A stretch of 64,000 nucleotides of DNA, from the NCBI GenBank assembly GCA_009836005.1, contig VXWG01000082.1, positions 5,017 through 69,016 of the forward strand, read 5' to 3'. The stretch is from Candidatus Palauibacter irciniicola (GTDB lineage Bacteria > Gemmatimonadota > Gemmatimonadetes > Palauibacterales > Palauibacteraceae). Positions 1 to 64,000 of the stretch are shown here, in pieces; position 1 is the stretch's first letter; every line of letters starts with the position of its first letter. Position numbers and translations under genes: made by a program. The notes beneath the pieces are model-generated. The model was not told the DNA's origin and made no database searches. It saw only the letters and a list, made by a program, of their open reading frames with translations.

Positions 1-384
1 GTCGATGCGGCCTTCGAGCGGTACGGACGCGCGGCGGCGGACCGGCGCGTGGGAGGGGACCGCTGGCTTCGCTTCGAGGCTCTCAACTGGACGCTGCGCC
101 TGAGAGCCAGGCCGGATCGGATCGGCGGGCCGGCCCTCGTCCGGTCGTGGACGGCCGTCTTCGCGGAAGGATTCGACACGGTGCCGAAGGCGTTGCGCGC
201 ACTGGGATTGCCGCCTCCCGAGCCGTCGGCCGGGACACAGGAGATCCGCCGCCCGCTGCGCGACGGCGCCGGACGGGTGCATTCGCTGACCCTGTCGGTG
301 CGGCACGGTCGAATCCGTGCCGCGACCGGCTTCGATGAACCGCCCGACTGGGACGTTGAGACCCCGTTGCTGGATGATGTCTAA
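1..384 (+). CDS. C-terminal fragment of a hypothetical protein (5' end outside window)
   Basis: Frame +1 is open from nt 1 to TAA at 382-384. No motif recognised. Confidence 0.3.
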   Translation, partial: VDAAFERYGRAAADRRVGGDRWLRFEALNWTLRLRARPDRIGGPALVRSWTAVFAEGFDTVPKALRALGLPPPEPSAGTQEIRRPLRDGAGRVHSLTLSVRHGRIRAATGFDEPPDWDVETPLLDDV

Positions 385-493
385 TTGTGGGGTAACCGTC
401 CGCGGTCACCGGCGCCCCGCCGGAACCGCGGCCCGAGCAGCCCCACCGGAGGTGCTGCCGGAGGATCCAACCCGGGCGGAAGTGAGGAGAGGG

Positions 494-919
494 ATGAGGA
501 GAACGACGAGGAGTGATGCGGAGGGGTTCACGCTGATCGAGTTGCTGATCGTGGTCGTCATCATCGGCATTCTCGCGGCGATCGCGATTCCGCAGTTCAC
601 GAGCACGAAGGAGAAGGCGTTCGATGCCGCCGCGCAGAGCGACATTCGTAACCTGATGACGGCCGAGGAAGCGTACTTCTTCAACCACCAGGCGTATGCC
701 GCGATCGCCGTGGCCGCGGGGGGAGCGGGGGACCTGGACGGCGACGGCACTCCGGACTTCCAGGCCAGCACGAACGTCGCGCTGACGGTGACGGCCTATC
801 TGGACGGCTACCAGATCACGGCGAAACACGCATCCTCGCCGAACACATGGTGCGTCAATTCGTCGGCCGGCAACGCCTCGGGAGCCGTCGGACAGATCAT
901 CGAGGCTACCAGTTGCTAA
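494..919 (+). CDS. pilA: Type IVa major pilin
   Basis: ATG at 494 preceded by GAGGAGAGGG. Prepilin N-terminus has G|FTLIELLIVVVIIGILAAIAIPQF. Two Cys lie near the C-terminus. Confidence 0.85.
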   Translation: MRRTTRSDAEGFTLIELLIVVVIIGILAAIAIPQFTSTKEKAFDAAAQSDIRNLMTAEEAYFFNHQAYAAIAVAAGGAGDLDGDGTPDFQASTNVALTVTAYLDGYQITAKHASSPNTWCVNSSAGNASGAVGQIIEATSC

Positions 920-1001
920 CAGCCGTTGATGCGCCGTTGACACGGGGGACCATGCTTACGGAAACAGTCGGCAACGCTCATTCAGGAAGAGGGAGCACCC
1001 C

Positions 1002-1469
1002 GTGCAGCAAGACGGATCACGTAGACCGCCCGGACCGCACGCAGGGCGGAGTGGGTTCAGTCTGGTGGAGGTCGCGGTCGCGCTGGCGGTCGCAGGATTG
1101 GCCGCGACCTTCATCATCTCTCGCGAACCCCTCGCCCGTTTCAGCCTGACGCGAGCCGCCCGCGTGGCGGAGTCGCAACTCACGCTGGCACGTCTCCACG
1201 CCGTGGCGACCCATGTGCCGACTGCGGTGACACTCGCGGGGACCCGGCTCGAAGTATCGCGGCGGGGAGGGTCGCTGCTGTCTCGCGTCGACCTCGGGAG
1301 ACACGTTCTCGGTCGGCTCGACTCGCTGCGGCTGCAGCCCTCAACTCTCCGTTTCAACGCGCGGGGACACGGATCCCCCGGCAGCGTCTACCTGTATCGT
1401 GGCGGGCGAGGCATTCGGCTGGTGTCGAACTTCGTGGGCCAGGTTCGCACGGAGACTTTTCGACATTGA
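1002..1469 (+). CDS. GspH/FimT-like minor pilin
   Basis: GTG start after GGAAGAGGGAG. Prepilin-type GFSLVEVAVALAVAGL N-terminus. Stop overlaps the next start (TTGA). Confidence 0.65.
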   Translation: MQQDGSRRPPGPHAGRSGFSLVEVAVALAVAGLAATFIISREPLARFSLTRAARVAESQLTLARLHAVATHVPTAVTLAGTRLEVSRRGGSLLSRVDLGRHVLGRLDSLRLQPSTLRFNARGHGSPGSVYLYRGGRGIRLVSNFVGQVRTETFRH

Positions 1470-1834
1470 AGACCGCGGGCTTCAGTCTGGTCGAGGTGCT
1501 GCTGGCCATCGTCGTGACGTCCGTCGGAGTCCTTGGCGCGGCGGGCGTAGTGCTCGGGGTCGGTTCGCAGGCGCTCCGTGCGGCGTGGGAAACGGAGCAC
1601 GCCCTCGCGGGTCGAAACGCCGTGGAGTCGCTTGTGCGGGCCGGACATGCCGCCGCGGCTTCCCGCACGAGCGCTGCCGACATCGGCGGACGTCGATTCG
1701 ATGTGTCGCTCGATGTGACCGCACGGTCGCCGCGGCTCAAGCACGCGCGAGTGACGGTGTCGTTGCCGCCGGCCCCGGAGGCGGAGCTCGAGATCGTCCT
1801 GTCGCGCCCTCGCCCGCTGCCCGCGGCGCCATGA
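1466..1834 (+). CDS. PilV-like minor pilin
   Basis: TTG start. N-terminus MKTAGFSLVEVLLAIVV is prepilin-like. Stop overlaps the next start (ATGA). Confidence 0.6.
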   Translation: MKTAGFSLVEVLLAIVVTSVGVLGAAGVVLGVGSQALRAAWETEHALAGRNAVESLVRAGHAAAASRTSAADIGGRRFDVSLDVTARSPRLKHARVTVSLPPAPEAELEIVLSRPRPLPAAP

Positions 1835-2679
1835 GCGTGCCACGCCGCCTCGCGCCGGCCAGGGCCTGCCGCCAGGAGGGGTTCACGCTCGCCGAGATGC
1901 TGGTCGCGCTGACAGGGGCCGGTCTGCTCATCGGCTTGCTCATCGGACTGCTGGGGAGTCAGAGCGCCTTCCATCTGCGTAATGAGGACACGATCCAGGC
2001 CTCGCAGATCGCGCGCGCTCTGTCTGATGGGCTGGGACCGGAGATCCGCGCCGCCGGGCCGGGCGACCTGCTGCTTGCGACACCCGACACGGTGTCCATC
2101 CGCGTGGACGTGTTGAGGGCCGTCGTATGTGGTACGGCGAGCGGCGGCTCCGTCGATCTCTTCGCCTACGATTCGATCGCCGCAAACCTTCAGTCCGGGT
2201 GGCGCGGCACGGCGCTTTCCGGACCGTACTCGGCGGCCTGGGTCTACACGGACGGACTTACGCCCGTTTCCGGTGTTTCGGCGGCGGCGGAGGCCGCTTG
2301 CCGGGCGGCCGGGGCGGATCCGGCGAACCGGATGCCGACCCGGTGGTTCCGTCGCGCGAGCGGCTGGAGCGGAGGCCTCGCCCCGATGCCCGAGCCCGGC
2401 TCGCTCGCCCGCATCTACGGGCGCCTCACCTACGCCATCCACCGATCCGCTTCCGGGTCGGCGACGGTGTCTATCCGGCGCAACGGCCAGGAGTTCGTAT
2501 CCCCACTCGAGCCCGGCGCGGCGTTCGAGTACCGGTTGTCGAGCGGCGCGATCCAGGCCCGCGTATCGACCGGGGCTCTTTCCCGCGTGCGCGAGGTCCG
2601 GCTGACCGGTACGGCCATCGGCCGAAACGGGCGCGCCGGGGGTCGGCGGGTCGTCTACGCGATGTCGCTCCGAAACTGA
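1831..2679 (+). CDS. PilW-like minor pilin
   Basis: Internal ATG at 1831 of the 1399..2679 ORF, followed by QEGFTLAEMLVALTGAGLLIGLL. The position after a PilV-like gene fits. Confidence 0.55.
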   Translation: MSVPRRLAPARACRQEGFTLAEMLVALTGAGLLIGLLIGLLGSQSAFHLRNEDTIQASQIARALSDGLGPEIRAAGPGDLLLATPDTVSIRVDVLRAVVCGTASGGSVDLFAYDSIAANLQSGWRGTALSGPYSAAWVYTDGLTPVSGVSAAAEAACRAAGADPANRMPTRWFRRASGWSGGLAPMPEPGSLARIYGRLTYAIHRSASGSATVSIRRNGQEFVSPLEPGAAFEYRLSSGAIQARVSTGALSRVREVRLTGTAIGRNGRAGGRRVVYAMSLRN

Positions 2680-2682
2680 CAC

Positions 2683-3642
2683 ATGGGGCGATTCGGATTG
2701 CGGCGCCGGAAAGCGACCGTCGGACTCGATATCGGCAGCGGCTTCAGCAAGGCCGCGGTGATCGAGCATGGCGAAAACGGGCCGCGCCTGACCGCCCTCG
2801 CGACCGCTGCCAACGAGCCGGACGCCGTGCGCGGTGGCACGATCCGGGAGCCGGAGCGCGTCGCCGACACGCTTTCCTCGATGTTCAGGCGGGAGCGAAT
2901 CAAGCCCCACGATGTCGTCATCGGCATCGGCGGGCGCGACGTCCTGAGCAAGGTGATCGAAATCGACCGGATGGATGAGGCGGAGGCCCGCGCCGTGATG
3001 CCGTGGGAAGCCGAGCAGCACGTCCCCTTCGACATGAAGAACGTGGAACTGGACTTCGCGATCATCGATCCGAAGGGCGAAGGCTCGACGATGACCGTGT
3101 TGCTGGCGGCGGCGAAGCGCGACGTCGTCCAGACGCGGGTCGCACTCCTGCGGCGGGCCGACCTGAACCCCACGGTCATCGACGTGGAAGCCCTGGCCCT
3201 TCGCAACGCCTTCGAGGCGAACCATCCGACCGCCATGAAGGGTGTGACCGTGCTGGTCGACATCGGGGTCCAGTCGACGGCCATACACCTGCTCCGAAAC
3301 GGACTTCCCCTGCTGACCCGGGAACTGGCCATCGGCGCTCCGACCGCGAACGAGCTGGACGAGTGCGCCCGCCGGATCGCGCGCGGCATCGACCGGGCGG
3401 GGGCGTTCGTAGAGACAGGACCGGGGATCGCACGCGCCTACCTGTGCGGGGGAGGAGCCACGGCGTCCGGACTGGTCGAGATCCTCGCAGATACAACCGG
3501 CGTCGAAACGCGCCTCGCGAGTGCGTTCGAACGCATCGAGGTTGCGCCCGATGTCGCGGACCGGGCAGACCTGGGCTCGGTGGCGCCGCTGCTCATGCTC
3601 TCGGTCGGGCTGGCCCTCAGGTCCCCGGTCCGGGGTGCCTGA
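2683..3642 (+). CDS. pilM: Type IV pilus assembly protein PilM (actin-like ATPase fold)
   Basis: N-terminal VGLDIGSGFSKAAV, 319 aa, followed directly by pilNOPQ. Confidence 0.85.
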   Translation: MGRFGLRRRKATVGLDIGSGFSKAAVIEHGENGPRLTALATAANEPDAVRGGTIREPERVADTLSSMFRRERIKPHDVVIGIGGRDVLSKVIEIDRMDEAEARAVMPWEAEQHVPFDMKNVELDFAIIDPKGEGSTMTVLLAAAKRDVVQTRVALLRRADLNPTVIDVEALALRNAFEANHPTAMKGVTVLVDIGVQSTAIHLLRNGLPLLTRELAIGAPTANELDECARRIARGIDRAGAFVETGPGIARAYLCGGGATASGLVEILADTTGVETRLASAFERIEVAPDVADRADLGSVAPLLMLSVGLALRSPVRGA

Positions 3643-3664
3643 CCGTGGAGAGGCGGGAACGGCC

Positions 3665-4285
3665 ATGATCGAGATCAACCTTCTGCCCGACTCCCCGCGT
3701 GCGCGGCAAGGGTTCGTGACCGACGAGACTGCCGGGAGCGTCCTCCGCATCGACGTTTGGGGTGTCGCACTGCTGATTTCGGCGCTGACGATCCTGCCGG
3801 GCACGGCCGCGCTGTGGTGGCTGCAGCGGACCGAAGCCCGGGAACTCGGGGCGCGTCTCGAAGCGGTCGTGGCGGACTCGGCGCGGCTCGCCGAGCTCCG
3901 GGCCGCAAGTGACAGTCTGACGGAAAGGTCTCGCGAGATCCGCGAGCGTGTCGCACTGGTCGAACAGCTGGACCGGGACCGGTTCGCGTGGCCGCACCTG
4001 ATGGACGAAATCAGCCGCGCGCTCCCGCCCCCGGCCTGGCTGACTTCGCTGCGTCAACTGTCGGCGCCGCCCGACCTTGCGGTCGAACTCCAGGGCGTTG
4101 CGGGCAATCCGCTCGCGATCACGGAGTTCGTCCGAGGCCTGGGGATGTCGAACCACATCGCCGATGTGAAGATCATCGGAAGCCAGCAGCAGGGGTCCGA
4201 TTCCGATCAGGGCTCCCGGCAGGCCTTCACCCTCGTGCTTCGGTTCGCCCATGCCCCCGCCCTGCGGCGGGTCGAGCCCACCTGA
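3665..4285 (+). CDS. pilN: Type IV pilus assembly protein PilN
   Basis: ATG at 3665 gives MIEINLLP (the INLLP hallmark), one TM helix and a coiled coil. Confidence 0.7.
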   Translation: MIEINLLPDSPRARQGFVTDETAGSVLRIDVWGVALLISALTILPGTAALWWLQRTEARELGARLEAVVADSARLAELRAASDSLTERSREIRERVALVEQLDRDRFAWPHLMDEISRALPPPAWLTSLRQLSAPPDLAVELQGVAGNPLAITEFVRGLGMSNHIADVKIIGSQQQGSDSDQGSRQAFTLVLRFAHAPALRRVEPT

Positions 4286-4287
4286 CC

Positions 4288-4872
4288 GTGCTGCCCAGGG
4301 ATCCCCGCGCTCAGTACCGGGTGCTTGGGCTCATACTCCTGCTGGGCTGTGGGACGGCCTTCCAGCTGCGCTTCTGGAACCCGCGCAAGGCGGAACTGGC
4401 CGCGTTGGCGGAGCGGGTGGAGCGGGCCGAGCGGGTTAACGCGATCGCCGAGCTGGGTGACGGCACCCTGGATGCGATGCGCGAGGATCTCGCGCTCGGT
4501 GAACGGCAACTCGCGGAGCTGCAACGGCTTGTTCCGCGAGAGGGTGAGGTCGAGGCCATCTATGAAGCCATCGCGGCCGAAACGCAGTCGCTGGGCCTCG
4601 AACTCGTCCACGCACTGCCCGCCGATCCCGTGGCCGACTCCACCGGGTACTTCGTGCGGCAGCAGTGGGCGCTTCAGGTCGAGGGGGCCTACCACGATGT
4701 CGGGACGCTCCTGACGCGAATCGCCGGCTTCGCCCGCCTCGTCCGGCCCGAGGTCGACGAGATCGTCCCTTCCCGGATCGCCGACTCGGGGCGGCAACTC
4801 GTACACGTCCGCTTCAGCCTCGAGACCTTCGTGCTGCCGCCCGAGGACATCCCTTCGCCGGAGGCAAGATGA
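4288..4872 (+). CDS. pilO: Type IV pilus assembly protein PilO
   Basis: In-frame GTG at 4288 just after the pilN stop. TM helix plus coiled coil. Position in the pilMNOPQ order fits. Confidence 0.6.
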   Translation: MLPRDPRAQYRVLGLILLLGCGTAFQLRFWNPRKAELAALAERVERAERVNAIAELGDGTLDAMREDLALGERQLAELQRLVPREGEVEAIYEAIAAETQSLGLELVHALPADPVADSTGYFVRQQWALQVEGAYHDVGTLLTRIAGFARLVRPEVDEIVPSRIADSGRQLVHVRFSLETFVLPPEDIPSPEAR

Positions 4873-5273
4873 ATCGCCTGACTCTTGCCGCGGTGCTCGC
4901 CGCGACGTGCGGGACCGGGCCGTGGGAGGTCGCGGCACAGACGCGACCGCCGATCTACGAGCGGGAGGTCTTCACCTACCCCGCCTTCGACCGCCGCGAC
5001 CCGTTCCAGCCGCTTCACCTCGACACGCGGGCGGGGCCCCGTTTCGACGACCTTGCGCTGGTCGGCGTGCTGTACACCCCGCAACTCGGAAGCGTGGCGA
5101 TTCTGATCGATCGAACGACCGGGCGGCGCTACCGTGCCCGCGAACGCGACAACATCGGCGCGGCCCGGGTCTTACAAATCCGTACGGAGGAGGTGGATTT
5201 CGTGATCACGAGCTTCGGGGTCAGCCGTCGCGAGACGCTGCGCGTACGGCGCGAACGGGGGACAGGAGCATGA
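4869..5273 (+). CDS. pilP: PilP-like pilot lipoprotein
   Basis: ATG at 4869 overlaps the pilO stop (ATGA). Signal peptide with Cys (LAATCG), an RDPF motif, and position before pilQ. Confidence 0.55.
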   Translation: MNRLTLAAVLAATCGTGPWEVAAQTRPPIYEREVFTYPAFDRRDPFQPLHLDTRAGPRFDDLALVGVLYTPQLGSVAILIDRTTGRRYRARERDNIGAARVLQIRTEEVDFVITSFGVSRRETLRVRRERGTGA

Positions 5274-7033
5274 TCTCGCGCATCATTCTCCCCTTCGCCG
5301 TAGCGCTTGCGGCGACGCCCGCAGCCGATATGCGGGAAGTGAGGATCGCGCCGGAGGGGACGGACACCGAGATCACGGTGGTCCTCGACGGACCGGCCAC
5401 GCACCGCCACATGATGCTCACCAACCCGCCGCGGCTGCTCCTGGACATCAGGGGGGCGAATGCGGGACTGGCGCAGGGCCGCTACAACCGGATCGACCGC
5501 GGCGGAGTGCTCGGCCTGCGTTCAACCCAGTTCCGGCCCGAGACGATACGGCTCGTGTTCGACCTCGATCGGCAAGTCGCCTACCGCGTCGCCGCGGACT
5601 CCGGAGCGATTCGCGTGACCTTCCGCAACCCCGGGCCGCCATTTCCGGCCTGGTCCACGACGGATGTTCCGGAGGCTTCCGAGACGGAGGTCCAGGGTGT
5701 TGCCGCACCGCTGCCCGTCGTGCCGGAGACCGAACCGCGCATCTCGGTGGTGTACGACAGCGCCAGCATGTTCGACGTCCTCGCCGGGTTCTCCGAGTTC
5801 GCGGACATCTCCGTCGTCCCGAACGGGGATGTCGCGTCCGTCATCGTTCGAGGCATCGACATCCGCGACCAGCCGTGGGACGTGGCGCTCAACGCGATCC
5901 TGTCGGCCCAGAACCTCGGCTGGCACCGGACCGAGAGCGGAATCATCGTCGTGGACTGGCTGGAGAACCTCCAGGCGCGGGATCAACTGCTCAGCGAGAC
6001 GCGCGTGATCCGGGTCAACTACGCGCGGGCGGATTCCGTGGCCGAGACGCTCCGACACCTGGCCACGCCCAACCGCGGCCAGGTCGTGTCTTTCTCGGGC
6101 AGCAACACCGTCATTGTGACCGACGCACCGTCCGTCGTCGCGCGGATGGATACGATCATCGCGGCGCTGGACCGGCGGCTCCCCCAGGTCGCGATCGAGG
6201 CGAAGATCGTGTTCGTCGATCGGACGGACGTGCAGCAACTGGGGATCGTGTACGACCTCAAGGAGCGGAACGGCGACGTCGTGGAGCAGGGCCTCAACGA
6301 CTTCATCGCGGTGCCCGATCCCAACGCGCCGCCCCAACTCGTGGATGTGGACGGCGACGGCACCGTCGATCAGGGGTTTGTCCGGCGGACGAACGAAACG
6401 CTCGTGAGCCTGGGAGGTTCCGCGGTCGCGGCGTTGGCGAACGCGAACGATCGTCCGATCGGGCCCGCCCTCCAGATTCTGACGGCCGTGGCGTTCGGGG
6501 AGTTCTCCCTCTTCTCGTTCCTCGAAGCGCTCGAGTCCCACCAGTTGTCGGACGTCCAGGCGGCGCCCTCGATCCAGGTCGTGGACCACGCGCACGCAAG
6601 GATCCAGGTCGGCGAACGCACCCCGATCCGGGTCCTGGAGCCGGGAGCCCAGACCGAGTCCGCGCGGGTCAATGTCGACTTCGAGGACACGGGGATCATT
6701 CTGGATGTCGTGCCGCACGTGACGAACAACGACCAGATCCGGCTGGAACTGATGGCCGAACGGTCCGGTCTGAAGCTCGGACTCTCGGATGTGGGCTTCG
6801 TGTTCGAGAAGCAGATTGGTGAGACGACACTGCTGCTCGATGACGGCGAAACCGCCGTGATCGGCGGGCTCACGCTGAGCGAGGTGAGCCGGAGCCGCAG
6901 CGGGATTCCCGGGCTGATGAACCTCCCGCTGATCGGAAATCTGTTCCGAAGCACCAAGGAGAACGAAGTGAAGCAGGACCTCATTATCCTCGTCACGCCC
7001 CACATCGTCCGGCGCCGGCCCGGGGGTCGCTAG
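5270..7033 (+). CDS. pilQ: Type IV pilus secretin PilQ (AMIN domain plus secretin)
   Basis: ATG at 5270 overlaps the pilP stop. Contains an AMIN-like N-domain and the C-terminal secretin motif GETAVIGGL...IPGLMNLPLIGNLF. Confidence 0.9.
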   Translation: MISRIILPFAVALAATPAADMREVRIAPEGTDTEITVVLDGPATHRHMMLTNPPRLLLDIRGANAGLAQGRYNRIDRGGVLGLRSTQFRPETIRLVFDLDRQVAYRVAADSGAIRVTFRNPGPPFPAWSTTDVPEASETEVQGVAAPLPVVPETEPRISVVYDSASMFDVLAGFSEFADISVVPNGDVASVIVRGIDIRDQPWDVALNAILSAQNLGWHRTESGIIVVDWLENLQARDQLLSETRVIRVNYARADSVAETLRHLATPNRGQVVSFSGSNTVIVTDAPSVVARMDTIIAALDRRLPQVAIEAKIVFVDRTDVQQLGIVYDLKERNGDVVEQGLNDFIAVPDPNAPPQLVDVDGDGTVDQGFVRRTNETLVSLGGSAVAALANANDRPIGPALQILTAVAFGEFSLFSFLEALESHQLSDVQAAPSIQVVDHAHARIQVGERTPIRVLEPGAQTESARVNVDFEDTGIILDVVPHVTNNDQIRLELMAERSGLKLGLSDVGFVFEKQIGETTLLLDDGETAVIGGLTLSEVSRSRSGIPGLMNLPLIGNLFRSTKENEVKQDLIILVTPHIVRRRPGGR

Positions 7034-7062
7034 GAGGGCGGCAGGTTGCGGCTCCCGCCCTC
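7034..7062 (+). terminator. Possible pilQ terminator hairpin
   Basis: GAGGGCGG (7034-7041) pairs with CCGCCCTC (7055-7062). A CTTTT run lies about 10 nt downstream. Confidence 0.35.
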
Positions 7063-7139
7063 GGCGCATCCTTTTCCCGCCGTTGGAACGGCCGTTCGAT
7101 GAGGAGAGGTCCACGCGATGTTCACGCGATGAGGACGGA

Positions 7140-8327
7140 ATGCTGAGGTGTCTGAGGTTGACCACGGCGGGCGAAACGCACGGCCCCGCCGTGGTCGCCG
7201 TACTGGAGGGGATCCCCGCCGGATTGGCGCTCGCGCCCGACGATATCGCGCGGGAGCTGGCGCGCCGGCAGGGCGGGCACGGCCGCGGGGGCCGCATGAA
7301 GATCGAGAAGGACGTGGGCGAGATCTTCGGCGGCGTCCGCCTCGGGGAGACGCTGGGGGCTCCGGTCGCGATCCGGATCCCCAACCGCGACTTCAGGAAC
7401 TGGGGCGCGGCGATGGCGGTCGAGGCGCCGGAGGTGGACGACGACGAACTCCTGCGCCGGGTGTACCTGCCGCGGCCGGGACACGCCGACCTCGCGGGGA
7501 TGCTCAAGTACGGACGGAAGGACGCCCGCGACATCCTCGAGCGGGCGAGCGCGCGGGAGACCGCCGCGCGCGTCGCCGCCGGGGCCGTGGCCAAGCGGTT
7601 GCTGGGCGAGTTCGGCGTGCGCGTCGAGAGTCACGTGGTGTCGATCGGTCCGGCGGAGGCGCCGCCCGGGTTGCCGCTGCCGGAGGATCTGCTGGCCGTG
7701 GCCGACGCGTCGCCCGTGCGCTGCATCGACCCCGATGCGACCGCCGCGATGGTCGACGCGATCGATGCGGCCCGCCGCGCCGGCGACTCGCTGGGAGGCG
7801 TGTTCGAGGTCGTCGCGCGTGGCGTGCCCGTGGGCCTCGGGAGCCACGTCACGTGGGAGACCCGCCTCGGCGGTCGCATCGGTGGCGCGATGATGTCGAT
7901 CCACGCGATGAAGGGCGTCGAGATCGGAATGGGATTCGAAGCCGCGCGTCACCGGGGGTCCGATGTCCACGACGAGATCGAAAGGGACCCGGCGCGTGGC
8001 GGGAGCGGAGGCTACAGGCGGCGGCGGAACAACGCCGGAGGCCTGGAAGGCGGCATGACGACGGGAGGCGACATCGTCGCCCGCGTGGCGATGAAGCCGC
8101 TCAGTTCGCTGCGCCGCCCTCTGGACAGCGTGGACACCCGGACCGGAGAACCCGCCAAGGCGGTCCTCGAGCGAAGCGACGTGTGCGCGGTGCCCGCCGC
8201 CGGGATCGTCGGGGAGGCGATGATGGCGCTGGTGCTGGCGGACGCGTGGATCGAGAAGTTCGGCGGCGACAGCCTCGCGGAGATGCGGTCCAACGTGGAG
8301 AGCTACCTCGCCCGGGTCGGGACGTGA
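7140..8327 (+). CDS. aroC: Chorismate synthase
   Basis: MLRCLRLTTAGETHGPAVVAVLEGIPAGL N-terminus, GGHGRGGRMKIE, and GRPGHADL-type motifs. Confidence 0.9.
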   Translation: MLRCLRLTTAGETHGPAVVAVLEGIPAGLALAPDDIARELARRQGGHGRGGRMKIEKDVGEIFGGVRLGETLGAPVAIRIPNRDFRNWGAAMAVEAPEVDDDELLRRVYLPRPGHADLAGMLKYGRKDARDILERASARETAARVAAGAVAKRLLGEFGVRVESHVVSIGPAEAPPGLPLPEDLLAVADASPVRCIDPDATAAMVDAIDAARRAGDSLGGVFEVVARGVPVGLGSHVTWETRLGGRIGGAMMSIHAMKGVEIGMGFEAARHRGSDVHDEIERDPARGGSGGYRRRRNNAGGLEGGMTTGGDIVARVAMKPLSSLRRPLDSVDTRTGEPAKAVLERSDVCAVPAAGIVGEAMMALVLADAWIEKFGGDSLAEMRSNVESYLARVGT

Positions 8328-8328
8328 C

Positions 8329-8904
8329 GTGTCGAGTGTGCCCCGAAAGATCTGGCTCGTCGGCCTCTCCGGATCGGGGAAGAGCACCATAGGCCCGATC
8401 CTGGCGCGGCGTTTGGGCTACCGGTTCGTCGACCTGGACCGCGAGATCGAAGCGCGAGCCGGCGAATCGATCTCCCGCATGTTCCGTCGCCGCGGGGAAG
8501 GCGAGTTCCGGCGGCTCGAGGCCGACGAGTCCGCCCGCATGGCCCGAAAAAAGAACGTCGTCGTCGCGACCGGAGGCGGGTGGATGGCGCGCCGGGACAT
8601 CGACCGTGCGTCCGGCGGCCGGGTACGCGTCTGGTTGCGCGTGCGCCCCGAGACCGCGATCCATCGCCTCTCCCGGGAGGGCGCCGAGGCCCGGCCTCTG
8701 CTGGCCGGAAGCGACCCCGAGGCCGCGCTCGCCACGCTGCTCGCGGCGCGGGAGGCCGCATACGCGGAGGCCGAAGTGGTGCTGGAGACGGATGGAAGGG
8801 AACCGGAAGCCGTGGTGGAGGTAGCGCTGAGGAGTCTGCGGCATTTCGCCGCCGGCCCGCAGGCGGACGGGGAAGGACCGACGGCAGGACAACAGGAGAG
8901 TTGA
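8329..8904 (+). CDS. aroK: Shikimate kinase
   Basis: GTG start. IWLVGLSGSGKSTIGPILARRLGYRFVDLD contains the P-loop and the kinase motif. Confidence 0.85.
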   Translation: MSSVPRKIWLVGLSGSGKSTIGPILARRLGYRFVDLDREIEARAGESISRMFRRRGEGEFRRLEADESARMARKKNVVVATGGGWMARRDIDRASGGRVRVWLRVRPETAIHRLSREGAEARPLLAGSDPEAALATLLAAREAAYAEAEVVLETDGREPEAVVEVALRSLRHFAAGPQADGEGPTAGQQES

Positions 8905-8914
8905 GAGACCGCCC

Positions 8915-11470
8915 GTGAATCTCGTCATCGTGGAGTCGCCGGCCAAGGCCCGCACCCTGGAGTCGTACCTCGGGGCCGGCTTCAGCGTGCAGGCATCCGT
9001 CGGCCACGTCCGGGACCTCCCCAGGAGCGGCCTCGGCGTCGACATCGACAAGGGGTTCGAGCCGGAGTACGTCACGATCGAGGGGAAGGAACCCGTCCTC
9101 CGCAAGCTGCGCGCGGCGGCGGCGAAGGCGGACTCCATCCTCCTCGCCACGGACCCCGACCGGGAGGGCGAGGCGATCGCCTATCACATCGTCGAGGCTC
9201 TGACCGCGCGCAAGCGGTCGCTGCGGGAGCGGTTCCACCGCATCACGTTCAACGAGATCACGAAGACCGCCGTGCTCGCGGCGCTCGAGCGGCCGGGAGA
9301 GATCGACCTCCCCCGCATCGAGGCCCAGCAGGCGCGCAGGATTCTGGATCGTCTCGTCGGGTACAGGGTCTCGCCGCTCCTGTGGAAGAAGATCAAGCCG
9401 GGACTCTCGGCCGGCCGCGTGCAGTCGGTCGCCGTCCGCCTGCTCGTGGAGCGCGAACGGGAACGGCGCGCCTTCCGGAGCGGCGCCTGGTGGCGTCTGC
9501 GCGCGCACCTCGCCGCGGACGGGGGCGCCTTCACGGCCGACCTCGCCGCCCTCGACGGCGTCGCGATCGCGACGGGCCGGGATTTCGACGAGCGCACCGG
9601 CGCCCTCAAGTCCGGCCGCAAGGTCGTCCTGCTGGACCGGGAACGCGCCGAGGCGCTCCGCGCGCGGTTGGCCGACGCGACCTTCACCGTCGTCAGCCTG
9701 CGGGAGAAGCGGTCGAAGCGGAGCCCGTATCCTCCGTTCACGACGGCGACCCTCCAGCAGGAGGCCAACCGCAAGCTGAACCTCGGGGCCCGGGAGACGA
9801 TGCGGATCGCGCAGGCGCTCTACGAGGCCGGCCGCATCACCTACATGAGGACCGATTCCGTCACGCTCTCCGAAGCCGCGATCACGGCGATTCGAAGCCG
9901 GGTGGCGGCCCGGTACGGGAAGGAATACCTGAGCCCCTCCCCGCGGCGCTACAGGACGAAGTCCCGCTCGGCGCAGGAGGCCCACGAGGCGATTCGCCCG
10001 GCCGGCACCGACATGCGGACCGCCGATGAACTCGGGCTCACCGGCCGGCAGAAGGCGCTCTACGAGCTGATCTGGAGACGCGCGGTCGCGACGCAGATGG
10101 CCGATGCCCGGCTGCGGCATCTGAACGTGCAGGTGGATGCGGAGGAGGCGCGCTTCCGGGCCGCGGGGAAGGTGATCGAGTTCCCCGGCTTCTTCCGCGC
10201 CTACGTTGAAGGGTCCGACGATCCGGACGCGGCACTGGAGAACCAGGAGACGGTGCTCCCGGACATGCGGGAGGGTCAGACGCTCGAGAACCGCAGGCTG
10301 GAGAGCCGGAAGCACGAGACGAAGCCGCCTCCCCGCTTCACGGACGCGGCGCTCGTGAAGGAGCTGGAGGCGGACGGAATCGGGCGTCCCTCCACGTACG
10401 CCGCCATCATCTCGACCGTCGTCGATCGCGGGTACGCGGTACGGCAGGGCAAGCAACTCGTCCCCACCTTCATCGCCTTCGCGGTGACCGGCCTCCTGGA
10501 GGATCACTTCCCGAACCTCGTCGACACCGGGTTCACCTCCGAGATGGAGGAGGCGCTGGACGAGATCGCTCGCGGCAACGTGGACTGGCGCGCCTACCTC
10601 GGGGATTTCTACAGCGGCGGAGACGGGCTCGAAGCGCGGCTCGTCGAGCGCGAAGCGGCCATCGACCCGCGCGAGGCCTCGACCGTGCGGCTCCAGGATC
10701 TCACTCCCCGTGTGCGGATCGGCCGCTACGGGCCCTTCCTCGAACTCGAGAAAAACGGCGACCGGCTCACCGCCTCCCTCCCCGACGACGTGGCCCCGGC
10801 CGACCTCAGCGAGGAGCAGGCGATCGACCTCCTCCGGAAGCGGGCGGAAGGCCCGGATCGTCTCGGGGAGGACCCCGATTCCGGAGAGACCATCTACCTC
10901 ATGGAGGGGCGCTTCGGCCCCTACGTGCAGCGAGGCGAGAGGGCGGACGGACAGAAGCCGAAACGCGCCTCCCTCCCGAAGAACGTGCGGCCGGAGGATG
11001 TGTCGCTGACGACGGCGCTCAAACTGCTCGCCATGCCCGCCCCGCTCGGCGCGCACCCGGAGAGCGGCGACCCGGTGAAGGTGGGCATCGGGCGCTACGG
11101 CCCGTACGTCGTCCACCAGTCGGACTACCGTTCGCTGACGGAGCACGACGACCCGCTCGACATCACGTTCGAGCGCGCCATGGAGCTGCTCTCCGCGCCC
11201 AAGACGCGGGGCCGCCGGGCGAGCGCCACGCCGCTGCGGGAAGTCGGCGCGCACCCGGATGACGGCGAGTCGATCGCGATCTACAAGGGTCGCTACGGTC
11301 CGTATGTGAAGCACGGCAAGACGAACGCGTCGCTACCCAAGGGGACGGAGCCCGACGAGGTCACGCTGGACGTGGCGCTGGACCTGCTGAGGAAGCGGAA
11401 GGAGCGCGACGCGACCAGGAAGGCGGGCGGACGGCGCGGCGGCCCCCGCAAGAAGTCGTCGAGAAAATGA
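8915..11470 (+). CDS. topA: DNA topoisomerase I
   Basis: [12 protein letters not shown] Toprim start and [13 protein letters not shown]. Four GR(Y/F)GP(Y/F) C-terminal repeats and a Lys/Arg-rich tail. Confidence 0.9.
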
Positions 11471-12411
11471 CCCGGACGTCCGCGCCCGCCGATGCGCGGG
11501 CGCGAGCCCGGCGCGCATGGGTCGAAGACTTCCTTCGCTACGCCCGCGCCGAGCGCCGGCTGTCCCCCAACACCGTGTCCGCGTACCGCCGCGACCTCGA
11601 TCAGTTCGAGGCCTTCGTGAGCGCGTACGAGGGGACGCACGACTGGGGCTGGGCGGACGTGCATCGCGTGTCCATCCGTTCCTTCATGGGAGAGCTCGAG
11701 TCGCGCGGGCTGAAGCGTTCCTCGATCGGCCGCAAGCTCGCCGCCGTGCGCGCCTTCTTCGCCTTCCTCCAGCGCACGGACCGGGTGGAGGCCAGCCCGG
11801 CCCGGCTCGTCCGCACCCCGCGCCGGGACCGGACGCTGCCCACCTTCCTGAGCGAGGAGGACGCCCGCGAACTGCTCGACTCCGCCGGCGAGGCGGCGCG
11901 ACGGGACGGGTCCGCGGTGGCGCTCCGGCGCTGGGCCCTCCTCGAGTTGCTCTACTCGTGCGGACTGCGCCTGGCGGAGGTGCAGGGCCTCGACGTGACC
12001 GCCGTGGACCGCCGCGCCGGGCAGGTGCGTGCGCTCGGCAAGGGCGGGAAGGAGCGCGTGGTCCCTCTCGGCCGGCCCGCGTCGGAAGCGCTCGGCGCCT
12101 ACTTCGGCAAACGGGGGGAAGGCTCCTCCCGGGCCGCGTTCCTCTCCGTTCGCGGCACCCGCCTCTCGCGGCGGCAGATCCAGCGCGACGTGACGGCCCA
12201 ACTCGCGCGGGTCGCGGAGGGCGACCGGCTGACCACGCATTCGCTGCGCCACTCCTTCGCGACCCACCTGCTCGACCGGGGGGCGGACCTCGTCTCGGTG
12301 AAGGAGATGCTGGGACACGCGAGTCTGAGCACGACCCGGATCTACACGCACACATCCGTGGACCGCCTCAAGCGCGTACACTCCCGGGCCCACCCACGCG
12401 GAGGAGAATGA
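11467..12411 (+). CDS. xerC: Tyrosine recombinase XerC/XerD family
   Basis: ATGA overlap with top[25 protein letters not shown] and [14 protein letters not shown] catalytic motifs. Confidence 0.85.
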
Positions 12412-12973
12412 AGAGCATGATACGAGCCACGACGATCCTCTGCGTTCGGGTCGGCGGGGAAGTCGCGATGGCGGGTGACGGCCAGGTGACGATGGGGGAG
12501 ACCGTCGTCAAGGCGAAGGCGAGCAAGCTCCGCACGATGCGCGACGGCCGGATCCTGGCGGGCTTCGCCGGCGGCGTCGCCGATGCGCTCACCCTGTTCG
12601 AGAAGTTCGAGGCGCAACTCGAACGCTACCCTCGCCACCTCACCCGCGCGGCGGTGGAACTCGCGAAGGAGTGGCGGAGCGACCGCTATCTCCGGCGGCT
12701 CGAGGCGCTGCTCGCCGTCGCCGACCGCGAGACGAGCCTGCTCATCGCCGGCACGGGAGAGGTCATCGAACCGGACGATGGCATTCTCGCGCTCGGTTCC
12801 GGGGGGCCGCACGCGCTCGCCGCCGCGCGGGCCCTCGCCCGCCGCACGGAGCTGCCGGCCGCCGAGGTGGCCCGGCAGGCCCTCGAGATCGCGGCGGAGA
12901 TCTGCGTGTACACGAACCGGGAGATCACGGTGCTCGAACTCCCGGGCGCCGACGACGACAACGGGAACGAGCC

Positions 12974-12977
<4 letters not shown>
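12408..12977 (+). CDS. hslV: ATP-dependent protease subunit HslV
   Basis: ATGA overlap with the xerC stop. [11 protein letters not shown]...GDGQVT N-terminal Thr-protease motif. Confidence 0.85.
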
Positions 12978-14428
<1,451 letters not shown>

Positions 14429-14454
14429 GCGGAAACCCGAGGACGCACGAAGCC

Positions 14455-15368
<914 letters not shown>

Positions 15369-15372
<4 letters not shown>

Positions 15373-16958
15373 AGGACCTGAAAGAAACTCCGCTGTTCGA
15401 AGAACACGTCCGGCTGGGCGGAAAGATCGTCCCCTTCGCCGGCTACGCGATGCCCGTCCAGTATCCGACCGGCATCAGGGCGGAACACCGCGCCGTGCGC
15501 GAGAAGTCGGGCCTGTTCGACGTCTCCCACATGGGAGAGTTCCGTGTCCGCGGCGAGGACGCGCAGGCGTTCGTGGCCTACGCGACGACGAACGACCCCT
15601 CGCGCCTGGAGCCGGGAGACGCCCAGTACAGCGCGATGTGTCACGAGACCGGCGGCGTCATCGACGACCTCATCGTCTACTGCATGGGCGAGGCGGATTA
15701 TCGGCTCGTCGTGAACGCGGCCAACATGGCCAAGGACTGGGCGCACCTCGCCGGGCTCGCCAAGGGGTTCGACGTGAGAATGACGGACGAGAGCGATGAG
15801 ATCGCCCTCCTCGCCCTCCAGGGTCCGTTGGCGGAGGTGATGCTGGCGCCGCTGACCGACCAACCGCTGGCGGAGATCGACTACTACCGCTTCGTGCACG
15901 GCGACGTCGCGGGCGCGCCGTGCGTCATCAGTCGGACCGGATATACGGGGGAGATCGGGTTCGAACTCTACATGCCGAATGCGTACGCGGCGCCGACGTG
16001 GCGGGCGCTCGTCGCGGCCGGCGCCGTCCCCACGGGCCTGGGAGCCCGCGACTCGCTCCGGCTCGAGATGGGCTACGCGCTCTACGGCAACGACGTGGAC
16101 GACGAGACGACCGCGCTCGAGGCCGGGCTCGGGTGGCTCGTGAAGCCCGCCAAAGGCGACTTCGTGGGAGCGGAAGCCCTTGCCGCGCAGCGCGCCGCCG
16201 GCCTCACCCGCAAGCTGCGCTTCCTCAGGCTGCTCGAGCGGGGCTTCCCGCGGCCGGGCTACGACGTCCGATTCCAGGGGGAGGCCGTCGCCGTCGTCCG
16301 CAGCGGCACCGTGAGTCCTTCCATGGGGTACGGGATCGCGACGGCCTACCTGCCGGTGGCTGCGGGGTTCGGCGACGCGGTCGAGATCATGATCCGGGGG
16401 AAGGCGATCGCGGCCGAGGTCGTCCGCCCGCCCTTCTATCCACGCGGCTCGCTGCACCGGATCGCGCCGCGGATCGCCGTCATGACCATCTCCGATGCCG
16501 TCCACGCCGGGGAGCGGGAGGACGGTTCCGGGGCCCTCATCGAGAAGTGGATCCGGGGGCGGGCCTATTCGCTGTCCGGCGCGGACGTCGTTCCCTGCGA
16601 GAACGACGCGATCAGCTCCCGCCTCCTGCACTGGTGCGACGTGCGGGGGGTCGACGTCGTTCTCACGACGGGCGGCATCGGCCTTGCGGTCCGCGACGTG
16701 ACGCCCGAAGCGACGCGCACCGTCCTTGAGCGCCACGCGCCGGGGATCGCCGAGATGCTGCGCCGCGCCGGCGCCGAGTCGACGCCGTACGCCGCGCTCG
16801 GTCGCGGGCTGACGGGGATCCGCGGCGAGACGCTCATCATCAATCTGCCCGGGAACCCGGGCGGCGTCTCCGACGGCCTCGCCGCGCTCGAGTCCGTGAT
16901 CGACCACGCGGTCGATCTGCTGCGCGGCGAAACCGTGCACGCCTCCCCGGGCGGCTGA
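15369..16958 (+). CDS. gcvT: Aminomethyltransferase (glycine cleavage T protein) fused in frame to a MogA/MoaB-like molybdopterin domain
   Basis: GTG at 15369 overlaps the argF stop (GTGA). The GcvT body runs from [10 protein letters not shown] to PFYPRGSL. The frame then continues with no stop into RIAVMTISD...[16 protein letters not shown]...INLPGNPGG, which is MogA-like. Confidence 0.75.
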
Positions 16959-18595
16959 TGGCGCGCGTCTTCGTCGACGGGCGCGCGGTGGAGTCCGCCA
17001 TCGCCGTCCGGCAGGCCGTGCAGGCCGACGGGCACGAGGTCGAGTTCGTGGAGTCGGTGCGCGAACTCGAGGGACGGCTCGGCGGGGCGGCCGACGTTGC
17101 CCTGGTCCTCACGGGCCCGCTCGGCGAATCGCGCGCCGCCGCGATGCGCGGACTGTTCGAGGCGGAGATTCCGCGCCCTCCGGTGCTCGGACTCACGGAG
17201 GAGACCCACCCCGATGCGCGCCGCGGGCTGGCGCGGTCCTTCGATCTCGACGAGGCGCTCTCGCTTCCCGTCGATCCCGACGAAATGCGGGTCGTCCTGC
17301 AGACGCACCTCGACCGCTACGACCTCCAGCGACAGACGGGGATCATCGGGCGCACCGAGGCCGTGCGCGAGATCCTGGAGCGGGTGCACATGATCGCCCC
17401 CGTGATGAGCACCGTCCTCCTGACGGGCGAGAGCGGGACCGGAAAGGAACTCGTGGCGCGGGCCTTTCACCGGCTGTCCCCGAGGCGCGCGAAGGCCTTC
17501 ATCGCGGTGAACTGCGCCGCCCTCCCCGAGTCGCTGCTCGAATCCGAACTGTTCGGGCACGAGAAGGGCGCCTTCACCGGGGCGACCTCGCTGCGGCGGG
17601 GGATGTTCGAACTCGCCGATGGCGGCACGCTCCTCCTCGACGAGATTGCCGAGATGCCGCTCCCCACCCAGACGCGGCTCCTGCGGGTGCTCGAGAGCCG
17701 CCGCTTCATGCGGGTGGGCGGGGACCACGAGATCCAGGTCAGCGTGCGCGTCGTCGCCGCCACGAACCGCGACCTCAGGCAGGCGGTCGAGACCGGGGAA
17801 TTCCGCCGCGACCTGTACTACCGGCTCAACGTCCTCAACGTCCACGTCCCCCCGCTCCGCGAGCGGCGCCGCGACATCCCCGTCCTCATCCGCCGCTTCA
17901 TCTCGGAGTTCAGCCGCCAGCACGACCGGGAATTCCGCGGACTCGCTCCGGACGCGCTCCAGATCCTCCTCGACTACGACTGGCCGGGGAACGTCCGGGA
18001 ACTCCGCAACCTGATCGAGTCCATGGTCGTCCTCGCGCCCGGCTCCGTCATACGTCCGGAGGACATTCCGCCCGAGATCCGGTCTGGGGGCGTGAGCCTC
18101 GTGCCAGCCCCCGCGCGCATCGCGCCTCCGGTCGACGCGGGCGCCGGATCCATCCCGAGTTCACCGCAACTCGCGTTCGTCTTCCGCACCCTCGTGGACC
18201 TCAAGGTGGACATCGATGACCTCAAGCGGGAGTTCGAGGCCTACAGGTCGGGTGCCCGCCAACTCCCTCCGGCCCCCTCCGGGGGCGGGGTCGTGGACGA
18301 CATCGAGGACGCGATCGAGATCGACATCACCGACGCGGTTGACGCGATCGATGCGACCCCGGCCGAAGTCGCCTCACCGACCGAGGGCGGCCCGGCCGCG
18401 GAGGACAGCTCGGTCCCGGAGGACGCGGACGTGATCGCGATCCGGCCCGGGATGACGATGGAGGAGATCGAGCGCGCGGCGATCATCGCCGTGCTCCGCC
18501 AGGCCGGAGGCAACCGGCGCCGGGCCGCGGAGGCGCTCGGCATCGGCGAACGCACGATCTACCGCAAGATCCGGAAGTACGGCATCGACCACTAG
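16958..18595 (+). CDS. Sigma-54-dependent Fis-family transcriptional activator with an atypical receiver-like N-domain
   Basis: GESGTGKELVARAFH Walker A, GAFTGA loop, and a C-terminal Fis-type HTH (AAEALGIGERTIYRKIRKYGI). TGATG overlap with the preceding gene. Confidence 0.85.
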   Translation: MARVFVDGRAVESAIAVRQAVQADGHEVEFVESVRELEGRLGGAADVALVLTGPLGESRAAAMRGLFEAEIPRPPVLGLTEETHPDARRGLARSFDLDEALSLPVDPDEMRVVLQTHLDRYDLQRQTGIIGRTEAVREILERVHMIAPVMSTVLLTGESGTGKELVARAFHRLSPRRAKAFIAVNCAALPESLLESELFGHEKGAFTGATSLRRGMFELADGGTLLLDEIAEMPLPTQTRLLRVLESRRFMRVGGDHEIQVSVRVVAATNRDLRQAVETGEFRRDLYYRLNVLNVHVPPLRERRRDIPVLIRRFISEFSRQHDREFRGLAPDALQILLDYDWPGNVRELRNLIESMVVLAPGSVIRPEDIPPEIRSGGVSLVPAPARIAPPVDAGAGSIPSSPQLAFVFRTLVDLKVDIDDLKREFEAYRSGARQLPPAPSGGGVVDDIEDAIEIDITDAVDAIDATPAEVASPTEGGPAAEDSSVPEDADVIAIRPGMTMEEIERAAIIAVLRQAGGNRRRAAEALGIGERTIYRKIRKYGIDH

Positions 18596-18603
18596 CCTCG
18601 CAT

Positions 18604-18619
18604 CCGGCGGGGGCGCCGG
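18604..18619. terminator. Weak GC hairpin between convergent genes
   Basis: CCGGCG-GGGG-CGCCGG sits between the activator stop (18595) and the SRPBCC stop (18625). No U-tract. Confidence 0.2.
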
Positions 18620-18624
18620 CCGCG

Positions 18625-19101
18625 TCACACCGCCGAGCCGGCCTCCGCGCGGGCCTTCAGCCCTCGTGCGACATCATTGAACCCGCGTCGCACGAACCCG
18701 CCGAAGAGCAGCATCACGAGCGGGATGAGAAGGCCCGAGAAGTCATCCGACGTCCGGTATCGGCAGCGCCCCTCTCCGACGGCTTCCAGGCGCTGCTCCC
18801 GCAGGGCCGAGATGAGGAGACGGTGGCCCATCGTCGTACTCCACGCGATGAGGTGCGGCGGCTCGACGGCCTCGATCCGCTCGACCTGTTTCAGTCTCCA
18901 GGGTCCCATCCTCACGTACAGTTCGACCGGCGAGCCGATCTTGAAGTCCGTGGCGACCGAGGGCGTGAACGGGTTCCATTCGCCGTAGCGCTCGAAGTCC
19001 GTGAGGATGTCCCACGCCCGTTCGATCGGCGCGTCGATCTCCACGGCCTCCGAACGCACATGCCCCCTGAACAGGGCGCTGCCCTTCCGCTGCGGTTTCA
19101 C
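18625..19101 (-). CDS. SRPBCC (START/polyketide-cyclase-like) ligand-binding protein
   Basis: GTG at 19101 overlaps the SDR stop (GTGA). AVEIDAPIERAWDILTDFERYGEWNP motif. Confidence 0.65.
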   Translation of the reverse strand: MKPQRKGSALFRGHVRSEAVEIDAPIERAWDILTDFERYGEWNPFTPSVATDFKIGSPVELYVRMGPWRLKQVERIEAVEPPHLIAWSTTMGHRLLISALREQRLEAVGEGRCRYRTSDDFSGLLIPLVMLLFGGFVRRGFNDVARGLKARAEAGSAV

Positions 19102-20120
19102 TCCGATTCCCCCGCGGCGAACCCGCGCACACCCTCCTCGCCGGGTCGCGGGTGTCGCGCCAGCAGCGCCGCGCTTTCCCGCCACAGTCGCGCTCCGGCG
19201 GCGGCGTCCATCGCCGGCGCGGACATCTCCTTCTCCCGCATCAGGTGCAGGTAGACCCCGCTGCGCCGACCCAGGTCCTCAGCGCAGCACGCATGGGTCA
19301 CGGGCGCCGCCGCCTCGCGGGGCGCCGCGAAGAGCAGGCGTTTCGCCGGGTGGAGCAGCGGCTTCAGCCACCACGGCGCTTCCCGCATGAGGTCGGAGTC
19401 GACCGCGCCCGGGCACAGCGAGTTCACGGCGATCCGTACGTCTCCCTCCGGGTTCAGCCGGCGCGACAGTTCCTGCGCATAGGTACACAGGTGCAGTTTG
19501 CTCAACGCATAGTACTTCAGGCCGTCTCTCAGGCCGTAGTCGGCAAAGGCGCCGAAGCTGCCGAAGTCGATCGACTCGGCGGCTCGATGCGTTTCGGACA
19601 CGATGAAGACGATTCTCGGGATCTCTCCACCGCGGCCGCCCGGCCGAACGACGCCGTCCGCCAGGAGTCGGTCGATGAGCACGCGGTTGGCCAGAAAATG
19701 GACCGCGAACATCAACTCGTAGCCCTGGGCCGATCTCCGAGCCTTCGCCGGCATCACCCCGGCGTTGAGGACGAGGATGTCCACCGTGCGCCGCTCGCGT
19801 TCGAGCCCGTCGCACAGCGCGTGCACGGAGTCGAGGTCGGCGAGGTCCACGCGAAGCATGTCGACCGCGTCGGAACCCGCGAGCCGCCGGACGTCCTCCC
19901 CCGCAGCGGGATGTCCGCCGCGGCAGGCCATGAGCACCTCGGCGCCGCGTTTCGCCAGGTCGACCGCCACCGCCTTGCCCAGCCCCCGGTTGGCCCCCGT
20001 GACCAGGCAGACCTTTCCGTCGAGGCGGACGCGCTCCGGGACCGGGCTCAGCGTGGGGCGCTGGAAGAAACGATCGACGACTCCGCTGGCGAAGGCCTTC
20101 AGCTTCCGGTTGTATTTCAC
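19098..20120 (-). CDS. Short-chain dehydrogenase/reductase
   Basis: GTG at 20120 overlaps the sulfotransferase stop (GTGA). VTGANRGLG cofactor motif, NAG, and YxxSK (YALSK). Confidence 0.8.
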   Translation of the reverse strand: MKYNRKLKAFASGVVDRFFQRPTLSPVPERVRLDGKVCLVTGANRGLGKAVAVDLAKRGAEVLMACRGGHPAAGEDVRRLAGSDAVDMLRVDLADLDSVHALCDGLERERRTVDILVLNAGVMPAKARRSAQGYELMFAVHFLANRVLIDRLLADGVVRPGGRGGEIPRIVFIVSETHRAAESIDFGSFGAFADYGLRDGLKYYALSKLHLCTYAQELSRRLNPEGDVRIAVNSLCPGAVDSDLMREAPWWLKPLLHPAKRLLFAAPREAAAPVTHACCAEDLGRRSGVYLHLMREKEMSAPAMDAAAGARLWRESAALLARHPRPGEEGVRGFAAGESE

Positions 20121-21370
20121 GTGACGACCTCGTCCGGTATCCGGTATTCCCGCCGGTAGGCCGCGGAATGCCGGTCTATGGTCTCCTCGTCGAGACCGAA
20201 GCTGGCCGGCGAGTAGACGTGCCTCCCGTGGCCGTCCTTCCCGCTTCGTTCGGAGACATTCCTCGCCGCGTCCGCGGCTTCGTCCGTGAAGTCGATTCCC
20301 GCGGCCCCGTACATCCTGCGCAACTCGCCGACCGGATCCGCGATCAGGTCGTAGAACGATACATCGACGAACACATGCTCGGCCGCGCCCCGCCGCACGC
20401 TCATGGAGCGCTCCATCATCCGGCGGATCTTCCTCATCCAGTGCGCCCCGATCTCCGGCGGATCCACACGGTCGCTGAAGATGCCGCGTCCGTGCGCCAC
20501 CATGCTGCAGAACGACGGCACCGCTTTCTTCGGATCCCGATGCGTCTGGATGACGCACACGTCGGGGAAGACATCGAGGATGACATCGAGATGTTCCATG
20601 TGATGCGGCGTCTTCAGCACCCAGCAATCGCCCGGGCGCTGCCAGTGCAGGATCTTCAGCACCGTGAGCAGGTACTCGTAGCACTTCGTGTGGTCCCGGG
20701 CTTCGAGCCACCGCGAATAGCTCGGCACGTGCATCGCCGCTTCCGGCGCCTGGCTCATGAACGAGAGATCGAGCAGAAGGACGTCCTCCTCCGGCGCGTC
20801 CCAGGCCATGGGGTGGACGGCGCGGAAATCGGGCGCCAGGAACCCGATGGCTCGCGCGGCGCGTTTCGCCTGACGCATGCGGCGCCGCGGAGCCCCCGTC
20901 CCTTCGTCCCCGAGAGGCACGGGGCTGAGCACTTCCCACGCACGCAGGGCGCGAACCCCCGGGTCCGCCGCGAGCAACCGGTGCAGCGTCGTCGTCGCGG
21001 TGCGCTGCAGGCCCGCGATGAGGAGGATTCGCCCCAGGTCCACGTCGAGAATCTCGGGGTGTTCCCGAAGCAACCGTGCCGCGCGCAGCCGAATCGCCAG
21101 GGCCGATACGATCCGCGCGCGCTGAATCGTCGCGCCGAGCGGCGTCAGTCGCGCCTCCGCGTTGATCGATTCGACGAGCACCTCGAGGGGTTCCAGGAAC
21201 CACTCATCGCCGAAGTCCGAGAGTCCCGTCCGCCGCCTCGCGGCGGCGACCATGCGGCCGACGTCCAGGGCGCCGCCGAAGCCGAACCTCCGGGCCGCCC
21301 GCCCCACCCGGTTGAAGAGGGACACGGCCAGGGGGCGGTACGGCCTGCGGTACTCCGTCGAGGTCCGCAC
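20117..21370 (-). CDS. Sulfotransferase-family protein
   Basis: WVLKTPHHMEHLDVILDVFPD resembles a PAPS 5'-phosphosulfate binding loop. THRDP motif. GTG start. Confidence 0.7.
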   Translation of the reverse strand: MRTSTEYRRPYRPLAVSLFNRVGRAARRFGFGGALDVGRMVAAARRRTGLSDFGDEWFLEPLEVLVESINAEARLTPLGATIQRARIVSALAIRLRAARLLREHPEILDVDLGRILLIAGLQRTATTTLHRLLAADPGVRALRAWEVLSPVPLGDEGTGAPRRRMRQAKRAARAIGFLAPDFRAVHPMAWDAPEEDVLLLDLSFMSQAPEAAMHVPSYSRWLEARDHTKCYEYLLTVLKILHWQRPGDCWVLKTPHHMEHLDVILDVFPDVCVIQTHRDPKKAVPSFCSMVAHGRGIFSDRVDPPEIGAHWMRKIRRMMERSMSVRRGAAEHVFVDVSFYDLIADPVGELRRMYGAAGIDFTDEAADAARNVSERSGKDGHGRHVYSPASFGLDEETIDRHSAAYRREYRIPDEVVT

Positions 21371-21378
21371 CGGGCCGC

Positions 21379-22575
21379 CTACGCCTCGCGAAGCGCGCGC
21401 AGCTCAGAGAGCTTCACGAGCCGCGTTCGCGGCTGCGGGTGCTCCGCCGCCCGGATCCACCGGAAGCACATCGTCCCCGACGTGTGGCCCGCCGTCTCCA
21501 GCCAGTTCGGGAGCCCGGGATCCTCGTGGCAGACGACGAGGCGTACGGAACCGTCCTCCTCATGGTGCGCGAGGTGCTTGTTCGTGTGGATCGTGTGATG
21601 ACGGTAGTCCAGCGACTCCATCCAGTAGTTGTTCAGTTGGAAGTTCCAGTGCTCGCACTCGGGCGGCATCGCTTCGATGAGGAGCGCTTCGTCGTCGGCC
21701 ACGGCCCAGTGACTGTGGTAGTAGGCGATGTTCGGGTCGCCGCCCGCTTGAAGCGACACCTCCGGATCGAACATGGGCAGCGTGTTCGAGTGTTTCCGGA
21801 AGCCGCGCGCCCAGTTCGCGAACAGCATCGACGCGCCCGCCACCAGCGTACCGGCGGACTTGAGCCCCTCATCGAGTTGTTCCGGCGTGAGCGGGCGGGG
21901 TCGCTTCTCGTCCTCCGCGCACCCGATGCGCTCGATACGAAGTTCGGCCGGCGCCTCCGTCTCCCGGTCGAGGAAGGTCTGGCGCACGATCAGCGTGCGG
22001 CTCTCCGCCGTCATCGGCAGCCAGTTCCCGCCGTGGCGCCGGCCGCTGACGATGAGTTCGAAGGTCCCGTCCTCGTCGATCTCCATCTCGCCGGCCTCGA
22101 TGTAACCGGTGGGGGGCAGGCCGCCGCTCTGCCCGTAGTGGCCGGCCTGGGTGCCGAAACCGAGGTACGTCACGGTGTTGCGCCGCCCGGAGATCCGGTA
22201 CTCGAAGTCGCCGTGAATGGCGGCCGTTTGGTAGTAGTTGTCGGGGTTGTCGCTCCCCAGCTTCACCGTCTCGTGCGCCACGCGGTGCAGCACGGGCGCC
22301 CGGGGGTCGGCGTGTTCCACGAAGGCCATGAGCCCCCCGCGGGCCAGGCGGCTGAGATACCGGTATCCCTCCGCCTGGTCGAACGGGTCGCGCGGCGCGC
22401 CGGGGAAGGTCAGCGCGGCCCCCGCCGCCTTCAGCGTGTCGCAGAATTCGTCCCACGCCTTGCCGCTGACCACGCGCTGCGCGGCGACGTCCGCGGGCGT
22501 CCGGCCCCGGAGCTTCCGCGCCCCGAGCGAGAGGCGCCGAAAGAGCCCGAGCAGTCCGATGATGAACTTTCTCAT
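21379..22575 (-). CDS. DUF1214-like protein with N-terminal membrane anchor or signal sequence
   Basis: ATG at 22575 gives MRKFIIGLLGLF. The DNPDNYY and GGNWLPM motifs are recalled from the DUF1214 family. Assignment is from memory only. Confidence 0.45.
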   Translation of the reverse strand: MRKFIIGLLGLFRRLSLGARKLRGRTPADVAAQRVVSGKAWDEFCDTLKAAGAALTFPGAPRDPFDQAEGYRYLSRLARGGLMAFVEHADPRAPVLHRVAHETVKLGSDNPDNYYQTAAIHGDFEYRISGRRNTVTYLGFGTQAGHYGQSGGLPPTGYIEAGEMEIDEDGTFELIVSGRRHGGNWLPMTAESRTLIVRQTFLDRETEAPAELRIERIGCAEDEKRPRPLTPEQLDEGLKSAGTLVAGASMLFANWARGFRKHSNTLPMFDPEVSLQAGGDPNIAYYHSHWAVADDEALLIEAMPPECEHWNFQLNNYWMESLDYRHHTIHTNKHLAHHEEDGSVRLVVCHEDPGLPNWLETAGHTSGTMCFRWIRAAEHPQPRTRLVKLSELRALREA

Positions 22576-22627
22576 CGCGTCTCCCCTCCGCCCGTCCCGT
22601 GGCCTCAAGCGCGGTGGCTTCGAGCGG

Positions 22628-23248
22628 CTAGCCGGTCTTCGCCTCGGCAAGGAGGGCGGCGATGCTCTCCCGCAGCGTGTCGACGCCGGCGCCGGTGCGC
22701 GCGGACGTCTCCACCAGTTGATCCGCATCGAGTTCGAGCGCCTCGCGCAGCTGCTCCGTCGCCCGCCGTCGCCCGGACCGGTTCAGCTTGTCCGACTTCG
22801 TGAGCGCGAAGAGCGTCGGCGTGCCCGTCGCCCCCAGGAAGTCGATCATCCGCTCGTCGTCGTCCGTGAGTCCGCGGCGCGCGTCCACGAGCAGCACGAG
22901 TCCGAGCAGCTTCGGCGTCCGGCGCAGATACCCGTCGATCAGCCGCCCCCACTTCTTCCGCACGGTCTTCGGCGCCTTCGCGAACCCGTAGCCCGGCAGA
23001 TCGACGAGCATGTAACGGTCGTCGACGAGGAAGAAGTTGATCTCGCGCGTCCGTCCGGGCTGCTTCGAGGTCCGCGCGAGGCTCTTCCGTCCCACGAGCC
23101 GGTTGAGCAGGGAGGACTTGCCGACGTTCGAGCGCCCGGCGATCGCGATCTGGGGGAGGTCGCGCGGCGGCTTCTGGCCGACCGCGCCGACCGCGCCGAC
23201 GAACTCGACCGTCCTGACGTGCGCGACGACCCTGTCAGCCGGCGGCAA
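22628..23248 (-). CDS. engB: Ribosome biogenesis GTPase EngB/YsxC
   Basis: IAIAGRSNVGKSSLLNRL G1 motif, DLPGYGF, and TKSDK. TTG start. Confidence 0.85.
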   Translation of the reverse strand: MPPADRVVAHVRTVEFVGAVGAVGQKPPRDLPQIAIAGRSNVGKSSLLNRLVGRKSLARTSKQPGRTREINFFLVDDRYMLVDLPGYGFAKAPKTVRKKWGRLIDGYLRRTPKLLGLVLLVDARRGLTDDDERMIDFLGATGTPTLFALTKSDKLNRSGRRRATEQLREALELDADQLVETSARTGAGVDTLRESIAALLAEAKTG

Positions 23249-23254
23249 GGTCCG

Positions 23255-24502
<1,248 letters not shown>

Positions 24503-24538
24503 CGTCGCCTCCCCTCGGTCCCTCGGGTTGCCCCGGCC

Positions 24539-25174
24539 CTACTTCGCGACGGCGGGACCGGGCCGGCCGTTCTTGCCGTCCACCTCCGCCTCGCGCGCGA
24601 CGACCAGGTCGATGAGCCCGTACTCCCGCGCTTCCTCGGGCGACATGAAGCGGTCGCGGTCGACATCCTCGGCGATCCGCTCGAGGTCCTGCCCGGTGTG
24701 TTCGGCGAGAATCCCGTTGAGCCGCTCGCGGGCGTTGAGGATTTCCTTCGCCTGGATCTCGATGTCCGCCGCCGTCCCGTACGAGCCGCCGGAAGGCTGG
24801 TGGATCATGATCCGCGCGTTCGGCAGCGAGCGCCGCCTGCCGGGCGTGCCGGCGGCGAGCAGGAACGCTCCCATCGACGCCGCCATCCCCATGCACATCG
24901 TCGCCACCGGGGCGTTCAGGAACTGCATCGTGTCGTAGATCGCGAGTCCCGCCTGGACGCTTCCCCCCGGCGAGTTGATGTAGATGTTGATCTCGCGCTC
25001 CGGGTTGTCCGCCTCCAGGAAGAGCAACTGGGCGATCACCACGTTCGCCACATCGTCGTTGATCGGAGCCCCGAGGAAGACGATCCGGTCCATGAGGAGA
25101 CGCGAGAAGATGTCGTACGTGCGTTCCCCGCGGCTCGACCGTTCGATGACATACGGTGCGAATATCGTGCTCAA
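24539..25174 (-). CDS. clpP: ATP-dependent Clp protease proteolytic subunit
   Basis: [19 protein letters not shown], the GMAASMG catalytic Ser context, and IMIHQP. TTG start. Confidence 0.95.
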
Positions 25175-25204
25175 ATCAGTCCCTCACGTGGTTTGCGAAG
25201 CCCA

Positions 25205-26476
25205 TCAGCTCACGTCCGAGCCGTCGATCAGAAACCGGAACGCCTTGTCGATGGCGAAACGGCGGCGGAGGGGGTCGAGCTGCTTCTCCCTCGCGAGCTG
25301 CCGGCGTATCTCCACCAGGCTCTTGCCCCTCGCCTTCCCCAGTTCCGACAGGCGCTCGTCGAATTCCTCGCTCGACAAATCGAGTCCCTGATCCTCGATG
25401 AGTCGCCCGAGCACCAGATCCCGCTTGATCTGACGCTCCACCTCCGGGGTCACGGACCGGCGGGCCTCCTCGACCCGCTCGGGATCCGCTCCCTCGGGGG
25501 CGTCGATCACCCGGTCAAGATAACGCGACGTGAGACTCGGCGGCACCTCGAAGGCGTTGGCTTCGATCACCGCGTCGAGGAGTCGTTCGCCGACTTCCTC
25601 ATCCGCCTGACGTTCACCCCGCGCCAGGAGTTCCTTCCCCACCGCTTCGCGAAGTTCAGCCAGCGTCCCGAAATCTCCGATCTCGCTCGCGAACTCGTCC
25701 GTGAGGTCCGGAAGCTCGCTGGCACGGACGTCGTCGAGGCGGATCTGCAGCGATCGCGTGGTGCCCGCGAGTTCCTCGGCCCCGAAGTCGTCCGGGTAGG
25801 AGACCGTGAACGTGCCCTCCTCGCCGGGCGTGAGCGTGAGGATCGCGTCTTCGACATCCGGAATCGCGTAGCCCGCGCCCAGCTCGAACCGATACGGTTT
25901 CTCCGCCGCCCCGTCGCCTCCTTCGTGTTCCCTGATCGCCACGGCGACGACGTCACCGCTCCGCGGCGCCCGGTCCACGGGCTGGAGCACGGCGTTTTCC
26001 TTGCGGATGTTCTCGATGACCTCGTCGATGTCCGCGTCCGCGACGGCCACCTCGCGCCGCTTGACGCGGAACCCGCCGGTCCTCGCAAGCTCGATCGCCG
26101 GCATCACCTCCACGTCGATGCGGAACGAGAGCCGCTCCCCGGGCCGGTAGTCGAGTTCGCTCACCACGGGTTCCCCAATGGTGGAGAGGTCGTGCCGCTG
26201 CACGGCGTCCCGGAACGCCCGGTTGACGAGGGCATCGACGGTTCGTTCGTCGATGAGGGGACCGTAGCGTTCCTCGACGATCCGCACCGGGACCTTCCCC
26301 TTCCGGAACCCCTTGATGCGGGTCGTCTTCCGGAGTCGGGCGGCTTCCCGTCGCCGCGTCGCCGCCACCAGCGCGGGGTCCACGGATACGTCGAGACGGC
26401 GCAGGTAGTCGTTCTCCTGCTTGATCGCGACGTCGAACGGATCCGTCGCGGCGGCTTGTGAATCGGCTGGGCTCAA
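25205..26476 (-). CDS. tig: Trigger factor
   Basis: GFRKGKVP motif and the tig-clpP-clpX order. TTG start, with GGGAG 11 nt upstream. Confidence 0.9.
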   Translation of the reverse strand: MSPADSQAAATDPFDVAIKQENDYLRRLDVSVDPALVAATRRREAARLRKTTRIKGFRKGKVPVRIVEERYGPLIDERTVDALVNRAFRDAVQRHDLSTIGEPVVSELDYRPGERLSFRIDVEVMPAIELARTGGFRVKRREVAVADADIDEVIENIRKENAVLQPVDRAPRSGDVVAVAIREHEGGDGAAEKPYRFELGAGYAIPDVEDAILTLTPGEEGTFTVSYPDDFGAEELAGTTRSLQIRLDDVRASELPDLTDEFASEIGDFGTLAELREAVGKELLARGERQADEEVGERLLDAVIEANAFEVPPSLTSRYLDRVIDAPEGADPERVEEARRSVTPEVERQIKRDLVLGRLIEDQGLDLSSEEFDERLSELGKARGKSLVEIRRQLAREKQLDPLRRRFAIDKAFRFLIDGSDVS

Positions 26477-26539
26477 GGTCGGTATGGCTCCCGCTCAGGT
26501 CTCAGCACGGGCCAACTGCCGGCAGTCTGCGGCACGAAG

Positions 26540-26622
26540 TGCGAAAGGGGGGATTCGAACCCCCACGGCCAAGGGCCACCAGCTCCTAAGGCTGGCGCGT
26601 CTGCCAATTCCGCCACTTTCGC
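26540..26622 (-). tRNA. tRNA-Leu (anticodon UAG), class II with long variable arm, no encoded CCA
   Basis: Hand fold of the reverse complement: GCGAAAG/CTTTCGC acceptor, anticodon arm CCAGC-CTTAGGA-GCTGG, T arm GGGGG-TTCGAAT-CCCCC. Closely resembles E. coli tRNA-Leu. Confidence 0.85.
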
Positions 26623-26726
26623 GCGAACCCGCCAGGTCGAACGCAGCGCCGGGATCGGCCGGGAATCTCGGCATCGGCCGGAACGGGGGCAAGCAAGAAT
26701 CCCCGTCCCGCCCGGCGCCCCGCGAA

Positions 26727-28337
26727 TCAGCGTTCCGGGATCACGACGCTCCGGAAAGCGTTCTGTCGACGCCCGTCCAGCAGCAGAATATCGAGTTGCA
26801 CGCTCAGCGCATCGCCGGGCCCCAGCCCGGAGATGATGCGCTCGTAGTCGGCGCGCCCCTGAATCACCTCGCCGTTGATGTCGACGATACGGGTCCCTTC
26901 GGGAAGGCGCAGCCGCCCCACCGCGCCCCTCCGGTCTCCGCCGACGATGACGACGCCCTTGAACCCGGGGTCGATCCTGTACTGCGCATGTTCCCTGGCT
27001 TCGACTTCGGCATCGTCTTTTACTGCCAGACCGAGGACATCGCCGGTCGGCTCGGTCGGCTCGGAGCGTGCCGCGACCTGTGGTGGCGCGTCGTCGTCCG
27101 CCGAGATGAGGCGGACACGCGCCTGGTCGCGCTCCAGCGTGGAGCGGCGCACGACGTCCAGTTCCACCGTCTCCCCCGGCTCGAAGGCGCGGATCCGCCG
27201 CTGCAGTTCCGAAACGCCGGAGACGGGCTCCCCCGCCACGCCGACGATGACATCGCCGCCTTCCAGTCCGGCCAGCAGGGCGGGGCTGTCGTCGAAGGAG
27301 AAGGTCTGGATCTTCGCGCCCTCGACGCGCTCCAGGCCGTAGAACGCGGCATCCGCGGCGTTGACGTCGGTAATCGAGACGCCGATGAGCGCCCGCCGCA
27401 CCTCACCGAATTCGATCAGGTCGTCGACAACCTCGCGGGCGAGTTCGATCGGGACCGCGAAGCCGTACCCCTGGTAGCTCCCCGTCGTCGACAGGATCGC
27501 CGTGTTGATTCCGATCACCTCGCCCTCCGCATTCACCAGCGGCCCGCCCGAGTTGCCCCGGTTGATGACCGCATCCGTCTGGATGAAGTCCTCGATCGCG
27601 AGCGGGTTGCGGTTCCGGAGGATGGAGATGTTGCGCCCCTTGGCGGAGACGATCCCCGCCGTCACGGATGAGAGCAGCGGTCCCGGTGCCGTCCGGAAGC
27701 CGGGACTCCCGATGGCGAGCACCCACTCGCCTACGGCGGTCTCGTCGCTGGAGCCGATGGGAAGGACGGCGATGTCGTCCGCCTCGAGCCTGAGCAGCGC
27801 CACGTCGGTCTGCGGATCGCGCCCCACGAGTTCCACGTTGTCGAGGACCCGTCCATCGTGAAGTTCGATGTCGATGCGCTCCGCGCCCGCGACCACGTGG
27901 TTGTTCGTCACTACGTAGCCGGCCTCCGAGACGATGAAGCCGGATCCGCTCCACTCGACGGTCTGTGGCCGCCGCTCCTCCTCGCGGTTCCGGGCGGAAT
28001 CGGGCGGGAACTCGAACCCCGGCGGGAACTCGAACCCCGGCGGCGGCTCGAACCCGGGCGGTAACGGGGAAGCATTCGGGAACGAGGTCTCCCGCTCCGC
28101 CGTCAGGTAGATCGTCACCACCGCGGGAGCCACGCGCTCCGTCACGTCGGCGAAGCCGTTCCCCATCGTCATCCCGGCGCCAGCGGGGGCCCCGATCACC
28201 CACCCCGGGTCCCGGTTGCTGTCCGCCGCGATCGAGACCGGGGTCAGGTCCAGAACCGAAGCCAGCCCCACGCCGAACGCGAACGCGATCGCCGTCGCGA
28301 TCAGAAGATTCAGTCGAGTACGCAGCGAGTCGCTCAT
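26727..28337 (-). CDS. htrA: HtrA/DegP-family serine protease with two PDZ domains
   Basis: ATG at 28337 gives MSDSLRTRLNLLIATAIAF (TM or signal). TNNHVV, D..ALL and GNSGGPL catalytic triad contexts. Confidence 0.85.
   Translation of the reverse strand: MSDSLRTRLNLLIATAIAFAFGVGLASVLDLTPVSIAADSNRDPGWVIGAPAGAGMTMGNGFADVTERVAPAVVTIYLTAERETSFPNASPLPPGFEPPPGFEFPPGFEFPPDSARNREEERRPQTVEWSGSGFIVSEAGYVVTNNHVVAGAERIDIELHDGRVLDNVELVGRDPQTDVALLRLEADDIAVLPIGSSDETAVGEWVLAIGSPGFRTAPGPLLSSVTAGIVSAKGRNISILRNRNPLAIEDFIQTDAVINRGNSGGPLVNAEGEVIGINTAILSTTGSYQGYGFAVPIELAREVVDDLIEFGEVRRALIGVSITDVNAADAAFYGLERVEGAKIQTFSFDDSPALLAGLEGGDVIVGVAGEPVSGVSELQRRIRAFEPGETVELDVVRRSTLERDQARVRLISADDDAPPQVAARSEPTEPTGDVLGLAVKDDAEVEAREHAQYRIDPGFKGVVIVGGDRRGAVGRLRLPEGTRIVDINGEVIQGRADYERIISGLGPGDALSVQLDILLLDGRRQNAFRSVVIPER
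28003..28056. repeat. In-frame 18-bp tandem repeat inside htrA (two perfect copies plus one degenerate)
   Basis: GGCGGGAACTCGAACCCC occurs at 28003-28020 and 28021-28038. A variant copy lies at 28039-28056. The repeat encodes PPGFEPPPGFEFPPGFEFPP. Confidence 0.8.
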
Positions 28338-28483
28338 CCCTCTATCTCCCTCTCCCGGCCGTATCGTCCAGCGGCCGAAGTCCGAATATAGCAGCCCGAA
28401 TCGGCGTTTCTCCAACTCCCCCACCAATGACGGTGACCGGACCGGGCCCGTCACCCCCGAACGCCGCACCATGGGATGAACGG

Positions 28484-28528
28484 CGCGCGACCCGGGGTTG
28501 CCCGTGGGCCGGGCTCCCGGGTCGCGCG
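28484..28528 (-). terminator. Strong hairpin 22 nt downstream of the dnaK stop
   Basis: 13-bp perfect inverted repeat, CGCGCGACCCGGG (28484-28496) with CCCGGGTCGCGCG (28516-28528). No clear U-tract. Confidence 0.45.
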
Positions 28529-28550
28529 GTGAGACGCTGTCGGCGGAGGG

Positions 28551-30497
28551 CTACTTGTCGTCGGACTCCTCGACGATCTCGTAGTCCGCCTCGACGACTT
28601 CCACTTCGCCGGCGTCGTCCGCCTCCACCTCGACTTCGGCCTCTTCGTCGCCAGCGCCCGGCATGTCGCCCGGCGAGGCGTCGGCCCCCATCCCGGCCGC
28701 GGCGTACATCTTCTGCGCCGCCGCGCCGACCGCTTCCTGGATGGCCGTGGTCGCCTCGGCCACTTCCTCGGTGTCGTCCTGCTTGAGCGCCGCACGCCCC
28801 CGCTCCAGCGTCTCCTCGATCGCGGACCGGTCCGCGTCGTCGAGCGACTCCTTCCAGTCCTCGAGGTTCTTCTCCGTCTGGTACAAGAGGGAGTCGAGCC
28901 GGTTGCGGGCCTCCACGGTCTCGCGCCGCTCCTGGTCCTCCGCCGCATGCGATTCCGCGTCCCTCACCATGCTCTCGATCTCGGCGTCGGAGAGCCCCGA
29001 AGAGGCCTCGATGCGGATCTTCTGCTCCTTGCCCGTCGCCTTGTCCTGGGCGCTCACGTGCAGGATGCCGTTCGCGTCGATGTCGAACGTGACCTCGACC
29101 TGGGGCACGCCGCGCGGCGCGGGCGGGATGCCGGTGAGCTGGAAGCGGCCGATCGTCTTGTTGCCGCTCGCCATCTTCCGCTCGCCCTGCAGCACGTGGA
29201 TGTCGACCGTGTTCTGGTTGTCTTCCGCGGTCGAGAAGATCTCCGACTTCTTCGTGGGGATCGTCGTGTTGCGCTCGATGAGCGACGTCATGACGCCGCC
29301 CAGCGTCTCGATCCCGAGCGAGAGCGGCGTGACGTCGAGCAGCAGCACGTCCTTCACGTCGCCGCCGAGCACGCCGCCCTGGATCGCGGCCCCGATTCCC
29401 ACGACCTCGTCCGGGTTCACGCCCTTGTGCGGGTCCTGGCCGAAGAAGTCCTTCACGACTTCCTGGATCTTGGGGATCCGGGTCGAGCCGCCGACGAGGA
29501 TGACCTCGTCGATCTCGTCGACGGAGAGTCCCGCGTCCGCCAGCGCCTTCTCCATCGGCGGAATCGTGCGCTGGATCAGGTCGTCCACCAGCTGCTCGAA
29601 CTTCGCCCGCGAGAGGGAGAGGTTGAGGTGCTTGGGCCCCGACGCGTCGGCCGTGATGAAGGGGAGGTTGATGTCCGTCTGCATCGTCGAGCTGAGCTCG
29701 ATCTTCGCCTTCTCCGCCGCCTCCTTGAGGCGCTGCAGCGCCATTGGGTCCGCCGACAGGTCGATCCCCTGGTCCTTCTTGAACTCGTCCACGAGCCAGT
29801 TGATGAGGCGCTGGTCGAAGTCGTCTCCGCCCAGGTGCGTGTCGCCGTTCGTGGCCTTCACCTCGAACACGCCGTCCCCGAGTTCGAGTACGGAGATGTC
29901 GTAGGTGCCGCCGCCGAGGTCGAACACCGCGATCTTCTCGTCCGACTTCTTGTCGAGGCCGTAAGCCAGCGCCGCGGCCGTCGGCTCGTTGATGATCCGG
30001 CGCACCGTGAGACCGGCCACGCGGCCCGCGTCCTTCGTCGCCTGCCGCTGGGCGTCGTTGAAGTAGGCCGGGACCGTGATCACCGCCTCGGTCACTTCCT
30101 GTCCCAGGTAGTCCTCGGCCGTCTGCTTCATCTTCTGCAGCACCATGGCCGAGAGTTCGGGCGGCGTGAAGGTCTTGTCCGCGTGCGCGATCCGCACCTG
30201 GACGCGGTCCTGGTTGTCGCCCTGGATGTCGTAGGTGACGAGCTTCATCTCCTCGCCCACCTCGGACCGCTTGCGGCCCATGAAGCGCTTGATCGAGGCG
30301 ACGGTGTTGAGGGGGTTCGTGACGGCCTGCCGCTTCGCGACCTGCCCGACGAGCCGCTCACCCTCCTTCGTGAAGGCGACCACCGAGGGCGTGGTGCGCG
30401 CGCCCTCCGCGCTCGGGATGACGACGGGGTCTCCACCTTCCATTACCGCGACGACCGAGTTCGTCGTCCCGAGATCGATTCCGATGATCTTGCCCAT
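28551..30497 (-). CDS. dnaK: Molecular chaperone DnaK
   Basis: ATG at 30497 gives [18 protein letters not shown], followed by [13 protein letters not shown]. Confidence 0.95.
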
Positions 30498-30592
30498 TGC
30501 TCTTCCTTGCCTTGTGCTTGTCCGCTGCTTCCGCTGGTTCCGTCCCAGTCCGCTGTTTCCGTCCCGGGGCCCCAATCGCGCGGGCGCCGCCT

Positions 30593-30608
30593 CGTTCCGG
30601 CACGCCCG
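30593..30608. repeat. Candidate att core, left copy
   Basis: CGTTCCGGCACGCCCG, 96 nt upstream of the dnaK ATG and 305 nt beyond the int stop. Confidence 0.35.
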
Positions 30609-30913
30609 CGAACGAAGACACACATTGCAATCGCCGTGCCGCACCGTCGGCCGCCCGTCCGCCGTCTTTTCCGACAAAATGGCACTTGGGGGAGCCGCGC
30701 TCCGACATGGGGTGCCAAAGTGGCATGAAAAGGGACACGGTTGTGGCGCGGAACACGGGACGGGGTATGTTCTCCGGGCTCCCGTCGCCCCGAACCCTCA
30801 GCCGGAGTGCGCCGATGTCCCAGCTTTGGCAATGAGATTGCTAACTGGTTTGATCCGTGAGGGTTACGGGATTGACCGGTCGGACTCCCGGCGTTCGGTT
30901 CCCGCTGGTGGGC

Positions 30914-32077
30914 TCAGACTGCGGCCCTGCGGCGGTCTTCGAGCGCGGTCCTGAGTTGCGCCTCGTCGGCCTGCTGATAGCAGCGCAACACCGTCTTGGC
31001 CGACTTCCAGCCACCGAGTTCGCAGAGCACCTTGAGCGGCTGATGCATGAGATCGGACGCGAACTTTCGCCTGAGCGAGTGCCAGCCCCTCCCGCGCTTG
31101 GGCTCCAGTCCGGCGAGCGTCTCGGCCCTCTCCCACCAAGCGCGGACCAGCGAGCTTTTGACGCAGCTTGCGGGGTCCCTCGGCGACGGCATGACCGGGG
31201 CGTTTCCGCCCTTGGCGCTGCGCCGCCGCGCCATTTCGAGGACGGCGACCGCCTCGGCGGTCGCGGGCGTGCGGTGCTCGTATCCGGTCTTCTCGTGCTC
31301 GGCGCGCCACCGGATGGTCCTGCCCTCGAAGTCGATGTCCGACCAGCGAAGCTGCCGGACGGCCCCGATGCGGTGTCCGGTTTCGTGCGCGAGCACGAGC
31401 GCGACCCGGAACCGCCAGTTGACCTGCTTGGACGCCTTCAGCAGCGCCTGGTACTCGGCCTCGGAGAGAACGACCCGGACGGGGTTCTTCTCCGTGGGGA
31501 TCTTGAGTCCCCTGAACGGGTTCGCCACGAGGAGCGGGCGGCCGCGTTCGTCCTTGGACTTGGCCGCCCAGTTGAAGACCGCGATCAGGAACCTGAGGTC
31601 GCATTCGATCATGCGGTCCGACACGGGCCTTCCGCTCGGTCCGATCCTTCCCGAGCGCCGCGCGAGTATGAACCGGTCCCAGTCCCTCTGTGAGAGTGTC
31701 GCGGGATCGCGGTTCCGTCCGTAGAGCCCGAGGAACATCCTCATCGCGGTCCGGTCGTGGCGCTGCGTGTGGATGCCCTTGGTGGGCGTCACCTCTTCAC
31801 CGTAGATGTCAAAGAGCGTCTCCAACGTGAGCGGCCCGGGGTCGGCGTCCTTCTGCTTGCCGTTCGGCTCCGGCTTCGCGAACCCGGCGGCGGCCTCGTC
31901 GGCCTGCCGCTTCGCGCGCCTCCAGTCGCGGTGTTTGAGCGACCGGGTGAGCCTGCGCCCGTTTTCTCGCCACTCTATCTGGTAGAGGCCGGTCTTCGGG
32001 TCCGGAAACACCCTGACCCGGTTGCGGCCCCATTCTCCGGCGCTGTAGGAGCGCCTGTCACGTTTCGTGCGTGCCAT
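30914..32077 (-). CDS. int: Tyrosine-type site-specific integrase
   Basis: ATG at 32077 after GGAGAGGA. Catalytic contexts HETGHRIGAV, GWHSLRRKFASDL and TVLRCYQ (R..H.R..Y). Confidence 0.85.
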   Translation of the reverse strand: MARTKRDRRSYSAGEWGRNRVRVFPDPKTGLYQIEWRENGRRLTRSLKHRDWRRAKRQADEAAAGFAKPEPNGKQKDADPGPLTLETLFDIYGEEVTPTKGIHTQRHDRTAMRMFLGLYGRNRDPATLSQRDWDRFILARRSGRIGPSGRPVSDRMIECDLRFLIAVFNWAAKSKDERGRPLLVANPFRGLKIPTEKNPVRVVLSEAEYQALLKASKQVNWRFRVALVLAHETGHRIGAVRQLRWSDIDFEGRTIRWRAEHEKTGYEHRTPATAEAVAVLEMARRRSAKGGNAPVMPSPRDPASCVKSSLVRAWWERAETLAGLEPKRGRGWHSLRRKFASDLMHQPLKVLCELGGWKSAKTVLRCYQQADEAQLRTALEDRRRAAV

Positions 32078-32480
32078 CTTCCATTCCTCTCCGGATGATG
32101 GACTGCACGATCTGCTCGTTGGAAACATCGCGGCGGGCGGCGCTCTCCGCCAGTCGCGGGCCGGACGGCGCCTTGAGGGGCAGGTGCCGGCGCAAGATCC
32201 TGGGCGCGTTGGGCCTTCCGGCGTTGGGGATCTTGCCTTCCCGCACGAGGCGGCCCAGATGGTCCTTCGAGTATCCGCTCTCGTGAGCGGCTTCGACGAG
32301 CGAGAACGTGGTCTCGTCCTGCTCGCGCATCGTGGCTTCGAGGTCGTCGGCGCACCGCTCGATCGCGGTGGCCGGGGTCTCGCCCCCGTAGCGGCGGAGC
32401 GCCTTGGCCTGCTTGCGCCAGTCGGCGGGCAGGCCCTCGACGGACGCGGGCTCGTTCTTCTTTCGGTGCCTGCGGGTCAT
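32058..32480 (-). CDS. Excisionase-like HTH (HTH_17/MerR-type) DNA-binding protein
   Basis: ATG at 32480 overlaps the upstream stop (ATGA), with AGGAG 6 nt upstream. C-terminal FSLVEAAHESGYSKDHLGRLVREGKIP. Overlaps the int start by 20 nt. Confidence 0.5.
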   Translation of the reverse strand: MTRRHRKKNEPASVEGLPADWRKQAKALRRYGGETPATAIERCADDLEATMREQDETTFSLVEAAHESGYSKDHLGRLVREGKIPNAGRPNAPRILRRHLPLKAPSGPRLAESAARRDVSNEQIVQSIIRRGMEDGTHET

Positions 32481-32791
32481 TTCCATTCTCCTTGCCTATC
32501 CTGATGGAGCGCGTCGGCGAGGCCGGGATCGCCCTCGCCGCGCCGCACCGACCGTTCGGCGAGATCCACGCGCCGTCCGAGGTCGGCGAGCCCGGTGGTG
32601 CGGGCAACCGCGTAGATCGTGGCCGCGACCGTGGTGAGGGCGAGCGCGGCGTGCAGCGCGAGCGTGACGCCGTGTTCCGCGAGGATCCTTGGCCAGTGGG
32701 GCGAGAGGTATTCGAGGCGGGCACCGCCGATCAGGAACGCGGATCCGGCGAGTGCGGCGGTGAGTCCCGCGCTGATCTTCCAGGGCTGCAT
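32477..32791 (-). CDS. Small two-TM membrane protein, unknown function
   Basis: ATG at 32791 after GGAGAAACC. Two hydrophobic helices and a charged C-terminal tail. Confidence 0.4.
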   Translation of the reverse strand: MQPWKISAGLTAALAGSAFLIGGARLEYLSPHWPRILAEHGVTLALHAALALTTVAATIYAVARTTGLADLGRRVDLAERSVRRGEGDPGLADALHQDRQGEWK

Positions 32792-32810
32792 CGTGGTTTC
32801 TCCTTTGTCT

Positions 32811-33698
32811 TCAGAGTTCGACTGAGGCGGGATCGCGGTCGGTCGGACCACGGAGCCAGGAGCCGTTGTCGCTGCCGAGGCCCAGCCTGCGGAGAAGCCC
32901 CGCCGCCGCGGGTCCGTTGGCGTGCAGGGCGAACCCGGCGGCGGCCTTGGCGCGGACGGTCGCCTCGCGGTAGCTGCCGGAGACGGCCTCGACGTTGACG
33001 CGGGCGGTCCGGCCGTCCGCGTCCTCGTATTCGATCTGGGCGTCCGGGTAGAGCACCCGGCCTTCTTCGTCGATGGGGAGCCCGAGTTCGCGCGCGATCC
33101 GGTGGCGCTCGGCGTCGGCGGCCCGTTTGCCGCGCTTCCGCGCGCCTTCGCTGGCGCGCGCGATCCTGCTCTTGAGTTCGGTGTCGAGGCGGACGCGCCG
33201 CACGGTGGCGCCCCTTGCTTCGAGCCGCTTCCGCTCGATCCGGCAGGCGCGGTGGATGGCGGTGTCGTGTGCGGCCTCGGCGGGCCGGACGCGGGCGAGC
33301 CGGATCTCCTGCCGGGGATCCATGCCGCGCTCGGCGGCGAGCTTCCGGGCCTCGGCCACGCCCTTGGGGGTGAGCGAGAGAACCTTGAACGGGTTGCCCT
33401 TCGGCCCGGTGGCCGCGTGCTCCTCGACCAGACCGTCCCGGATCCAGGCGTTCACGGCGCGGCGGGTGGTGAACGGGTGGCCGCCGAAGTGTACCTCGGC
33501 CAAGTCGCGGTAGGAGACCGCGCCGTGGACGCCGATGTCGGTCAGCGCCCCGGCGCAGCGGTCGGGGAAGGAGATGGACCCGCCGTCCCGGCCCGCGGCG
33601 TATTCTCGGCGATGGCCGTTCCGCATCCGAGCGCGATGGCTCGCGCGGCTGGGTGGCGCGGCGGAACGGGGGTCCGGTTCGGCCGTGCGGCCGAACAT
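32811..33698 (-). CDS. Replication-relaxation (Replic_Relax-like) winged-helix protein, copy 1
   Basis: ATG at 33698 after GAGGGAGAGAG. YRDLAEVHF...TTRRAVNAWIRDGLVEE looks like a winged helix. HDTAIH and YPDAQIEYED...VNVE segments are recalled from PF13814. Confidence 0.45.
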   Translation of the reverse strand: MFGRTAEPDPRSAAPPSRASHRARMRNGHRREYAAGRDGGSISFPDRCAGALTDIGVHGAVSYRDLAEVHFGGHPFTTRRAVNAWIRDGLVEEHAATGPKGNPFKVLSLTPKGVAEARKLAAERGMDPRQEIRLARVRPAEAAHDTAIHRACRIERKRLEARGATVRRVRLDTELKSRIARASEGARKRGKRAADAERHRIARELGLPIDEEGRVLYPDAQIEYEDADGRTARVNVEAVSGSYREATVRAKAAAGFALHANGPAAAGLLRRLGLGSDNGSWLRGPTDRDPASVEL

Positions 33699-33716
33699 CT
33701 CTCTCCCTCTCACGGA

Positions 33717-34751
33717 TCAGCGGCTCGGCCCGAAGCCGCGCTCGGGGACCGGGATCCTCGGCACGGGGACGACGATCCTCTGCGGTCCCTGCGCGGGCGT
33801 CCGGACGGCCGCCACGGCGACGGGGTCGCGTGCGGCCACGCGCTCGCGGTGCCGGTCGAGCACGAAGTCGGAGATCTTCTGCGCGTCGGCGGCCGCGCGC
33901 CGGATCTCGCGCGGGTCCTCCTCAAGCGCCTGGATCCAGCCCTCGACGTAGGCCGCGCCACGGCTCGGGTCGTGTCCGACCCCGACGCGCTCGCCGGTCA
34001 TCATCGCGCTGATCTCGGCCCTGAGCTCCTCGCGGGCGTACTGGGGCGAGCCGAACCCGCCGTCGATCCCCTCGATGAGCGTCTCGCGGTTCATCCGGTC
34101 CTTGTGCCCGGTGCTGTGGCCCAGCTCGTGGAGCGCGGTCTGGTAGTAGTGGTTCGCCGACGGGAACTGCCCCCGCTCGGGCAGCACGATCTCGTCGCGC
34201 TTCATGTGGTAGTAGGCGCGGTCGCCCTGGACGTGGCGGACCGGGACGCCAACGTCCTCCATGACCCGCTCGGCCTCCTGGTGCACCTTCCAGAGCGGCT
34301 CGGGCGTCGGGTTCGAGCGCTCGGGCAGCCCGTCGGCCTGCTCGGCGTTGAAGACGGTGTACTGGCGCACGAACGGCGCCTTGAGCTTCTCGTAGCGGTA
34401 GACCTTCCTGCCCTCGGCGTCCCTCCTCGGCCGACCCTGCTCGTCGGTCACGGCGATCCGCTTCCTGTCCTGGAAGGAGAGAATGCGCGTGCCGCGCTCG
34501 CCCTTCCTGACCTGTCCGCCGCGCGCCTGGATCTGGCGGTAGGTGCCCCAGCGCACGTCGCCGTAGCCCTGCTCCTGCTGGACGGAGGCGAGGTGCAGGC
34601 TGTTGCCGCCCCGGTAGGAGCGGTCGGTGTCCACGTTCATGGGCATCACGCGCTCGCCCGGCGCCCACGGCTTCTGCCACGGCGCGGTGCCCTGCCGGAT
34701 CTGCTCGATGATCGCATCGGCGAACCTGCGGTGGTATTCGTCGTGGTTCAT
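33717..34751 (-). CDS. ardC: ArdC-like antirestriction protein (ssDNA-binding N-domain plus zincin metalloprotease)
   Basis: APWQKPW and YRGGNSLHL N-domain motifs. HELGHSTGH metalloprotease motif. Confidence 0.8.
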   Translation of the reverse strand: MNHDEYHRRFADAIIEQIRQGTAPWQKPWAPGERVMPMNVDTDRSYRGGNSLHLASVQQEQGYGDVRWGTYRQIQARGGQVRKGERGTRILSFQDRKRIAVTDEQGRPRRDAEGRKVYRYEKLKAPFVRQYTVFNAEQADGLPERSNPTPEPLWKVHQEAERVMEDVGVPVRHVQGDRAYYHMKRDEIVLPERGQFPSANHYYQTALHELGHSTGHKDRMNRETLIEGIDGGFGSPQYAREELRAEISAMMTGERVGVGHDPSRGAAYVEGWIQALEEDPREIRRAAADAQKISDFVLDRHRERVAARDPVAVAAVRTPAQGPQRIVVPVPRIPVPERGFGPSR

Positions 34752-34954
34752 GCGTCCACCTCCTCGCCGCCGGCGCCGTGCGGGTCGTCCCAGGCGGCGA
34801 CGATCTCCTCATCGGTTCCCACGTCCTCGGGGAAGAGGCCGTACTCCTTGGCCAAGTAAGCCTCGACTTCGAGCGTGTCGCCGCTGTCGCGGGCGAGTTC
34901 GCGGTCGAAGTCCTCGAACGTCTCGACGCGGATCGTCGTGTCGTTGCATGTCAT
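34748..34954 (-). CDS. 68-aa hyper-acidic protein, unknown function
   Basis: ATGA overlaps at both ends (with virB11 and ardC). 21 Asp/Glu against 4 Arg/Lys, counted by hand. Confidence 0.45.
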   Translation of the reverse strand: MTCNDTTIRVETFEDFDRELARDSGDTLEVEAYLAKEYGLFPEDVGTDEEIVAAWDDPHGAGGEEVDA

Positions 34955-35958
34955 GCGTGCACCTCCTTCGGTGTGTGGGTCTTTGCTTCTTCGGGTAACT
35001 CGGCGGCCCCGCCCCAAACGGGCGCGGTCGCCCATCGTCCGGCGGCCGCGTCGTAGCCGCGCACTTCTAGCGCCTCCTCGACGAACCGGCGTCCCTCCCG
35101 GCGGGTCGTGTGCAGCACGAGCGCGATCCCGTCCACGACGCCCCGGCAGGTGACTTCCCAGGGCAGCGCGTCCCCCGCCTGCATGGCGCAACTGGCTAGG
35201 CGCGAGAGCGCGGACTTGGCGTTGTTGGCGTGGACGGTCGTGAGCGACCCGCCGTGTCCGGTGTTGAGGGCTTGAAGCAGATCGGCAGCCTCCGCGCCCC
35301 GGACCTCGCCGACGACGATGTGGTCGGGCCGGTGGCGGAGCGCGTGGCGCACCAGGTCGCGGATCGAGACGGGCGTGTCGTGGGTGGCTCCGGCCTCGAA
35401 CCGGAGGCAGTTGGCCCGGTCGATCCTCAGTTCGAGCGTGTCCTCGATGGCGACGATCCGCTCGTCTTCGGGCAGCAGTTCGATCAGCGCGTTGAGGAGC
35501 GTCGTTTTGCCCGATCCGGTGCCGCCGGATACGAGCACGTTGCGGCGGGCGAGCAGCGTCCGGCGGGCGGCTTCGAGGACCGGCTCCGGCAGCGAGCCCA
35601 TGCGCACGAGGTCCTCGGCGGAGAATGCCCTTCCCCCGAACCGGCGTATGGTGATGGCGACCTCGGGCGCGGCGGGCGGCGTGCAGATCGCGACCCGCGA
35701 CCCGTCACCGAGCCGGGCGTCCAGAACCGGCCTCGTAGCCGGATCGAGCCCGAGCGGCCGGGCGATGTGGATCGCCGCGCGGTGGAGCCAGGCGCCGGTG
35801 AGTCCGGGCGCCTCGTGGGGCTCCAGCTTCCCGGCCCGCTCGACCCAGACGTTCGCGGGTCCGTTGATCATGATCTCGGAGACCTCCGGGTCTTCGAGCA
35901 GGGACCCCAGGCCCGGAAGGAACGGGACGAGGTGGCCGACGCCGCTGGCGCGCTTCAT
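34951..35958 (-). CDS. virB11: VirB11/TrbB-family T4SS ATPase
   Basis: ATG at 35958 overlaps the coupling protein stop. EIMINGP, VLVSGGTGSGKTTLLNAL Walker A, IVVGEVRG and TGHGGSLTTVHA. Confidence 0.85.
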   Translation of the reverse strand: MKRASGVGHLVPFLPGLGSLLEDPEVSEIMINGPANVWVERAGKLEPHEAPGLTGAWLHRAAIHIARPLGLDPATRPVLDARLGDGSRVAICTPPAAPEVAITIRRFGGRAFSAEDLVRMGSLPEPVLEAARRTLLARRNVLVSGGTGSGKTTLLNALIELLPEDERIVAIEDTLELRIDRANCLRFEAGATHDTPVSIRDLVRHALRHRPDHIVVGEVRGAEAADLLQALNTGHGGSLTTVHANNAKSALSRLASCAMQAGDALPWEVTCRGVVDGIALVLHTTRREGRRFVEEALEVRGYDAAAGRWATAPVWGGAAELPEEAKTHTPKEVHA

Positions 35959-37988
35959 ATCCGGCCCTCCTCCCGGAGCCTCCAGTAGCCCGTCTCCCTC
36001 GGCAGGTAGTGGGGCTTCAGGTAGACGCGGGTGGCCGGAAGCGACTTCACGCCGTCGTACGGAAGACAGACGGCCTGGTAGTTGGCGAGCAGGGCGAACT
36101 CGCGGGGCGTGAACACCGGCTCGCTCTGGCGGCGGAACGACTTGCTCGCGCCGATGGAGCCGCGCCCGCCCCCGGCCCGGCCCGACAGGAGCGAGAACTC
36201 GGGTCTGCCCGTGGTCTCGGTGAACGTGTACGAGGCCCGCGTCTTCATGACGGAGCCGCACATTTCGGACGCGATCCGTGCGGAAGCCTCGTCGGAGAGC
36301 GACAGGAAGATCCGTGTCCGGAGCGTCTGGACGAGCGTGCGCCACGCCTCGCCCGAGGGGAGCACGGAGCGGAGCGAGGAGAGCGACTGCGTGGCGACGA
36401 TGGGGATGCACCGGCACTGCCGGGTCAGCGCGAACGCCTTCTCGTCGCCCGACGGGTCGTCCTGCCCCACGGTCGCAAAGGCTTGATACTCGTCACAGAT
36501 GAACACGGCGGGCCGCATGTAGCGGTCGGGTCGCCGCGCGGCCTCGGCCGGACGGCGGAGCAGCGCCTGGATCCACGCGTTCTTGAGGAGCACGCCGATG
36601 GCGCGTGCCAGCGCCGGGTTCGCCCCGGCGGGCATGTTGAGGGCCAGCACCTTGCCGCCCTCGATCAACTCGGAGAGCGGCGGCAGCCTACGGCGGAGGC
36701 CCGGCATGGGCGGGACTTCCGGGGACCTCTCCTCCTCGTCGCCGTCCGCCCGCCTGGGCGGGGCATCGTCCTTCGGGGGCGGCGGGCAGAACACGGCGGC
36801 CACGTCCGGCTGGTCGAAGAGCGAGAGGAAGACGCTGATCCCCTCGACGATCGAGGTGCGGAGCTTCGCGTCCAGCGCCGACCAGTCCTTGTCGTACCAC
36901 CGCTCGACGGCCTCGACCCGCTCGCGGAGTTCGCTACCGGCGGCTCCCTCGGGCTCCGTGGCGTAGGCGACCTTCAGTTCGGCGAGCCGCTCGCGGAGCG
37001 CGGGATCGAGCGGGTGGGCCGCCTTCCCCTCCTCCGGCAGCGCCCGCCAGTCCCAGTCTCCGAGCGCCTTGCGGTGCTTCGCGAGGTCCTTCCTCGCGAT
37101 GACGGCGCGAAGCGGGCACACGCGGTCGGCGAGCGCCCTGGCCTCGCCGATCTTTCCGGCCAGGAGGTCGCCGTCCACCGTGCAGCGGTACACGTCCTGG
37201 AGCGTGACCCAGCCCCCGGGCAGGAGCCGGTGGAGTTCCACGATCCACCGCACGAGGTTGGTGTACGCCTGTTGCCAGAAGGGATCCCTGCCCTTGCCGA
37301 AGAGCTGGTTGATGAGGGACGCCACGCCGTAGGCGAGCGAGTAGGAGTCGAGCAGCGGATCGTCGAGCGGGTTCCACCGCCACGAGCCGCCGAGCCCGAT
37401 TTCGAGGTAGTCGTCCGCGCGGTCCGCCTCGCCCAGGATGCTTCGCACCTGATGGCAGAAGTCGCCCTTGACTTCGAGCACGAGCGCCCCCGCGCGGCGC
37501 TTGGAATCGTCCGCCTGCCAGGAGAGAAGCTGGTGGGCGAACGGGTACATGCAGGCCGTCGTCTTGCCGGTGCCGACCGCCCCGACGGCGAGCACGCCGG
37601 TGTAGAGTCCCTTTTCGGGGACGACGAGCCAGGACGGCCGCTCGCTCTCCCGCGCAACGGTCGGGTGGTGCAGTTCGCCGACCACGACCGAGGGCGCTTC
37701 GTCTGCGGGCGAGTTGGGCCAGTCGGGCAGCCTGCCCCGTCTCTTGAACTGGAAGAGCGGCTGGAACCAGACCCGCCAGACCGAGATCGCGAGCGAGCCC
37801 GCGAGCACGACCAGGACGGCGGGCCACGCGTAGTGCCAGAGGCGGAGGACGGCGTACAGGCCCGGATCGTGCCATGCGATCAGGTTGAGGTACGGGTTCG
37901 CGTCCGGCGGCGGGAACGGCGCCTTGAGCGCCCGCGCGCCGACCGCGCCGACGGCGGCTCCGATGACGGCGAGCGTGGCGGACTTCAT
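35955..37988 (-). CDS. virD4: Type IV coupling protein (VirD4/TraG/TraD family)
   Basis: ATG at 37988. N-terminal TM helices, GAVGTGKTTACMYPF Walker A, and VFICDEYQAF Walker B context. Confidence 0.8.
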   Translation of the reverse strand: MKSATLAVIGAAVGAVGARALKAPFPPPDANPYLNLIAWHDPGLYAVLRLWHYAWPAVLVVLAGSLAISVWRVWFQPLFQFKRRGRLPDWPNSPADEAPSVVVGELHHPTVARESERPSWLVVPEKGLYTGVLAVGAVGTGKTTACMYPFAHQLLSWQADDSKRRAGALVLEVKGDFCHQVRSILGEADRADDYLEIGLGGSWRWNPLDDPLLDSYSLAYGVASLINQLFGKGRDPFWQQAYTNLVRWIVELHRLLPGGWVTLQDVYRCTVDGDLLAGKIGEARALADRVCPLRAVIARKDLAKHRKALGDWDWRALPEEGKAAHPLDPALRERLAELKVAYATEPEGAAGSELRERVEAVERWYDKDWSALDAKLRTSIVEGISVFLSLFDQPDVAAVFCPPPPKDDAPPRRADGDEEERSPEVPPMPGLRRRLPPLSELIEGGKVLALNMPAGANPALARAIGVLLKNAWIQALLRRPAEAARRPDRYMRPAVFICDEYQAFATVGQDDPSGDEKAFALTRQCRCIPIVATQSLSSLRSVLPSGEAWRTLVQTLRTRIFLSLSDEASARIASEMCGSVMKTRASYTFTETTGRPEFSLLSGRAGGGRGSIGASKSFRRQSEPVFTPREFALLANYQAVCLPYDGVKSLPATRVYLKPHYLPRETGYWRLREEGRI

Positions 37989-38286
37989 CGGCGCAGCCTC
38001 CTTCCTGAAAGGATCGCTGGCTGGGAGCGACCCCGTGCGGGGCGGAGGGGCGGGGTGTGAATCCACACCTCGGCCCGAACCCGCAACAGGCCCCGTGGGC
38101 CTGGGGTCGCTCCCAGCCCCGCCGAAGCGGCCCGACCGGCGACGCCCGGCCGGGGCGCGGCGGCGCAAGACGTTACGGCGTCTGCGGATGGCCGCCCACG
38201 TCCTTGTGAATCGCCGGACGCCTCGACTGTGAATCCGCCCCCCGTGTCGATTTCACGCCTCGGTGCGGCCCCAACTCGCCTGGCGG
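37989..38286. other. Repeat-rich non-coding gap, candidate oriT or operon-internal promoter
   Basis: 16-bp inverted repeat 38019-38034 / 38103-38118 encloses the GGTGTG-AATC-CACACC hairpin (38054-38069). GTGAATC occurs at 38057, 38206 and 38229, with an inverted GATTTCAC at 38249. Confidence 0.3.
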
Positions 38287-39225
38287 TCATCGGTAGCGGG
38301 CTCCTTGGAGGCGGATCGTCCGCCACGTGGCGGCGCGGCTCACCGATGCGCGCCCAGGTCCACGGCGCGCGCGGTTCTCCAGCGCGACGCTCCGCTTCAT
38401 GGCGGCCTGGAGGCCGCCGAACTCTTCGAGCACGTGGACCGCACCCTCGATGATCGCCCGCTCGATCCGGGCCAGCTCCTCGACCGTCCGGGCGTCCGGC
38501 TCGGCGGGGCCGGACCCCGCCTCGGCCCACCTGCGGATCACCCGCCCGGCCCGGTCGATCTCCTCCATCGTCCGGGCCGCGGCGACGATCTCGACGGCGC
38601 GGCCCTGCTTCCCGAGCGCGTCCCAGAGCCCCCGGTGCGCGGCGCCCCAAGAGCGGAGCGCGGTCGCGGTCTCGTGGCCCGGCTCGGCGTAGACGAACAC
38701 GGCGCGCGTCGAGTCGAGCGCCACGGGCAGCTTGACGGGGAAGAAGCGGCGCGTGTCCCCGGCCGCGCCCCGGTAGAGCCGCGACGGCAGCAGCGCGCGC
38801 CCGATGCCGAGCGCCTCGAACGCGGCGACCTTCTCGGGCTCGGTCGGGAGCCACGGCAGGTCCGCGTGCTCGACCACGTAGTCGAGCGAGAGCAGCCGCC
38901 TGAGCAGCACCTCGTTCGCGGCGGCGCGGCGGTGCCGGACGTGCTCGGCGCCGAGCGCCCGATAGACGCGCCGGGAGTAGATCCGGCACACGCGGCCGAT
39001 GCCCCGGAGGCCGGGGACGGTCTCCTCGGCGGCCAGCCCTTCGGCGATCAGCGCGTGGACGACGCGCCGCACCTGCTCCGGGTGCGCGCCCAGGAACCGC
39101 GCGCACTGCGCGCGGGTGAACACGCCGCTGTGGAGGCACACCAGCGCGATCCACTCGGCCTTCTTCCCCGTCCAGCCGAACGCCTCAAGCACCTTCTCTC
39201 GTCCGTTGAGGTGGTGGAGGGTCAT
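38287..39225 (-). CDS. Winged-helix protein, Replic_Relax-like, copy 2 (function unknown)
   Basis: ATG at 39225 overlaps the virB8 stop (ATGA). N-terminal FTRAQCARFLGAHPEQVRRVVHALIAEGL looks like a winged helix. Embedded between the T4SS genes and the coupling protein. Confidence 0.4.
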   Translation of the reverse strand: MTLHHLNGREKVLEAFGWTGKKAEWIALVCLHSGVFTRAQCARFLGAHPEQVRRVVHALIAEGLAAEETVPGLRGIGRVCRIYSRRVYRALGAEHVRHRRAAANEVLLRRLLSLDYVVEHADLPWLPTEPEKVAAFEALGIGRALLPSRLYRGAAGDTRRFFPVKLPVALDSTRAVFVYAEPGHETATALRSWGAAHRGLWDALGKQGRAVEIVAAARTMEEIDRAGRVIRRWAEAGSGPAEPDARTVEELARIERAIIEGAVHVLEEFGGLQAAMKRSVALENRARRGPGRASVSRAATWRTIRLQGARYR

Positions 39226-39896
39226 CGATCCTCCCCGCCGGTGACGAGCGCCCGGTCGGCCCGCATGTAAATGACGAGGAGACCCATCGGGTTGTGGACG
39301 ACAAGCTCGGGGGGAATCGAGTCCAGGAACTCGAACCGGAGCGAGAGCGACCAGCGTTCGCGCCGCAGCTCCTGCTCGCCCCGCAACTGCACGAGGTCGA
39401 AGTCCGCCGTCGCGCCGTGCGGCGGCTCGGGCGCGGGGTGGATGCGGAGCACGACCTGCTCGACCTCGGTCTCGGTGTCGGCGGTGCCCGCCGCGACGCT
39501 CGCGACCTCCGCGCCGTCCCTCTGGAACGCCGCGTTCGCCAGATCGGTCGAGAGGAACCGGAGGCTCCGCGTCCATTGCTCCTGGGCTGTGGCCCGGCGC
39601 CGCGAGTGGAAATCGTGGACGAACCGGTTCAGGAAGTATTTCGTCGTCGGATCGAGCGGATCCGCTTGGGCCGTTGCGGCCTCGTAGGCCAGCGCCTCGG
39701 CGCGGCCCACCTCGTCCACGCGGACCACGATGGGCTTGGGCGGCTCGGCGCCCGCGATCCTGAGCAGCAGGAAGACGCCAAGCACGATGCTTGCCGAAAG
39801 GAAGATCAGGATCGTCCTAAGCTTCCGGTTGGCCTGGACGGCCTCGCCCCAGATCTCCGCGTATTCGCGGCCCGCGTCACGGTCTCGTTTCATCAT
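39222..39896 (-). CDS. virB8: VirB8/TrbF-like T4SS inner-membrane protein
   Basis: Single N-terminal TM helix (ILIFLSASIVLGVFLLL) followed by a periplasmic domain with KYFLNRFVHDF. Size and position fit. Confidence 0.6.
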   Translation of the reverse strand: MMKRDRDAGREYAEIWGEAVQANRKLRTILIFLSASIVLGVFLLLRIAGAEPPKPIVVRVDEVGRAEALAYEAATAQADPLDPTTKYFLNRFVHDFHSRRRATAQEQWTRSLRFLSTDLANAAFQRDGAEVASVAAGTADTETEVEQVVLRIHPAPEPPHGATADFDLVQLRGEQELRRERWSLSLRFEFLDSIPPELVVHNPMGLLVIYMRADRALVTGGEDR

Positions 39897-39914
39897 CGGC
39901 TTACTCCTCGGAAG

Positions 39915-40904
39915 TCAGACGGGGGGCTTGGCGGGAGCGGCGGCCTTGCTCGCTCCCTGCATGACGAGCGCGACGAACCCGGACCCGGCGGAGCCGGAAC
40001 CGGAGACGAGCATCGAGGCGAGTTCGCCGACCTTGAGCCCGGCCATGAGGCCGGAGACGACGAGCGGCATGAGCACGACGGCCCAGAGCCAGAGCTCGAA
40101 CGGGTCCGCCGTGCCGGTGCCCATCAGGGCATCGGCGTAGGTCGTGATGTAGCCCATGCCGACGCCCATGAAGACCCTGAGCACCGCACCGGCCACGACG
40201 CCGTAGAGCGTGTAGACCATCATGGTCCGGAACCATCCCCAGAACAGGAACGAGAGCGGCTCGAAGAGCAGGAACGCGATGAACACGGGACCGAGCAGGA
40301 TCGCGATGGCGATCGCGACCTGAGCCCAAATCACCTGCGCGTAGGTGACGCAGAAGAGCGCCAGCAGGCAGACCACCAGCGAGGCGCCCATGACGAGCGT
40401 GATGAGCGAGGAGAAGATCACGGTCGCGCCCGAGGTCACGATGGATAGCAGGTTGCCGGTGGACCACGCCGCGCCCAGGTGCGCGGAGTAGGCCTGCACG
40501 AGCGCGGTCATCTCGGTGTAGCCCGCCGACACCACGTCGGAGAGGAACAGGTTCTGGAGCCAGATCCCGCCTCCGGCCACCATGGCCGGGAACGTGAGCC
40601 CGACGCCCGGGATTGGGACGACGTAGTAGTGGAGCAGCGTGCGGGGGATCGCGATCCCGATCACGAGCTTGACGATCTCCCACGGCTGGAACGTGCCGCT
40701 GAACGCGATCTTGAGCCCGGTCCAGGCGACCATCACGGCGGCGAGCCCGCCCCAGAGCTGGAGACCCAGCGCGTGAACGTCGGGCGCGGCTCCGCCTACG
40801 ACGGTGTCGAGCACCACGTCGAGGAAGCTCTTGAAGTCCTGAAGCTGGTCAGCCGGGATCTGGGCCGGGACGTTGGGGTCGATGGACTGCGGGGGCAGTT
40901 GCAT
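39915..40904 (-). CDS. virB6: VirB6/TrbL-like polytopic T4SS membrane protein
   Basis: At least six hydrophobic helices, 329 aa, located between the TrbJ-like and VirB8-like genes. Confidence 0.65.
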   Translation of the reverse strand: MQLPPQSIDPNVPAQIPADQLQDFKSFLDVVLDTVVGGAAPDVHALGLQLWGGLAAVMVAWTGLKIAFSGTFQPWEIVKLVIGIAIPRTLLHYYVVPIPGVGLTFPAMVAGGGIWLQNLFLSDVVSAGYTEMTALVQAYSAHLGAAWSTGNLLSIVTSGATVIFSSLITLVMGASLVVCLLALFCVTYAQVIWAQVAIAIAILLGPVFIAFLLFEPLSFLFWGWFRTMMVYTLYGVVAGAVLRVFMGVGMGYITTYADALMGTGTADPFELWLWAVVLMPLVVSGLMAGLKVGELASMLVSGSGSAGSGFVALVMQGASKAAAPAKPPV

Positions 40905-40916
40905 GGCCGTGCGCCC

Positions 40917-41813
40917 CTACCGGTAGAACGAGGGGACGCGGAACAGGAGTCCGTCGCGGAGCGCGGCCCGGTTCAGCGAGGCCGCGTTCCGCATCGTCCC
41001 GGCGAGCGCGTTCGCGCGCGCCCGACCGTCGTGCCAGCGGCCAAGCCATTCGAGGTGGGCGAGTTCGGCCTGTCGCGCACGGCTCGCCTCCATTGCCGTC
41101 TGATGGGCGAGCACCTGGCCGAGGGCCGCGTTGATGCGGCCCTGGCTCAGCGAGGCCGCCACCCCGGCCTGCTGGAGGGCCGTGTTGGACAAGTTCCCAT
41201 TCGCGGTGAGGTCGCCGAACGAGCCTTGCGCGCTCTCGATGGTCCCGGCGAGCGCCGCCGCCGCGTCGAGGGCCGCGTAGTCGAGCACGCGCTGCCGGTC
41301 GGCAGCCTCACGGGCGCGGCGGTGGTCCTCCAGCGCGCGCGTCGCCGCTTGGGGCGGAAGGTTCGCAAACAGAGCGAGGATGTCGGCATCCGACACCCGG
41401 TCGGCGGCGTTGTGGGCGGTGCGCCAGTGTCGCGTGAACGAGCGTCCGCTGCCCATTCTCCGGACGGCGTCTACCGTGCCTCGCGCCGGGCCGGTGAAGT
41501 CCGAGCGCCAGCCGAGTCCGTCGCGCACGAGGCCGACGGGGTCGGCGGCGAGCCGGGAGAACGGCTGGAGCAGCGCGTCGATCTCGCCCTTGGCGGCGCG
41601 CTCCATGTGGTCGAGCTGATCTTCGAGTTCCGTAAGCTGGCGGGCCATCGACCGGATCTGGGTGACCTGGTGCGAGATCTGCGTGATCTGGTTCGCGATG
41701 ATCGTGGCCCGCTGGAACCAGCTCCCGAAGTCGAACTGCGCGCTCGCGGGACGAGCGCCCGCTAGGAGCAGGATCGGGACGAGAAGCGCGGAGGCGAGGA
41801 TGCGGTGGCGCAT
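40917..41813 (-). CDS. TrbJ/VirB5-like secreted coiled-coil protein
   Basis: ATG at 41813. Signal peptide ending in ASAQ, then an ANQITQISHQVTQIRSMARQLTELEDQL coiled coil. Confidence 0.5.
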   Translation of the reverse strand: MRHRILASALLVPILLLAGARPASAQFDFGSWFQRATIIANQITQISHQVTQIRSMARQLTELEDQLDHMERAAKGEIDALLQPFSRLAADPVGLVRDGLGWRSDFTGPARGTVDAVRRMGSGRSFTRHWRTAHNAADRVSDADILALFANLPPQAATRALEDHRRAREAADRQRVLDYAALDAAAALAGTIESAQGSFGDLTANGNLSNTALQQAGVAASLSQGRINAALGQVLAHQTAMEASRARQAELAHLEWLGRWHDGRARANALAGTMRNAASLNRAALRDGLLFRVPSFYR

Positions 41814-41829
41814 GGGGAAGTCCTTTCTC

Positions 41830-43071
41830 TTATCGGTGTGTCGGAGGGGTGGGGACGAGGACATCGGAGGTGAACCAGATGCGGAGCCGGTGCCCGGCGC
41901 GGATCGTGATCTCGGGCAGCCGGTTCAGATACCGGTCCAGCATCGAGGTGGCGCTGCCTCCGAGCCCTTGCCCGACGCCTGCCCGGAGTCCGTATGGCGA
42001 GGCTCCGGCGAGCGTGAGCCCGCTCAGCGCGCCGACCGCTCCGGCGGCGGCGAACGTCGAGCGGTAGCGCCGGTTCACTTGGTCGCGGAGCGCGCTCTCG
42101 CCCACCTGGTTCAGGCCGGTGAACTCAAGGTCCACCCAGCTTCCATCGGGGAGCAGCAAACGGTGGAACGCGACGGCGAGGCGGCTCTGGTCGCGGTTCT
42201 GGACGGCCCGCGCCGTGCCGACGACGCGCGCCCCGCGCGGAATCAGCACGCGCTGGCGGTCGGCCGAATAGAGCGGCGCCGACACCAAGGCGAGCACCGG
42301 GCCGGGGAACTCCCCCGACAACTGGGTGACGAGCACCGCCTCAAGGAACGTCCCTTCGTGGATGCGTTCCCAGCCCGGCGGGTCATGCGGCCGGACCAAA
42401 CGGCCCGGCTCGGAGGTGCGCGGCGCGGCGGGAACCTCCGTCCGCGGTGCCGGACCGCCCGCGCCGGGCGCGAACTCTCCTGCGGCCAGCCCGGCCGCCA
42501 TCTCGGCTTCGAGGGCGACGAGGGACTGCCCAAGAGACGCAAGCGCCCCGTCGAGTGCCGCGTCGGGAGACTCGGGCGCCACGGGAGACGCCGCCGCATC
42601 GGTGGATCCGTTCGGATCCCGGTGCGACTGCGCGACGGGGAAGGAGCGGAGCGAGCGCGTCCTGCGCTCGACCTCCTCCAGCCGGAGCGCCTCGCGCAAC
42701 TCGAACTCGGCGCGGCCCATGCCGGGGGCTCGGCCGCCTGCGCCGTCATTCGCCCCGGCGGATCCGGCGCCGGAGGGAGCTCCGGCCGCGCTGTCCGCCG
42801 GATCGTCGCGGGAATCGGCTGCGGCCCGTTGCGTCTCGCGCTGCGTCTCGTCGCGGATGCCCGCATCGAACGACCGGCCCTCCCGGTCGTTCACCGCCCG
42901 CGGCTGCACCGGCGCTCCGGCGGCGGTGGCGTCTTCACCGGGACCGGCGAGCGACGACGAGAACAGCAGTCCGGCGACCAGCACGGCGATCAGGACGACC
43001 CCCGCCTTCGTGACCATGCCGCCCGGAAGCGCGCCCTTCGGCTCCTTCACCAACCGCTTCCAGAGGCTCAT
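41830..43071 (-). CDS. virB10: VirB10/TrbI-like T4SS protein
   Basis: ATG at 43071 overlaps the virB9 stop. TM helix, Pro/Ala-rich linker, and a C-terminal barrel with VLIPRGARVVG and LLLPDGSWVDL. Confidence 0.8.
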   Translation of the reverse strand: MSLWKRLVKEPKGALPGGMVTKAGVVLIAVLVAGLLFSSSLAGPGEDATAAGAPVQPRAVNDREGRSFDAGIRDETQRETQRAAADSRDDPADSAAGAPSGAGSAGANDGAGGRAPGMGRAEFELREALRLEEVERRTRSLRSFPVAQSHRDPNGSTDAAASPVAPESPDAALDGALASLGQSLVALEAEMAAGLAAGEFAPGAGGPAPRTEVPAAPRTSEPGRLVRPHDPPGWERIHEGTFLEAVLVTQLSGEFPGPVLALVSAPLYSADRQRVLIPRGARVVGTARAVQNRDQSRLAVAFHRLLLPDGSWVDLEFTGLNQVGESALRDQVNRRYRSTFAAAGAVGALSGLTLAGASPYGLRAGVGQGLGGSATSMLDRYLNRLPEITIRAGHRLRIWFTSDVLVPTPPTHR

Positions 43072-43946
43072 CTCGAACCCTCCCGGGGCTCGAACCGCCA
43101 CCTGGCCCGTCGGTCGCCGATCTGGAGCCACCCGTCGCCCACCACGCGATGCAGGATGTAGAGGCCGCCTCCGGCGAGCTGAACGGGGACGACCGCGGGC
43201 TCGCCGTCCCTCAGCTCGTACACCCCGAACGACTCCTCGCGACCCGAGCGGATGTAGGTGAACTTGCCGTCGTGCCACATCGCCTCGACCAGGAACGGCC
43301 GCCGGGTGGCCGCGCGGTCAAGGCGGTACTCGAACGCAATGCGTGTGGGATACTCGGCGCGGAGCGCCTCGATCTCCGCTTCGGCTCGCCGGCGGGCCTC
43401 GACGATCCCCGCCTCGGCTTGTTCCTGTGCGCGGCGCGCGGCTTCGGCCGCCTCGGCCGCCATTTCGCGATAGGCGGAGACTTCGCTCCGGGCGACGAAC
43501 CCGGGAGCGCCGGACGGGGTCTCCCCCTCCGCTCCGGCTTCGACGCGCACGATCAGGTGGGGCGGCTTCTCCCCGTCTTCATGGACGAGGAACGAGTAGA
43601 TGCGCCCGGATTCGCAGACGAGCGCAACATTGGTCGCCGCGTCCTCGGCCAGCGGCTTCAGGTACGCGACGTTCGCCGCGCCGGTCAGGTGCCAGTACTC
43701 GGAGTCGCCGGCCACGAAGTCGAGGATCCGCTCCCCGGCCGGAAGCACGATGACCGTGGTGTGGCGCACGCGCGCGCGGAGCCGGGGGATCCGCTCTTCG
43801 CCTTCCTCCGGCACCGGCACGCGCAGGTAGGCGGCATCGCCTTTGGCTTGCTGCGCGGCGGCATCGCAGGGAACCACGGCCAGAAGCAGCGTCAGCAGCA
43901 CGACGACGATCCCCAGCAGGATCGCTGCGGTCGGAGTTGCTTTCAT
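43068..43946 (-). CDS. virB9: VirB9/TrbG-like T4SS outer-membrane core protein
   Basis: Signal sequence, TTVIVLPAGERILDFVAGDSEYW and YLKPLAEDAATNVALV motifs. Confidence 0.7.
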   Translation of the reverse strand: MKATPTAAILLGIVVVLLTLLLAVVPCDAAAQQAKGDAAYLRVPVPEEGEERIPRLRARVRHTTVIVLPAGERILDFVAGDSEYWHLTGAANVAYLKPLAEDAATNVALVCESGRIYSFLVHEDGEKPPHLIVRVEAGAEGETPSGAPGFVARSEVSAYREMAAEAAEAARRAQEQAEAGIVEARRRAEAEIEALRAEYPTRIAFEYRLDRAATRRPFLVEAMWHDGKFTYIRSGREESFGVYELRDGEPAVVPVQLAGGGLYILHRVVGDGWLQIGDRRARWRFEPREGSR

Positions 43947-43950
43947 GGTG

Positions 43951-46392
43951 TTACGTCCTCTCGGTTGGTGGGGTGGGGTGGTGTTGGCCCGCGAGCGCTT
44001 CGAGCGCCCGGGCCAGTCCGTGCCTCGCCACGGCCTCGGCGCGCCTCTCGGCGTCGAGCGGCGAGGAGGTGTAGAGCCAATAGCTCTCGGGATCGACTTC
44101 GAGGCGGAGCACCGCCGCCTCGTCCGGGCGGCGGAGATACAGTTCGCGCTTTGGCGTCAGGGCCCGGATCCGGGCGACCTCCGATTCGTTCAGCCGGAAC
44201 AGCGCTCCGGCCTCGTCGGGCAGTTCGGCGTTCGCGAGGAACAGCTTGGTCGGGATCGATTCGAGAAGGGCCGACGCGCCCGGCGTGCCCGTTACATCCA
44301 CGGCGGACTGCGTCGCGAGCACGAGCGCGGCGTTCTTCTTCCGCCACGTCTTGGCCGCCTCGGCCAGGTAGTTCAGCACGGCGGGGTCCTGCATGTACCG
44401 CCACGCCTCGTCCACGACCATCAGCTTGAGCCGCGCCGTCTCGGCCGGGTCCTCGATCTCCAGCCGCATGCGTTCCAGCAGGTACGAGAGCGCCGCCTCG
44501 CACAGGTCCGCGTGCTCGGCCGCGCCCGCCAGGTCGATCACCTGCCAGTCCCGGAACTCGATGTCCGTGCCGCCCGATGGCGCGTTGTCGAAGAACGCGC
44601 CCCACGCGCCGCCCTCCGTCCAGCGGCTCAGCGCGGGCCACATCGCCGACGGCAGCGAACCGGCCAGCACGGTCAGCGTCCGGCGCTCGGCCCCGAGCGC
44701 GTAGAGGTCCTCGATCCGTGCCCGGACCTCGCTCGTGTCCGCGCCGTCGGCCTCGTACCCTCCGAGCTTGAGCAGCCGGAGCACCCAGCCCGTGAGGAAC
44801 TGGAACGTCCTCGTGGTCGCGGGCAGCGCGAAGGGAGTAAGCCGGAGCGTCGGCTCCGCTTCTCCGGGCGCGAGCTCCAGATACCGGCCCCCGAGGAACC
44901 GGGTCAGCCAGCGGTAGGAGCCGCCCAGGTCCAGGATCAGGATGCGCGGATCGTACTTGAGCGCCTCGACCAGCAGGAAGTTGAGCGTAAAGCTCTTGCC
45001 CGAGCCCGTCGCCCCCAGGATCAGCGTGTGGCCCACGTCGCCCGCGAACAGGTCGTAGCGGTACGCCGTCCGCCACGGCGTCTCGAACACCGCCAGCGGC
45101 TCGCGGTCGAGATGACGGCTCTTCCGGTTCCCCCTCGGAGGGCCGAACACGGGCGCGAGGCACGCGGCGAGCCCGGCCGATACGAACACCCTCCGCACCT
45201 GCCGCTTGCGTGGCTGGGCCGGGAGCCGCGCGAACCACGCGGGAAGCTGGCCGTAGCCCTCCCGGATCACCTTCGCGTCGTGCGCGGCGAACAGGCGGCG
45301 CACGTCCCCGTCCAGCCGCTCGATCCGTTCGAGGTCGCCGTGCAGCGCCACGGTCAGCGACGCCTCGCCGTAGGCCACGCCGTCGGCTTCGAGTTCGACG
45401 AGCGCCGCTCCCAGACGGTCGGACTCGGCGGCAGCGGCGGAATCGACCATCGCCGCCGCCGTACCCTGGGCGTCCTGCGCGTGCGCCATCATCGAGTAGC
45501 GCCGAGAGAAGTAGTGGCGCTGCGCGCTCCGGATCCGGCGCCGCGCCGCCTCGACCGCCCACGGCCGCCATTCCAGCGAGACCGTCGTCACCGCGTCGAG
45601 GCAGTACAGGTCGCGGAGGAGGTTCGCGTGGGCCTGGCCGGGCGGCGACAGGAGTGAGTAGAGGATGACCGGCTCGCCGGCCAGCCGAAGGTGCGAGCGC
45701 TCGGCTTCAAGCTCCGACAGCGCGAGCCGCCAGTTCATGCCGCTACCCGTCGCGCCGTCCCAGAATGTGCCGGGGCGGTTGACGAGTTCGGACAGCAGCC
45801 GGGAAGCCTCAAGGGCTCCCATCATCTCGACCGGCGTGTGCTCGGTCACGAGCGAGCGGCCCGCGTCGATCATGGCCCGGAACCGGCCCGCCGCCGCCTC
45901 GATCTCCGAGGCCAGGTAGGTGGCTGCCGTTTTGCCGCGGCGCTTCCGAAGCCGCTTGAGTCGCGACAGCGGTCCCGTCCCGGAACCCCCGCCCGTCGGA
46001 CGGAGGCCCGGGTCGTGCGACCAGACCACGAAGGCTTCGAGCCGCTGGACGCGTCCGGCGAGGAACGCGCCTCGCTTGCGGCCCGACAGGGACGCGATGT
46101 CCGAACCGCCGTCCTCTGCACCCTCGTCACGGCTGGGACGCCGGAGCATGTGGAACTGGAGCCGTGTGTCCGAACCGAGCCCCGACAACAGCCGCTGCCA
46201 GAGCCCGAGCAGCCGGTCGATCTGTTCGGGCGTGCGGCCGTCCACTGCGGCGGACCGGATCCGTCCCGCCGCGACCAGTTCGCCCGAACGGGTCAGGCAG
46301 GTGCGGCCGTCTTCGAGCCAGCCCCAGTAGGGCAGCTCCTCGGCCAGCGAACCGGCCGCCTCGTAGGCCCGGCGTTCGTCCGCGACTCTCAC
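43951..46392 (-). CDS. virB4: VirB4/TrbE T4SS ATPase
   Basis: GTG at 46392 overlaps the virB3 stop (GTGA). ILGATGSGKSFTLNFLL Walker A and LMVVDEAWRY Walker B. Confidence 0.9.
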   Translation of the reverse strand: MRVADERRAYEAAGSLAEELPYWGWLEDGRTCLTRSGELVAAGRIRSAAVDGRTPEQIDRLLGLWQRLLSGLGSDTRLQFHMLRRPSRDEGAEDGGSDIASLSGRKRGAFLAGRVQRLEAFVVWSHDPGLRPTGGGSGTGPLSRLKRLRKRRGKTAATYLASEIEAAAGRFRAMIDAGRSLVTEHTPVEMMGALEASRLLSELVNRPGTFWDGATGSGMNWRLALSELEAERSHLRLAGEPVILYSLLSPPGQAHANLLRDLYCLDAVTTVSLEWRPWAVEAARRRIRSAQRHYFSRRYSMMAHAQDAQGTAAAMVDSAAAAESDRLGAALVELEADGVAYGEASLTVALHGDLERIERLDGDVRRLFAAHDAKVIREGYGQLPAWFARLPAQPRKRQVRRVFVSAGLAACLAPVFGPPRGNRKSRHLDREPLAVFETPWRTAYRYDLFAGDVGHTLILGATGSGKSFTLNFLLVEALKYDPRILILDLGGSYRWLTRFLGGRYLELAPGEAEPTLRLTPFALPATTRTFQFLTGWVLRLLKLGGYEADGADTSEVRARIEDLYALGAERRTLTVLAGSLPSAMWPALSRWTEGGAWGAFFDNAPSGGTDIEFRDWQVIDLAGAAEHADLCEAALSYLLERMRLEIEDPAETARLKLMVVDEAWRYMQDPAVLNYLAEAAKTWRKKNAALVLATQSAVDVTGTPGASALLESIPTKLFLANAELPDEAGALFRLNESEVARIRALTPKRELYLRRPDEAAVLRLEVDPESYWLYTSSPLDAERRAEAVARHGLARALEALAGQHHPTPPTERT

Positions 46393-46694
46393 TTCGAGTC
46401 CGTCCGGATGCGGAGATGCCAGGGCTCGTCGGCCCACTTGCCCGGATCGAAGCGTGCCGGATAACGCGCCGCCGCGCGGAGCACCGCCAGCATGGCCGGG
46501 TCCCTCCGGCCCGCGAGCCAGCCCGCGCCGTAGCAACCCGCGAACACCATGCCGCCCGCCACCAGCGAGGCCGTCGCGTTCCACACCGCGACCGCGAGCG
46601 TCGCGCCCAGCAGGAACAGCCGCCGCTCCACGCCCAGCACGGTGAGCGGACGGTTGAGTGCTGCGTAACCGGCCCAGCGCCCGAGGCCCCGCAT
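46389..46694 (-). CDS. virB3: VirB3/TrbD-like protein
   Basis: 101 aa. LNRPLTVLGVERRLF motif and two TM helices. Lies immediately upstream of virB4. Confidence 0.7.
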   Translation of the reverse strand: MRGLGRWAGYAALNRPLTVLGVERRLFLLGATLAVAVWNATASLVAGGMVFAGCYGAGWLAGRRDPAMLAVLRAAARYPARFDPGKWADEPWHLRIRTDSK

Positions 46695-46981
46695 CAGAAT
46701 AGCCAGCCGAGGAAGTTCACCGCGCCCACGGCCATCCCGATCCCGAAGATGATCCCGGCCAGCGTGCGCTTGCTCCCGCCCTCGCCGAACGCGAACATCA
46801 GCCCGCCCACGACGATCGCGATCAGCGACAGCCCCCGAGCGATCGGTCCCGTGAACTGCGTCTGTAGCTCGTTCACCGCGTCCACCCAAGGACTCGTGCC
46901 CTGCGCATGGAGCGCGCCGGGCGTCAGCATGAGCAGCACGGCCCACGCGGCTCCCCGCATCGTTGTTAGCAACGTTCTCAT
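46694..46981 (-). CDS. virB2: VirB2/TrbC-like conjugative pilin
   Basis: 95 aa. Signal peptide ending in ALHAQ and two hydrophobic helices. First structural gene of the operon. Confidence 0.7.
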   Translation of the reverse strand: MRTLLTTMRGAAWAVLLMLTPGALHAQGTSPWVDAVNELQTQFTGPIARGLSLIAIVVGGLMFAFGEGGSKRTLAGIIFGIGMAVGAVNFLGWLF

Positions 46982-47268
46982 GTCTTCTTCTCCCTGGTCT
47001 CCCGGTTTCCGTTGCCGCCGGGACGACCCCGTCCCGGCTCGACCGATGGATCCCCCGAAGAACGGTCCCGTCCGTTGGCGCGCTCCCAGTCCGCCATGAA
47101 CGCCAGAGCCCGGTCCACCGTCGCCAGCCGCGGCGAACGGCCCCGCCTCAGGTCGCCCCAGAAGCTCCGGTCGCCGACCGCGCGCTGTCCGAACTCGGAC
47201 GGCGACATCGCCGCGTCCCGAATGAACGCCGAAATGCGCCGCTCGAACCACCTCGTCAGGTTCTCCAT
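46978..47268 (-). CDS. Small putative HTH regulator heading the T4SS operon
   Basis: 96 aa. MSPSEFGQRAVGDRSFWGDLRRGRSPRLATVDRAL is HTH-like. ATGA overlap with virB2. Confidence 0.4.
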   Translation of the reverse strand: MENLTRWFERRISAFIRDAAMSPSEFGQRAVGDRSFWGDLRRGRSPRLATVDRALAFMADWERANGRDRSSGDPSVEPGRGRPGGNGNRETREKKT

Positions 47269-47609
47269 TGCGCGACCATGAAATAGGATATTGTCAATTC
47301 ATGCAAGATAGTAGGAAATCGGATACTTCCCACCTCGTTCACGTTCAACGAGTTACGGAATCGGCATTTCGGCGCCCGCTGCCAGCGGGGCGGAAAACGC
47401 CCCCGCATCTCCCCTCGGAGAGCCCGGAAAAAGAAGTTGGAGGTCGGATGAGGCGAGGGCTCCGGGGGCGTCGGAATCGACGGGAGTCGAACCGCCGGGG
47501 GATCCGCGCGAGTTGGTGCGGGGTTCCGTAGCCGTTACCTCCGCACGGGCAAGCTCCGGGCGGCGGAGTTCCGTTGCGTTTGCGGCGACTAGTAGGTAAT
47601 TTCCGACTT
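47269..47609. promoter_or_regulatory. Divergent control region between the T4SS operon and the S24 repressor gene
   Basis: The most AT-rich stretch seen by eye in the ICE (47269-47360). TAGTAGGAAAT (47309-47319) and TAGTAGGTAAT (47590-47600). Hairpins at 47334-47352 and overlapping hairpins at 47375-47403. Confidence 0.45.
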
Positions 47610-48335
47610 ATGGGACGCCGAACGAAGGAAACCGATCAACTGGACCCGGTGCGCCGGAGGCTACTCGGGATGGTGGCCGACAGCGACACGAACCTGCGCA
47701 CCGCCTCGCTCGCCATCGAACGCAACGCCGCCTATCTGCACCAGTTCGTCCACCGGGGCACGCCCAAGGTGCTGGCCGAGGACGACCGCGAAGCCCTGGC
47801 CGAGCACCTCGGGTGCAGCCCCGACCTGCTCAAGCACGGCCGGGGCTTCGGGCGCCGGGCACGGCCCAACCCGAAGCCGGGGCCCGCGCGGCCGAGCCCC
47901 TACGCGGCCCCGAGGGGCTACAGCGCGGTGCCGGAGATCGATGTTCGCGCGTCGGCGGGTCCGGGCGCGTGGAACGAGGAGTTCGAGCAGACGAGCGACA
48001 TGTGGATATTCGCCGATCCGCTCATCCGCCACGAGTTCCGGGCCAAGCCGGAAGACCTGCAAATGATCACCGTGGACGGCGACTCGATGGCGCCGGTGCT
48101 CTCAAGCGGCGACCGCGTACTCATCGACGTGAGCCGCAAGGTGCCGGTCCCGCCCGGCATCTTCGTCATCTGGGACGGCATGGGACTCGTCGCCAAGAGG
48201 ATCGAACACGTCCCCAACTCCGACCCGCCCAGGATCGTGCTCAAGTCGCTCAACCCAGAGTACGACAGCTACGAGCGCCTCGTCGAGGAGGTCCGCGTCG
48301 TCGGACGCGCCGTCTGGGTCTCCAGAAGGCTCTAG
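47610..48335 (+). CDS. CI/LexA/SetR-like repressor with S24 autopeptidase domain
   Basis: N-terminal HTH (LRTASLAIERNAAYLHQFV). C-terminal VDGDSMAPVL (Ser) and LVAKRI (Lys) S24 dyad. Confidence 0.8.
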   Translation: MGRRTKETDQLDPVRRRLLGMVADSDTNLRTASLAIERNAAYLHQFVHRGTPKVLAEDDREALAEHLGCSPDLLKHGRGFGRRARPNPKPGPARPSPYAAPRGYSAVPEIDVRASAGPGAWNEEFEQTSDMWIFADPLIRHEFRAKPEDLQMITVDGDSMAPVLSSGDRVLIDVSRKVPVPPGIFVIWDGMGLVAKRIEHVPNSDPPRIVLKSLNPEYDSYERLVEEVRVVGRAVWVSRRL

Positions 48336-48460
48336 CGCGCCACCCGCGAGCTGGGTCCCGTCGCGGCGGGAGATGGGCCGCTTGCTCCACGGGCATCGGA
48401 GCGGGCATCTTTCGGGCGCTTGAGTTGGTCGCCAGTCCCGGAACGCAACGGCACTCCCCG

Positions 48461-48478
48461 CGTTCCGGGCACGCCCGG
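48461..48478. repeat. Candidate att core, right copy
   Basis: CGTTCCGGGCACGCCCGG. It overlaps the right arm of a 10-bp inverted repeat, CCCGGAACGC (48437-48446) / GCGTTCCGGG (48460-48469). Confidence 0.35.
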
Positions 48479-48491
48479 ATTGCCAAGGACG

Positions 48492-51400
48492 ATGCCCGCG
48501 AAGACCCCCACAGCCGAAGCGGACCGAGACCCGCCGGACTCGCGCGCGCGCCTGCGCTTTAAGAATCAAGGTCGCGCGAGGGCATTGGGCTTGGCCGCCG
48601 CGCTGCTCTTGGCGGCGATTGGGTCGTGCGACTCGGATCCGGTCGTCGAGCCCGAGCCGTCGCTTGAGATCGTGCCGGACTCCGTGACCCTGACGCACAT
48701 CGGACACCAGTTCACGTTCTCGGTTCGGGGCGGCGGCGCGGTCCAGTGGAACAGCCGGGACCTGGCGGTCTTCACCGTGAACGCGAACGGCACGGTGACC
48801 GCGCGCGGCAACGGCGAGGCGCGCGTTCAGGCCTGGACCCCCCAGTCGTCGGACCATGCGCTGGTCCGCGTGCGTCAAGCGCCGGCCGTGTTGGAGCCGT
48901 TCGGCGAGGGGCAGCGGGCGGGCCTTGGGCTGTCGCTGACCGAGCCCGTCGGCGTGCGCGTCCTGGACGAGGGAGGCGTGCCGGTGTCCGGGGTGGCGGT
49001 GCGGTTCGAGCCGGGGGCGGGCCATGGCAGCATCGAGCCCGGAGAAGTGCCCAGCGACGAAGAGGGGCTGGCGGCGGCCAGATGGACGCTCGGGCCGGAG
49101 TCGGGAATGCAGACGCTGGCGGTCTCGGTGGAGGGCGCGGCGAGCGTAACCATCGCGGCCACGGCCTTGGACCCGGACGAAGCGGTGGCGTCATTCGAAG
49201 TGCTGTCGGGACGGGACCAGTGGGCGTGGAGCGGACGTGCCTTGGCCGAACCCATCGCCGTGCGGGCTCTCGACGAAGCCGGTCGGCCGATTTCCGCTGC
49301 GACGGTCCGGTTCGAGCCGGACGCGGGCGGCCGCGCCGACCCCGAGACGGCGGTGAGCGACAGCGCGGGAGTGGTTTCGACGGCTTGGACCCTTGGGACG
49401 GTCCCCGGACCTCAGGCGCTCGCGGTCTCCACCGGGGGCGACGCCAACGCTGAGGTCATCGCGACGGCGCGGGACCCCGACGACGCGGTGGCGTCCGTCA
49501 AGGTGGTCTCTGGAGACGATCAATGGGCGGTGGCCCGGCACGCTCTGCCGGATTCCGTCACGGTACACGTCTCGGACGAGACCCGCCGCCCGATCTGGGG
49601 CGCGGCGGTGACGTTCGAGCCTGAAGCGGGGGGCGGCCACGCGAATCCGGGCACGGCGGATACCGACAGCCTCGGACTCGCTTCGGCGGTGTGGACGCTC
49701 GGATCGGGGCTTGGCAATCAGCGGATGAGCACGACGGCGGGCGGCACGACGGTGACGTTCGAGGCTACGGCGGTGTCGGACGAAGGGGTGTGCAACCGGA
49801 CCCCGGCGGTGAGCAGGGAGATCGCACGACGGGCAGGTGTAGGGAACTGCTCGGAGGTTACGGACCAGATGCTCAGAAGCGTACGTCGCCTGGAACTCGA
49901 CGGGAAGGGCATTCGGCAGCTCAGGAGCGGCGACTTCCACGGGCTCATTGCACTGGATGTCTTGTTTCTGAACCAGAACGAATTGACCGAACTGCCGCCA
50001 CGCATATTTGAGGGTCTTTCGACGCTGAGGCGTTTGTTCCTTAACGCCAACGAACTGACACGACTCCAACCGAGGGTTTTCAGGGGCCTTTCGGGCTTGC
50101 AAGAACTCTTCCTGTGGCGGAATCATCTGACGGAACTGAGATTGGACGCGTTTTCGGATCTGGACGCGCTCTTTGATCTTGGTCTCGACTATAATCAGCT
50201 TACGGAGTTGCCGGAGGATCTCTTCGACGGGCTTTCGAACCTCACGCACTTGAGCATGCGAGGGAACAAGCTGACCTCGCTGCCGGACGACATCTTCGCC
50301 AACCTTTCCCGCTTGGAATACCTCGTCCTCGGGGACAACCGGCTGACGGTACTACCGCCCGGCCTGTTCTCCGAAACGCCTTCGCTCTGGCGGATCGCGT
50401 TGGACGGGAACCAACTGGCGGAGTTGCCTTCGCGTCTGTTCTGGGAGACCTCTGCGCTCCAGCGCCTCTACTTGCAGGGGAACCGCTTGGAGACTCTTCC
50501 AACCGACATCTTCGCTGGATTGCAGGAACTGGTGAGGCTGGACCTGAGCCGCAACGATCTGATCGAGTTGCCCCCAGGCGTTTTTGCTGGGACACGAAAG
50601 CTCGCGCAACTCAGTCTTGAGCATAACGAGCTTGGGCAGCTGCCGCCGGGCTTGTTCGCGGGTCTGTCGGCACTCGAATGGGTCACACTCCAAGCCAACC
50701 CGGGGACGCCTTTCCCCATCCGACCGGAGTTCGTGCGGCGCGATGGCGACCCGCTGGCGCCGGGTCCGGCACGGGTGGCGTTGCGGGTATCCCCGGGTGC
50801 TCCTTTCGCGTTCACGGTTCCTGTGTCGGTGCAGCGCGGATCGATCTCCCGCGACGCCGTCTCGCTGCTCGCCGGCGAAACTGTCAGTAACACCTTCGAG
50901 GTGTCGGCCGACTCTGGCGGCGGTGCAGTTCATCTCGGGTTCCCACCGTTACCGGAAGTGCGGGCGGATGGCTACGAAGGTCTGACAGTGGTGCGGGGCG
51001 AGGAGTTGGTGCTGTTCGCCGAGGCCGACAACGGGAGTCCGGTGGCGCGTTCGCGGATTCCGGCGCACCGACTTCAGGTCGGGGGTCCGTCGGCCGAATT
51101 GGTGCTCGCCGACTATTTTGACGATCCCGACGGTGACTCTCTGGCCTTCGCCGTGGAGATGACCGAGTCCGGGGTGGTGGCCGCGCGGCTCGAAGACGGG
51201 GTGCTGTGGCTGGATCCGCAGTCGGTGGATACGACCGTGGTCGAGGTGACGGCAACCGACGCCGATGGATTGCGTGCGACCCAGCGGTTCCGAGCGTGGG
51301 TGGTTCCGTCAACGGACCCGGATGCTTTCAACATCGAACTGTACTTCGATCCGGGGTTCACGGTCGAGGAGGAAGCGGCGGTACGTCGGGCGGCGGACCG

Positions 51401-52163
51401 GTGGATGGAGGTGGTGACGGGCGACCTGCCGGACGTGCCGGTGCTGGGGCCACTGAGCGACATCTGCTTCGATGGACCGTCGCCGCCTCGGGTGCTCGGT
51501 GTCATCGACGACCTGCTGATCCGCGTGAGATTCGTCGCAAGACGGGGCGGTGCAGCGGCAACCGCGACCAGGTGCGGAGAGCGCGAAGGGTCTGGGCACG
51601 CCTTCCTCGGCAAGAATTCGTTCTCCCTGTGGTATCACCGCAACCCGGATCCAGCCATCGACCAACTGTACGAATCTGCGTTACACGAGATGGGTCATGT
51701 GTTGGGCTTCGGAGACTGGATCCACCGCGCGGACCTGGAGGCTTGGCGGGCGATGTACCGGGGCGGGGGCACGGATCCGCACTTCACCGGTCCGCTGGCG
51801 GTGGCGGCGTTCGACGCCGCTGGCGGCGAGGCGTATCCGGGCGGCAAGGTGCCGCTGGAGGACAAGATACCCCTCGTGGGCATCCACTGGCGGCAACGTG
51901 TGATTCCCCGCGATGTCATGGCACCCTACGCAGACTCCTTGCTGACGGCGATGACGGTTCAGACGTTGGCGGATCTGGGATACGAAGTGGACGTGAGCAA
52001 GGCGGATCCGTACACCCTGCCGGGGGCGGCGCAGGGCGATGTTCGGGGCGACGGTGAGGACGCGGAGGGAGCGGTCGCGGAGTTGTTCTCCGACGACGTG
52101 ATTCGTGGTCCGGTGATCGTGGTCGACAGCGACGGCAAGGCGGTGAGGATCATCCGGCCTTGA
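48492..52163 (+). CDS. Multidomain surface lipoprotein: Ig-like repeats, about 11-12 LRRs, a cadherin-like module, and a HExxH (leishmanolysin-like) peptidase domain
   Basis: ATG at 48492. Lipobox-like LLAAIGSC. Three ~95-aa Ig-like repeats. 24-residue LxxLxLxxNxLxxLP repeats. A DDPDGDSLAF module. SALHEMGHVLGFGDWIH. Confidence 0.8.
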   Translation: MPAKTPTAEADRDPPDSRARLRFKNQGRARALGLAAALLLAAIGSCDSDPVVEPEPSLEIVPDSVTLTHIGHQFTFSVRGGGAVQWNSRDLAVFTVNANGTVTARGNGEARVQAWTPQSSDHALVRVRQAPAVLEPFGEGQRAGLGLSLTEPVGVRVLDEGGVPVSGVAVRFEPGAGHGSIEPGEVPSDEEGLAAARWTLGPESGMQTLAVSVEGAASVTIAATALDPDEAVASFEVLSGRDQWAWSGRALAEPIAVRALDEAGRPISAATVRFEPDAGGRADPETAVSDSAGVVSTAWTLGTVPGPQALAVSTGGDANAEVIATARDPDDAVASVKVVSGDDQWAVARHALPDSVTVHVSDETRRPIWGAAVTFEPEAGGGHANPGTADTDSLGLASAVWTLGSGLGNQRMSTTAGGTTVTFEATAVSDEGVCNRTPAVSREIARRAGVGNCSEVTDQMLRSVRRLELDGKGIRQLRSGDFHGLIALDVLFLNQNELTELPPRIFEGLSTLRRLFLNANELTRLQPRVFRGLSGLQELFLWRNHLTELRLDAFSDLDALFDLGLDYNQLTELPEDLFDGLSNLTHLSMRGNKLTSLPDDIFANLSRLEYLVLGDNRLTVLPPGLFSETPSLWRIALDGNQLAELPSRLFWETSALQRLYLQGNRLETLPTDIFAGLQELVRLDLSRNDLIELPPGVFAGTRKLAQLSLEHNELGQLPPGLFAGLSALEWVTLQANPGTPFPIRPEFVRRDGDPLAPGPARVALRVSPGAPFAFTVPVSVQRGSISRDAVSLLAGETVSNTFEVSADSGGGAVHLGFPPLPEVRADGYEGLTVVRGEELVLFAEADNGSPVARSRIPAHRLQVGGPSAELVLADYFDDPDGDSLAFAVEMTESGVVAARLEDGVLWLDPQSVDTTVVEVTATDADGLRATQRFRAWVVPSTDPDAFNIELYFDPGFTVEEEAAVRRAADRWMEVVTGDLPDVPVLGPLSDICFDGPSPPRVLGVIDDLLIRVRFVARRGGAAATATRCGEREGSGHAFLGKNSFSLWYHRNPDPAIDQLYESALHEMGHVLGFGDWIHRADLEAWRAMYRGGGTDPHFTGPLAVAAFDAAGGEAYPGGKVPLEDKIPLVGIHWRQRVIPRDVMAPYADSLLTAMTVQTLADLGYEVDVSKADPYTLPGAAQGDVRGDGEDAEGAVAELFSDDVIRGPVIVVDSDGKAVRIIRP

Positions 52164-52345
52164 CCGGGCAGCCCGCCATTTCGGACGTGCCGGGCAGCCG
52201 TCAGTCCTTGCGCGTGGCGGTCGAGTCCTGCCACGGCCCTTGCATGTTCGGGGTTTGCTGATACCCTTCTTGCTGCTTTTCCCAGGGCCGTGTCGGGCCG
52301 CACCCCCTTTTCCCCCGCCCTCCTGTTCAAGGACCCCTTTGCGCA

Positions 52346-55300
52346 ATGACCATCCGCAAGTTACTACCTCCTACCCGCTCCCGGCAGCCTCGTTCCCGGA
52401 CGGTTGAAGAGTCTCGGCTCCAGCGCTTGATCAAGGCGCGAGACCTGCGTACGACCGCATTCGGCCTTCTGCTGACCGCTGTAGCGCCAGCGGCGGCGCA
52501 TGCATCCTCCGATCCTTCGGCGGCGGCGTCCGACACGCTCAGGGTGACGCTCTCCGCGCCCGAGGGCGGCACGGTGGCCGAGGGCTCAACCGGCCACTTC
52601 GAGGTGTCGGTCGCGGGGAGCACCGCCGCCGGGACCGTGACGGTCCGGTACTCGGTCTCCGGCACGGCGGTGGCCGGCGAGGACTACACGGCGCTGTCGG
52701 GCGAGGCGACGGTGTCCCAAGGCGAGAACACCGCCCGGATCGCGCTCGAAGCACTCGAGGACGGCATCCTCGACAAGGGCGAGACGGTGGTGCTCGCGCT
52801 GACCGGCGCGACCGGCCCTGGGACGGTGCTCGTGGACCAGACGGCGGCCACGGTGGAGATCGCGGACAACGGATCGGTGACCATCGCACTTGCGGCGGTG
52901 TCGGACACCGTCGGGGAAGGGTCCACGTGGAACTCGTCGGTGATCATGTCTACGCCCGTGGCGGATCGTATCTCGCTGCGCTGGCGGACGCAGGACGGTA
53001 CGGCCCTAGCAGGTCGGGACTACACGGCGGCCGACGAGGTCGTCACGTTCCGGCCGGGCGAAACGTCGAAACCCATCAGCGTGGAGACGCTTCGGGACGA
53101 CAACACGGAGACCGTCGAGGTCTTCTACGTCTCGCTGGGTCTGGCGGTCGATGCGGCGCGGGCGGGAATCGAAGGCGCTTTCAAGGTCGATCCGCAACCG
53201 CAGTCCGCGTTCATCGAGTGCAGCGTCGTGTTTCCGCCCAACGTGCAGACCATGTTCGAGTTCGACGCGCCCGTGCCCGCCGACACCGTGATCGGCACCG
53301 TGGCCGCGAATACGACGGACGGCATCCCGTACTACGAACTCGACGACGGGGGCGAGAACAAGTTCACGATCAACTCGCTGACCGCGCAGATCTCGACCAC
53401 GGCAGCCTTGGATCCGGGCCTGTACGAACTGGAAGTGACGGTGCACGACGAATGCGGGGCTCAGGCGAGCATCGACGTGAGCGTCAACGTAAAGCAGCCC
53501 AACCGGCCACCGGTGGTCAAAAGCCCGATCAAGAACCAGACGCTGTATGTGGGCGACACGAAGGAGATCGACCTCTCGACGGTGTTCAACGATCCCGACG
53601 GGGATGTTCTCAGCTATGAAGCGGTCTCCTCGAAGCCGGGCGTGGCGACCGCCGTGGTCAGCGGAACGACGCTGACGTTGACCGCGAAGGGGCAGGGCGA
53701 GGCGACGGTTACCTTGACAGCGAAGGACCCCGACGTTCTGGAGGTCGCGGATGTCTTCAACGTCACGGTTCCGAACCGGACGCCGAAGGCAGTGGGGACG
53801 ATCCAGCCCGACACCATCAAGGTCGGCGAGGACGGGTTGGTGGACGTATCGTCGAAGTTCAGCGATCCGGACGGGGACCGGCTGACTTACACGGTCGAAT
53901 CCTCGGATCCGGTCGTGGTGACCGCCGTGGTCAGCGGAAGCGACGTCACGTACACCGGTGAGGCTGCGGGTAGCGCTACGGTGACCGTGACGGCCACGGA
54001 TCCGGGCGGCCTGTCGGCGGTTCAGAGCTTCAGTGTCACGGTGAACCAGCCGAACCGGAAGCCGACCGCAGTGGGGACGATCACGGATCGGACGGTCGAT
54101 GTCGGGAAGAGCGGCTCTTTGGGAGTCGCGTCGAAATTCGACGATCCGGACGATGATGCGCTGAAGTATTCGACCAAGTCGTCGAGCGAGGATTTGGTGG
54201 AGGTCAGCGTCAGCGGTAGCACGGTAACATACGAAGGACTGGCCGAGGGGAGCGCGGAGGTGACCGTCAAGGCGACGGATCCCGGCGGCCTGTTTGCGGA
54301 GCAGGTGTTCACCGTCACGGTGCTGCCGCCGGAATGCGCCATCAGTGTGGGCGACGGCGACTTCACCGTGCCGGAAGACGCAATCGATGTCGGGACGGTG
54401 AGCGTGACCGCGGAGCACTGCGGCGAGCTCGACTACGCGCTGACGGGCGCGGGCGCGGATGACGTTTCCGTGGCTGCGGCGAGCGGCAGCGACGACGCGA
54501 AGATCACGGGCAGCTTCGACTTCGAGGTCAAAACTTCATACGCCCTGACGCTGAGCGTCAGCGAGCGCAACGGTTCTGCGAGCGCCTCCGGGAGCGTGAG
54601 CATCTCGGTGACGAACGTGAACGAGCCGCCGGTGGTTGAAGATCGGATCGATGACCTGACGCTGTACGTGGGCGAAGGGACGACCCGGCAGGTGATCGAG
54701 TTGTCGGGAGTGTTCAGCGATCCCGACGGGGATGTTCTCAGCTACGAGGCGGTCTCCTCGAACACGGCGGTGGCGACGGCGACGTTGCAGGGCAACAGCC
54801 TGACGGTGAAGGCCACGGGCAAGGGCGAGACGACGGTCACGGTAACGGCGAAGGACCAGGGCGGTCTGACGGCCGTGGACGCGTTCGATGTCCAGGTTCC
54901 GAACCGGAAGCCGACCGCAGTGAGTAGGATGTCGGATCGCGCCGTTGACATCGGCGAGAGCGGTTCGGTGGGCTTGACCCGATACTTCAGCGATCCCGAC
55001 GGGGACAGTCTGACGTATATGTCGGGATCGTCGGACACGGACAAGCTGACCGTGAATGGGAGCGGCAGCCCGGTGACGTTCACGGGCGTGGACGTTGGGA
55101 GTGCGACGGTAACGGTGACGGCGCGGGACGACGGGGGTCTGACCGCGAAGCAGCAGTTCGACGTGGATGTCTACGAACCCGCACGGGACTGCAAGATCAA
55201 GGTGTGGGATGCCGATTTGTCGGTGCGCGAGGACGCGGGCGTGGGCAGCGCGTTGAATCGCGACGTGAGGGTGGACGCGTCGGACTGCGGGACGTTGAGC

Positions 55301-58300
55301 TATGCGCTTTCGGGCACGGGTTGGGGGGATTTCTCGGTGTCGGCGGTAGGTGCGAACGACGACGACGCGAGGATCAGGGTCGGGCGCACGCTGAACCATG
55401 AGGGCCGGGACGCATACGATCTGACACTGACGGTGAGCGAGGTGGGCGGCAGCGCGAGCAGCGCTGGCGACGTGGACATCTCGGTGACGGACGTGAACGA
55501 GGCGCCGAAGCCGAGGAACACGATCGGTCGGCAGACGGTCCGGATCGGGCAGCCGGTGACGGTGGACGTGACAAGCTACTTCACGGACGAGGACGAAGGG
55601 GACCGTCTGACCTTCACGTCGAGGTCGTCGGCGACGGGCAGGCTGACGGTGAACGCGAGCGGAAGCCCGGTGCGGTTGACCGGCGTTGCGGCGGGGAGCG
55701 CGACGGTCACGGTCACGGCGGAGGACCGCGGGGGTCTGACGGCGACGCAGACGATTCCGGTGACGGTCGTGCCCGCGACGGCCCGGTGCGGGATCACCGT
55801 TTCGGACGGGCAACTCTCGGTGCCCGAGGATAGGGGTGCCGGAGCCGAGGTGACCGGCAAGGTGGGGGTGACCGCGACGGCGGCTTGCGGGACGCTGAGC
55901 TATGCGCTGACGGGTACGGGATCGGGAGATTTCTCGGTGGCGGCGGCGGGCGCGAGCGACGACGATGCGAAGGTCAAGGTGGCGAGGACGCTGGATCACG
56001 AGACGCGGGCGTCGTACGCGCTGAAGCTGACCGTGAGCTCGGGGACGGTGAGCGCCGAAGGCGCCGTGGCCATTTCGCTGACGGACGTGAACGAGCCACC
56101 GGAGATCGAGAGCGCGATACCGGACACGGTGGTGGCGGCGGGCAAGTCGGTGTCGGTGCGGGTGTCGTCGCACTTCAGCGATCCGGACGGCGACGCGCTG
56201 ACGTACGCGGCGCGGTCTTCGGCCACGGCCGTGGCGATGGTTTCGGTGAGCGGTTCCACGGTGACGGTCAAGGGCGTGTCGAAGGGGCGCGCCGACGTGA
56301 CCGTGACGGCGCGGGACCCCGGCGGCAAGACCGCGTCGCAGAGCTTCCGGGTGACGGTCACCGATCCGGTTCCGGGCAACCGCGCTCCGGTCTTCGCGAG
56401 CGCGACATTCGAGCGTTCGGTTCTGGAGAACTCGCCCGGCGGCACGGCGGTGGGCGATCCGGTGACTGCGACGGACCCGGACGGGGACACGCTGAGCTAC
56501 GCGCTGGCGTCCGGGGGCGACGCGGGTTTGTTCGGGATCGGCGCGTCGACGGGCCGGATCACGGTGGCGGCGGGCGCGGTGCTGGACCACGAGGGCGCCG
56601 CGACGCATTCGGTTTCGGTGGTGGCGAGCGACGGGACGCTGGCGGACACGGCGGCGGTGACGATCAAGGTGGCGGACGTTCCGCCTCCGGGCAGGCCCGC
56701 GAAGCCCGTGGTGACGGGCGGCGACGGTCGGGTGACCGCGACGTGGCAGGCTCCGTCGAACACGGGTCCCGCGATCACCGGCTACGACGTTCGCCACCGG
56801 AGCACCTCCGCCTCGGGCTGGACCGAGGTGTCGCTGGGCGACGTGCTGACCCACACGGTGACGGGCCTGACGGCGGGCACGGACTATCTGGTGCAGGTCC
56901 GGGCGGTGAGCCCGGAGGGCGCGGGCGCGTGGTCCGAGTCGGGCGCGGGGACGACGGCGGCGGCGGCGAACCGCGCGCCGGCCTTCGCGAGCGCGGCGTT
57001 CGAGCGCTCGGTCCCGGAGCATTCTCCCGCGGGGACGGCGGTGGGCGCGCCGGTGACGGCTTCCGACTTGGACGGGGACACGCTGAGCTACGCCCTGGCA
57101 TCCGGCGGGGACGCCGCGCTGTTCGCGGTCGGCGCGCGCACGGGGCAGTTGACGGTGGCGGCGGGCGCGGTGCTGGACCACGAGAGCGCCGCGACGCATT
57201 CGGTATCGGTCGTGGCGAGCGACGGGGCGCTCGCGGACACGGCGCAGGTGACGATTCGGCTGACGGACGTTCCGCCACCGGGTCGGCCCGCGACGCCCGG
57301 GCTGAGGGGCGCCGCCGGCAAGGTGACGGCGACATGGAGTGCTCCGCCCAACGCGGGTCCCGCGATCACCGGCTACGATCTCGGCTACCGGAGGGACTCG
57401 GCCGGAGGTGGCTGGACCGAGGTGTCGCTGGGCGACGTGCGGAGGCACGCGTTGACGGGCCTTCCGGCGGGCACGCTCTACAGGGTGCGGTTGCGGGCGG
57501 TGAGCGCGGAGGGCGCGGGCGCGTGGTCGGAGCCGGGCCGGACGGGCACGTCGCCGCTCTTCGACGCGGCGTCGGTGACGCGTTCGGTGGAGGAGAACTC
57601 GGCGGCGGGCACGGCGGTGGGCGCGCCGGTGACGGCGGCGGCCGATGCGGGGGTGGCGCTGCGCTACAACTTCGGGGGCGATGGTCCGCCCGAGTTCGTG
57701 ATCGACGGGTCGAGCGGCCAGTTGAGGGTGGCCGAAGACGCGTCGCTGGACTACGAGGGCGGCAAGAGGGAGTACGCGGCGACGGTCGTGGCGAGCTACA
57801 TGGTGGGCGGAGGCGTAGCCGCGGAGGAACTTGTGGACGTGGCGCGCGTCACGATCCGGGTGACGGACGTACCCGCGCCCGGCAGGCCGGACGCGCCGAC
57901 GGTGACGGGCGGAACCGAACAGGTGGCGGTGTCGTGGAGCGCACCGGAGAACGAGGGGCCGGAGATCACGGGCTACGATCTGCGGTATCGGGAGAAGGGC
58001 GACGACGATTGGACGGACGTGTCTGCGCTCGGAACGGTGCTGTCCGACACGATTCCCGGCCTGGAAGCGGGCACGACCTATGAAGTGCGGGTGCGCGCGT
58101 CGAGTTCCGAGGGCGCGGGCCCGTGGTCCGAGTCGGGCGAAGGGACGACCGAAGCGGCCAACCGTGCGCCGTCATTCGATGAGGAGACCCACGAGCGCGA
58201 GGTGCCGGAGAACTCGCCTGCCGGAACGGCGGTGGGCGAGCCGGTGACCGCCACCGACGAAGACGGCGACGCCCTGACGTACAGCCTCGTCTCCGGCGAG

Positions 58301-61300
58301 GACGACCCGCCCTTCGAGATCGACGGTACCACCGGCCGGATCACGGTGGCCAGCGGCGCGGCGCTCGACTACGAGAGCGGCGACACGGTCTACACGGTGA
58401 GCGTCCGTGCGAGCGACGGGACGTTGGCGGACACGGCGGCGGTGACGATCCGGGTGACGGACGTACCCGCGCCGGGCAAGCCGGATGCGCCGACGGTGAC
58501 GGGCGGAAGCGAACAGGTAGCGGTGTCGTGGATCGCGCCCGCGAACGAGGGGCCGGCGATCACGGGCTATGATCTGCGCTACCGGGCGAAGGGAGATGGG
58601 GAGTGGACCGACGTGTCACCTCCCGACGCGGTGCTGTCTCATACAATCGGCGAACTTGATGCGAGTACGACCTATGAAGTGCGGGTGCGGGCGTCGAGTT
58701 CGGAGGGCGCGGGCGAGTGGTCCGATTCGGGCGAAGGGACGACGGAGGCGGCCAACCGGGCACCGTCGTTCGATGCGGAGACCTACAAGCGCGCGGTGGC
58801 GGAGAACTCCGCTGCGGGCACCGCCGTCGGCGAGCCCGTGACCGCCACCGACGAAGACGGAGACGACCTGACGTACAGCCTCGTATCCGGCGAAGACGGC
58901 GGGCCCTTCGAGATCGACGGGACGACGGGCCGGATCACGGTGGCCGAGGGCGCGGCGCTGGACTACGAGAGCGGCAAAACGGCCTACACGGTGAGCGTCC
59001 GGACAACCGACGGGACGCTTGCGGACACGGCGGCGGTGACGATCCGCGTGACGGACATTCTCGCGCCCGGCAGGCCGGACGCGCCCACGGTGACGGGCGG
59101 CGTGGAGAAGGTGGCGGTGTCGTGGATCGCGCCCGCGAGCGAGGGGCCGGAGATCACCGGCTACCAGATCCGCTACCGGTCGAAAGCGGACAGTGCGTGG
59201 ACCGTTCCGACCGCGCTGGACGTGGTGCTTTCCCGCACGATCTCCGACCTCGATGCGGGCACGACCTATGAAGTACAGGTGCGCGCCGTGAGTTCCGAGG
59301 GCGCGGGCGAGTGGTCGGAGTCCGGCGAGGGGACGACGGAGGCGGCCAACCGGACGCCGTCGTTCGATGCGGAGAGCTACGAGCGCGAGGTGCCGGAGAA
59401 CTCGGCGGCCGGTACCGCTGTCGGCGATCCCGTGACCGCGACCGACGAAGACGGCGACGATCTGACGTACAGCCTCGTATCCGGCGAAGACGGCGCGCCG
59501 TTCGAGATCGACGGTGCTACTGGCCGGATCACGGTGGCGGCGGACGCGGCGCTGAACTACGAGAGCGGCGACACGCTGTTCACGGTGCGCGTCGAGGCGA
59601 GCGACGGCGAGCTTGCGGCCACGGTCCCGGTCACGATCCGGGTGACGAACGCGGACGATCCGGGCAATGTCACGCTGAGCCCGGAGACGGCCCGGGTGGG
59701 CGTCGAGATGACGGCGGCGCTGATGGACGAGGACGGCGTGCGGAGCGCGGGCAGGAAGCGGCGCTGGCAGCGGTCCAGGAACGGCAACTCGTGGAACGAC
59801 ATCGGCACGGGCCGCATGTACACGCCCGTGACGGGCGATGCGGGCCGGTGGCTGCGGGTGGTGTTCACCTACTCCGACCGCCACGGTCCGGGCAAGCGGG
59901 CCGTGAGCGACGCGGTGCGGGTGATGGCCGCGAACGCCGCGCCCGCCTTCGGCAAGGACGCCTACGAGCGGTCGGTGCCGGAGAACTCGCCGGGCGGAAC
60001 GAGGGTCGGCAAGCCCGTGACTGCGACCGACGAAGACGGCGACGACCTGACTTACAGCTTCGTCTCCGGCGAGGACGCCGCGCCGTTCGAGATCAACGCG
60101 GGGACGGGCCGGATCACGGTGGCGGCGGACGCGGCGCTGAACTACGAGAGCGGCGACACGCTGTTCACGGTGCGCGTCGAGGCGAGCGACGGCGAACTCG
60201 CGGACACCGCATCGGTGATGATCCGGGTGAAGGACGCGGACGATCCCGGCGAGGTCGCGCTGAGCCCCGAAATGGCGCGGGTGGGCGTCGAGCTTGCCGC
60301 GACCCTGACGGACGAGGACGGCGTGCGGAGCGCGGGCCGGAAGCGGCGGTGGCAGCGTTCGGCGAACGGCTCTTCGTGGAACGAGATCGCCACGGGCGGG
60401 GCGTACAACCCCGTCGCCGCCGACGAGGGCAGGTGGCTGCGGGCGGTGTTCACCTACACCGACGGCCACGGTCCCGGCAAGCGGGCGGTGAGCGACGCGG
60501 TGAAGGTGCTGCCGGCGAACGCGGCGCCCTCGTTCGGGGCCGCGTACGAGCGCGAGGTGCCGGAGAACTCGCCGGGCGGCACGAAGGTCGGCGCGCCGGT
60601 CGCGGCGACCGACCCGGACAATGCGTCGTTGTCGTACAGCTTTGCCGAGGGCGGAGACGAGGCGCTGTTCGGGATCGACGCGGCGACGGGCCAGATCGCG
60701 GTGGCCGAGGGCGCGGCGCTCGACTACGAGGGCGGCGACACGCTGCTCGCGGTGCGGGTCGAGGCGAGCGACGGCGAGCTTGCCGACACCGCGTCGGTGA
60801 CGATCCGGGTGACGAACGCGGACGATCCGGGCACGATCGCGCTGAGCGCGGACGTGGCGCGGGTGGGCGAGCGGCTGACCGCGACGCTGATGGACGAGGA
60901 CCGCTCGGTCGAGCGGAGCAAGATGCGGACGTGGCAGCGTTCGCCCGACGGCGCTGCGTGGACGATGATCGTTCAGGGGGCGGAGCGGCGCTTCTACACC
61001 CCCACCGAAGCGGACAGGGGCAAGTACCTGCGCGCCGTATTCACCTACACCGACGGCCACGGGCCGGGCAAGCGCGCCGAGAGCGCGGCCGTGATGGTCG
61101 TCGGCGCGGCCACGCCGGTCGTCTCGTTCGGCGCGGAAAGCTACGCGGCCGCGCCGGGCGGATCCGCCGATGTCGCCGTGCTCCTGTCGCCCGCGGCATC
61201 CTCGGCGCTCGCCATCGAGGTCGTGGCGGGAGACAGCACGCACACCGTCACGTTCCGGAGCGGAGCAAGCGCGGGCACCTTGAGCCTCGGCACGGCGGGC

Positions 61301-63145
61301 CTCTCGGCCGGGGACACCCTCGCCGTCCGGTTCGGCGACCTGCCCGAAGGGGTTGCCGTCGGCGTTCCGGCAACCACGCGGATCGTCGTCGCGGCGGTGG
61401 CCGGAGACCGGGTATCCCGATCCGTGGCCGAGAAAGAAGAGCCGACCGGGCTTCACGTCCAGTACGCCCAGGCGGAGTACACGGCGGTCGCGGGCGGGCC
61501 GGCGACCGAAATCACGCTGCGGGTGAGCCCCACCGCCGACCGGCGCGTGGCCGTGCCGCTCACGGCCACGCACGCCTCTTCCGTGGAATCCACATTGCCG
61601 GACTCGGTCGTGTTCGAGCCCGGCGACTCGCTTGCGGCGTTCATGCTCGAAGTTCCGGCCGGGACCGGCTCCGGTCTCCTCGCGCTCGGGCTGGGCGCGC
61701 TGCCCGAAGCCGTCAGCGCCGGTGCCGTCGCCTCCGCCACCGTAGACATCGCCGACCACGATCCCGGCCCGCTCCGCGACGAGGCGTTCGACCTCGGACT
61801 CGCCGTCTTCGGACGCGCCGTGGCCGAGGGCGCGCGTCAAGCCGTGGGCGCGCGCATCGACGCCGTCATGCGGCCTGCGGGAAGTGGTTCCGGCACCGGC
61901 ATGCCCGGATCGGCGGCGGAGTGGGCCGGACGCGCGGTCGGCACCCTCGCCTCGCTCAGCGGAGTGCCCCTGGGTGCATCCTCGGCCACCGACATGATCC
62001 GCCGATCCGAATCGGTCGGGCTTCCCACCGGCAGGGAGGCCGTCCGGCGCCTGCTGCCGAGCCTCTCGTTCTCGACCGCGCTCGGGCCGCAGTCGCAGGA
62101 GGGACGCCCGAGGATCGGACTATGGGCCGAAGGGTCCGCACAGTCGTTCCGAGGCGAGCCCGGCATCGGCTACGACGGCGGGCTCCGTGCGCTCACCATC
62201 GGGGCCGACGCACGCATCGGCTCCTCCGCGCTGCTCGGAGTGTCGCTCATGCGCAGCGATGGCGACCTCGACTACTCGCGGCACTCCACGAAAGGCTCGA
62301 TGGGACACGGCATGAACAGCGTCCATCCCTACCTGTTCCTCCAGCCTTCCCCCGGGATCGGACTCTGGGCCATGGCCGGATACGGAAGCGGAGATGTCTG
62401 GGACGGCAACCGCCACGGCGACACCGGCGCGTCGCTGCGCATGCTCTCGGGCGGCGTCAAGGTGCCGCTCGCCCGCAGCGGCGCGTTCGGGCTCGCGCTG
62501 GGCGGCGACGCGTTCGCCGTCGGCATGAGCGCCGAAGACGGCCAGCGCGAAGGGGCGGCCTCGCGCGCCCGCGCCATGCTCGAAGCGTCGTGGACGGGCG
62601 GAGGACTCAAGCTCGCCACGCAGGCCGGGGCGCGCTACGACGGCGGGGACGCCGACACGGGCGGAGGCGCCGAGACCGGAGCCTCCGTCGGCTATGCGGG
62701 CCACGGGCTCGACCTCGACCTCCGTGGAAGACTGGCCTTCGGGTCCGGCTCACACCGCGAATGGGGCGCGGCGCTCAGGCTCGCGTTCGATCCCGGATCA
62801 CGGGGCGAAGGGTTTCGGCTCGTGGTCAGCCCCCGGCACGGACACGACCGGAACGGCATCCACGGGCTCATGGACGCCCGGACCCTCCGGACGATCACGC
62901 CGACCGCGGGACGGGACTGGCGGCTCGACGCCGAAGCCGGCTACGGGTTCAAGAGCCCCGGCGGCGAAGGCGCGTTCGACAGCTACATCCGGCTCTCGGC
63001 GGATGGCCGGAACCGTTCATGGTCGTTCGGAAGCCGGTACGGCGTCAGCCGGACCCTGCGGCTCGGAATCGAGGGATCGCGTACCCGACTGCCTGGTCAA
63101 GACCCCAACTTGGGACTCAGACTCGGACTGGACTTCACCTTCTGA
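52346..63145 (+). CDS. Giant (3599 aa) adhesin-like protein with Calx-beta, cadherin-like and FN3 modules and a C-terminal autotransporter-type beta-barrel
   Basis: Long charged N-region followed by TAFGLLLTAVAPAAAHA signal. Repeated NRAPxF...ENSxxGTAVG...DxDGDxLxYxL and APxNxGPxITGYDxRYR modules. The last ~450 aa are Gly/aromatic-alternating and end in LGLDFTF. Confidence 0.85.
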   Translation: MTIRKLLPPTRSRQPRSRTVEESRLQRLIKARDLRTTAFGLLLTAVAPAAAHASSDPSAAASDTLRVTLSAPEGGTVAEGSTGHFEVSVAGSTAAGTVTVRYSVSGTAVAGEDYTALSGEATVSQGENTARIALEALEDGILDKGETVVLALTGATGPGTVLVDQTAATVEIADNGSVTIALAAVSDTVGEGSTWNSSVIMSTPVADRISLRWRTQDGTALAGRDYTAADEVVTFRPGETSKPISVETLRDDNTETVEVFYVSLGLAVDAARAGIEGAFKVDPQPQSAFIECSVVFPPNVQTMFEFDAPVPADTVIGTVAANTTDGIPYYELDDGGENKFTINSLTAQISTTAALDPGLYELEVTVHDECGAQASIDVSVNVKQPNRPPVVKSPIKNQTLYVGDTKEIDLSTVFNDPDGDVLSYEAVSSKPGVATAVVSGTTLTLTAKGQGEATVTLTAKDPDVLEVADVFNVTVPNRTPKAVGTIQPDTIKVGEDGLVDVSSKFSDPDGDRLTYTVESSDPVVVTAVVSGSDVTYTGEAAGSATVTVTATDPGGLSAVQSFSVTVNQPNRKPTAVGTITDRTVDVGKSGSLGVASKFDDPDDDALKYSTKSSSEDLVEVSVSGSTVTYEGLAEGSAEVTVKATDPGGLFAEQVFTVTVLPPECAISVGDGDFTVPEDAIDVGTVSVTAEHCGELDYALTGAGADDVSVAAASGSDDAKITGSFDFEVKTSYALTLSVSERNGSASASGSVSISVTNVNEPPVVEDRIDDLTLYVGEGTTRQVIELSGVFSDPDGDVLSYEAVSSNTAVATATLQGNSLTVKATGKGETTVTVTAKDQGGLTAVDAFDVQVPNRKPTAVSRMSDRAVDIGESGSVGLTRYFSDPDGDSLTYMSGSSDTDKLTVNGSGSPVTFTGVDVGSATVTVTARDDGGLTAKQQFDVDVYEPARDCKIKVWDADLSVREDAGVGSALNRDVRVDASDCGTLSYALSGTGWGDFSVSAVGANDDDARIRVGRTLNHEGRDAYDLTLTVSEVGGSASSAGDVDISVTDVNEAPKPRNTIGRQTVRIGQPVTVDVTSYFTDEDEGDRLTFTSRSSATGRLTVNASGSPVRLTGVAAGSATVTVTAEDRGGLTATQTIPVTVVPATARCGITVSDGQLSVPEDRGAGAEVTGKVGVTATAACGTLSYALTGTGSGDFSVAAAGASDDDAKVKVARTLDHETRASYALKLTVSSGTVSAEGAVAISLTDVNEPPEIESAIPDTVVAAGKSVSVRVSSHFSDPDGDALTYAARSSATAVAMVSVSGSTVTVKGVSKGRADVTVTARDPGGKTASQSFRVTVTDPVPGNRAPVFASATFERSVLENSPGGTAVGDPVTATDPDGDTLSYALASGGDAGLFGIGASTGRITVAAGAVLDHEGAATHSVSVVASDGTLADTAAVTIKVADVPPPGRPAKPVVTGGDGRVTATWQAPSNTGPAITGYDVRHRSTSASGWTEVSLGDVLTHTVTGLTAGTDYLVQVRAVSPEGAGAWSESGAGTTAAAANRAPAFASAAFERSVPEHSPAGTAVGAPVTASDLDGDTLSYALASGGDAALFAVGARTGQLTVAAGAVLDHESAATHSVSVVASDGALADTAQVTIRLTDVPPPGRPATPGLRGAAGKVTATWSAPPNAGPAITGYDLGYRRDSAGGGWTEVSLGDVRRHALTGLPAGTLYRVRLRAVSAEGAGAWSEPGRTGTSPLFDAASVTRSVEENSAAGTAVGAPVTAAADAGVALRYNFGGDGPPEFVIDGSSGQLRVAEDASLDYEGGKREYAATVVASYMVGGGVAAEELVDVARVTIRVTDVPAPGRPDAPTVTGGTEQVAVSWSAPENEGPEITGYDLRYREKGDDDWTDVSALGTVLSDTIPGLEAGTTYEVRVRASSSEGAGPWSESGEGTTEAANRAPSFDEETHEREVPENSPAGTAVGEPVTATDEDGDALTYSLVSGEDDPPFEIDGTTGRITVASGAALDYESGDTVYTVSVRASDGTLADTAAVTIRVTDVPAPGKPDAPTVTGGSEQVAVSWIAPANEGPAITGYDLRYRAKGDGEWTDVSPPDAVLSHTIGELDASTTYEVRVRASSSEGAGEWSDSGEGTTEAANRAPSFDAETYKRAVAENSAAGTAVGEPVTATDEDGDDLTYSLVSGEDGGPFEIDGTTGRITVAEGAALDYESGKTAYTVSVRTTDGTLADTAAVTIRVTDILAPGRPDAPTVTGGVEKVAVSWIAPASEGPEITGYQIRYRSKADSAWTVPTALDVVLSRTISDLDAGTTYEVQVRAVSSEGAGEWSESGEGTTEAANRTPSFDAESYEREVPENSAAGTAVGDPVTATDEDGDDLTYSLVSGEDGAPFEIDGATGRITVAADAALNYESGDTLFTVRVEASDGELAATVPVTIRVTNADDPGNVTLSPETARVGVEMTAALMDEDGVRSAGRKRRWQRSRNGNSWNDIGTGRMYTPVTGDAGRWLRVVFTYSDRHGPGKRAVSDAVRVMAANAAPAFGKDAYERSVPENSPGGTRVGKPVTATDEDGDDLTYSFVSGEDAAPFEINAGTGRITVAADAALNYESGDTLFTVRVEASDGELADTASVMIRVKDADDPGEVALSPEMARVGVELAATLTDEDGVRSAGRKRRWQRSANGSSWNEIATGGAYNPVAADEGRWLRAVFTYTDGHGPGKRAVSDAVKVLPANAAPSFGAAYEREVPENSPGGTKVGAPVAATDPDNASLSYSFAEGGDEALFGIDAATGQIAVAEGAALDYEGGDTLLAVRVEASDGELADTASVTIRVTNADDPGTIALSADVARVGERLTATLMDEDRSVERSKMRTWQRSPDGAAWTMIVQGAERRFYTPTEADRGKYLRAVFTYTDGHGPGKRAESAAVMVVGAATPVVSFGAESYAAAPGGSADVAVLLSPAASSALAIEVVAGDSTHTVTFRSGASAGTLSLGTAGLSAGDTLAVRFGDLPEGVAVGVPATTRIVVAAVAGDRVSRSVAEKEEPTGLHVQYAQAEYTAVAGGPATEITLRVSPTADRRVAVPLTATHASSVESTLPDSVVFEPGDSLAAFMLEVPAGTGSGLLALGLGALPEAVSAGAVASATVDIADHDPGPLRDEAFDLGLAVFGRAVAEGARQAVGARIDAVMRPAGSGSGTGMPGSAAEWAGRAVGTLASLSGVPLGASSATDMIRRSESVGLPTGREAVRRLLPSLSFSTALGPQSQEGRPRIGLWAEGSAQSFRGEPGIGYDGGLRALTIGADARIGSSALLGVSLMRSDGDLDYSRHSTKGSMGHGMNSVHPYLFLQPSPGIGLWAMAGYGSGDVWDGNRHGDTGASLRMLSGGVKVPLARSGAFGLALGGDAFAVGMSAEDGQREGAASRARAMLEASWTGGGLKLATQAGARYDGGDADTGGGAETGASVGYAGHGLDLDLRGRLAFGSGSHREWGAALRLAFDPGSRGEGFRLVVSPRHGHDRNGIHGLMDARTLRTITPTAGRDWRLDAEAGYGFKSPGGEGAFDSYIRLSADGRNRSWSFGSRYGVSRTLRLGIEGSRTRLPGQDPNLGLRLGLDFTF
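53498..56377 (+). repeat. Coding tandem array: seven ~90-aa DPDGD Ig/cadherin-like modules interleaved with three Cys-containing cadherin-like modules
   Basis: Recurrent PNR(K/T/P)P...F(S/N)DPDGDxL(S/T)Y...ATVTVTAxDxGGL units read from the translation. Confidence 0.7.
59522..59610 (+). repeat. 89-bp perfect direct repeat, copy 1
   Basis: Identical base for base to 60107-60195 (offset 585 nt), checked by hand. Confidence 0.85.
60107..60195 (+). repeat. 89-bp perfect direct repeat, copy 2
   Basis: Identical to 59522-59610. Confidence 0.85.
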
Positions 63146-63348
63146 ACGACACGGCATTCTCCCGTCAATTGACGCCGACAATCCCGCGATTCGCGTTGCG
63201 TGGCTCCGATTCCAGCCGAACGGCAAGGAAGGCAGATCGTGCAGTCCCTATTGAACTTAGAAGATTCCTTGCCTTGATCTACATCGCGCTCGGAGCGCTG
63301 TCCCAGCGTCGCGATCCTTCCCGCTCCGCAGCCGCGGCACCCTCGGCG

Positions 63349-64000
63349 ATGCCGCGCGGGAGATGGCTGGTCCTGACCGTGGTTACCGTGCTGGGCGTCG
63401 GGCTGGCCGCGGGCGCGGCGCCGCTGGCTGCGCAGGGACTCGAGGGGGTGGGGGGCGCGATCGACGAGCCGTTCTTCTCCCGCCTGGCGCGGGGCCTGCT
63501 CGGGATCGCCTTCCTGCTCACCACGGTGTGGCTCTGCTCGGCTCACCGCAGGTCGATCTCGTGGCCGCTCGTCGCGAAGGGGCTCGGGCTTCAGATCGCC
63601 TTCGCCCTCCTCGTTCTCAAGACGGGGATCGGTCACACCTTCTTCAGCGCCGTCAACGACATCTTCGTCGCGCTCATCGGGTACACGAACGACGGGTCGC
63701 GCTTCGTGTTCGGGTCGCTCGTCGACTACGGGACTCCGGTCGAAGGGGGCGCGGGCGGCGTGGTGAACATCGGCGCGAATTTCGCCTTCAGCGTCCTGCC
63801 CACGATCATCTTCTTCTCTTCTCTCATGGCCCTCGCCTATCACCTGGGGTTCATGCAGCGGGTCGTGCGGGGCGTCGCGTGGGCGATGCAGCGCACCCTG
63901 GGGACGAGCGGCGCGGAGACGACCTCGGCCGCCGGCAACATCTTCGTCGGCCAGACCGAGGCGCCGCTCCTCATCCGGCCCTTCGTGGACCGGATGACGA
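63349..64000 (+). CDS. nupC: Concentrative nucleoside transporter (NupC/CNT family), 5' part only
   Basis: Not in the ORF track because it has no stop in the window. My translation from ATG 63349 gives several TM helices and the CNT motif GNIFVGQTEAPLLIRPF. Confidence 0.8.
   Translation, partial: MPRGRWLVLTVVTVLGVGLAAGAAPLAAQGLEGVGGAIDEPFFSRLARGLLGIAFLLTTVWLCSAHRRSISWPLVAKGLGLQIAFALLVLKTGIGHTFFSAVNDIFVALIGYTNDGSRFVFGSLVDYGTPVEGGAGGVVNIGANFAFSVLPTIIFFSSLMALAYHLGFMQRVVRGVAWAMQRTLGTSGAETTSAAGNIFVGQTEAPLLIRPFVDRMT

Follow-up and report, generated by a model that had tools for sequence, protein, structure and literature searches.

A conjugative element with two proteins of no assigned family

The window, i.e., the whole 64,000-nt stretch analysed here, carries a conjugative element of ~17.6 kb in a Gemmatimonadota genome, with a gene set that matches the earlier description (Pfam and other searches) and consists of the following features:

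30780-30788 and again 48356-48364, no strand: 9-bp direct repeat TCCCGTCGC, possible att core of a ~17.6-kb element
30914-32077, minus strand: tyrosine integrase at the element end (Pfam Phage_integrase, E 2e-19), start position fixed from homologues
32811-33698, minus strand: P1, 295 aa, divergent Replic_Relax/MOBC-family protein, proposed nicking enzyme
33717-34751, minus strand: ArdC, with ssDNA-binding N-terminal domain and zincin protease (Pfam ArdcN, MPTase-PolyVal)
35955-37988, minus strand: VirD4-type coupling protein (Pfam TraG-D_C, TrwB_AAD_bind)
38287-39225, minus strand: P2, 312 aa, proposed oriT-recognition partner, possibly an atypical relaxase
39222-46981, minus strand: T4SS operon (Pfam matches), made up of the next eight genes
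39222-39896, minus strand: VirB8 (Pfam)
39915-40904, minus strand: VirB6 (Pfam)
40917-41864, minus strand: 315-aa protein without assignment
41830-43071, minus strand: VirB10 (Pfam)
43068-43946, minus strand: VirB9 (Pfam)
43951-46584, minus strand: VirB4 (Pfam)
46389-46694, minus strand: VirB3 (Pfam)
46694-46981, minus strand: VirB2 (Pfam)
46978-47268, minus strand: sm2, 96 aa, opening the long operon
47574-48335, plus strand: S24 (LexA/CI-like) repressor (Pfam Peptidase_S24), right end of the element
Also within the element: an HTH_17-like protein and VirB11

Similarity to copies in other genomes ends at ~30813-30900 and ~48337, and the element is flanked by genes of the chromosome, encoding DnaK, HtrA and large surface proteins. 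The 9-bp repeat is a possible, weak candidate for the att core, a single chance 9-mer match being not unlikely in DNA this rich in GC. The repressor gene is divergent from the transfer operon, the synteny of the T4SS operon is kept in ~45 loci, virD4 follows directly after P2 and its gap, and searches for family matches to sm2 returned none. Several diverged copies of the element occur per genome, at different sites; together with the integrase, the S24 repressor, ArdC and the coupling protein, this fits a self-transmissible element. As the earlier note had stated, the element is without a recognisable relaxase: P1 and P2 match no relaxase family, nor anything above noise, in Pfam, NCBIfam, PHROGs and PADLOC, and the other ORFs of the element have no HUH, MOB, Rep_trans or recombinase-type relaxase match.

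P1 and P2, the two ORFs that had been left without a role, are real, strongly conserved genes on the minus strand, which is confirmed by a third-position GC of at least 0.89 from the proposed ATG starts and lower values upstream of the starts. P1 starts 18 nt past the stop codon of ArdC and is preceded by a Shine-Dalgarno-like run (GAGGGAGAG), while the start of P2 overlaps the virB8 stop as ATGA, i.e., the coupling to virB8 that had been described. The P1 family counts no fewer than 720 close homologues and forms 991 clusters at 50% identity, while P2 has at least 2929 homologues; all of these are without annotation. An N-terminal winged helix, claimed before for both proteins, is present in both AlphaFold2 models and matches MarR/PadR regulators with Foldseek. 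It is also the only part that aligns P1 with P2 (~47-61 residues; BLASTP 28% identity, E 5e-5; hhalign E 1.6e-4 to 2.7e-3), and hence calling the two proteins copies of each other was too strong.

P1 belongs to the Replic_Relax/MOBC family by transitive homology

P1 is composed of a basic disordered N-terminus, a winged helix (residues ~44-123), a PD-(D/E)XK-like domain (~139-271) and a conserved disordered C-terminal tail (...DRDPAxVEL). Its AlphaFold2 model (pLDDT 87, pTM 0.80) has the order alpha-beta-beta-beta-alpha-beta; helix 1 carries H144/D145, P218-D219 precede strand 2, E237 lies in strand 3 and K251 in the helix that follows. The HDTAIH and PD...E.D segments pointed out previously are present as AAHDTAIH (residues 142-149) and YPDAQIEYED (217-226), and the residues that are invariant in relatives 25-45% identical to P1 (H144, D145, E174, P218, D219, E223, E237, Y243 and K251) form, P218 aside, a full catalytic-looking set.

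The similarity to PF13814 (Replic_Relax) suggested for the two proteins is not a direct one, since Pfam searches with P1 and P2 match neither this nor any other family; for P1 it holds through relatives. That is, PF13814 is matched by 8 of 58 diverse P1 relatives, and one relative, P0328, scores 30.7 bits over profile positions 1-171 (winged helix plus nuclease domain), relative to a Pfam gathering cut-off of 25.3 bits. Because P1 is 38% identical to P0328 over 232 aa (E 1e-30), P1 falls in PF13814 by transitive homology. The pTEF1 TraX homologue (pAD1-type, typed MOBC) scores 28.5 bits against the same profile, no better than P0328, which puts the P1 family at the same Pfam score level as this homologue. 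No significance was reached when profiles of P1 or P2 were compared with those of the gp146 family (below) or TraX. PF13814 does not stand outside the MOB classification: it is the family that represents the MOBC relaxases in Pfam (PMC5357655), which are non-HUH enzymes of the PD-(D/E)XK type and have been known as a class since 2009-2013 (PMC3424549, PMC12857230).

Alternatively, neither protein may process transfer DNA, with the T4SS secreting proteins or the relaxase being encoded elsewhere in the genome, as the unannotated homologues and the absence of a direct relaxase match in the element might suggest. We regard this as highly improbable, given that the gene content and the multiple diverged copies fit a self-transmissible element, that P1 family members pass the Pfam threshold of a MOBC-type family, and that plasmid-like contigs, too, show the pair in linkage with T4SS and T4CP genes. 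The ArdC-P1 adjacency is conserved, loci L084, L086 and L087 likewise having a P1-like gene after ArdC. Since RepA_C and a primase are encoded in L084 itself, replication initiation does not require P1 in that locus.

P2 resembles the same family by predicted fold

P2 has a winged helix (~9-91), an alpha/beta domain (~104-217) and a helical C-terminus (AlphaFold2 pLDDT 82.8, pTM 0.74), with ~220 conserved residues beyond the winged helix and weak HTH hits as its only direct profile matches (Pfam). The fold search that had been recommended gave a mixed outcome: PDB searches returned only winged-helix regulators of the MarR/PadR type, whereas the top Foldseek match in BFVD is gp146 of Bacillus phage G (E 2e-4, 254 aligned columns; TM 0.47/0.52, rmsd 7.4 A), itself a PF13814 protein (89 bits). 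P2 is therefore tied to PF13814 by its predicted fold alone, a moderate link.

This fold match to phage MOBC-like proteins is compatible with P2 itself being the relaxase, i.e., an unusual enzyme of the Replic_Relax fold whose active site has been remodelled and that would bind the repeats described below and nick the inverted repeat as TraX does, with P1 as a second nuclease that might serve, for instance, in recipient processing, excised-circle replication or in helping ArdC. We consider this rather unlikely in view of the residues conserved in the P2 family: among 19 P2-like sequences, D115 and E129 are the only invariant polar residues and no PD...(D/E)xK-like set survives, whereas the full set is found in the P1 family. 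The two proteins are hence unequal candidates for a DNA-processing enzyme, P1 with its full set and P2 with the two acidic residues that survive.

The gap between P2 and virD4 is a candidate oriT

The non-coding gap noted previously downstream of P2 holds the following features:

37989-38286: the gap, 298 nt, between P2 and the virD4 start at 37988
38204-38256, minus strand: type-specific short motif, three copies, proposed P2 binding sites
38256-38246: site 0, GTGAAATCGAC, inverted orientation
38235-38227: site 1, GATTCACAG, direct
38212-38204: site 2, GATTCACAA, direct
38019-38118, minus strand: structured inverted repeat of ~100 nt, arms GGCTGGGAGCGACCCC / GGGGTCGCTCCCAGCC, proposed oriT core and nick-site region
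38103-38087, minus strand: hairpin 1, inside the inverted repeat
38069-38054, minus strand: hairpin 2, inside the inverted repeat, bearing a fourth motif copy
37997-38014, minus strand: small hairpin ATCCTTtcagGAAGGAGG, whose anti-Shine-Dalgarno pairs with the virD4 Shine-Dalgarno

The motif is confined to the gap, its 8-mer and even the 6-mer TGTGAA being absent from the rest of the element. Across loci, its core switches between TTCAC and TGCGC jointly in all copies, and the motif type is tracked by P2 residues 47, 49, 51 and 55, which lie in the predicted third helix of the winged helix (49-61) or shortly before it, with a mutual information of 0.89-0.99 of a possible 0.99 bits (0.66 for the best column of any other protein); the recognition helix of P1, in contrast, is invariant. 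Two specificity types result, AHPEQ.RR with TTCAC and THHER.RR with TGCGC. With an identity of 0.72 between types and 0.74-0.78 within types, these are not deep clades. We propose, based on this co-variation, that P2 carries the DNA-recognition specificity for the gap through a predicted binding of the motif copies.

The inverted repeat lies ~90-140 bp from the first three motif copies. Among 43 distinct arm pairs its core AGCGACCC/GGGTCGCT (also given as AGCGACCCC...GGGGTCGCT) is nearly invariant, with compensatory changes at the flanking positions; its ssDNA fold has a z-score of -3.7, and a search against Rfam gave no family match. Of 18 loci in a pattern-based metagenome sample, 17 have it 94-218 bp downstream of a P2-like gene, and element-specific short repeats beside it recur in distant loci. 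These features make the gap a strong candidate for a DNA-processing site, the proposed oriT.

It is also conceivable, though in our view quite unlikely, that P2 does no more than regulate transcription of the virD4-...-int operon, the gap being an operator followed by a structured 5' leader or attenuator RNA, the origin lying elsewhere and P1 acting alone as relaxase. The regulator-only matches among solved structures agree with this possibility, as does the position of the gap, directly upstream of virD4 and ending in the anti-SD/SD hairpin. This small hairpin, which shows compensatory CCTT/AAGG versus CCCT/AGGG changes across loci (by eye), may control virD4 translation and suggests that part of the gap acts as RNA; further, the type B hairpins tolerate G.T(U) wobble on the sense (mRNA) strand, which is compatible with a structure formed in RNA instead of the transferred DNA. 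On the other hand, the inverted repeat recurs, with core and spacing unchanged, in L082 and L084, two distant loci where it is intergenic beside ParA, Int and RepA and not upstream of virD4, and L086 has neither gap nor leader, its P2-like gene overlapping virD4. Repeats next to a large inverted repeat are, in addition, the layout of a proven MOBC origin, and the ~220-residue part of P2 fold-aligns with nicking proteins (~254 columns). No sigma-70-like promoter or intrinsic terminator was predicted in the gap, which also speaks against a purely regulatory role, though weakly so for this phylum.

Linkage of P1 and P2 and their short derivatives

The pair is not peculiar to this element. P1-like and P2-like genes occur together in distant ICEs and plasmid-like contigs, with VirD4 alongside wherever the flanking sequence suffices. 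They co-occur in L083, L084 and L086, and a P1-like gene is immediately upstream of the P2-like gene in 13 of the 18 independent metagenome loci; this speaks for P1 as a part of the same machine as P2, and against P2 being the relaxase. It is P2, not P1, that adjoins VirD4 and the inverted repeat in nearly all relatives (P2-like genes adjoin VirD4 in L083, L084, L086 and the IME-like loci), an arrangement that favors P2 as the relaxase. In the 21-kb L086 locus, which has no gap, no inverted repeat turned up, indicating that the origin is not always beside P2.

Short, IME-like derivatives of the element consist of sm2-P2-gap-[VirD4]-Int, with VirD4 optional, sm2 directly upstream of P2, and P1 absent. 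On its face, the retention of P2 without P1 fits P2 as the relaxase at least equally well, since relaxase, oriT, coupling protein and integrase is the classical layout of MOBC mobilizable elements (PMC5357655); alternatively, if P2 were only a transcription factor, its retention could reflect control of int expression. However, among the loci compared, a full element is likewise seen in 5 of the 8 genomes that carry short derivatives, and thus P1 could be supplied in trans.

Comparison with known relaxases

TraX (pAD1/pTEF1 of Enterococcus faecalis) and MobC (CloDF13) are ~250-300 aa proteins that lack an HUH motif and in which an N-terminal winged helix precedes a PD-(D/E)XK-type domain, features shared with the present system, and MOBC relaxases are, as here, encoded beside a VirD4-type coupling protein. 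MOBC origins also resemble the gap in combining a large inverted repeat with nearby short repeats, which in MOBC systems are bound by the winged helix (PMC12857230). On pTEF1, the coupling protein gene and traX flank a ~142-bp compound inverted repeat and, next to it, five 12-bp direct repeats; TraX binds its five direct repeats, 70-120 bp from nic, via the N-terminal winged helix (PMC12857230); the P2 binding-site layout mirrors this one, another point in favor of P2 as the relaxase. The differences are that MOBC is one protein, whereas here the intact catalytic set is in P1 and the repeat-tracking winged helix in P2; that P1 and P2 have no direct PF13814 match; that P1 has E-x-V instead of the E-x-D of phage and plasmid members, along with invariant Y243 and K251; and that the present system is an integrative element with a tyrosine integrase and a VirB-type T4SS in a diderm Gemmatimonadota host.

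Phage Replic_Relax proteins, which are PF13814 members, provide the best full-length fold matches of P2. Their sequence similarity to P2 or P1 is undetectable, they keep the H...PD...ExD...E residues that P2 does not have, and their function is putative. The phage members include gp146 of Bacillus phage G, SPO1 gp27.3 and 0305phi8-36 orf200, and PHROG 9381 is described as 'replication initiation by nicking'. Auxiliary proteins known from other relaxosomes are mostly ribbon-helix-helix proteins unrelated to their own relaxase, whereas P2, compared with auxiliaries of the NikA/PcfF type, is a full-length protein whose predicted fold resembles that of the relaxase family. The sharing of tasks proposed below is nonetheless similar to NikA/NikB (R64) and PcfF/PcfG (pCF10), in which the nicking enzyme is brought to the origin by a small DNA-binding protein with sequence specificity (PMC12857230). 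The phage family has been linked to CloDF13 MobC and is encoded beside a VirD4-like translocase gene (PMC3357382). Finally, streptococcal class-8 integrative mobilizable elements (VirD4, PF13814/MOBC relaxase, integrase) follow the same module logic as the short derivatives (PMC5357655), with a serine integrase and a direct PF13814 match there versus a tyrosine recombinase and a retained P2 without the catalytic set here.

A proposed model of a split relaxosome

The family relationships, predicted folds, co-variation, conserved structure and gene linkage described above are consistent with a model, to which we give even chances, in which the HUH relaxase is replaced by a split MOBC-type (Replic_Relax, PD-(D/E)XK-fold) relaxosome: P1 would nick, P2 would provide oriT specificity and the gap would be the oriT. 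That is, the winged helix of P2 would bind the motif copies in the 298-bp gap that follows the P2 gene, these short repeats deciding which element's origin is recognised; P1 would make a strand-specific nick in or next to the ~100-nt inverted repeat, the putative oriT core; and the nucleoprotein complex would be passed to VirD4, the product of the next gene downstream, and from there to the VirB-type T4SS.

The earlier interpretation of the locus is therefore largely right and partly supported, in need of re-framing. PF13814 being the counterpart of MOBC, what the element encodes is a highly divergent representative of an established relaxase class and not a new class of enzyme. Under the split model, the short derivatives would be mobilizable elements that bring their own origin and specificity protein and may borrow P1 and the transfer pore from a resident full element.

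Gene content of the element and search for a relaxase

Reading frames were chosen by third-position GC because the window is ~70% G+C, and a single long minus-strand gene array was found to span ~30.8-48.4 kb, i.e., the integrative and conjugative element (ICE). The coordinates that the earlier note had assigned to the two winged-helix proteins P1 (295 aa) and P2 (312 aa), the P2-virB8 ATGA overlap, and the non-coding gap at 37989-38286 were all correct.

Genes of the element and the adjoining genes (window coordinates)
30914-32077, minus strand: tyrosine integrase; terminal gene and the only Phage_integrase match in the element
32058-32486, minus strand: HTH_17-like protein
between the HTH_17-like protein and P1, minus strand: small membrane protein
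32811-33698, minus strand: P1
33717-34751, minus strand: ArdC
between ArdC and VirD4 in the array, minus strand: 68-aa protein, then VirB11
35955-37988, minus strand: VirD4 (the 298-nt gap separates virD4 from P2)
38287-39225, minus strand: P2 (ATGA overlap with virB8)
after P2 in array order, minus strand: VirB8, B6, an unassigned 315-aa protein, B10, B9, B4, B3, B2
46978-47268, minus strand: sm2, a 96-aa protein; first gene of the transfer operon
47574-48335, plus strand: S24 (LexA/CI-type) repressor, divergent from the transfer operon
48420-52163, plus strand: 1247-aa surface protein; domains LRR, Big and leishmanolysin-like; adjoins the element
52346-63145, plus strand: 3599-aa surface protein; domains cadherin, FN3 and Calx-beta

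Similarity to element copies in other genomes ends at ~30813-30900 and ~48337, and past the S24 gene the sequence varies from locus to locus; DnaK, HtrA and trigger factor lie on one flank. The att search between both element ends returned no direct repeats of at least 12 bp, the sole find being a 9-mer, and sm2 had no family match. The layout of the S24 repressor, divergent from a transfer operon that opens with sm2, is like that of SXT and other ICEs under SOS-inducible control. Three fetched loci (L001-L003) stay similar to the window beyond the S24 gene and into the gene for the 1247-aa surface protein, to the end of the fetched sequence; in this sub-lineage, the two surface-protein genes may be cargo, or else mark an insertion site that is shared. 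A relaxase hidden in these two large genes (48420-63145) was ruled out, both being LRR/Big and cadherin/FN3 surface proteins.

The earlier claim that the element carries no recognisable relaxase was borne out, with no element ORF matching any relaxase family. Specifically, Pfam/NCBIfam scans of P1, P2 and all other element ORFs (E <= 1 or E <= 0.01) gave no match to the HUH relaxase families looked for, namely TrwC, Relaxase, MobA_MobL and Mob_Pre (MOBF, MOBP, MOBQ, MOBV); in the AlphaFold2 models of P1 and P2, a winged helix is joined to an alpha/beta domain and there is no HUH fold, and no HUH protein was among the matches in fold searches with these models. As for relaxases of the tyrosine-recombinase type (TcpM, MobK, MpsA), there was no Phage_integrase match outside the terminal integrase, and Rep_trans (MOBT) had no match in any element ORF. 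The Pfam HMMs by which the earlier note proposed to check P1 and P2 were run and gave no direct PF13814 or MOB-family match for either protein; more broadly, neither showed anything above noise against Pfam, NCBIfam, PHROGs and PADLOC, and tblastn against 72,556 plasmids found no homologue of either. In sequence searches against solved structures, P1 matched MarR-type winged helices alone and P2 matched nothing, and the winged helix dominated the Foldseek matches of both models in the PDB. Sequence likeness between P1 and P2 is likewise confined to the winged helix, as were the profile-profile matches, where significant, of P1 against P2 and of each against the family of gp146 (a Bacillus phage G protein) or the homologue of TraX (the pAD1-type MOBC relaxase); hhalign of P2 against the gp146 family, the TraX homologue and the P1 family gave the same picture, and cropping to the C-terminal domains left these comparisons with no significant match. 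The gp146 homologues (n=7) were too few for a useful profile, and CloDF13 MobC was unused as a reference, its RefSeq mob region being poorly annotated and apparently frameshifted.

P1 and the Replic_Relax family

In Gemmatimonadota (Longimicrobiales, Candidatus Palauibacter), P1 and P2 each belong to a large, strongly conserved, wholly unannotated family, with at least 720 and at least 2929 clusters at 90% identity, respectively; when 1.84 billion representative proteins were searched with a profile, 991 clusters fell in the P1 family. P1 itself has no match to the PF13814 profile at E <= 1; among 58 diverse full-length members of its family, eight do match. One of these eight, P0328, which shares 38% identity with P1 across 232 residues (E 1e-30), scores 30.7 bits (curated cut-off 25.3) over profile positions 1-171 of 191, a match that takes in both the winged helix and the nuclease domain. 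Our reference, the 'replication-relaxation family protein' at TraX's position on pTEF1, a pAD1-like Enterococcus faecalis plasmid typed MOBC by MOB-suite, scores 28.5 bits, and hence the P1 family is as close to the Pfam model as the relaxase branch studied by experiment. That is, judged transitively through its sequence relatives, P1 is predicted to be a divergent member of the MOBC / Replic_Relax (PF13814) family. The proteins of this family are those called MobC by CONJscan (PMC5357655), and their fold is PD-(D/E)XK (PMC3424549); in TraX, a winged helix forms the N-terminal part and the active site is like that of restriction endonucleases (PMC12857230).

The AlphaFold2 model of P1 (pLDDT 87, pTM 0.80) shows the MOBC combination of an N-terminal winged helix and an alpha-beta-beta-beta-alpha-beta domain with conserved acidic residues. 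In this model, the winged helix (44-123) is followed by a long helix (139-161) bearing H144-D145, a strand (165-171), two inserted helices, a strand (220-225) preceded by P218-D219, a strand (231-239) bearing E237, a helix (245-253) bearing K251, and a last strand (257-260); topology and motif positions point to a domain of the PD-(D/E)XK type. Ten residues (H144, D145, E174, P218, D219, E223, E237, Y243, K251 and G255) are invariant in 14 relatives 25-45% identical to P1, a set that looks like that of an active enzyme, and the recognition helix of the winged helix (R79, A81, V82, W85) is invariant within the close family.

Two disordered segments of P1 are also conserved: the C-terminal tail GSWLRGPxDRDPAxVEL (residues 279-295; window 32811-32860), strongly so, with its terminal EL kept in the consensus of relatives ~30% identical, and the basic N-terminus (residues 1-40; window 33580-33698). 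Each of the two might serve as a secretion signal or as a peptide that docks on VirD4 or P2. A role of P1 as a defence nuclease or ArdC partner was set aside, there being no PADLOC match and the P1-like genes of relatives sitting within T4SS/T4CP operons. Nor is P1 likely to be the vegetative replication initiator in L084, a plasmid-like relative, since L084 has its own replication genes.

P2 and its possible structural relatives

The model of P2 (pLDDT 82.8, pTM 0.74) comprises a winged helix (9-91), an alpha/beta domain (104-217) and a helical C-terminus. Foldseek matched it only to MarR-type winged-helix regulators in the PDB; in BFVD, its best match was gp146 (E 2.1e-4, probability 1.0, 254 columns), a full-length match with TM 0.47/0.52 and rmsd 7.4. 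The next matches among predicted viral structures, a phage JL protein and A7KUX4, were also full-length, and other matches of ~275 aa came after. gp146 is a clear member of PF13814 (89 bits) and of PHROG 9381, 'replication initiation by nicking', and its record notes a likeness to SPO1 gp27.3; this phage family has been tied by HHpred to CloDF13 MobC, and its gene adjoins a VirD4-like translocase (PMC3357382).

P2 itself had no match to the PF13814 profile. Across 19 P2-like sequences (21-61% identity), D115 and E129 are the sole invariant polar residues, and the conserved catalytic H ... PD ... ExD/ExK set, looked for in the same sequences, is absent. Where the gp146 family has H134 ... RPD174 ... 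FFE191-I-D193-LGTE, our hand alignment places RFFP-[VL]-K and FVY179-A-[ED]-PGH in P2; on this manual alignment, the PD aspartate appears to be missing from P2, with V or L there in its lineage, and a tyrosine appears to stand in place of the first acidic residue of strand 3. The P2 model suggests a fold like that of the PF13814 family, and the P2-like sequences a loss of the catalytic set. Two database entries (P0140 and P0215, 532 aa, PF04335 + P2) present VirB8 and P2 fused in one product, which probably reflects the ATGA overlap or a contig frameshift.

The earlier note had viewed P1 and P2 as replication-relaxation-like proteins, either of which could be a DNA-processing enzyme. This view is supported in part: the likeness stands, but it is to an established relaxase class, MOBC, and P1 and P2 are not equivalent to each other. 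Together, they very probably form the DNA-processing module of the element; that neither takes part in transfer seems to us highly improbable.

Repeats in the gap and the proposed specificity of P2

The gap between P2 and virD4 is kept in ~80 related loci and contains the following sites.

Sites in the gap (window coordinates)
38256-38246, minus strand: motif copy 1, GTGAAATCGAC, inverted orientation
38235-38227, minus strand: motif copy 2, GATTCACAG
38212-38204, minus strand: motif copy 3, GATTCACAA
38069-38054, minus strand: motif copy 4, GGTGTGGATTCACACC, palindromic
38118-38103 and 38034-38019, minus strand: inverted-repeat arms GGCTGGGAGCGACCCC and GGGGTCGCTCCCAGCC, enclosing two hairpins

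The motif core is TTCAC in 27 loci and TGCGC in 34, with all copies in a locus changing together. Four P2 residues (47, 49, 51 and 55) predict the motif type near-perfectly (mutual information 0.89-0.99 of a possible 0.99 bits): A-H-P-E-Q..R-R-[VGA] pairs with TTCAC and T-H-H-E-R..R-R-[ML] with TGCGC. These residues lie at or just before the predicted third helix (49-61) of the winged helix, usually its recognition helix. The best value for any other element protein was that of sm2 (at most 0.66, in 18 loci), followed by VirD4 (0.60), Int (0.59), P1 (0.51) and VirB8 (0.32). The two motif types do not represent two deep lineages, since P2 sequences of different types are hardly less alike (identity 0.72) than those of one type (0.74-0.78), and the flanking genes show no split. 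Further, the motif 8-mer, and even the 6-mer TGTGAA, is confined to the gap within the 17.6-kb element. We regard these findings as strong, if indirect, evidence that P2 binds the motif sites.

In the inverted repeat, the core AGCGACCC/GGGTCGCT is near-invariant among 43 distinct arm pairs, and the four positions outside it co-vary by compensation (GC, TA, CG and AT pairs; e.g., GGT/ACC, GCT/AGC, TGG/CCA and GCA/TGC). An Rfam scan of the gap found no family, and promoter and terminator scans found nothing. One possible reading is that P2 is a regulator only and the gap an RNA leader of virD4. The core and its spacing recur, however, in L084 and L082, two loci reached through P1 homology alone, where the inverted repeat is intergenic, beside Int, RepA or ParA genes and away from virD4. 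In L084 it is GGGAGCGACCCC...GGGGTCGCTCCC and spans 5566-5666, with three copies of AGGTAAGGGACG after it; in L082 it spans 459-553, with four copies of another repeat after it. The intergenic placement argues for a cis-acting DNA site over a leader RNA, and we regard the regulator-only reading as quite improbable.

Scanning metagenome contigs with the pattern only (AGCGACCCC-N55-80-GGGGTCGCT) gave 120 loci; many of these matches are due to chance, and thus we left the raw count aside and used only the linkage to P2-like genes. A P2-like ORF was present in 18 loci, with the repeat 94-218 bp downstream of its stop in 17 and a P1-like ORF immediately upstream of it in 13. In these distant modules, too, the stretch from the P2-like gene to the inverted repeat contains short repeats that are element-specific (e.g., GTTCCGGG x 3, ATTCTCGG). 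In contigs of ~48% GC (L090, L091, L110, L143 and L195), the match to AGCGACCCC-N78-GGGGTCGCT was rejected as chance, being 96 nt inside an apparent conserved coding gene.

The layout in the window, a large inverted repeat with nearby short repeats between P2 and virD4, is that of a MOBC origin. On pTEF1, the interval bounded by the T4CP gene and the TraX homologue contains five 12-bp direct repeats (TTAGGCATACCT), adjoined by a compound inverted repeat of ~142 bp whose arms (18 and 25 nt) are 100% complementary; the likeness consists in a short repeat series and a large inverted repeat beside the coupling protein gene. For TraX, binding to five direct repeats has been reported, at a distance of 70-120 bp from nic (PMC12857230). 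Francia and Clewell (2002) reportedly found the inverted repeat to be common to pAD1 and pAM373 and the short repeats, which set relaxase specificity, to differ.

In a hairpin, ATCCTTtcagGAAGGAGG (37997-38014, minus strand), the ribosome-binding site of virD4 is paired to an anti-Shine-Dalgarno stretch; other loci show a compensatory pair (CCCT/AGGG), and the hairpin may exert translational control of the coupling protein. ArdC sits on the same side of the proposed origin as virD4, at a distance of ~3.3 kb. Anti-restriction genes in plasmid leading regions enter the recipient early, and ardC would do so as well if transfer starts at the origin and runs toward virD4.

Gene linkage and short derivatives

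Full synteny was observed in ~45 loci of Longimicrobiales, and a genome often carries several copies. P1-like and P2-like genes also accompany each other, and VirD4, in more distant elements: VirB8, a 98-aa protein, P1-like (33%), P2-like (29%), a 69-aa protein and VirD4 in L083; P2-like (46%) then VirD4, and ArdC then P1-like (47%), in the plasmid-like L084 (RepA_C, primase, ParA); and VirB8, P2-like (36%), VirD4, VirB11, a 71-aa protein, ArdC and P1-like (49%) in the chromosomal element L086. The ArdC-P1 adjacency is kept in L084, L086 and L087, and the P1-like gene lies directly upstream of VirB2-B3-B4 in L082.

Eight loci, a distinct P2 clade, are short (~4-6 kb) and devoid of T4SS, ArdC and P1, with the layout sm2-P2-gap-VirD4-Int (L055, L066, L070, L073, L075) or sm2-P2-gap-Int (L071, L074, L076); they appear to have arisen from the ICE by deletion, which makes them candidates for integrative mobilizable elements. 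Their retention of P2 in the absence of P1 is the main argument for P2 being an atypical relaxase in its own right. It fits equally well, however, with a hitchhiker that borrows P1 and the pore of a resident element, and among the loci fetched the full element is also present in five of the eight genomes; we consider a P2 relaxase unlikely.

Several other observations concern the distribution of the element. At least five diverged copies, at different sites and with P2 69-75% identical to that of the window, occur within individual Longimicrobiales genomes (L059, L061, L062, L065 and L067, all on OZ220479.1; also CBDBPR010000004.1, CBDCMR and OZ242324.1). Two integrase genes face each other in L014, L019, L042 and L044, suggestive of either tandem insertion or hot spots for insertion. 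Contigs assigned to other phyla (L024, Dehalococcoidia MAG; L025/L038, Thermoanaerobaculia MAG; L029, Acidobacteriota; L031/L032, Vicinamibacteraceae) carry P2 genes with 72-75% identity to that of the window and VirB8 with identity of up to 96%, and represent either mis-binned short contigs or recent cross-phylum transfer.

A possible division of labor between P1 and P2

To our knowledge, MOBC is the least understood relaxase class; we know of no solved structure, no observed covalent intermediate and no account of how the DNA is handed over to the coupling protein. For the element studied here, we put at about even the chance that P1 nicks and P2 provides origin specificity at an origin located at ~38019-38256, with binding, nicking, hand-over to VirD4 and trans-mobilization all inferred. 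Somewhat more tentatively, the pair may constitute a previously undescribed 'split' relaxosome, in which two proteins of the Replic_Relax fold divide the work. P2 would have lost its nuclease site, its recognition helix evolving fast together with the origin repeats, while P1 would have kept its site and aimed a constant DNA-reading head at the almost invariant core of the inverted repeat. A hitchhiker element would then carry the type-specific parts (P2, the P2 sites and, sometimes, the coupling protein) and borrow the constant ones (the P1 nickase and the pore) from the resident full element.

If true, the split would let small hitchhiker elements move with the specificity half and the origin (and sometimes a coupling protein), using a resident universal nickase, and the small integrase-bearing islands in the same genomes would be explained as mobilizable derivatives. 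It would also be a natural experiment in which origin recognition and cleavage are apparently parted into two proteins, and it offers a concrete candidate origin, with exact repeats, two specificity types with matching residue changes, and an inverted repeat of invariant core. The P1/P2 arrangement is widespread well beyond Gemmatimonadota, given the 991 P1 clusters and the modules of P1-like gene, P2-like gene and inverted repeat in diverse metagenomes. A large unannotated branch, predicted to belong to MOBC, is invisible to Pfam and probably also to MOB typing tools, and such elements are likely scored as 'T4SS without relaxase'. Since several copies are found per genome, these elements are probably major vehicles of gene flow in sponge-associated Longimicrobiales.
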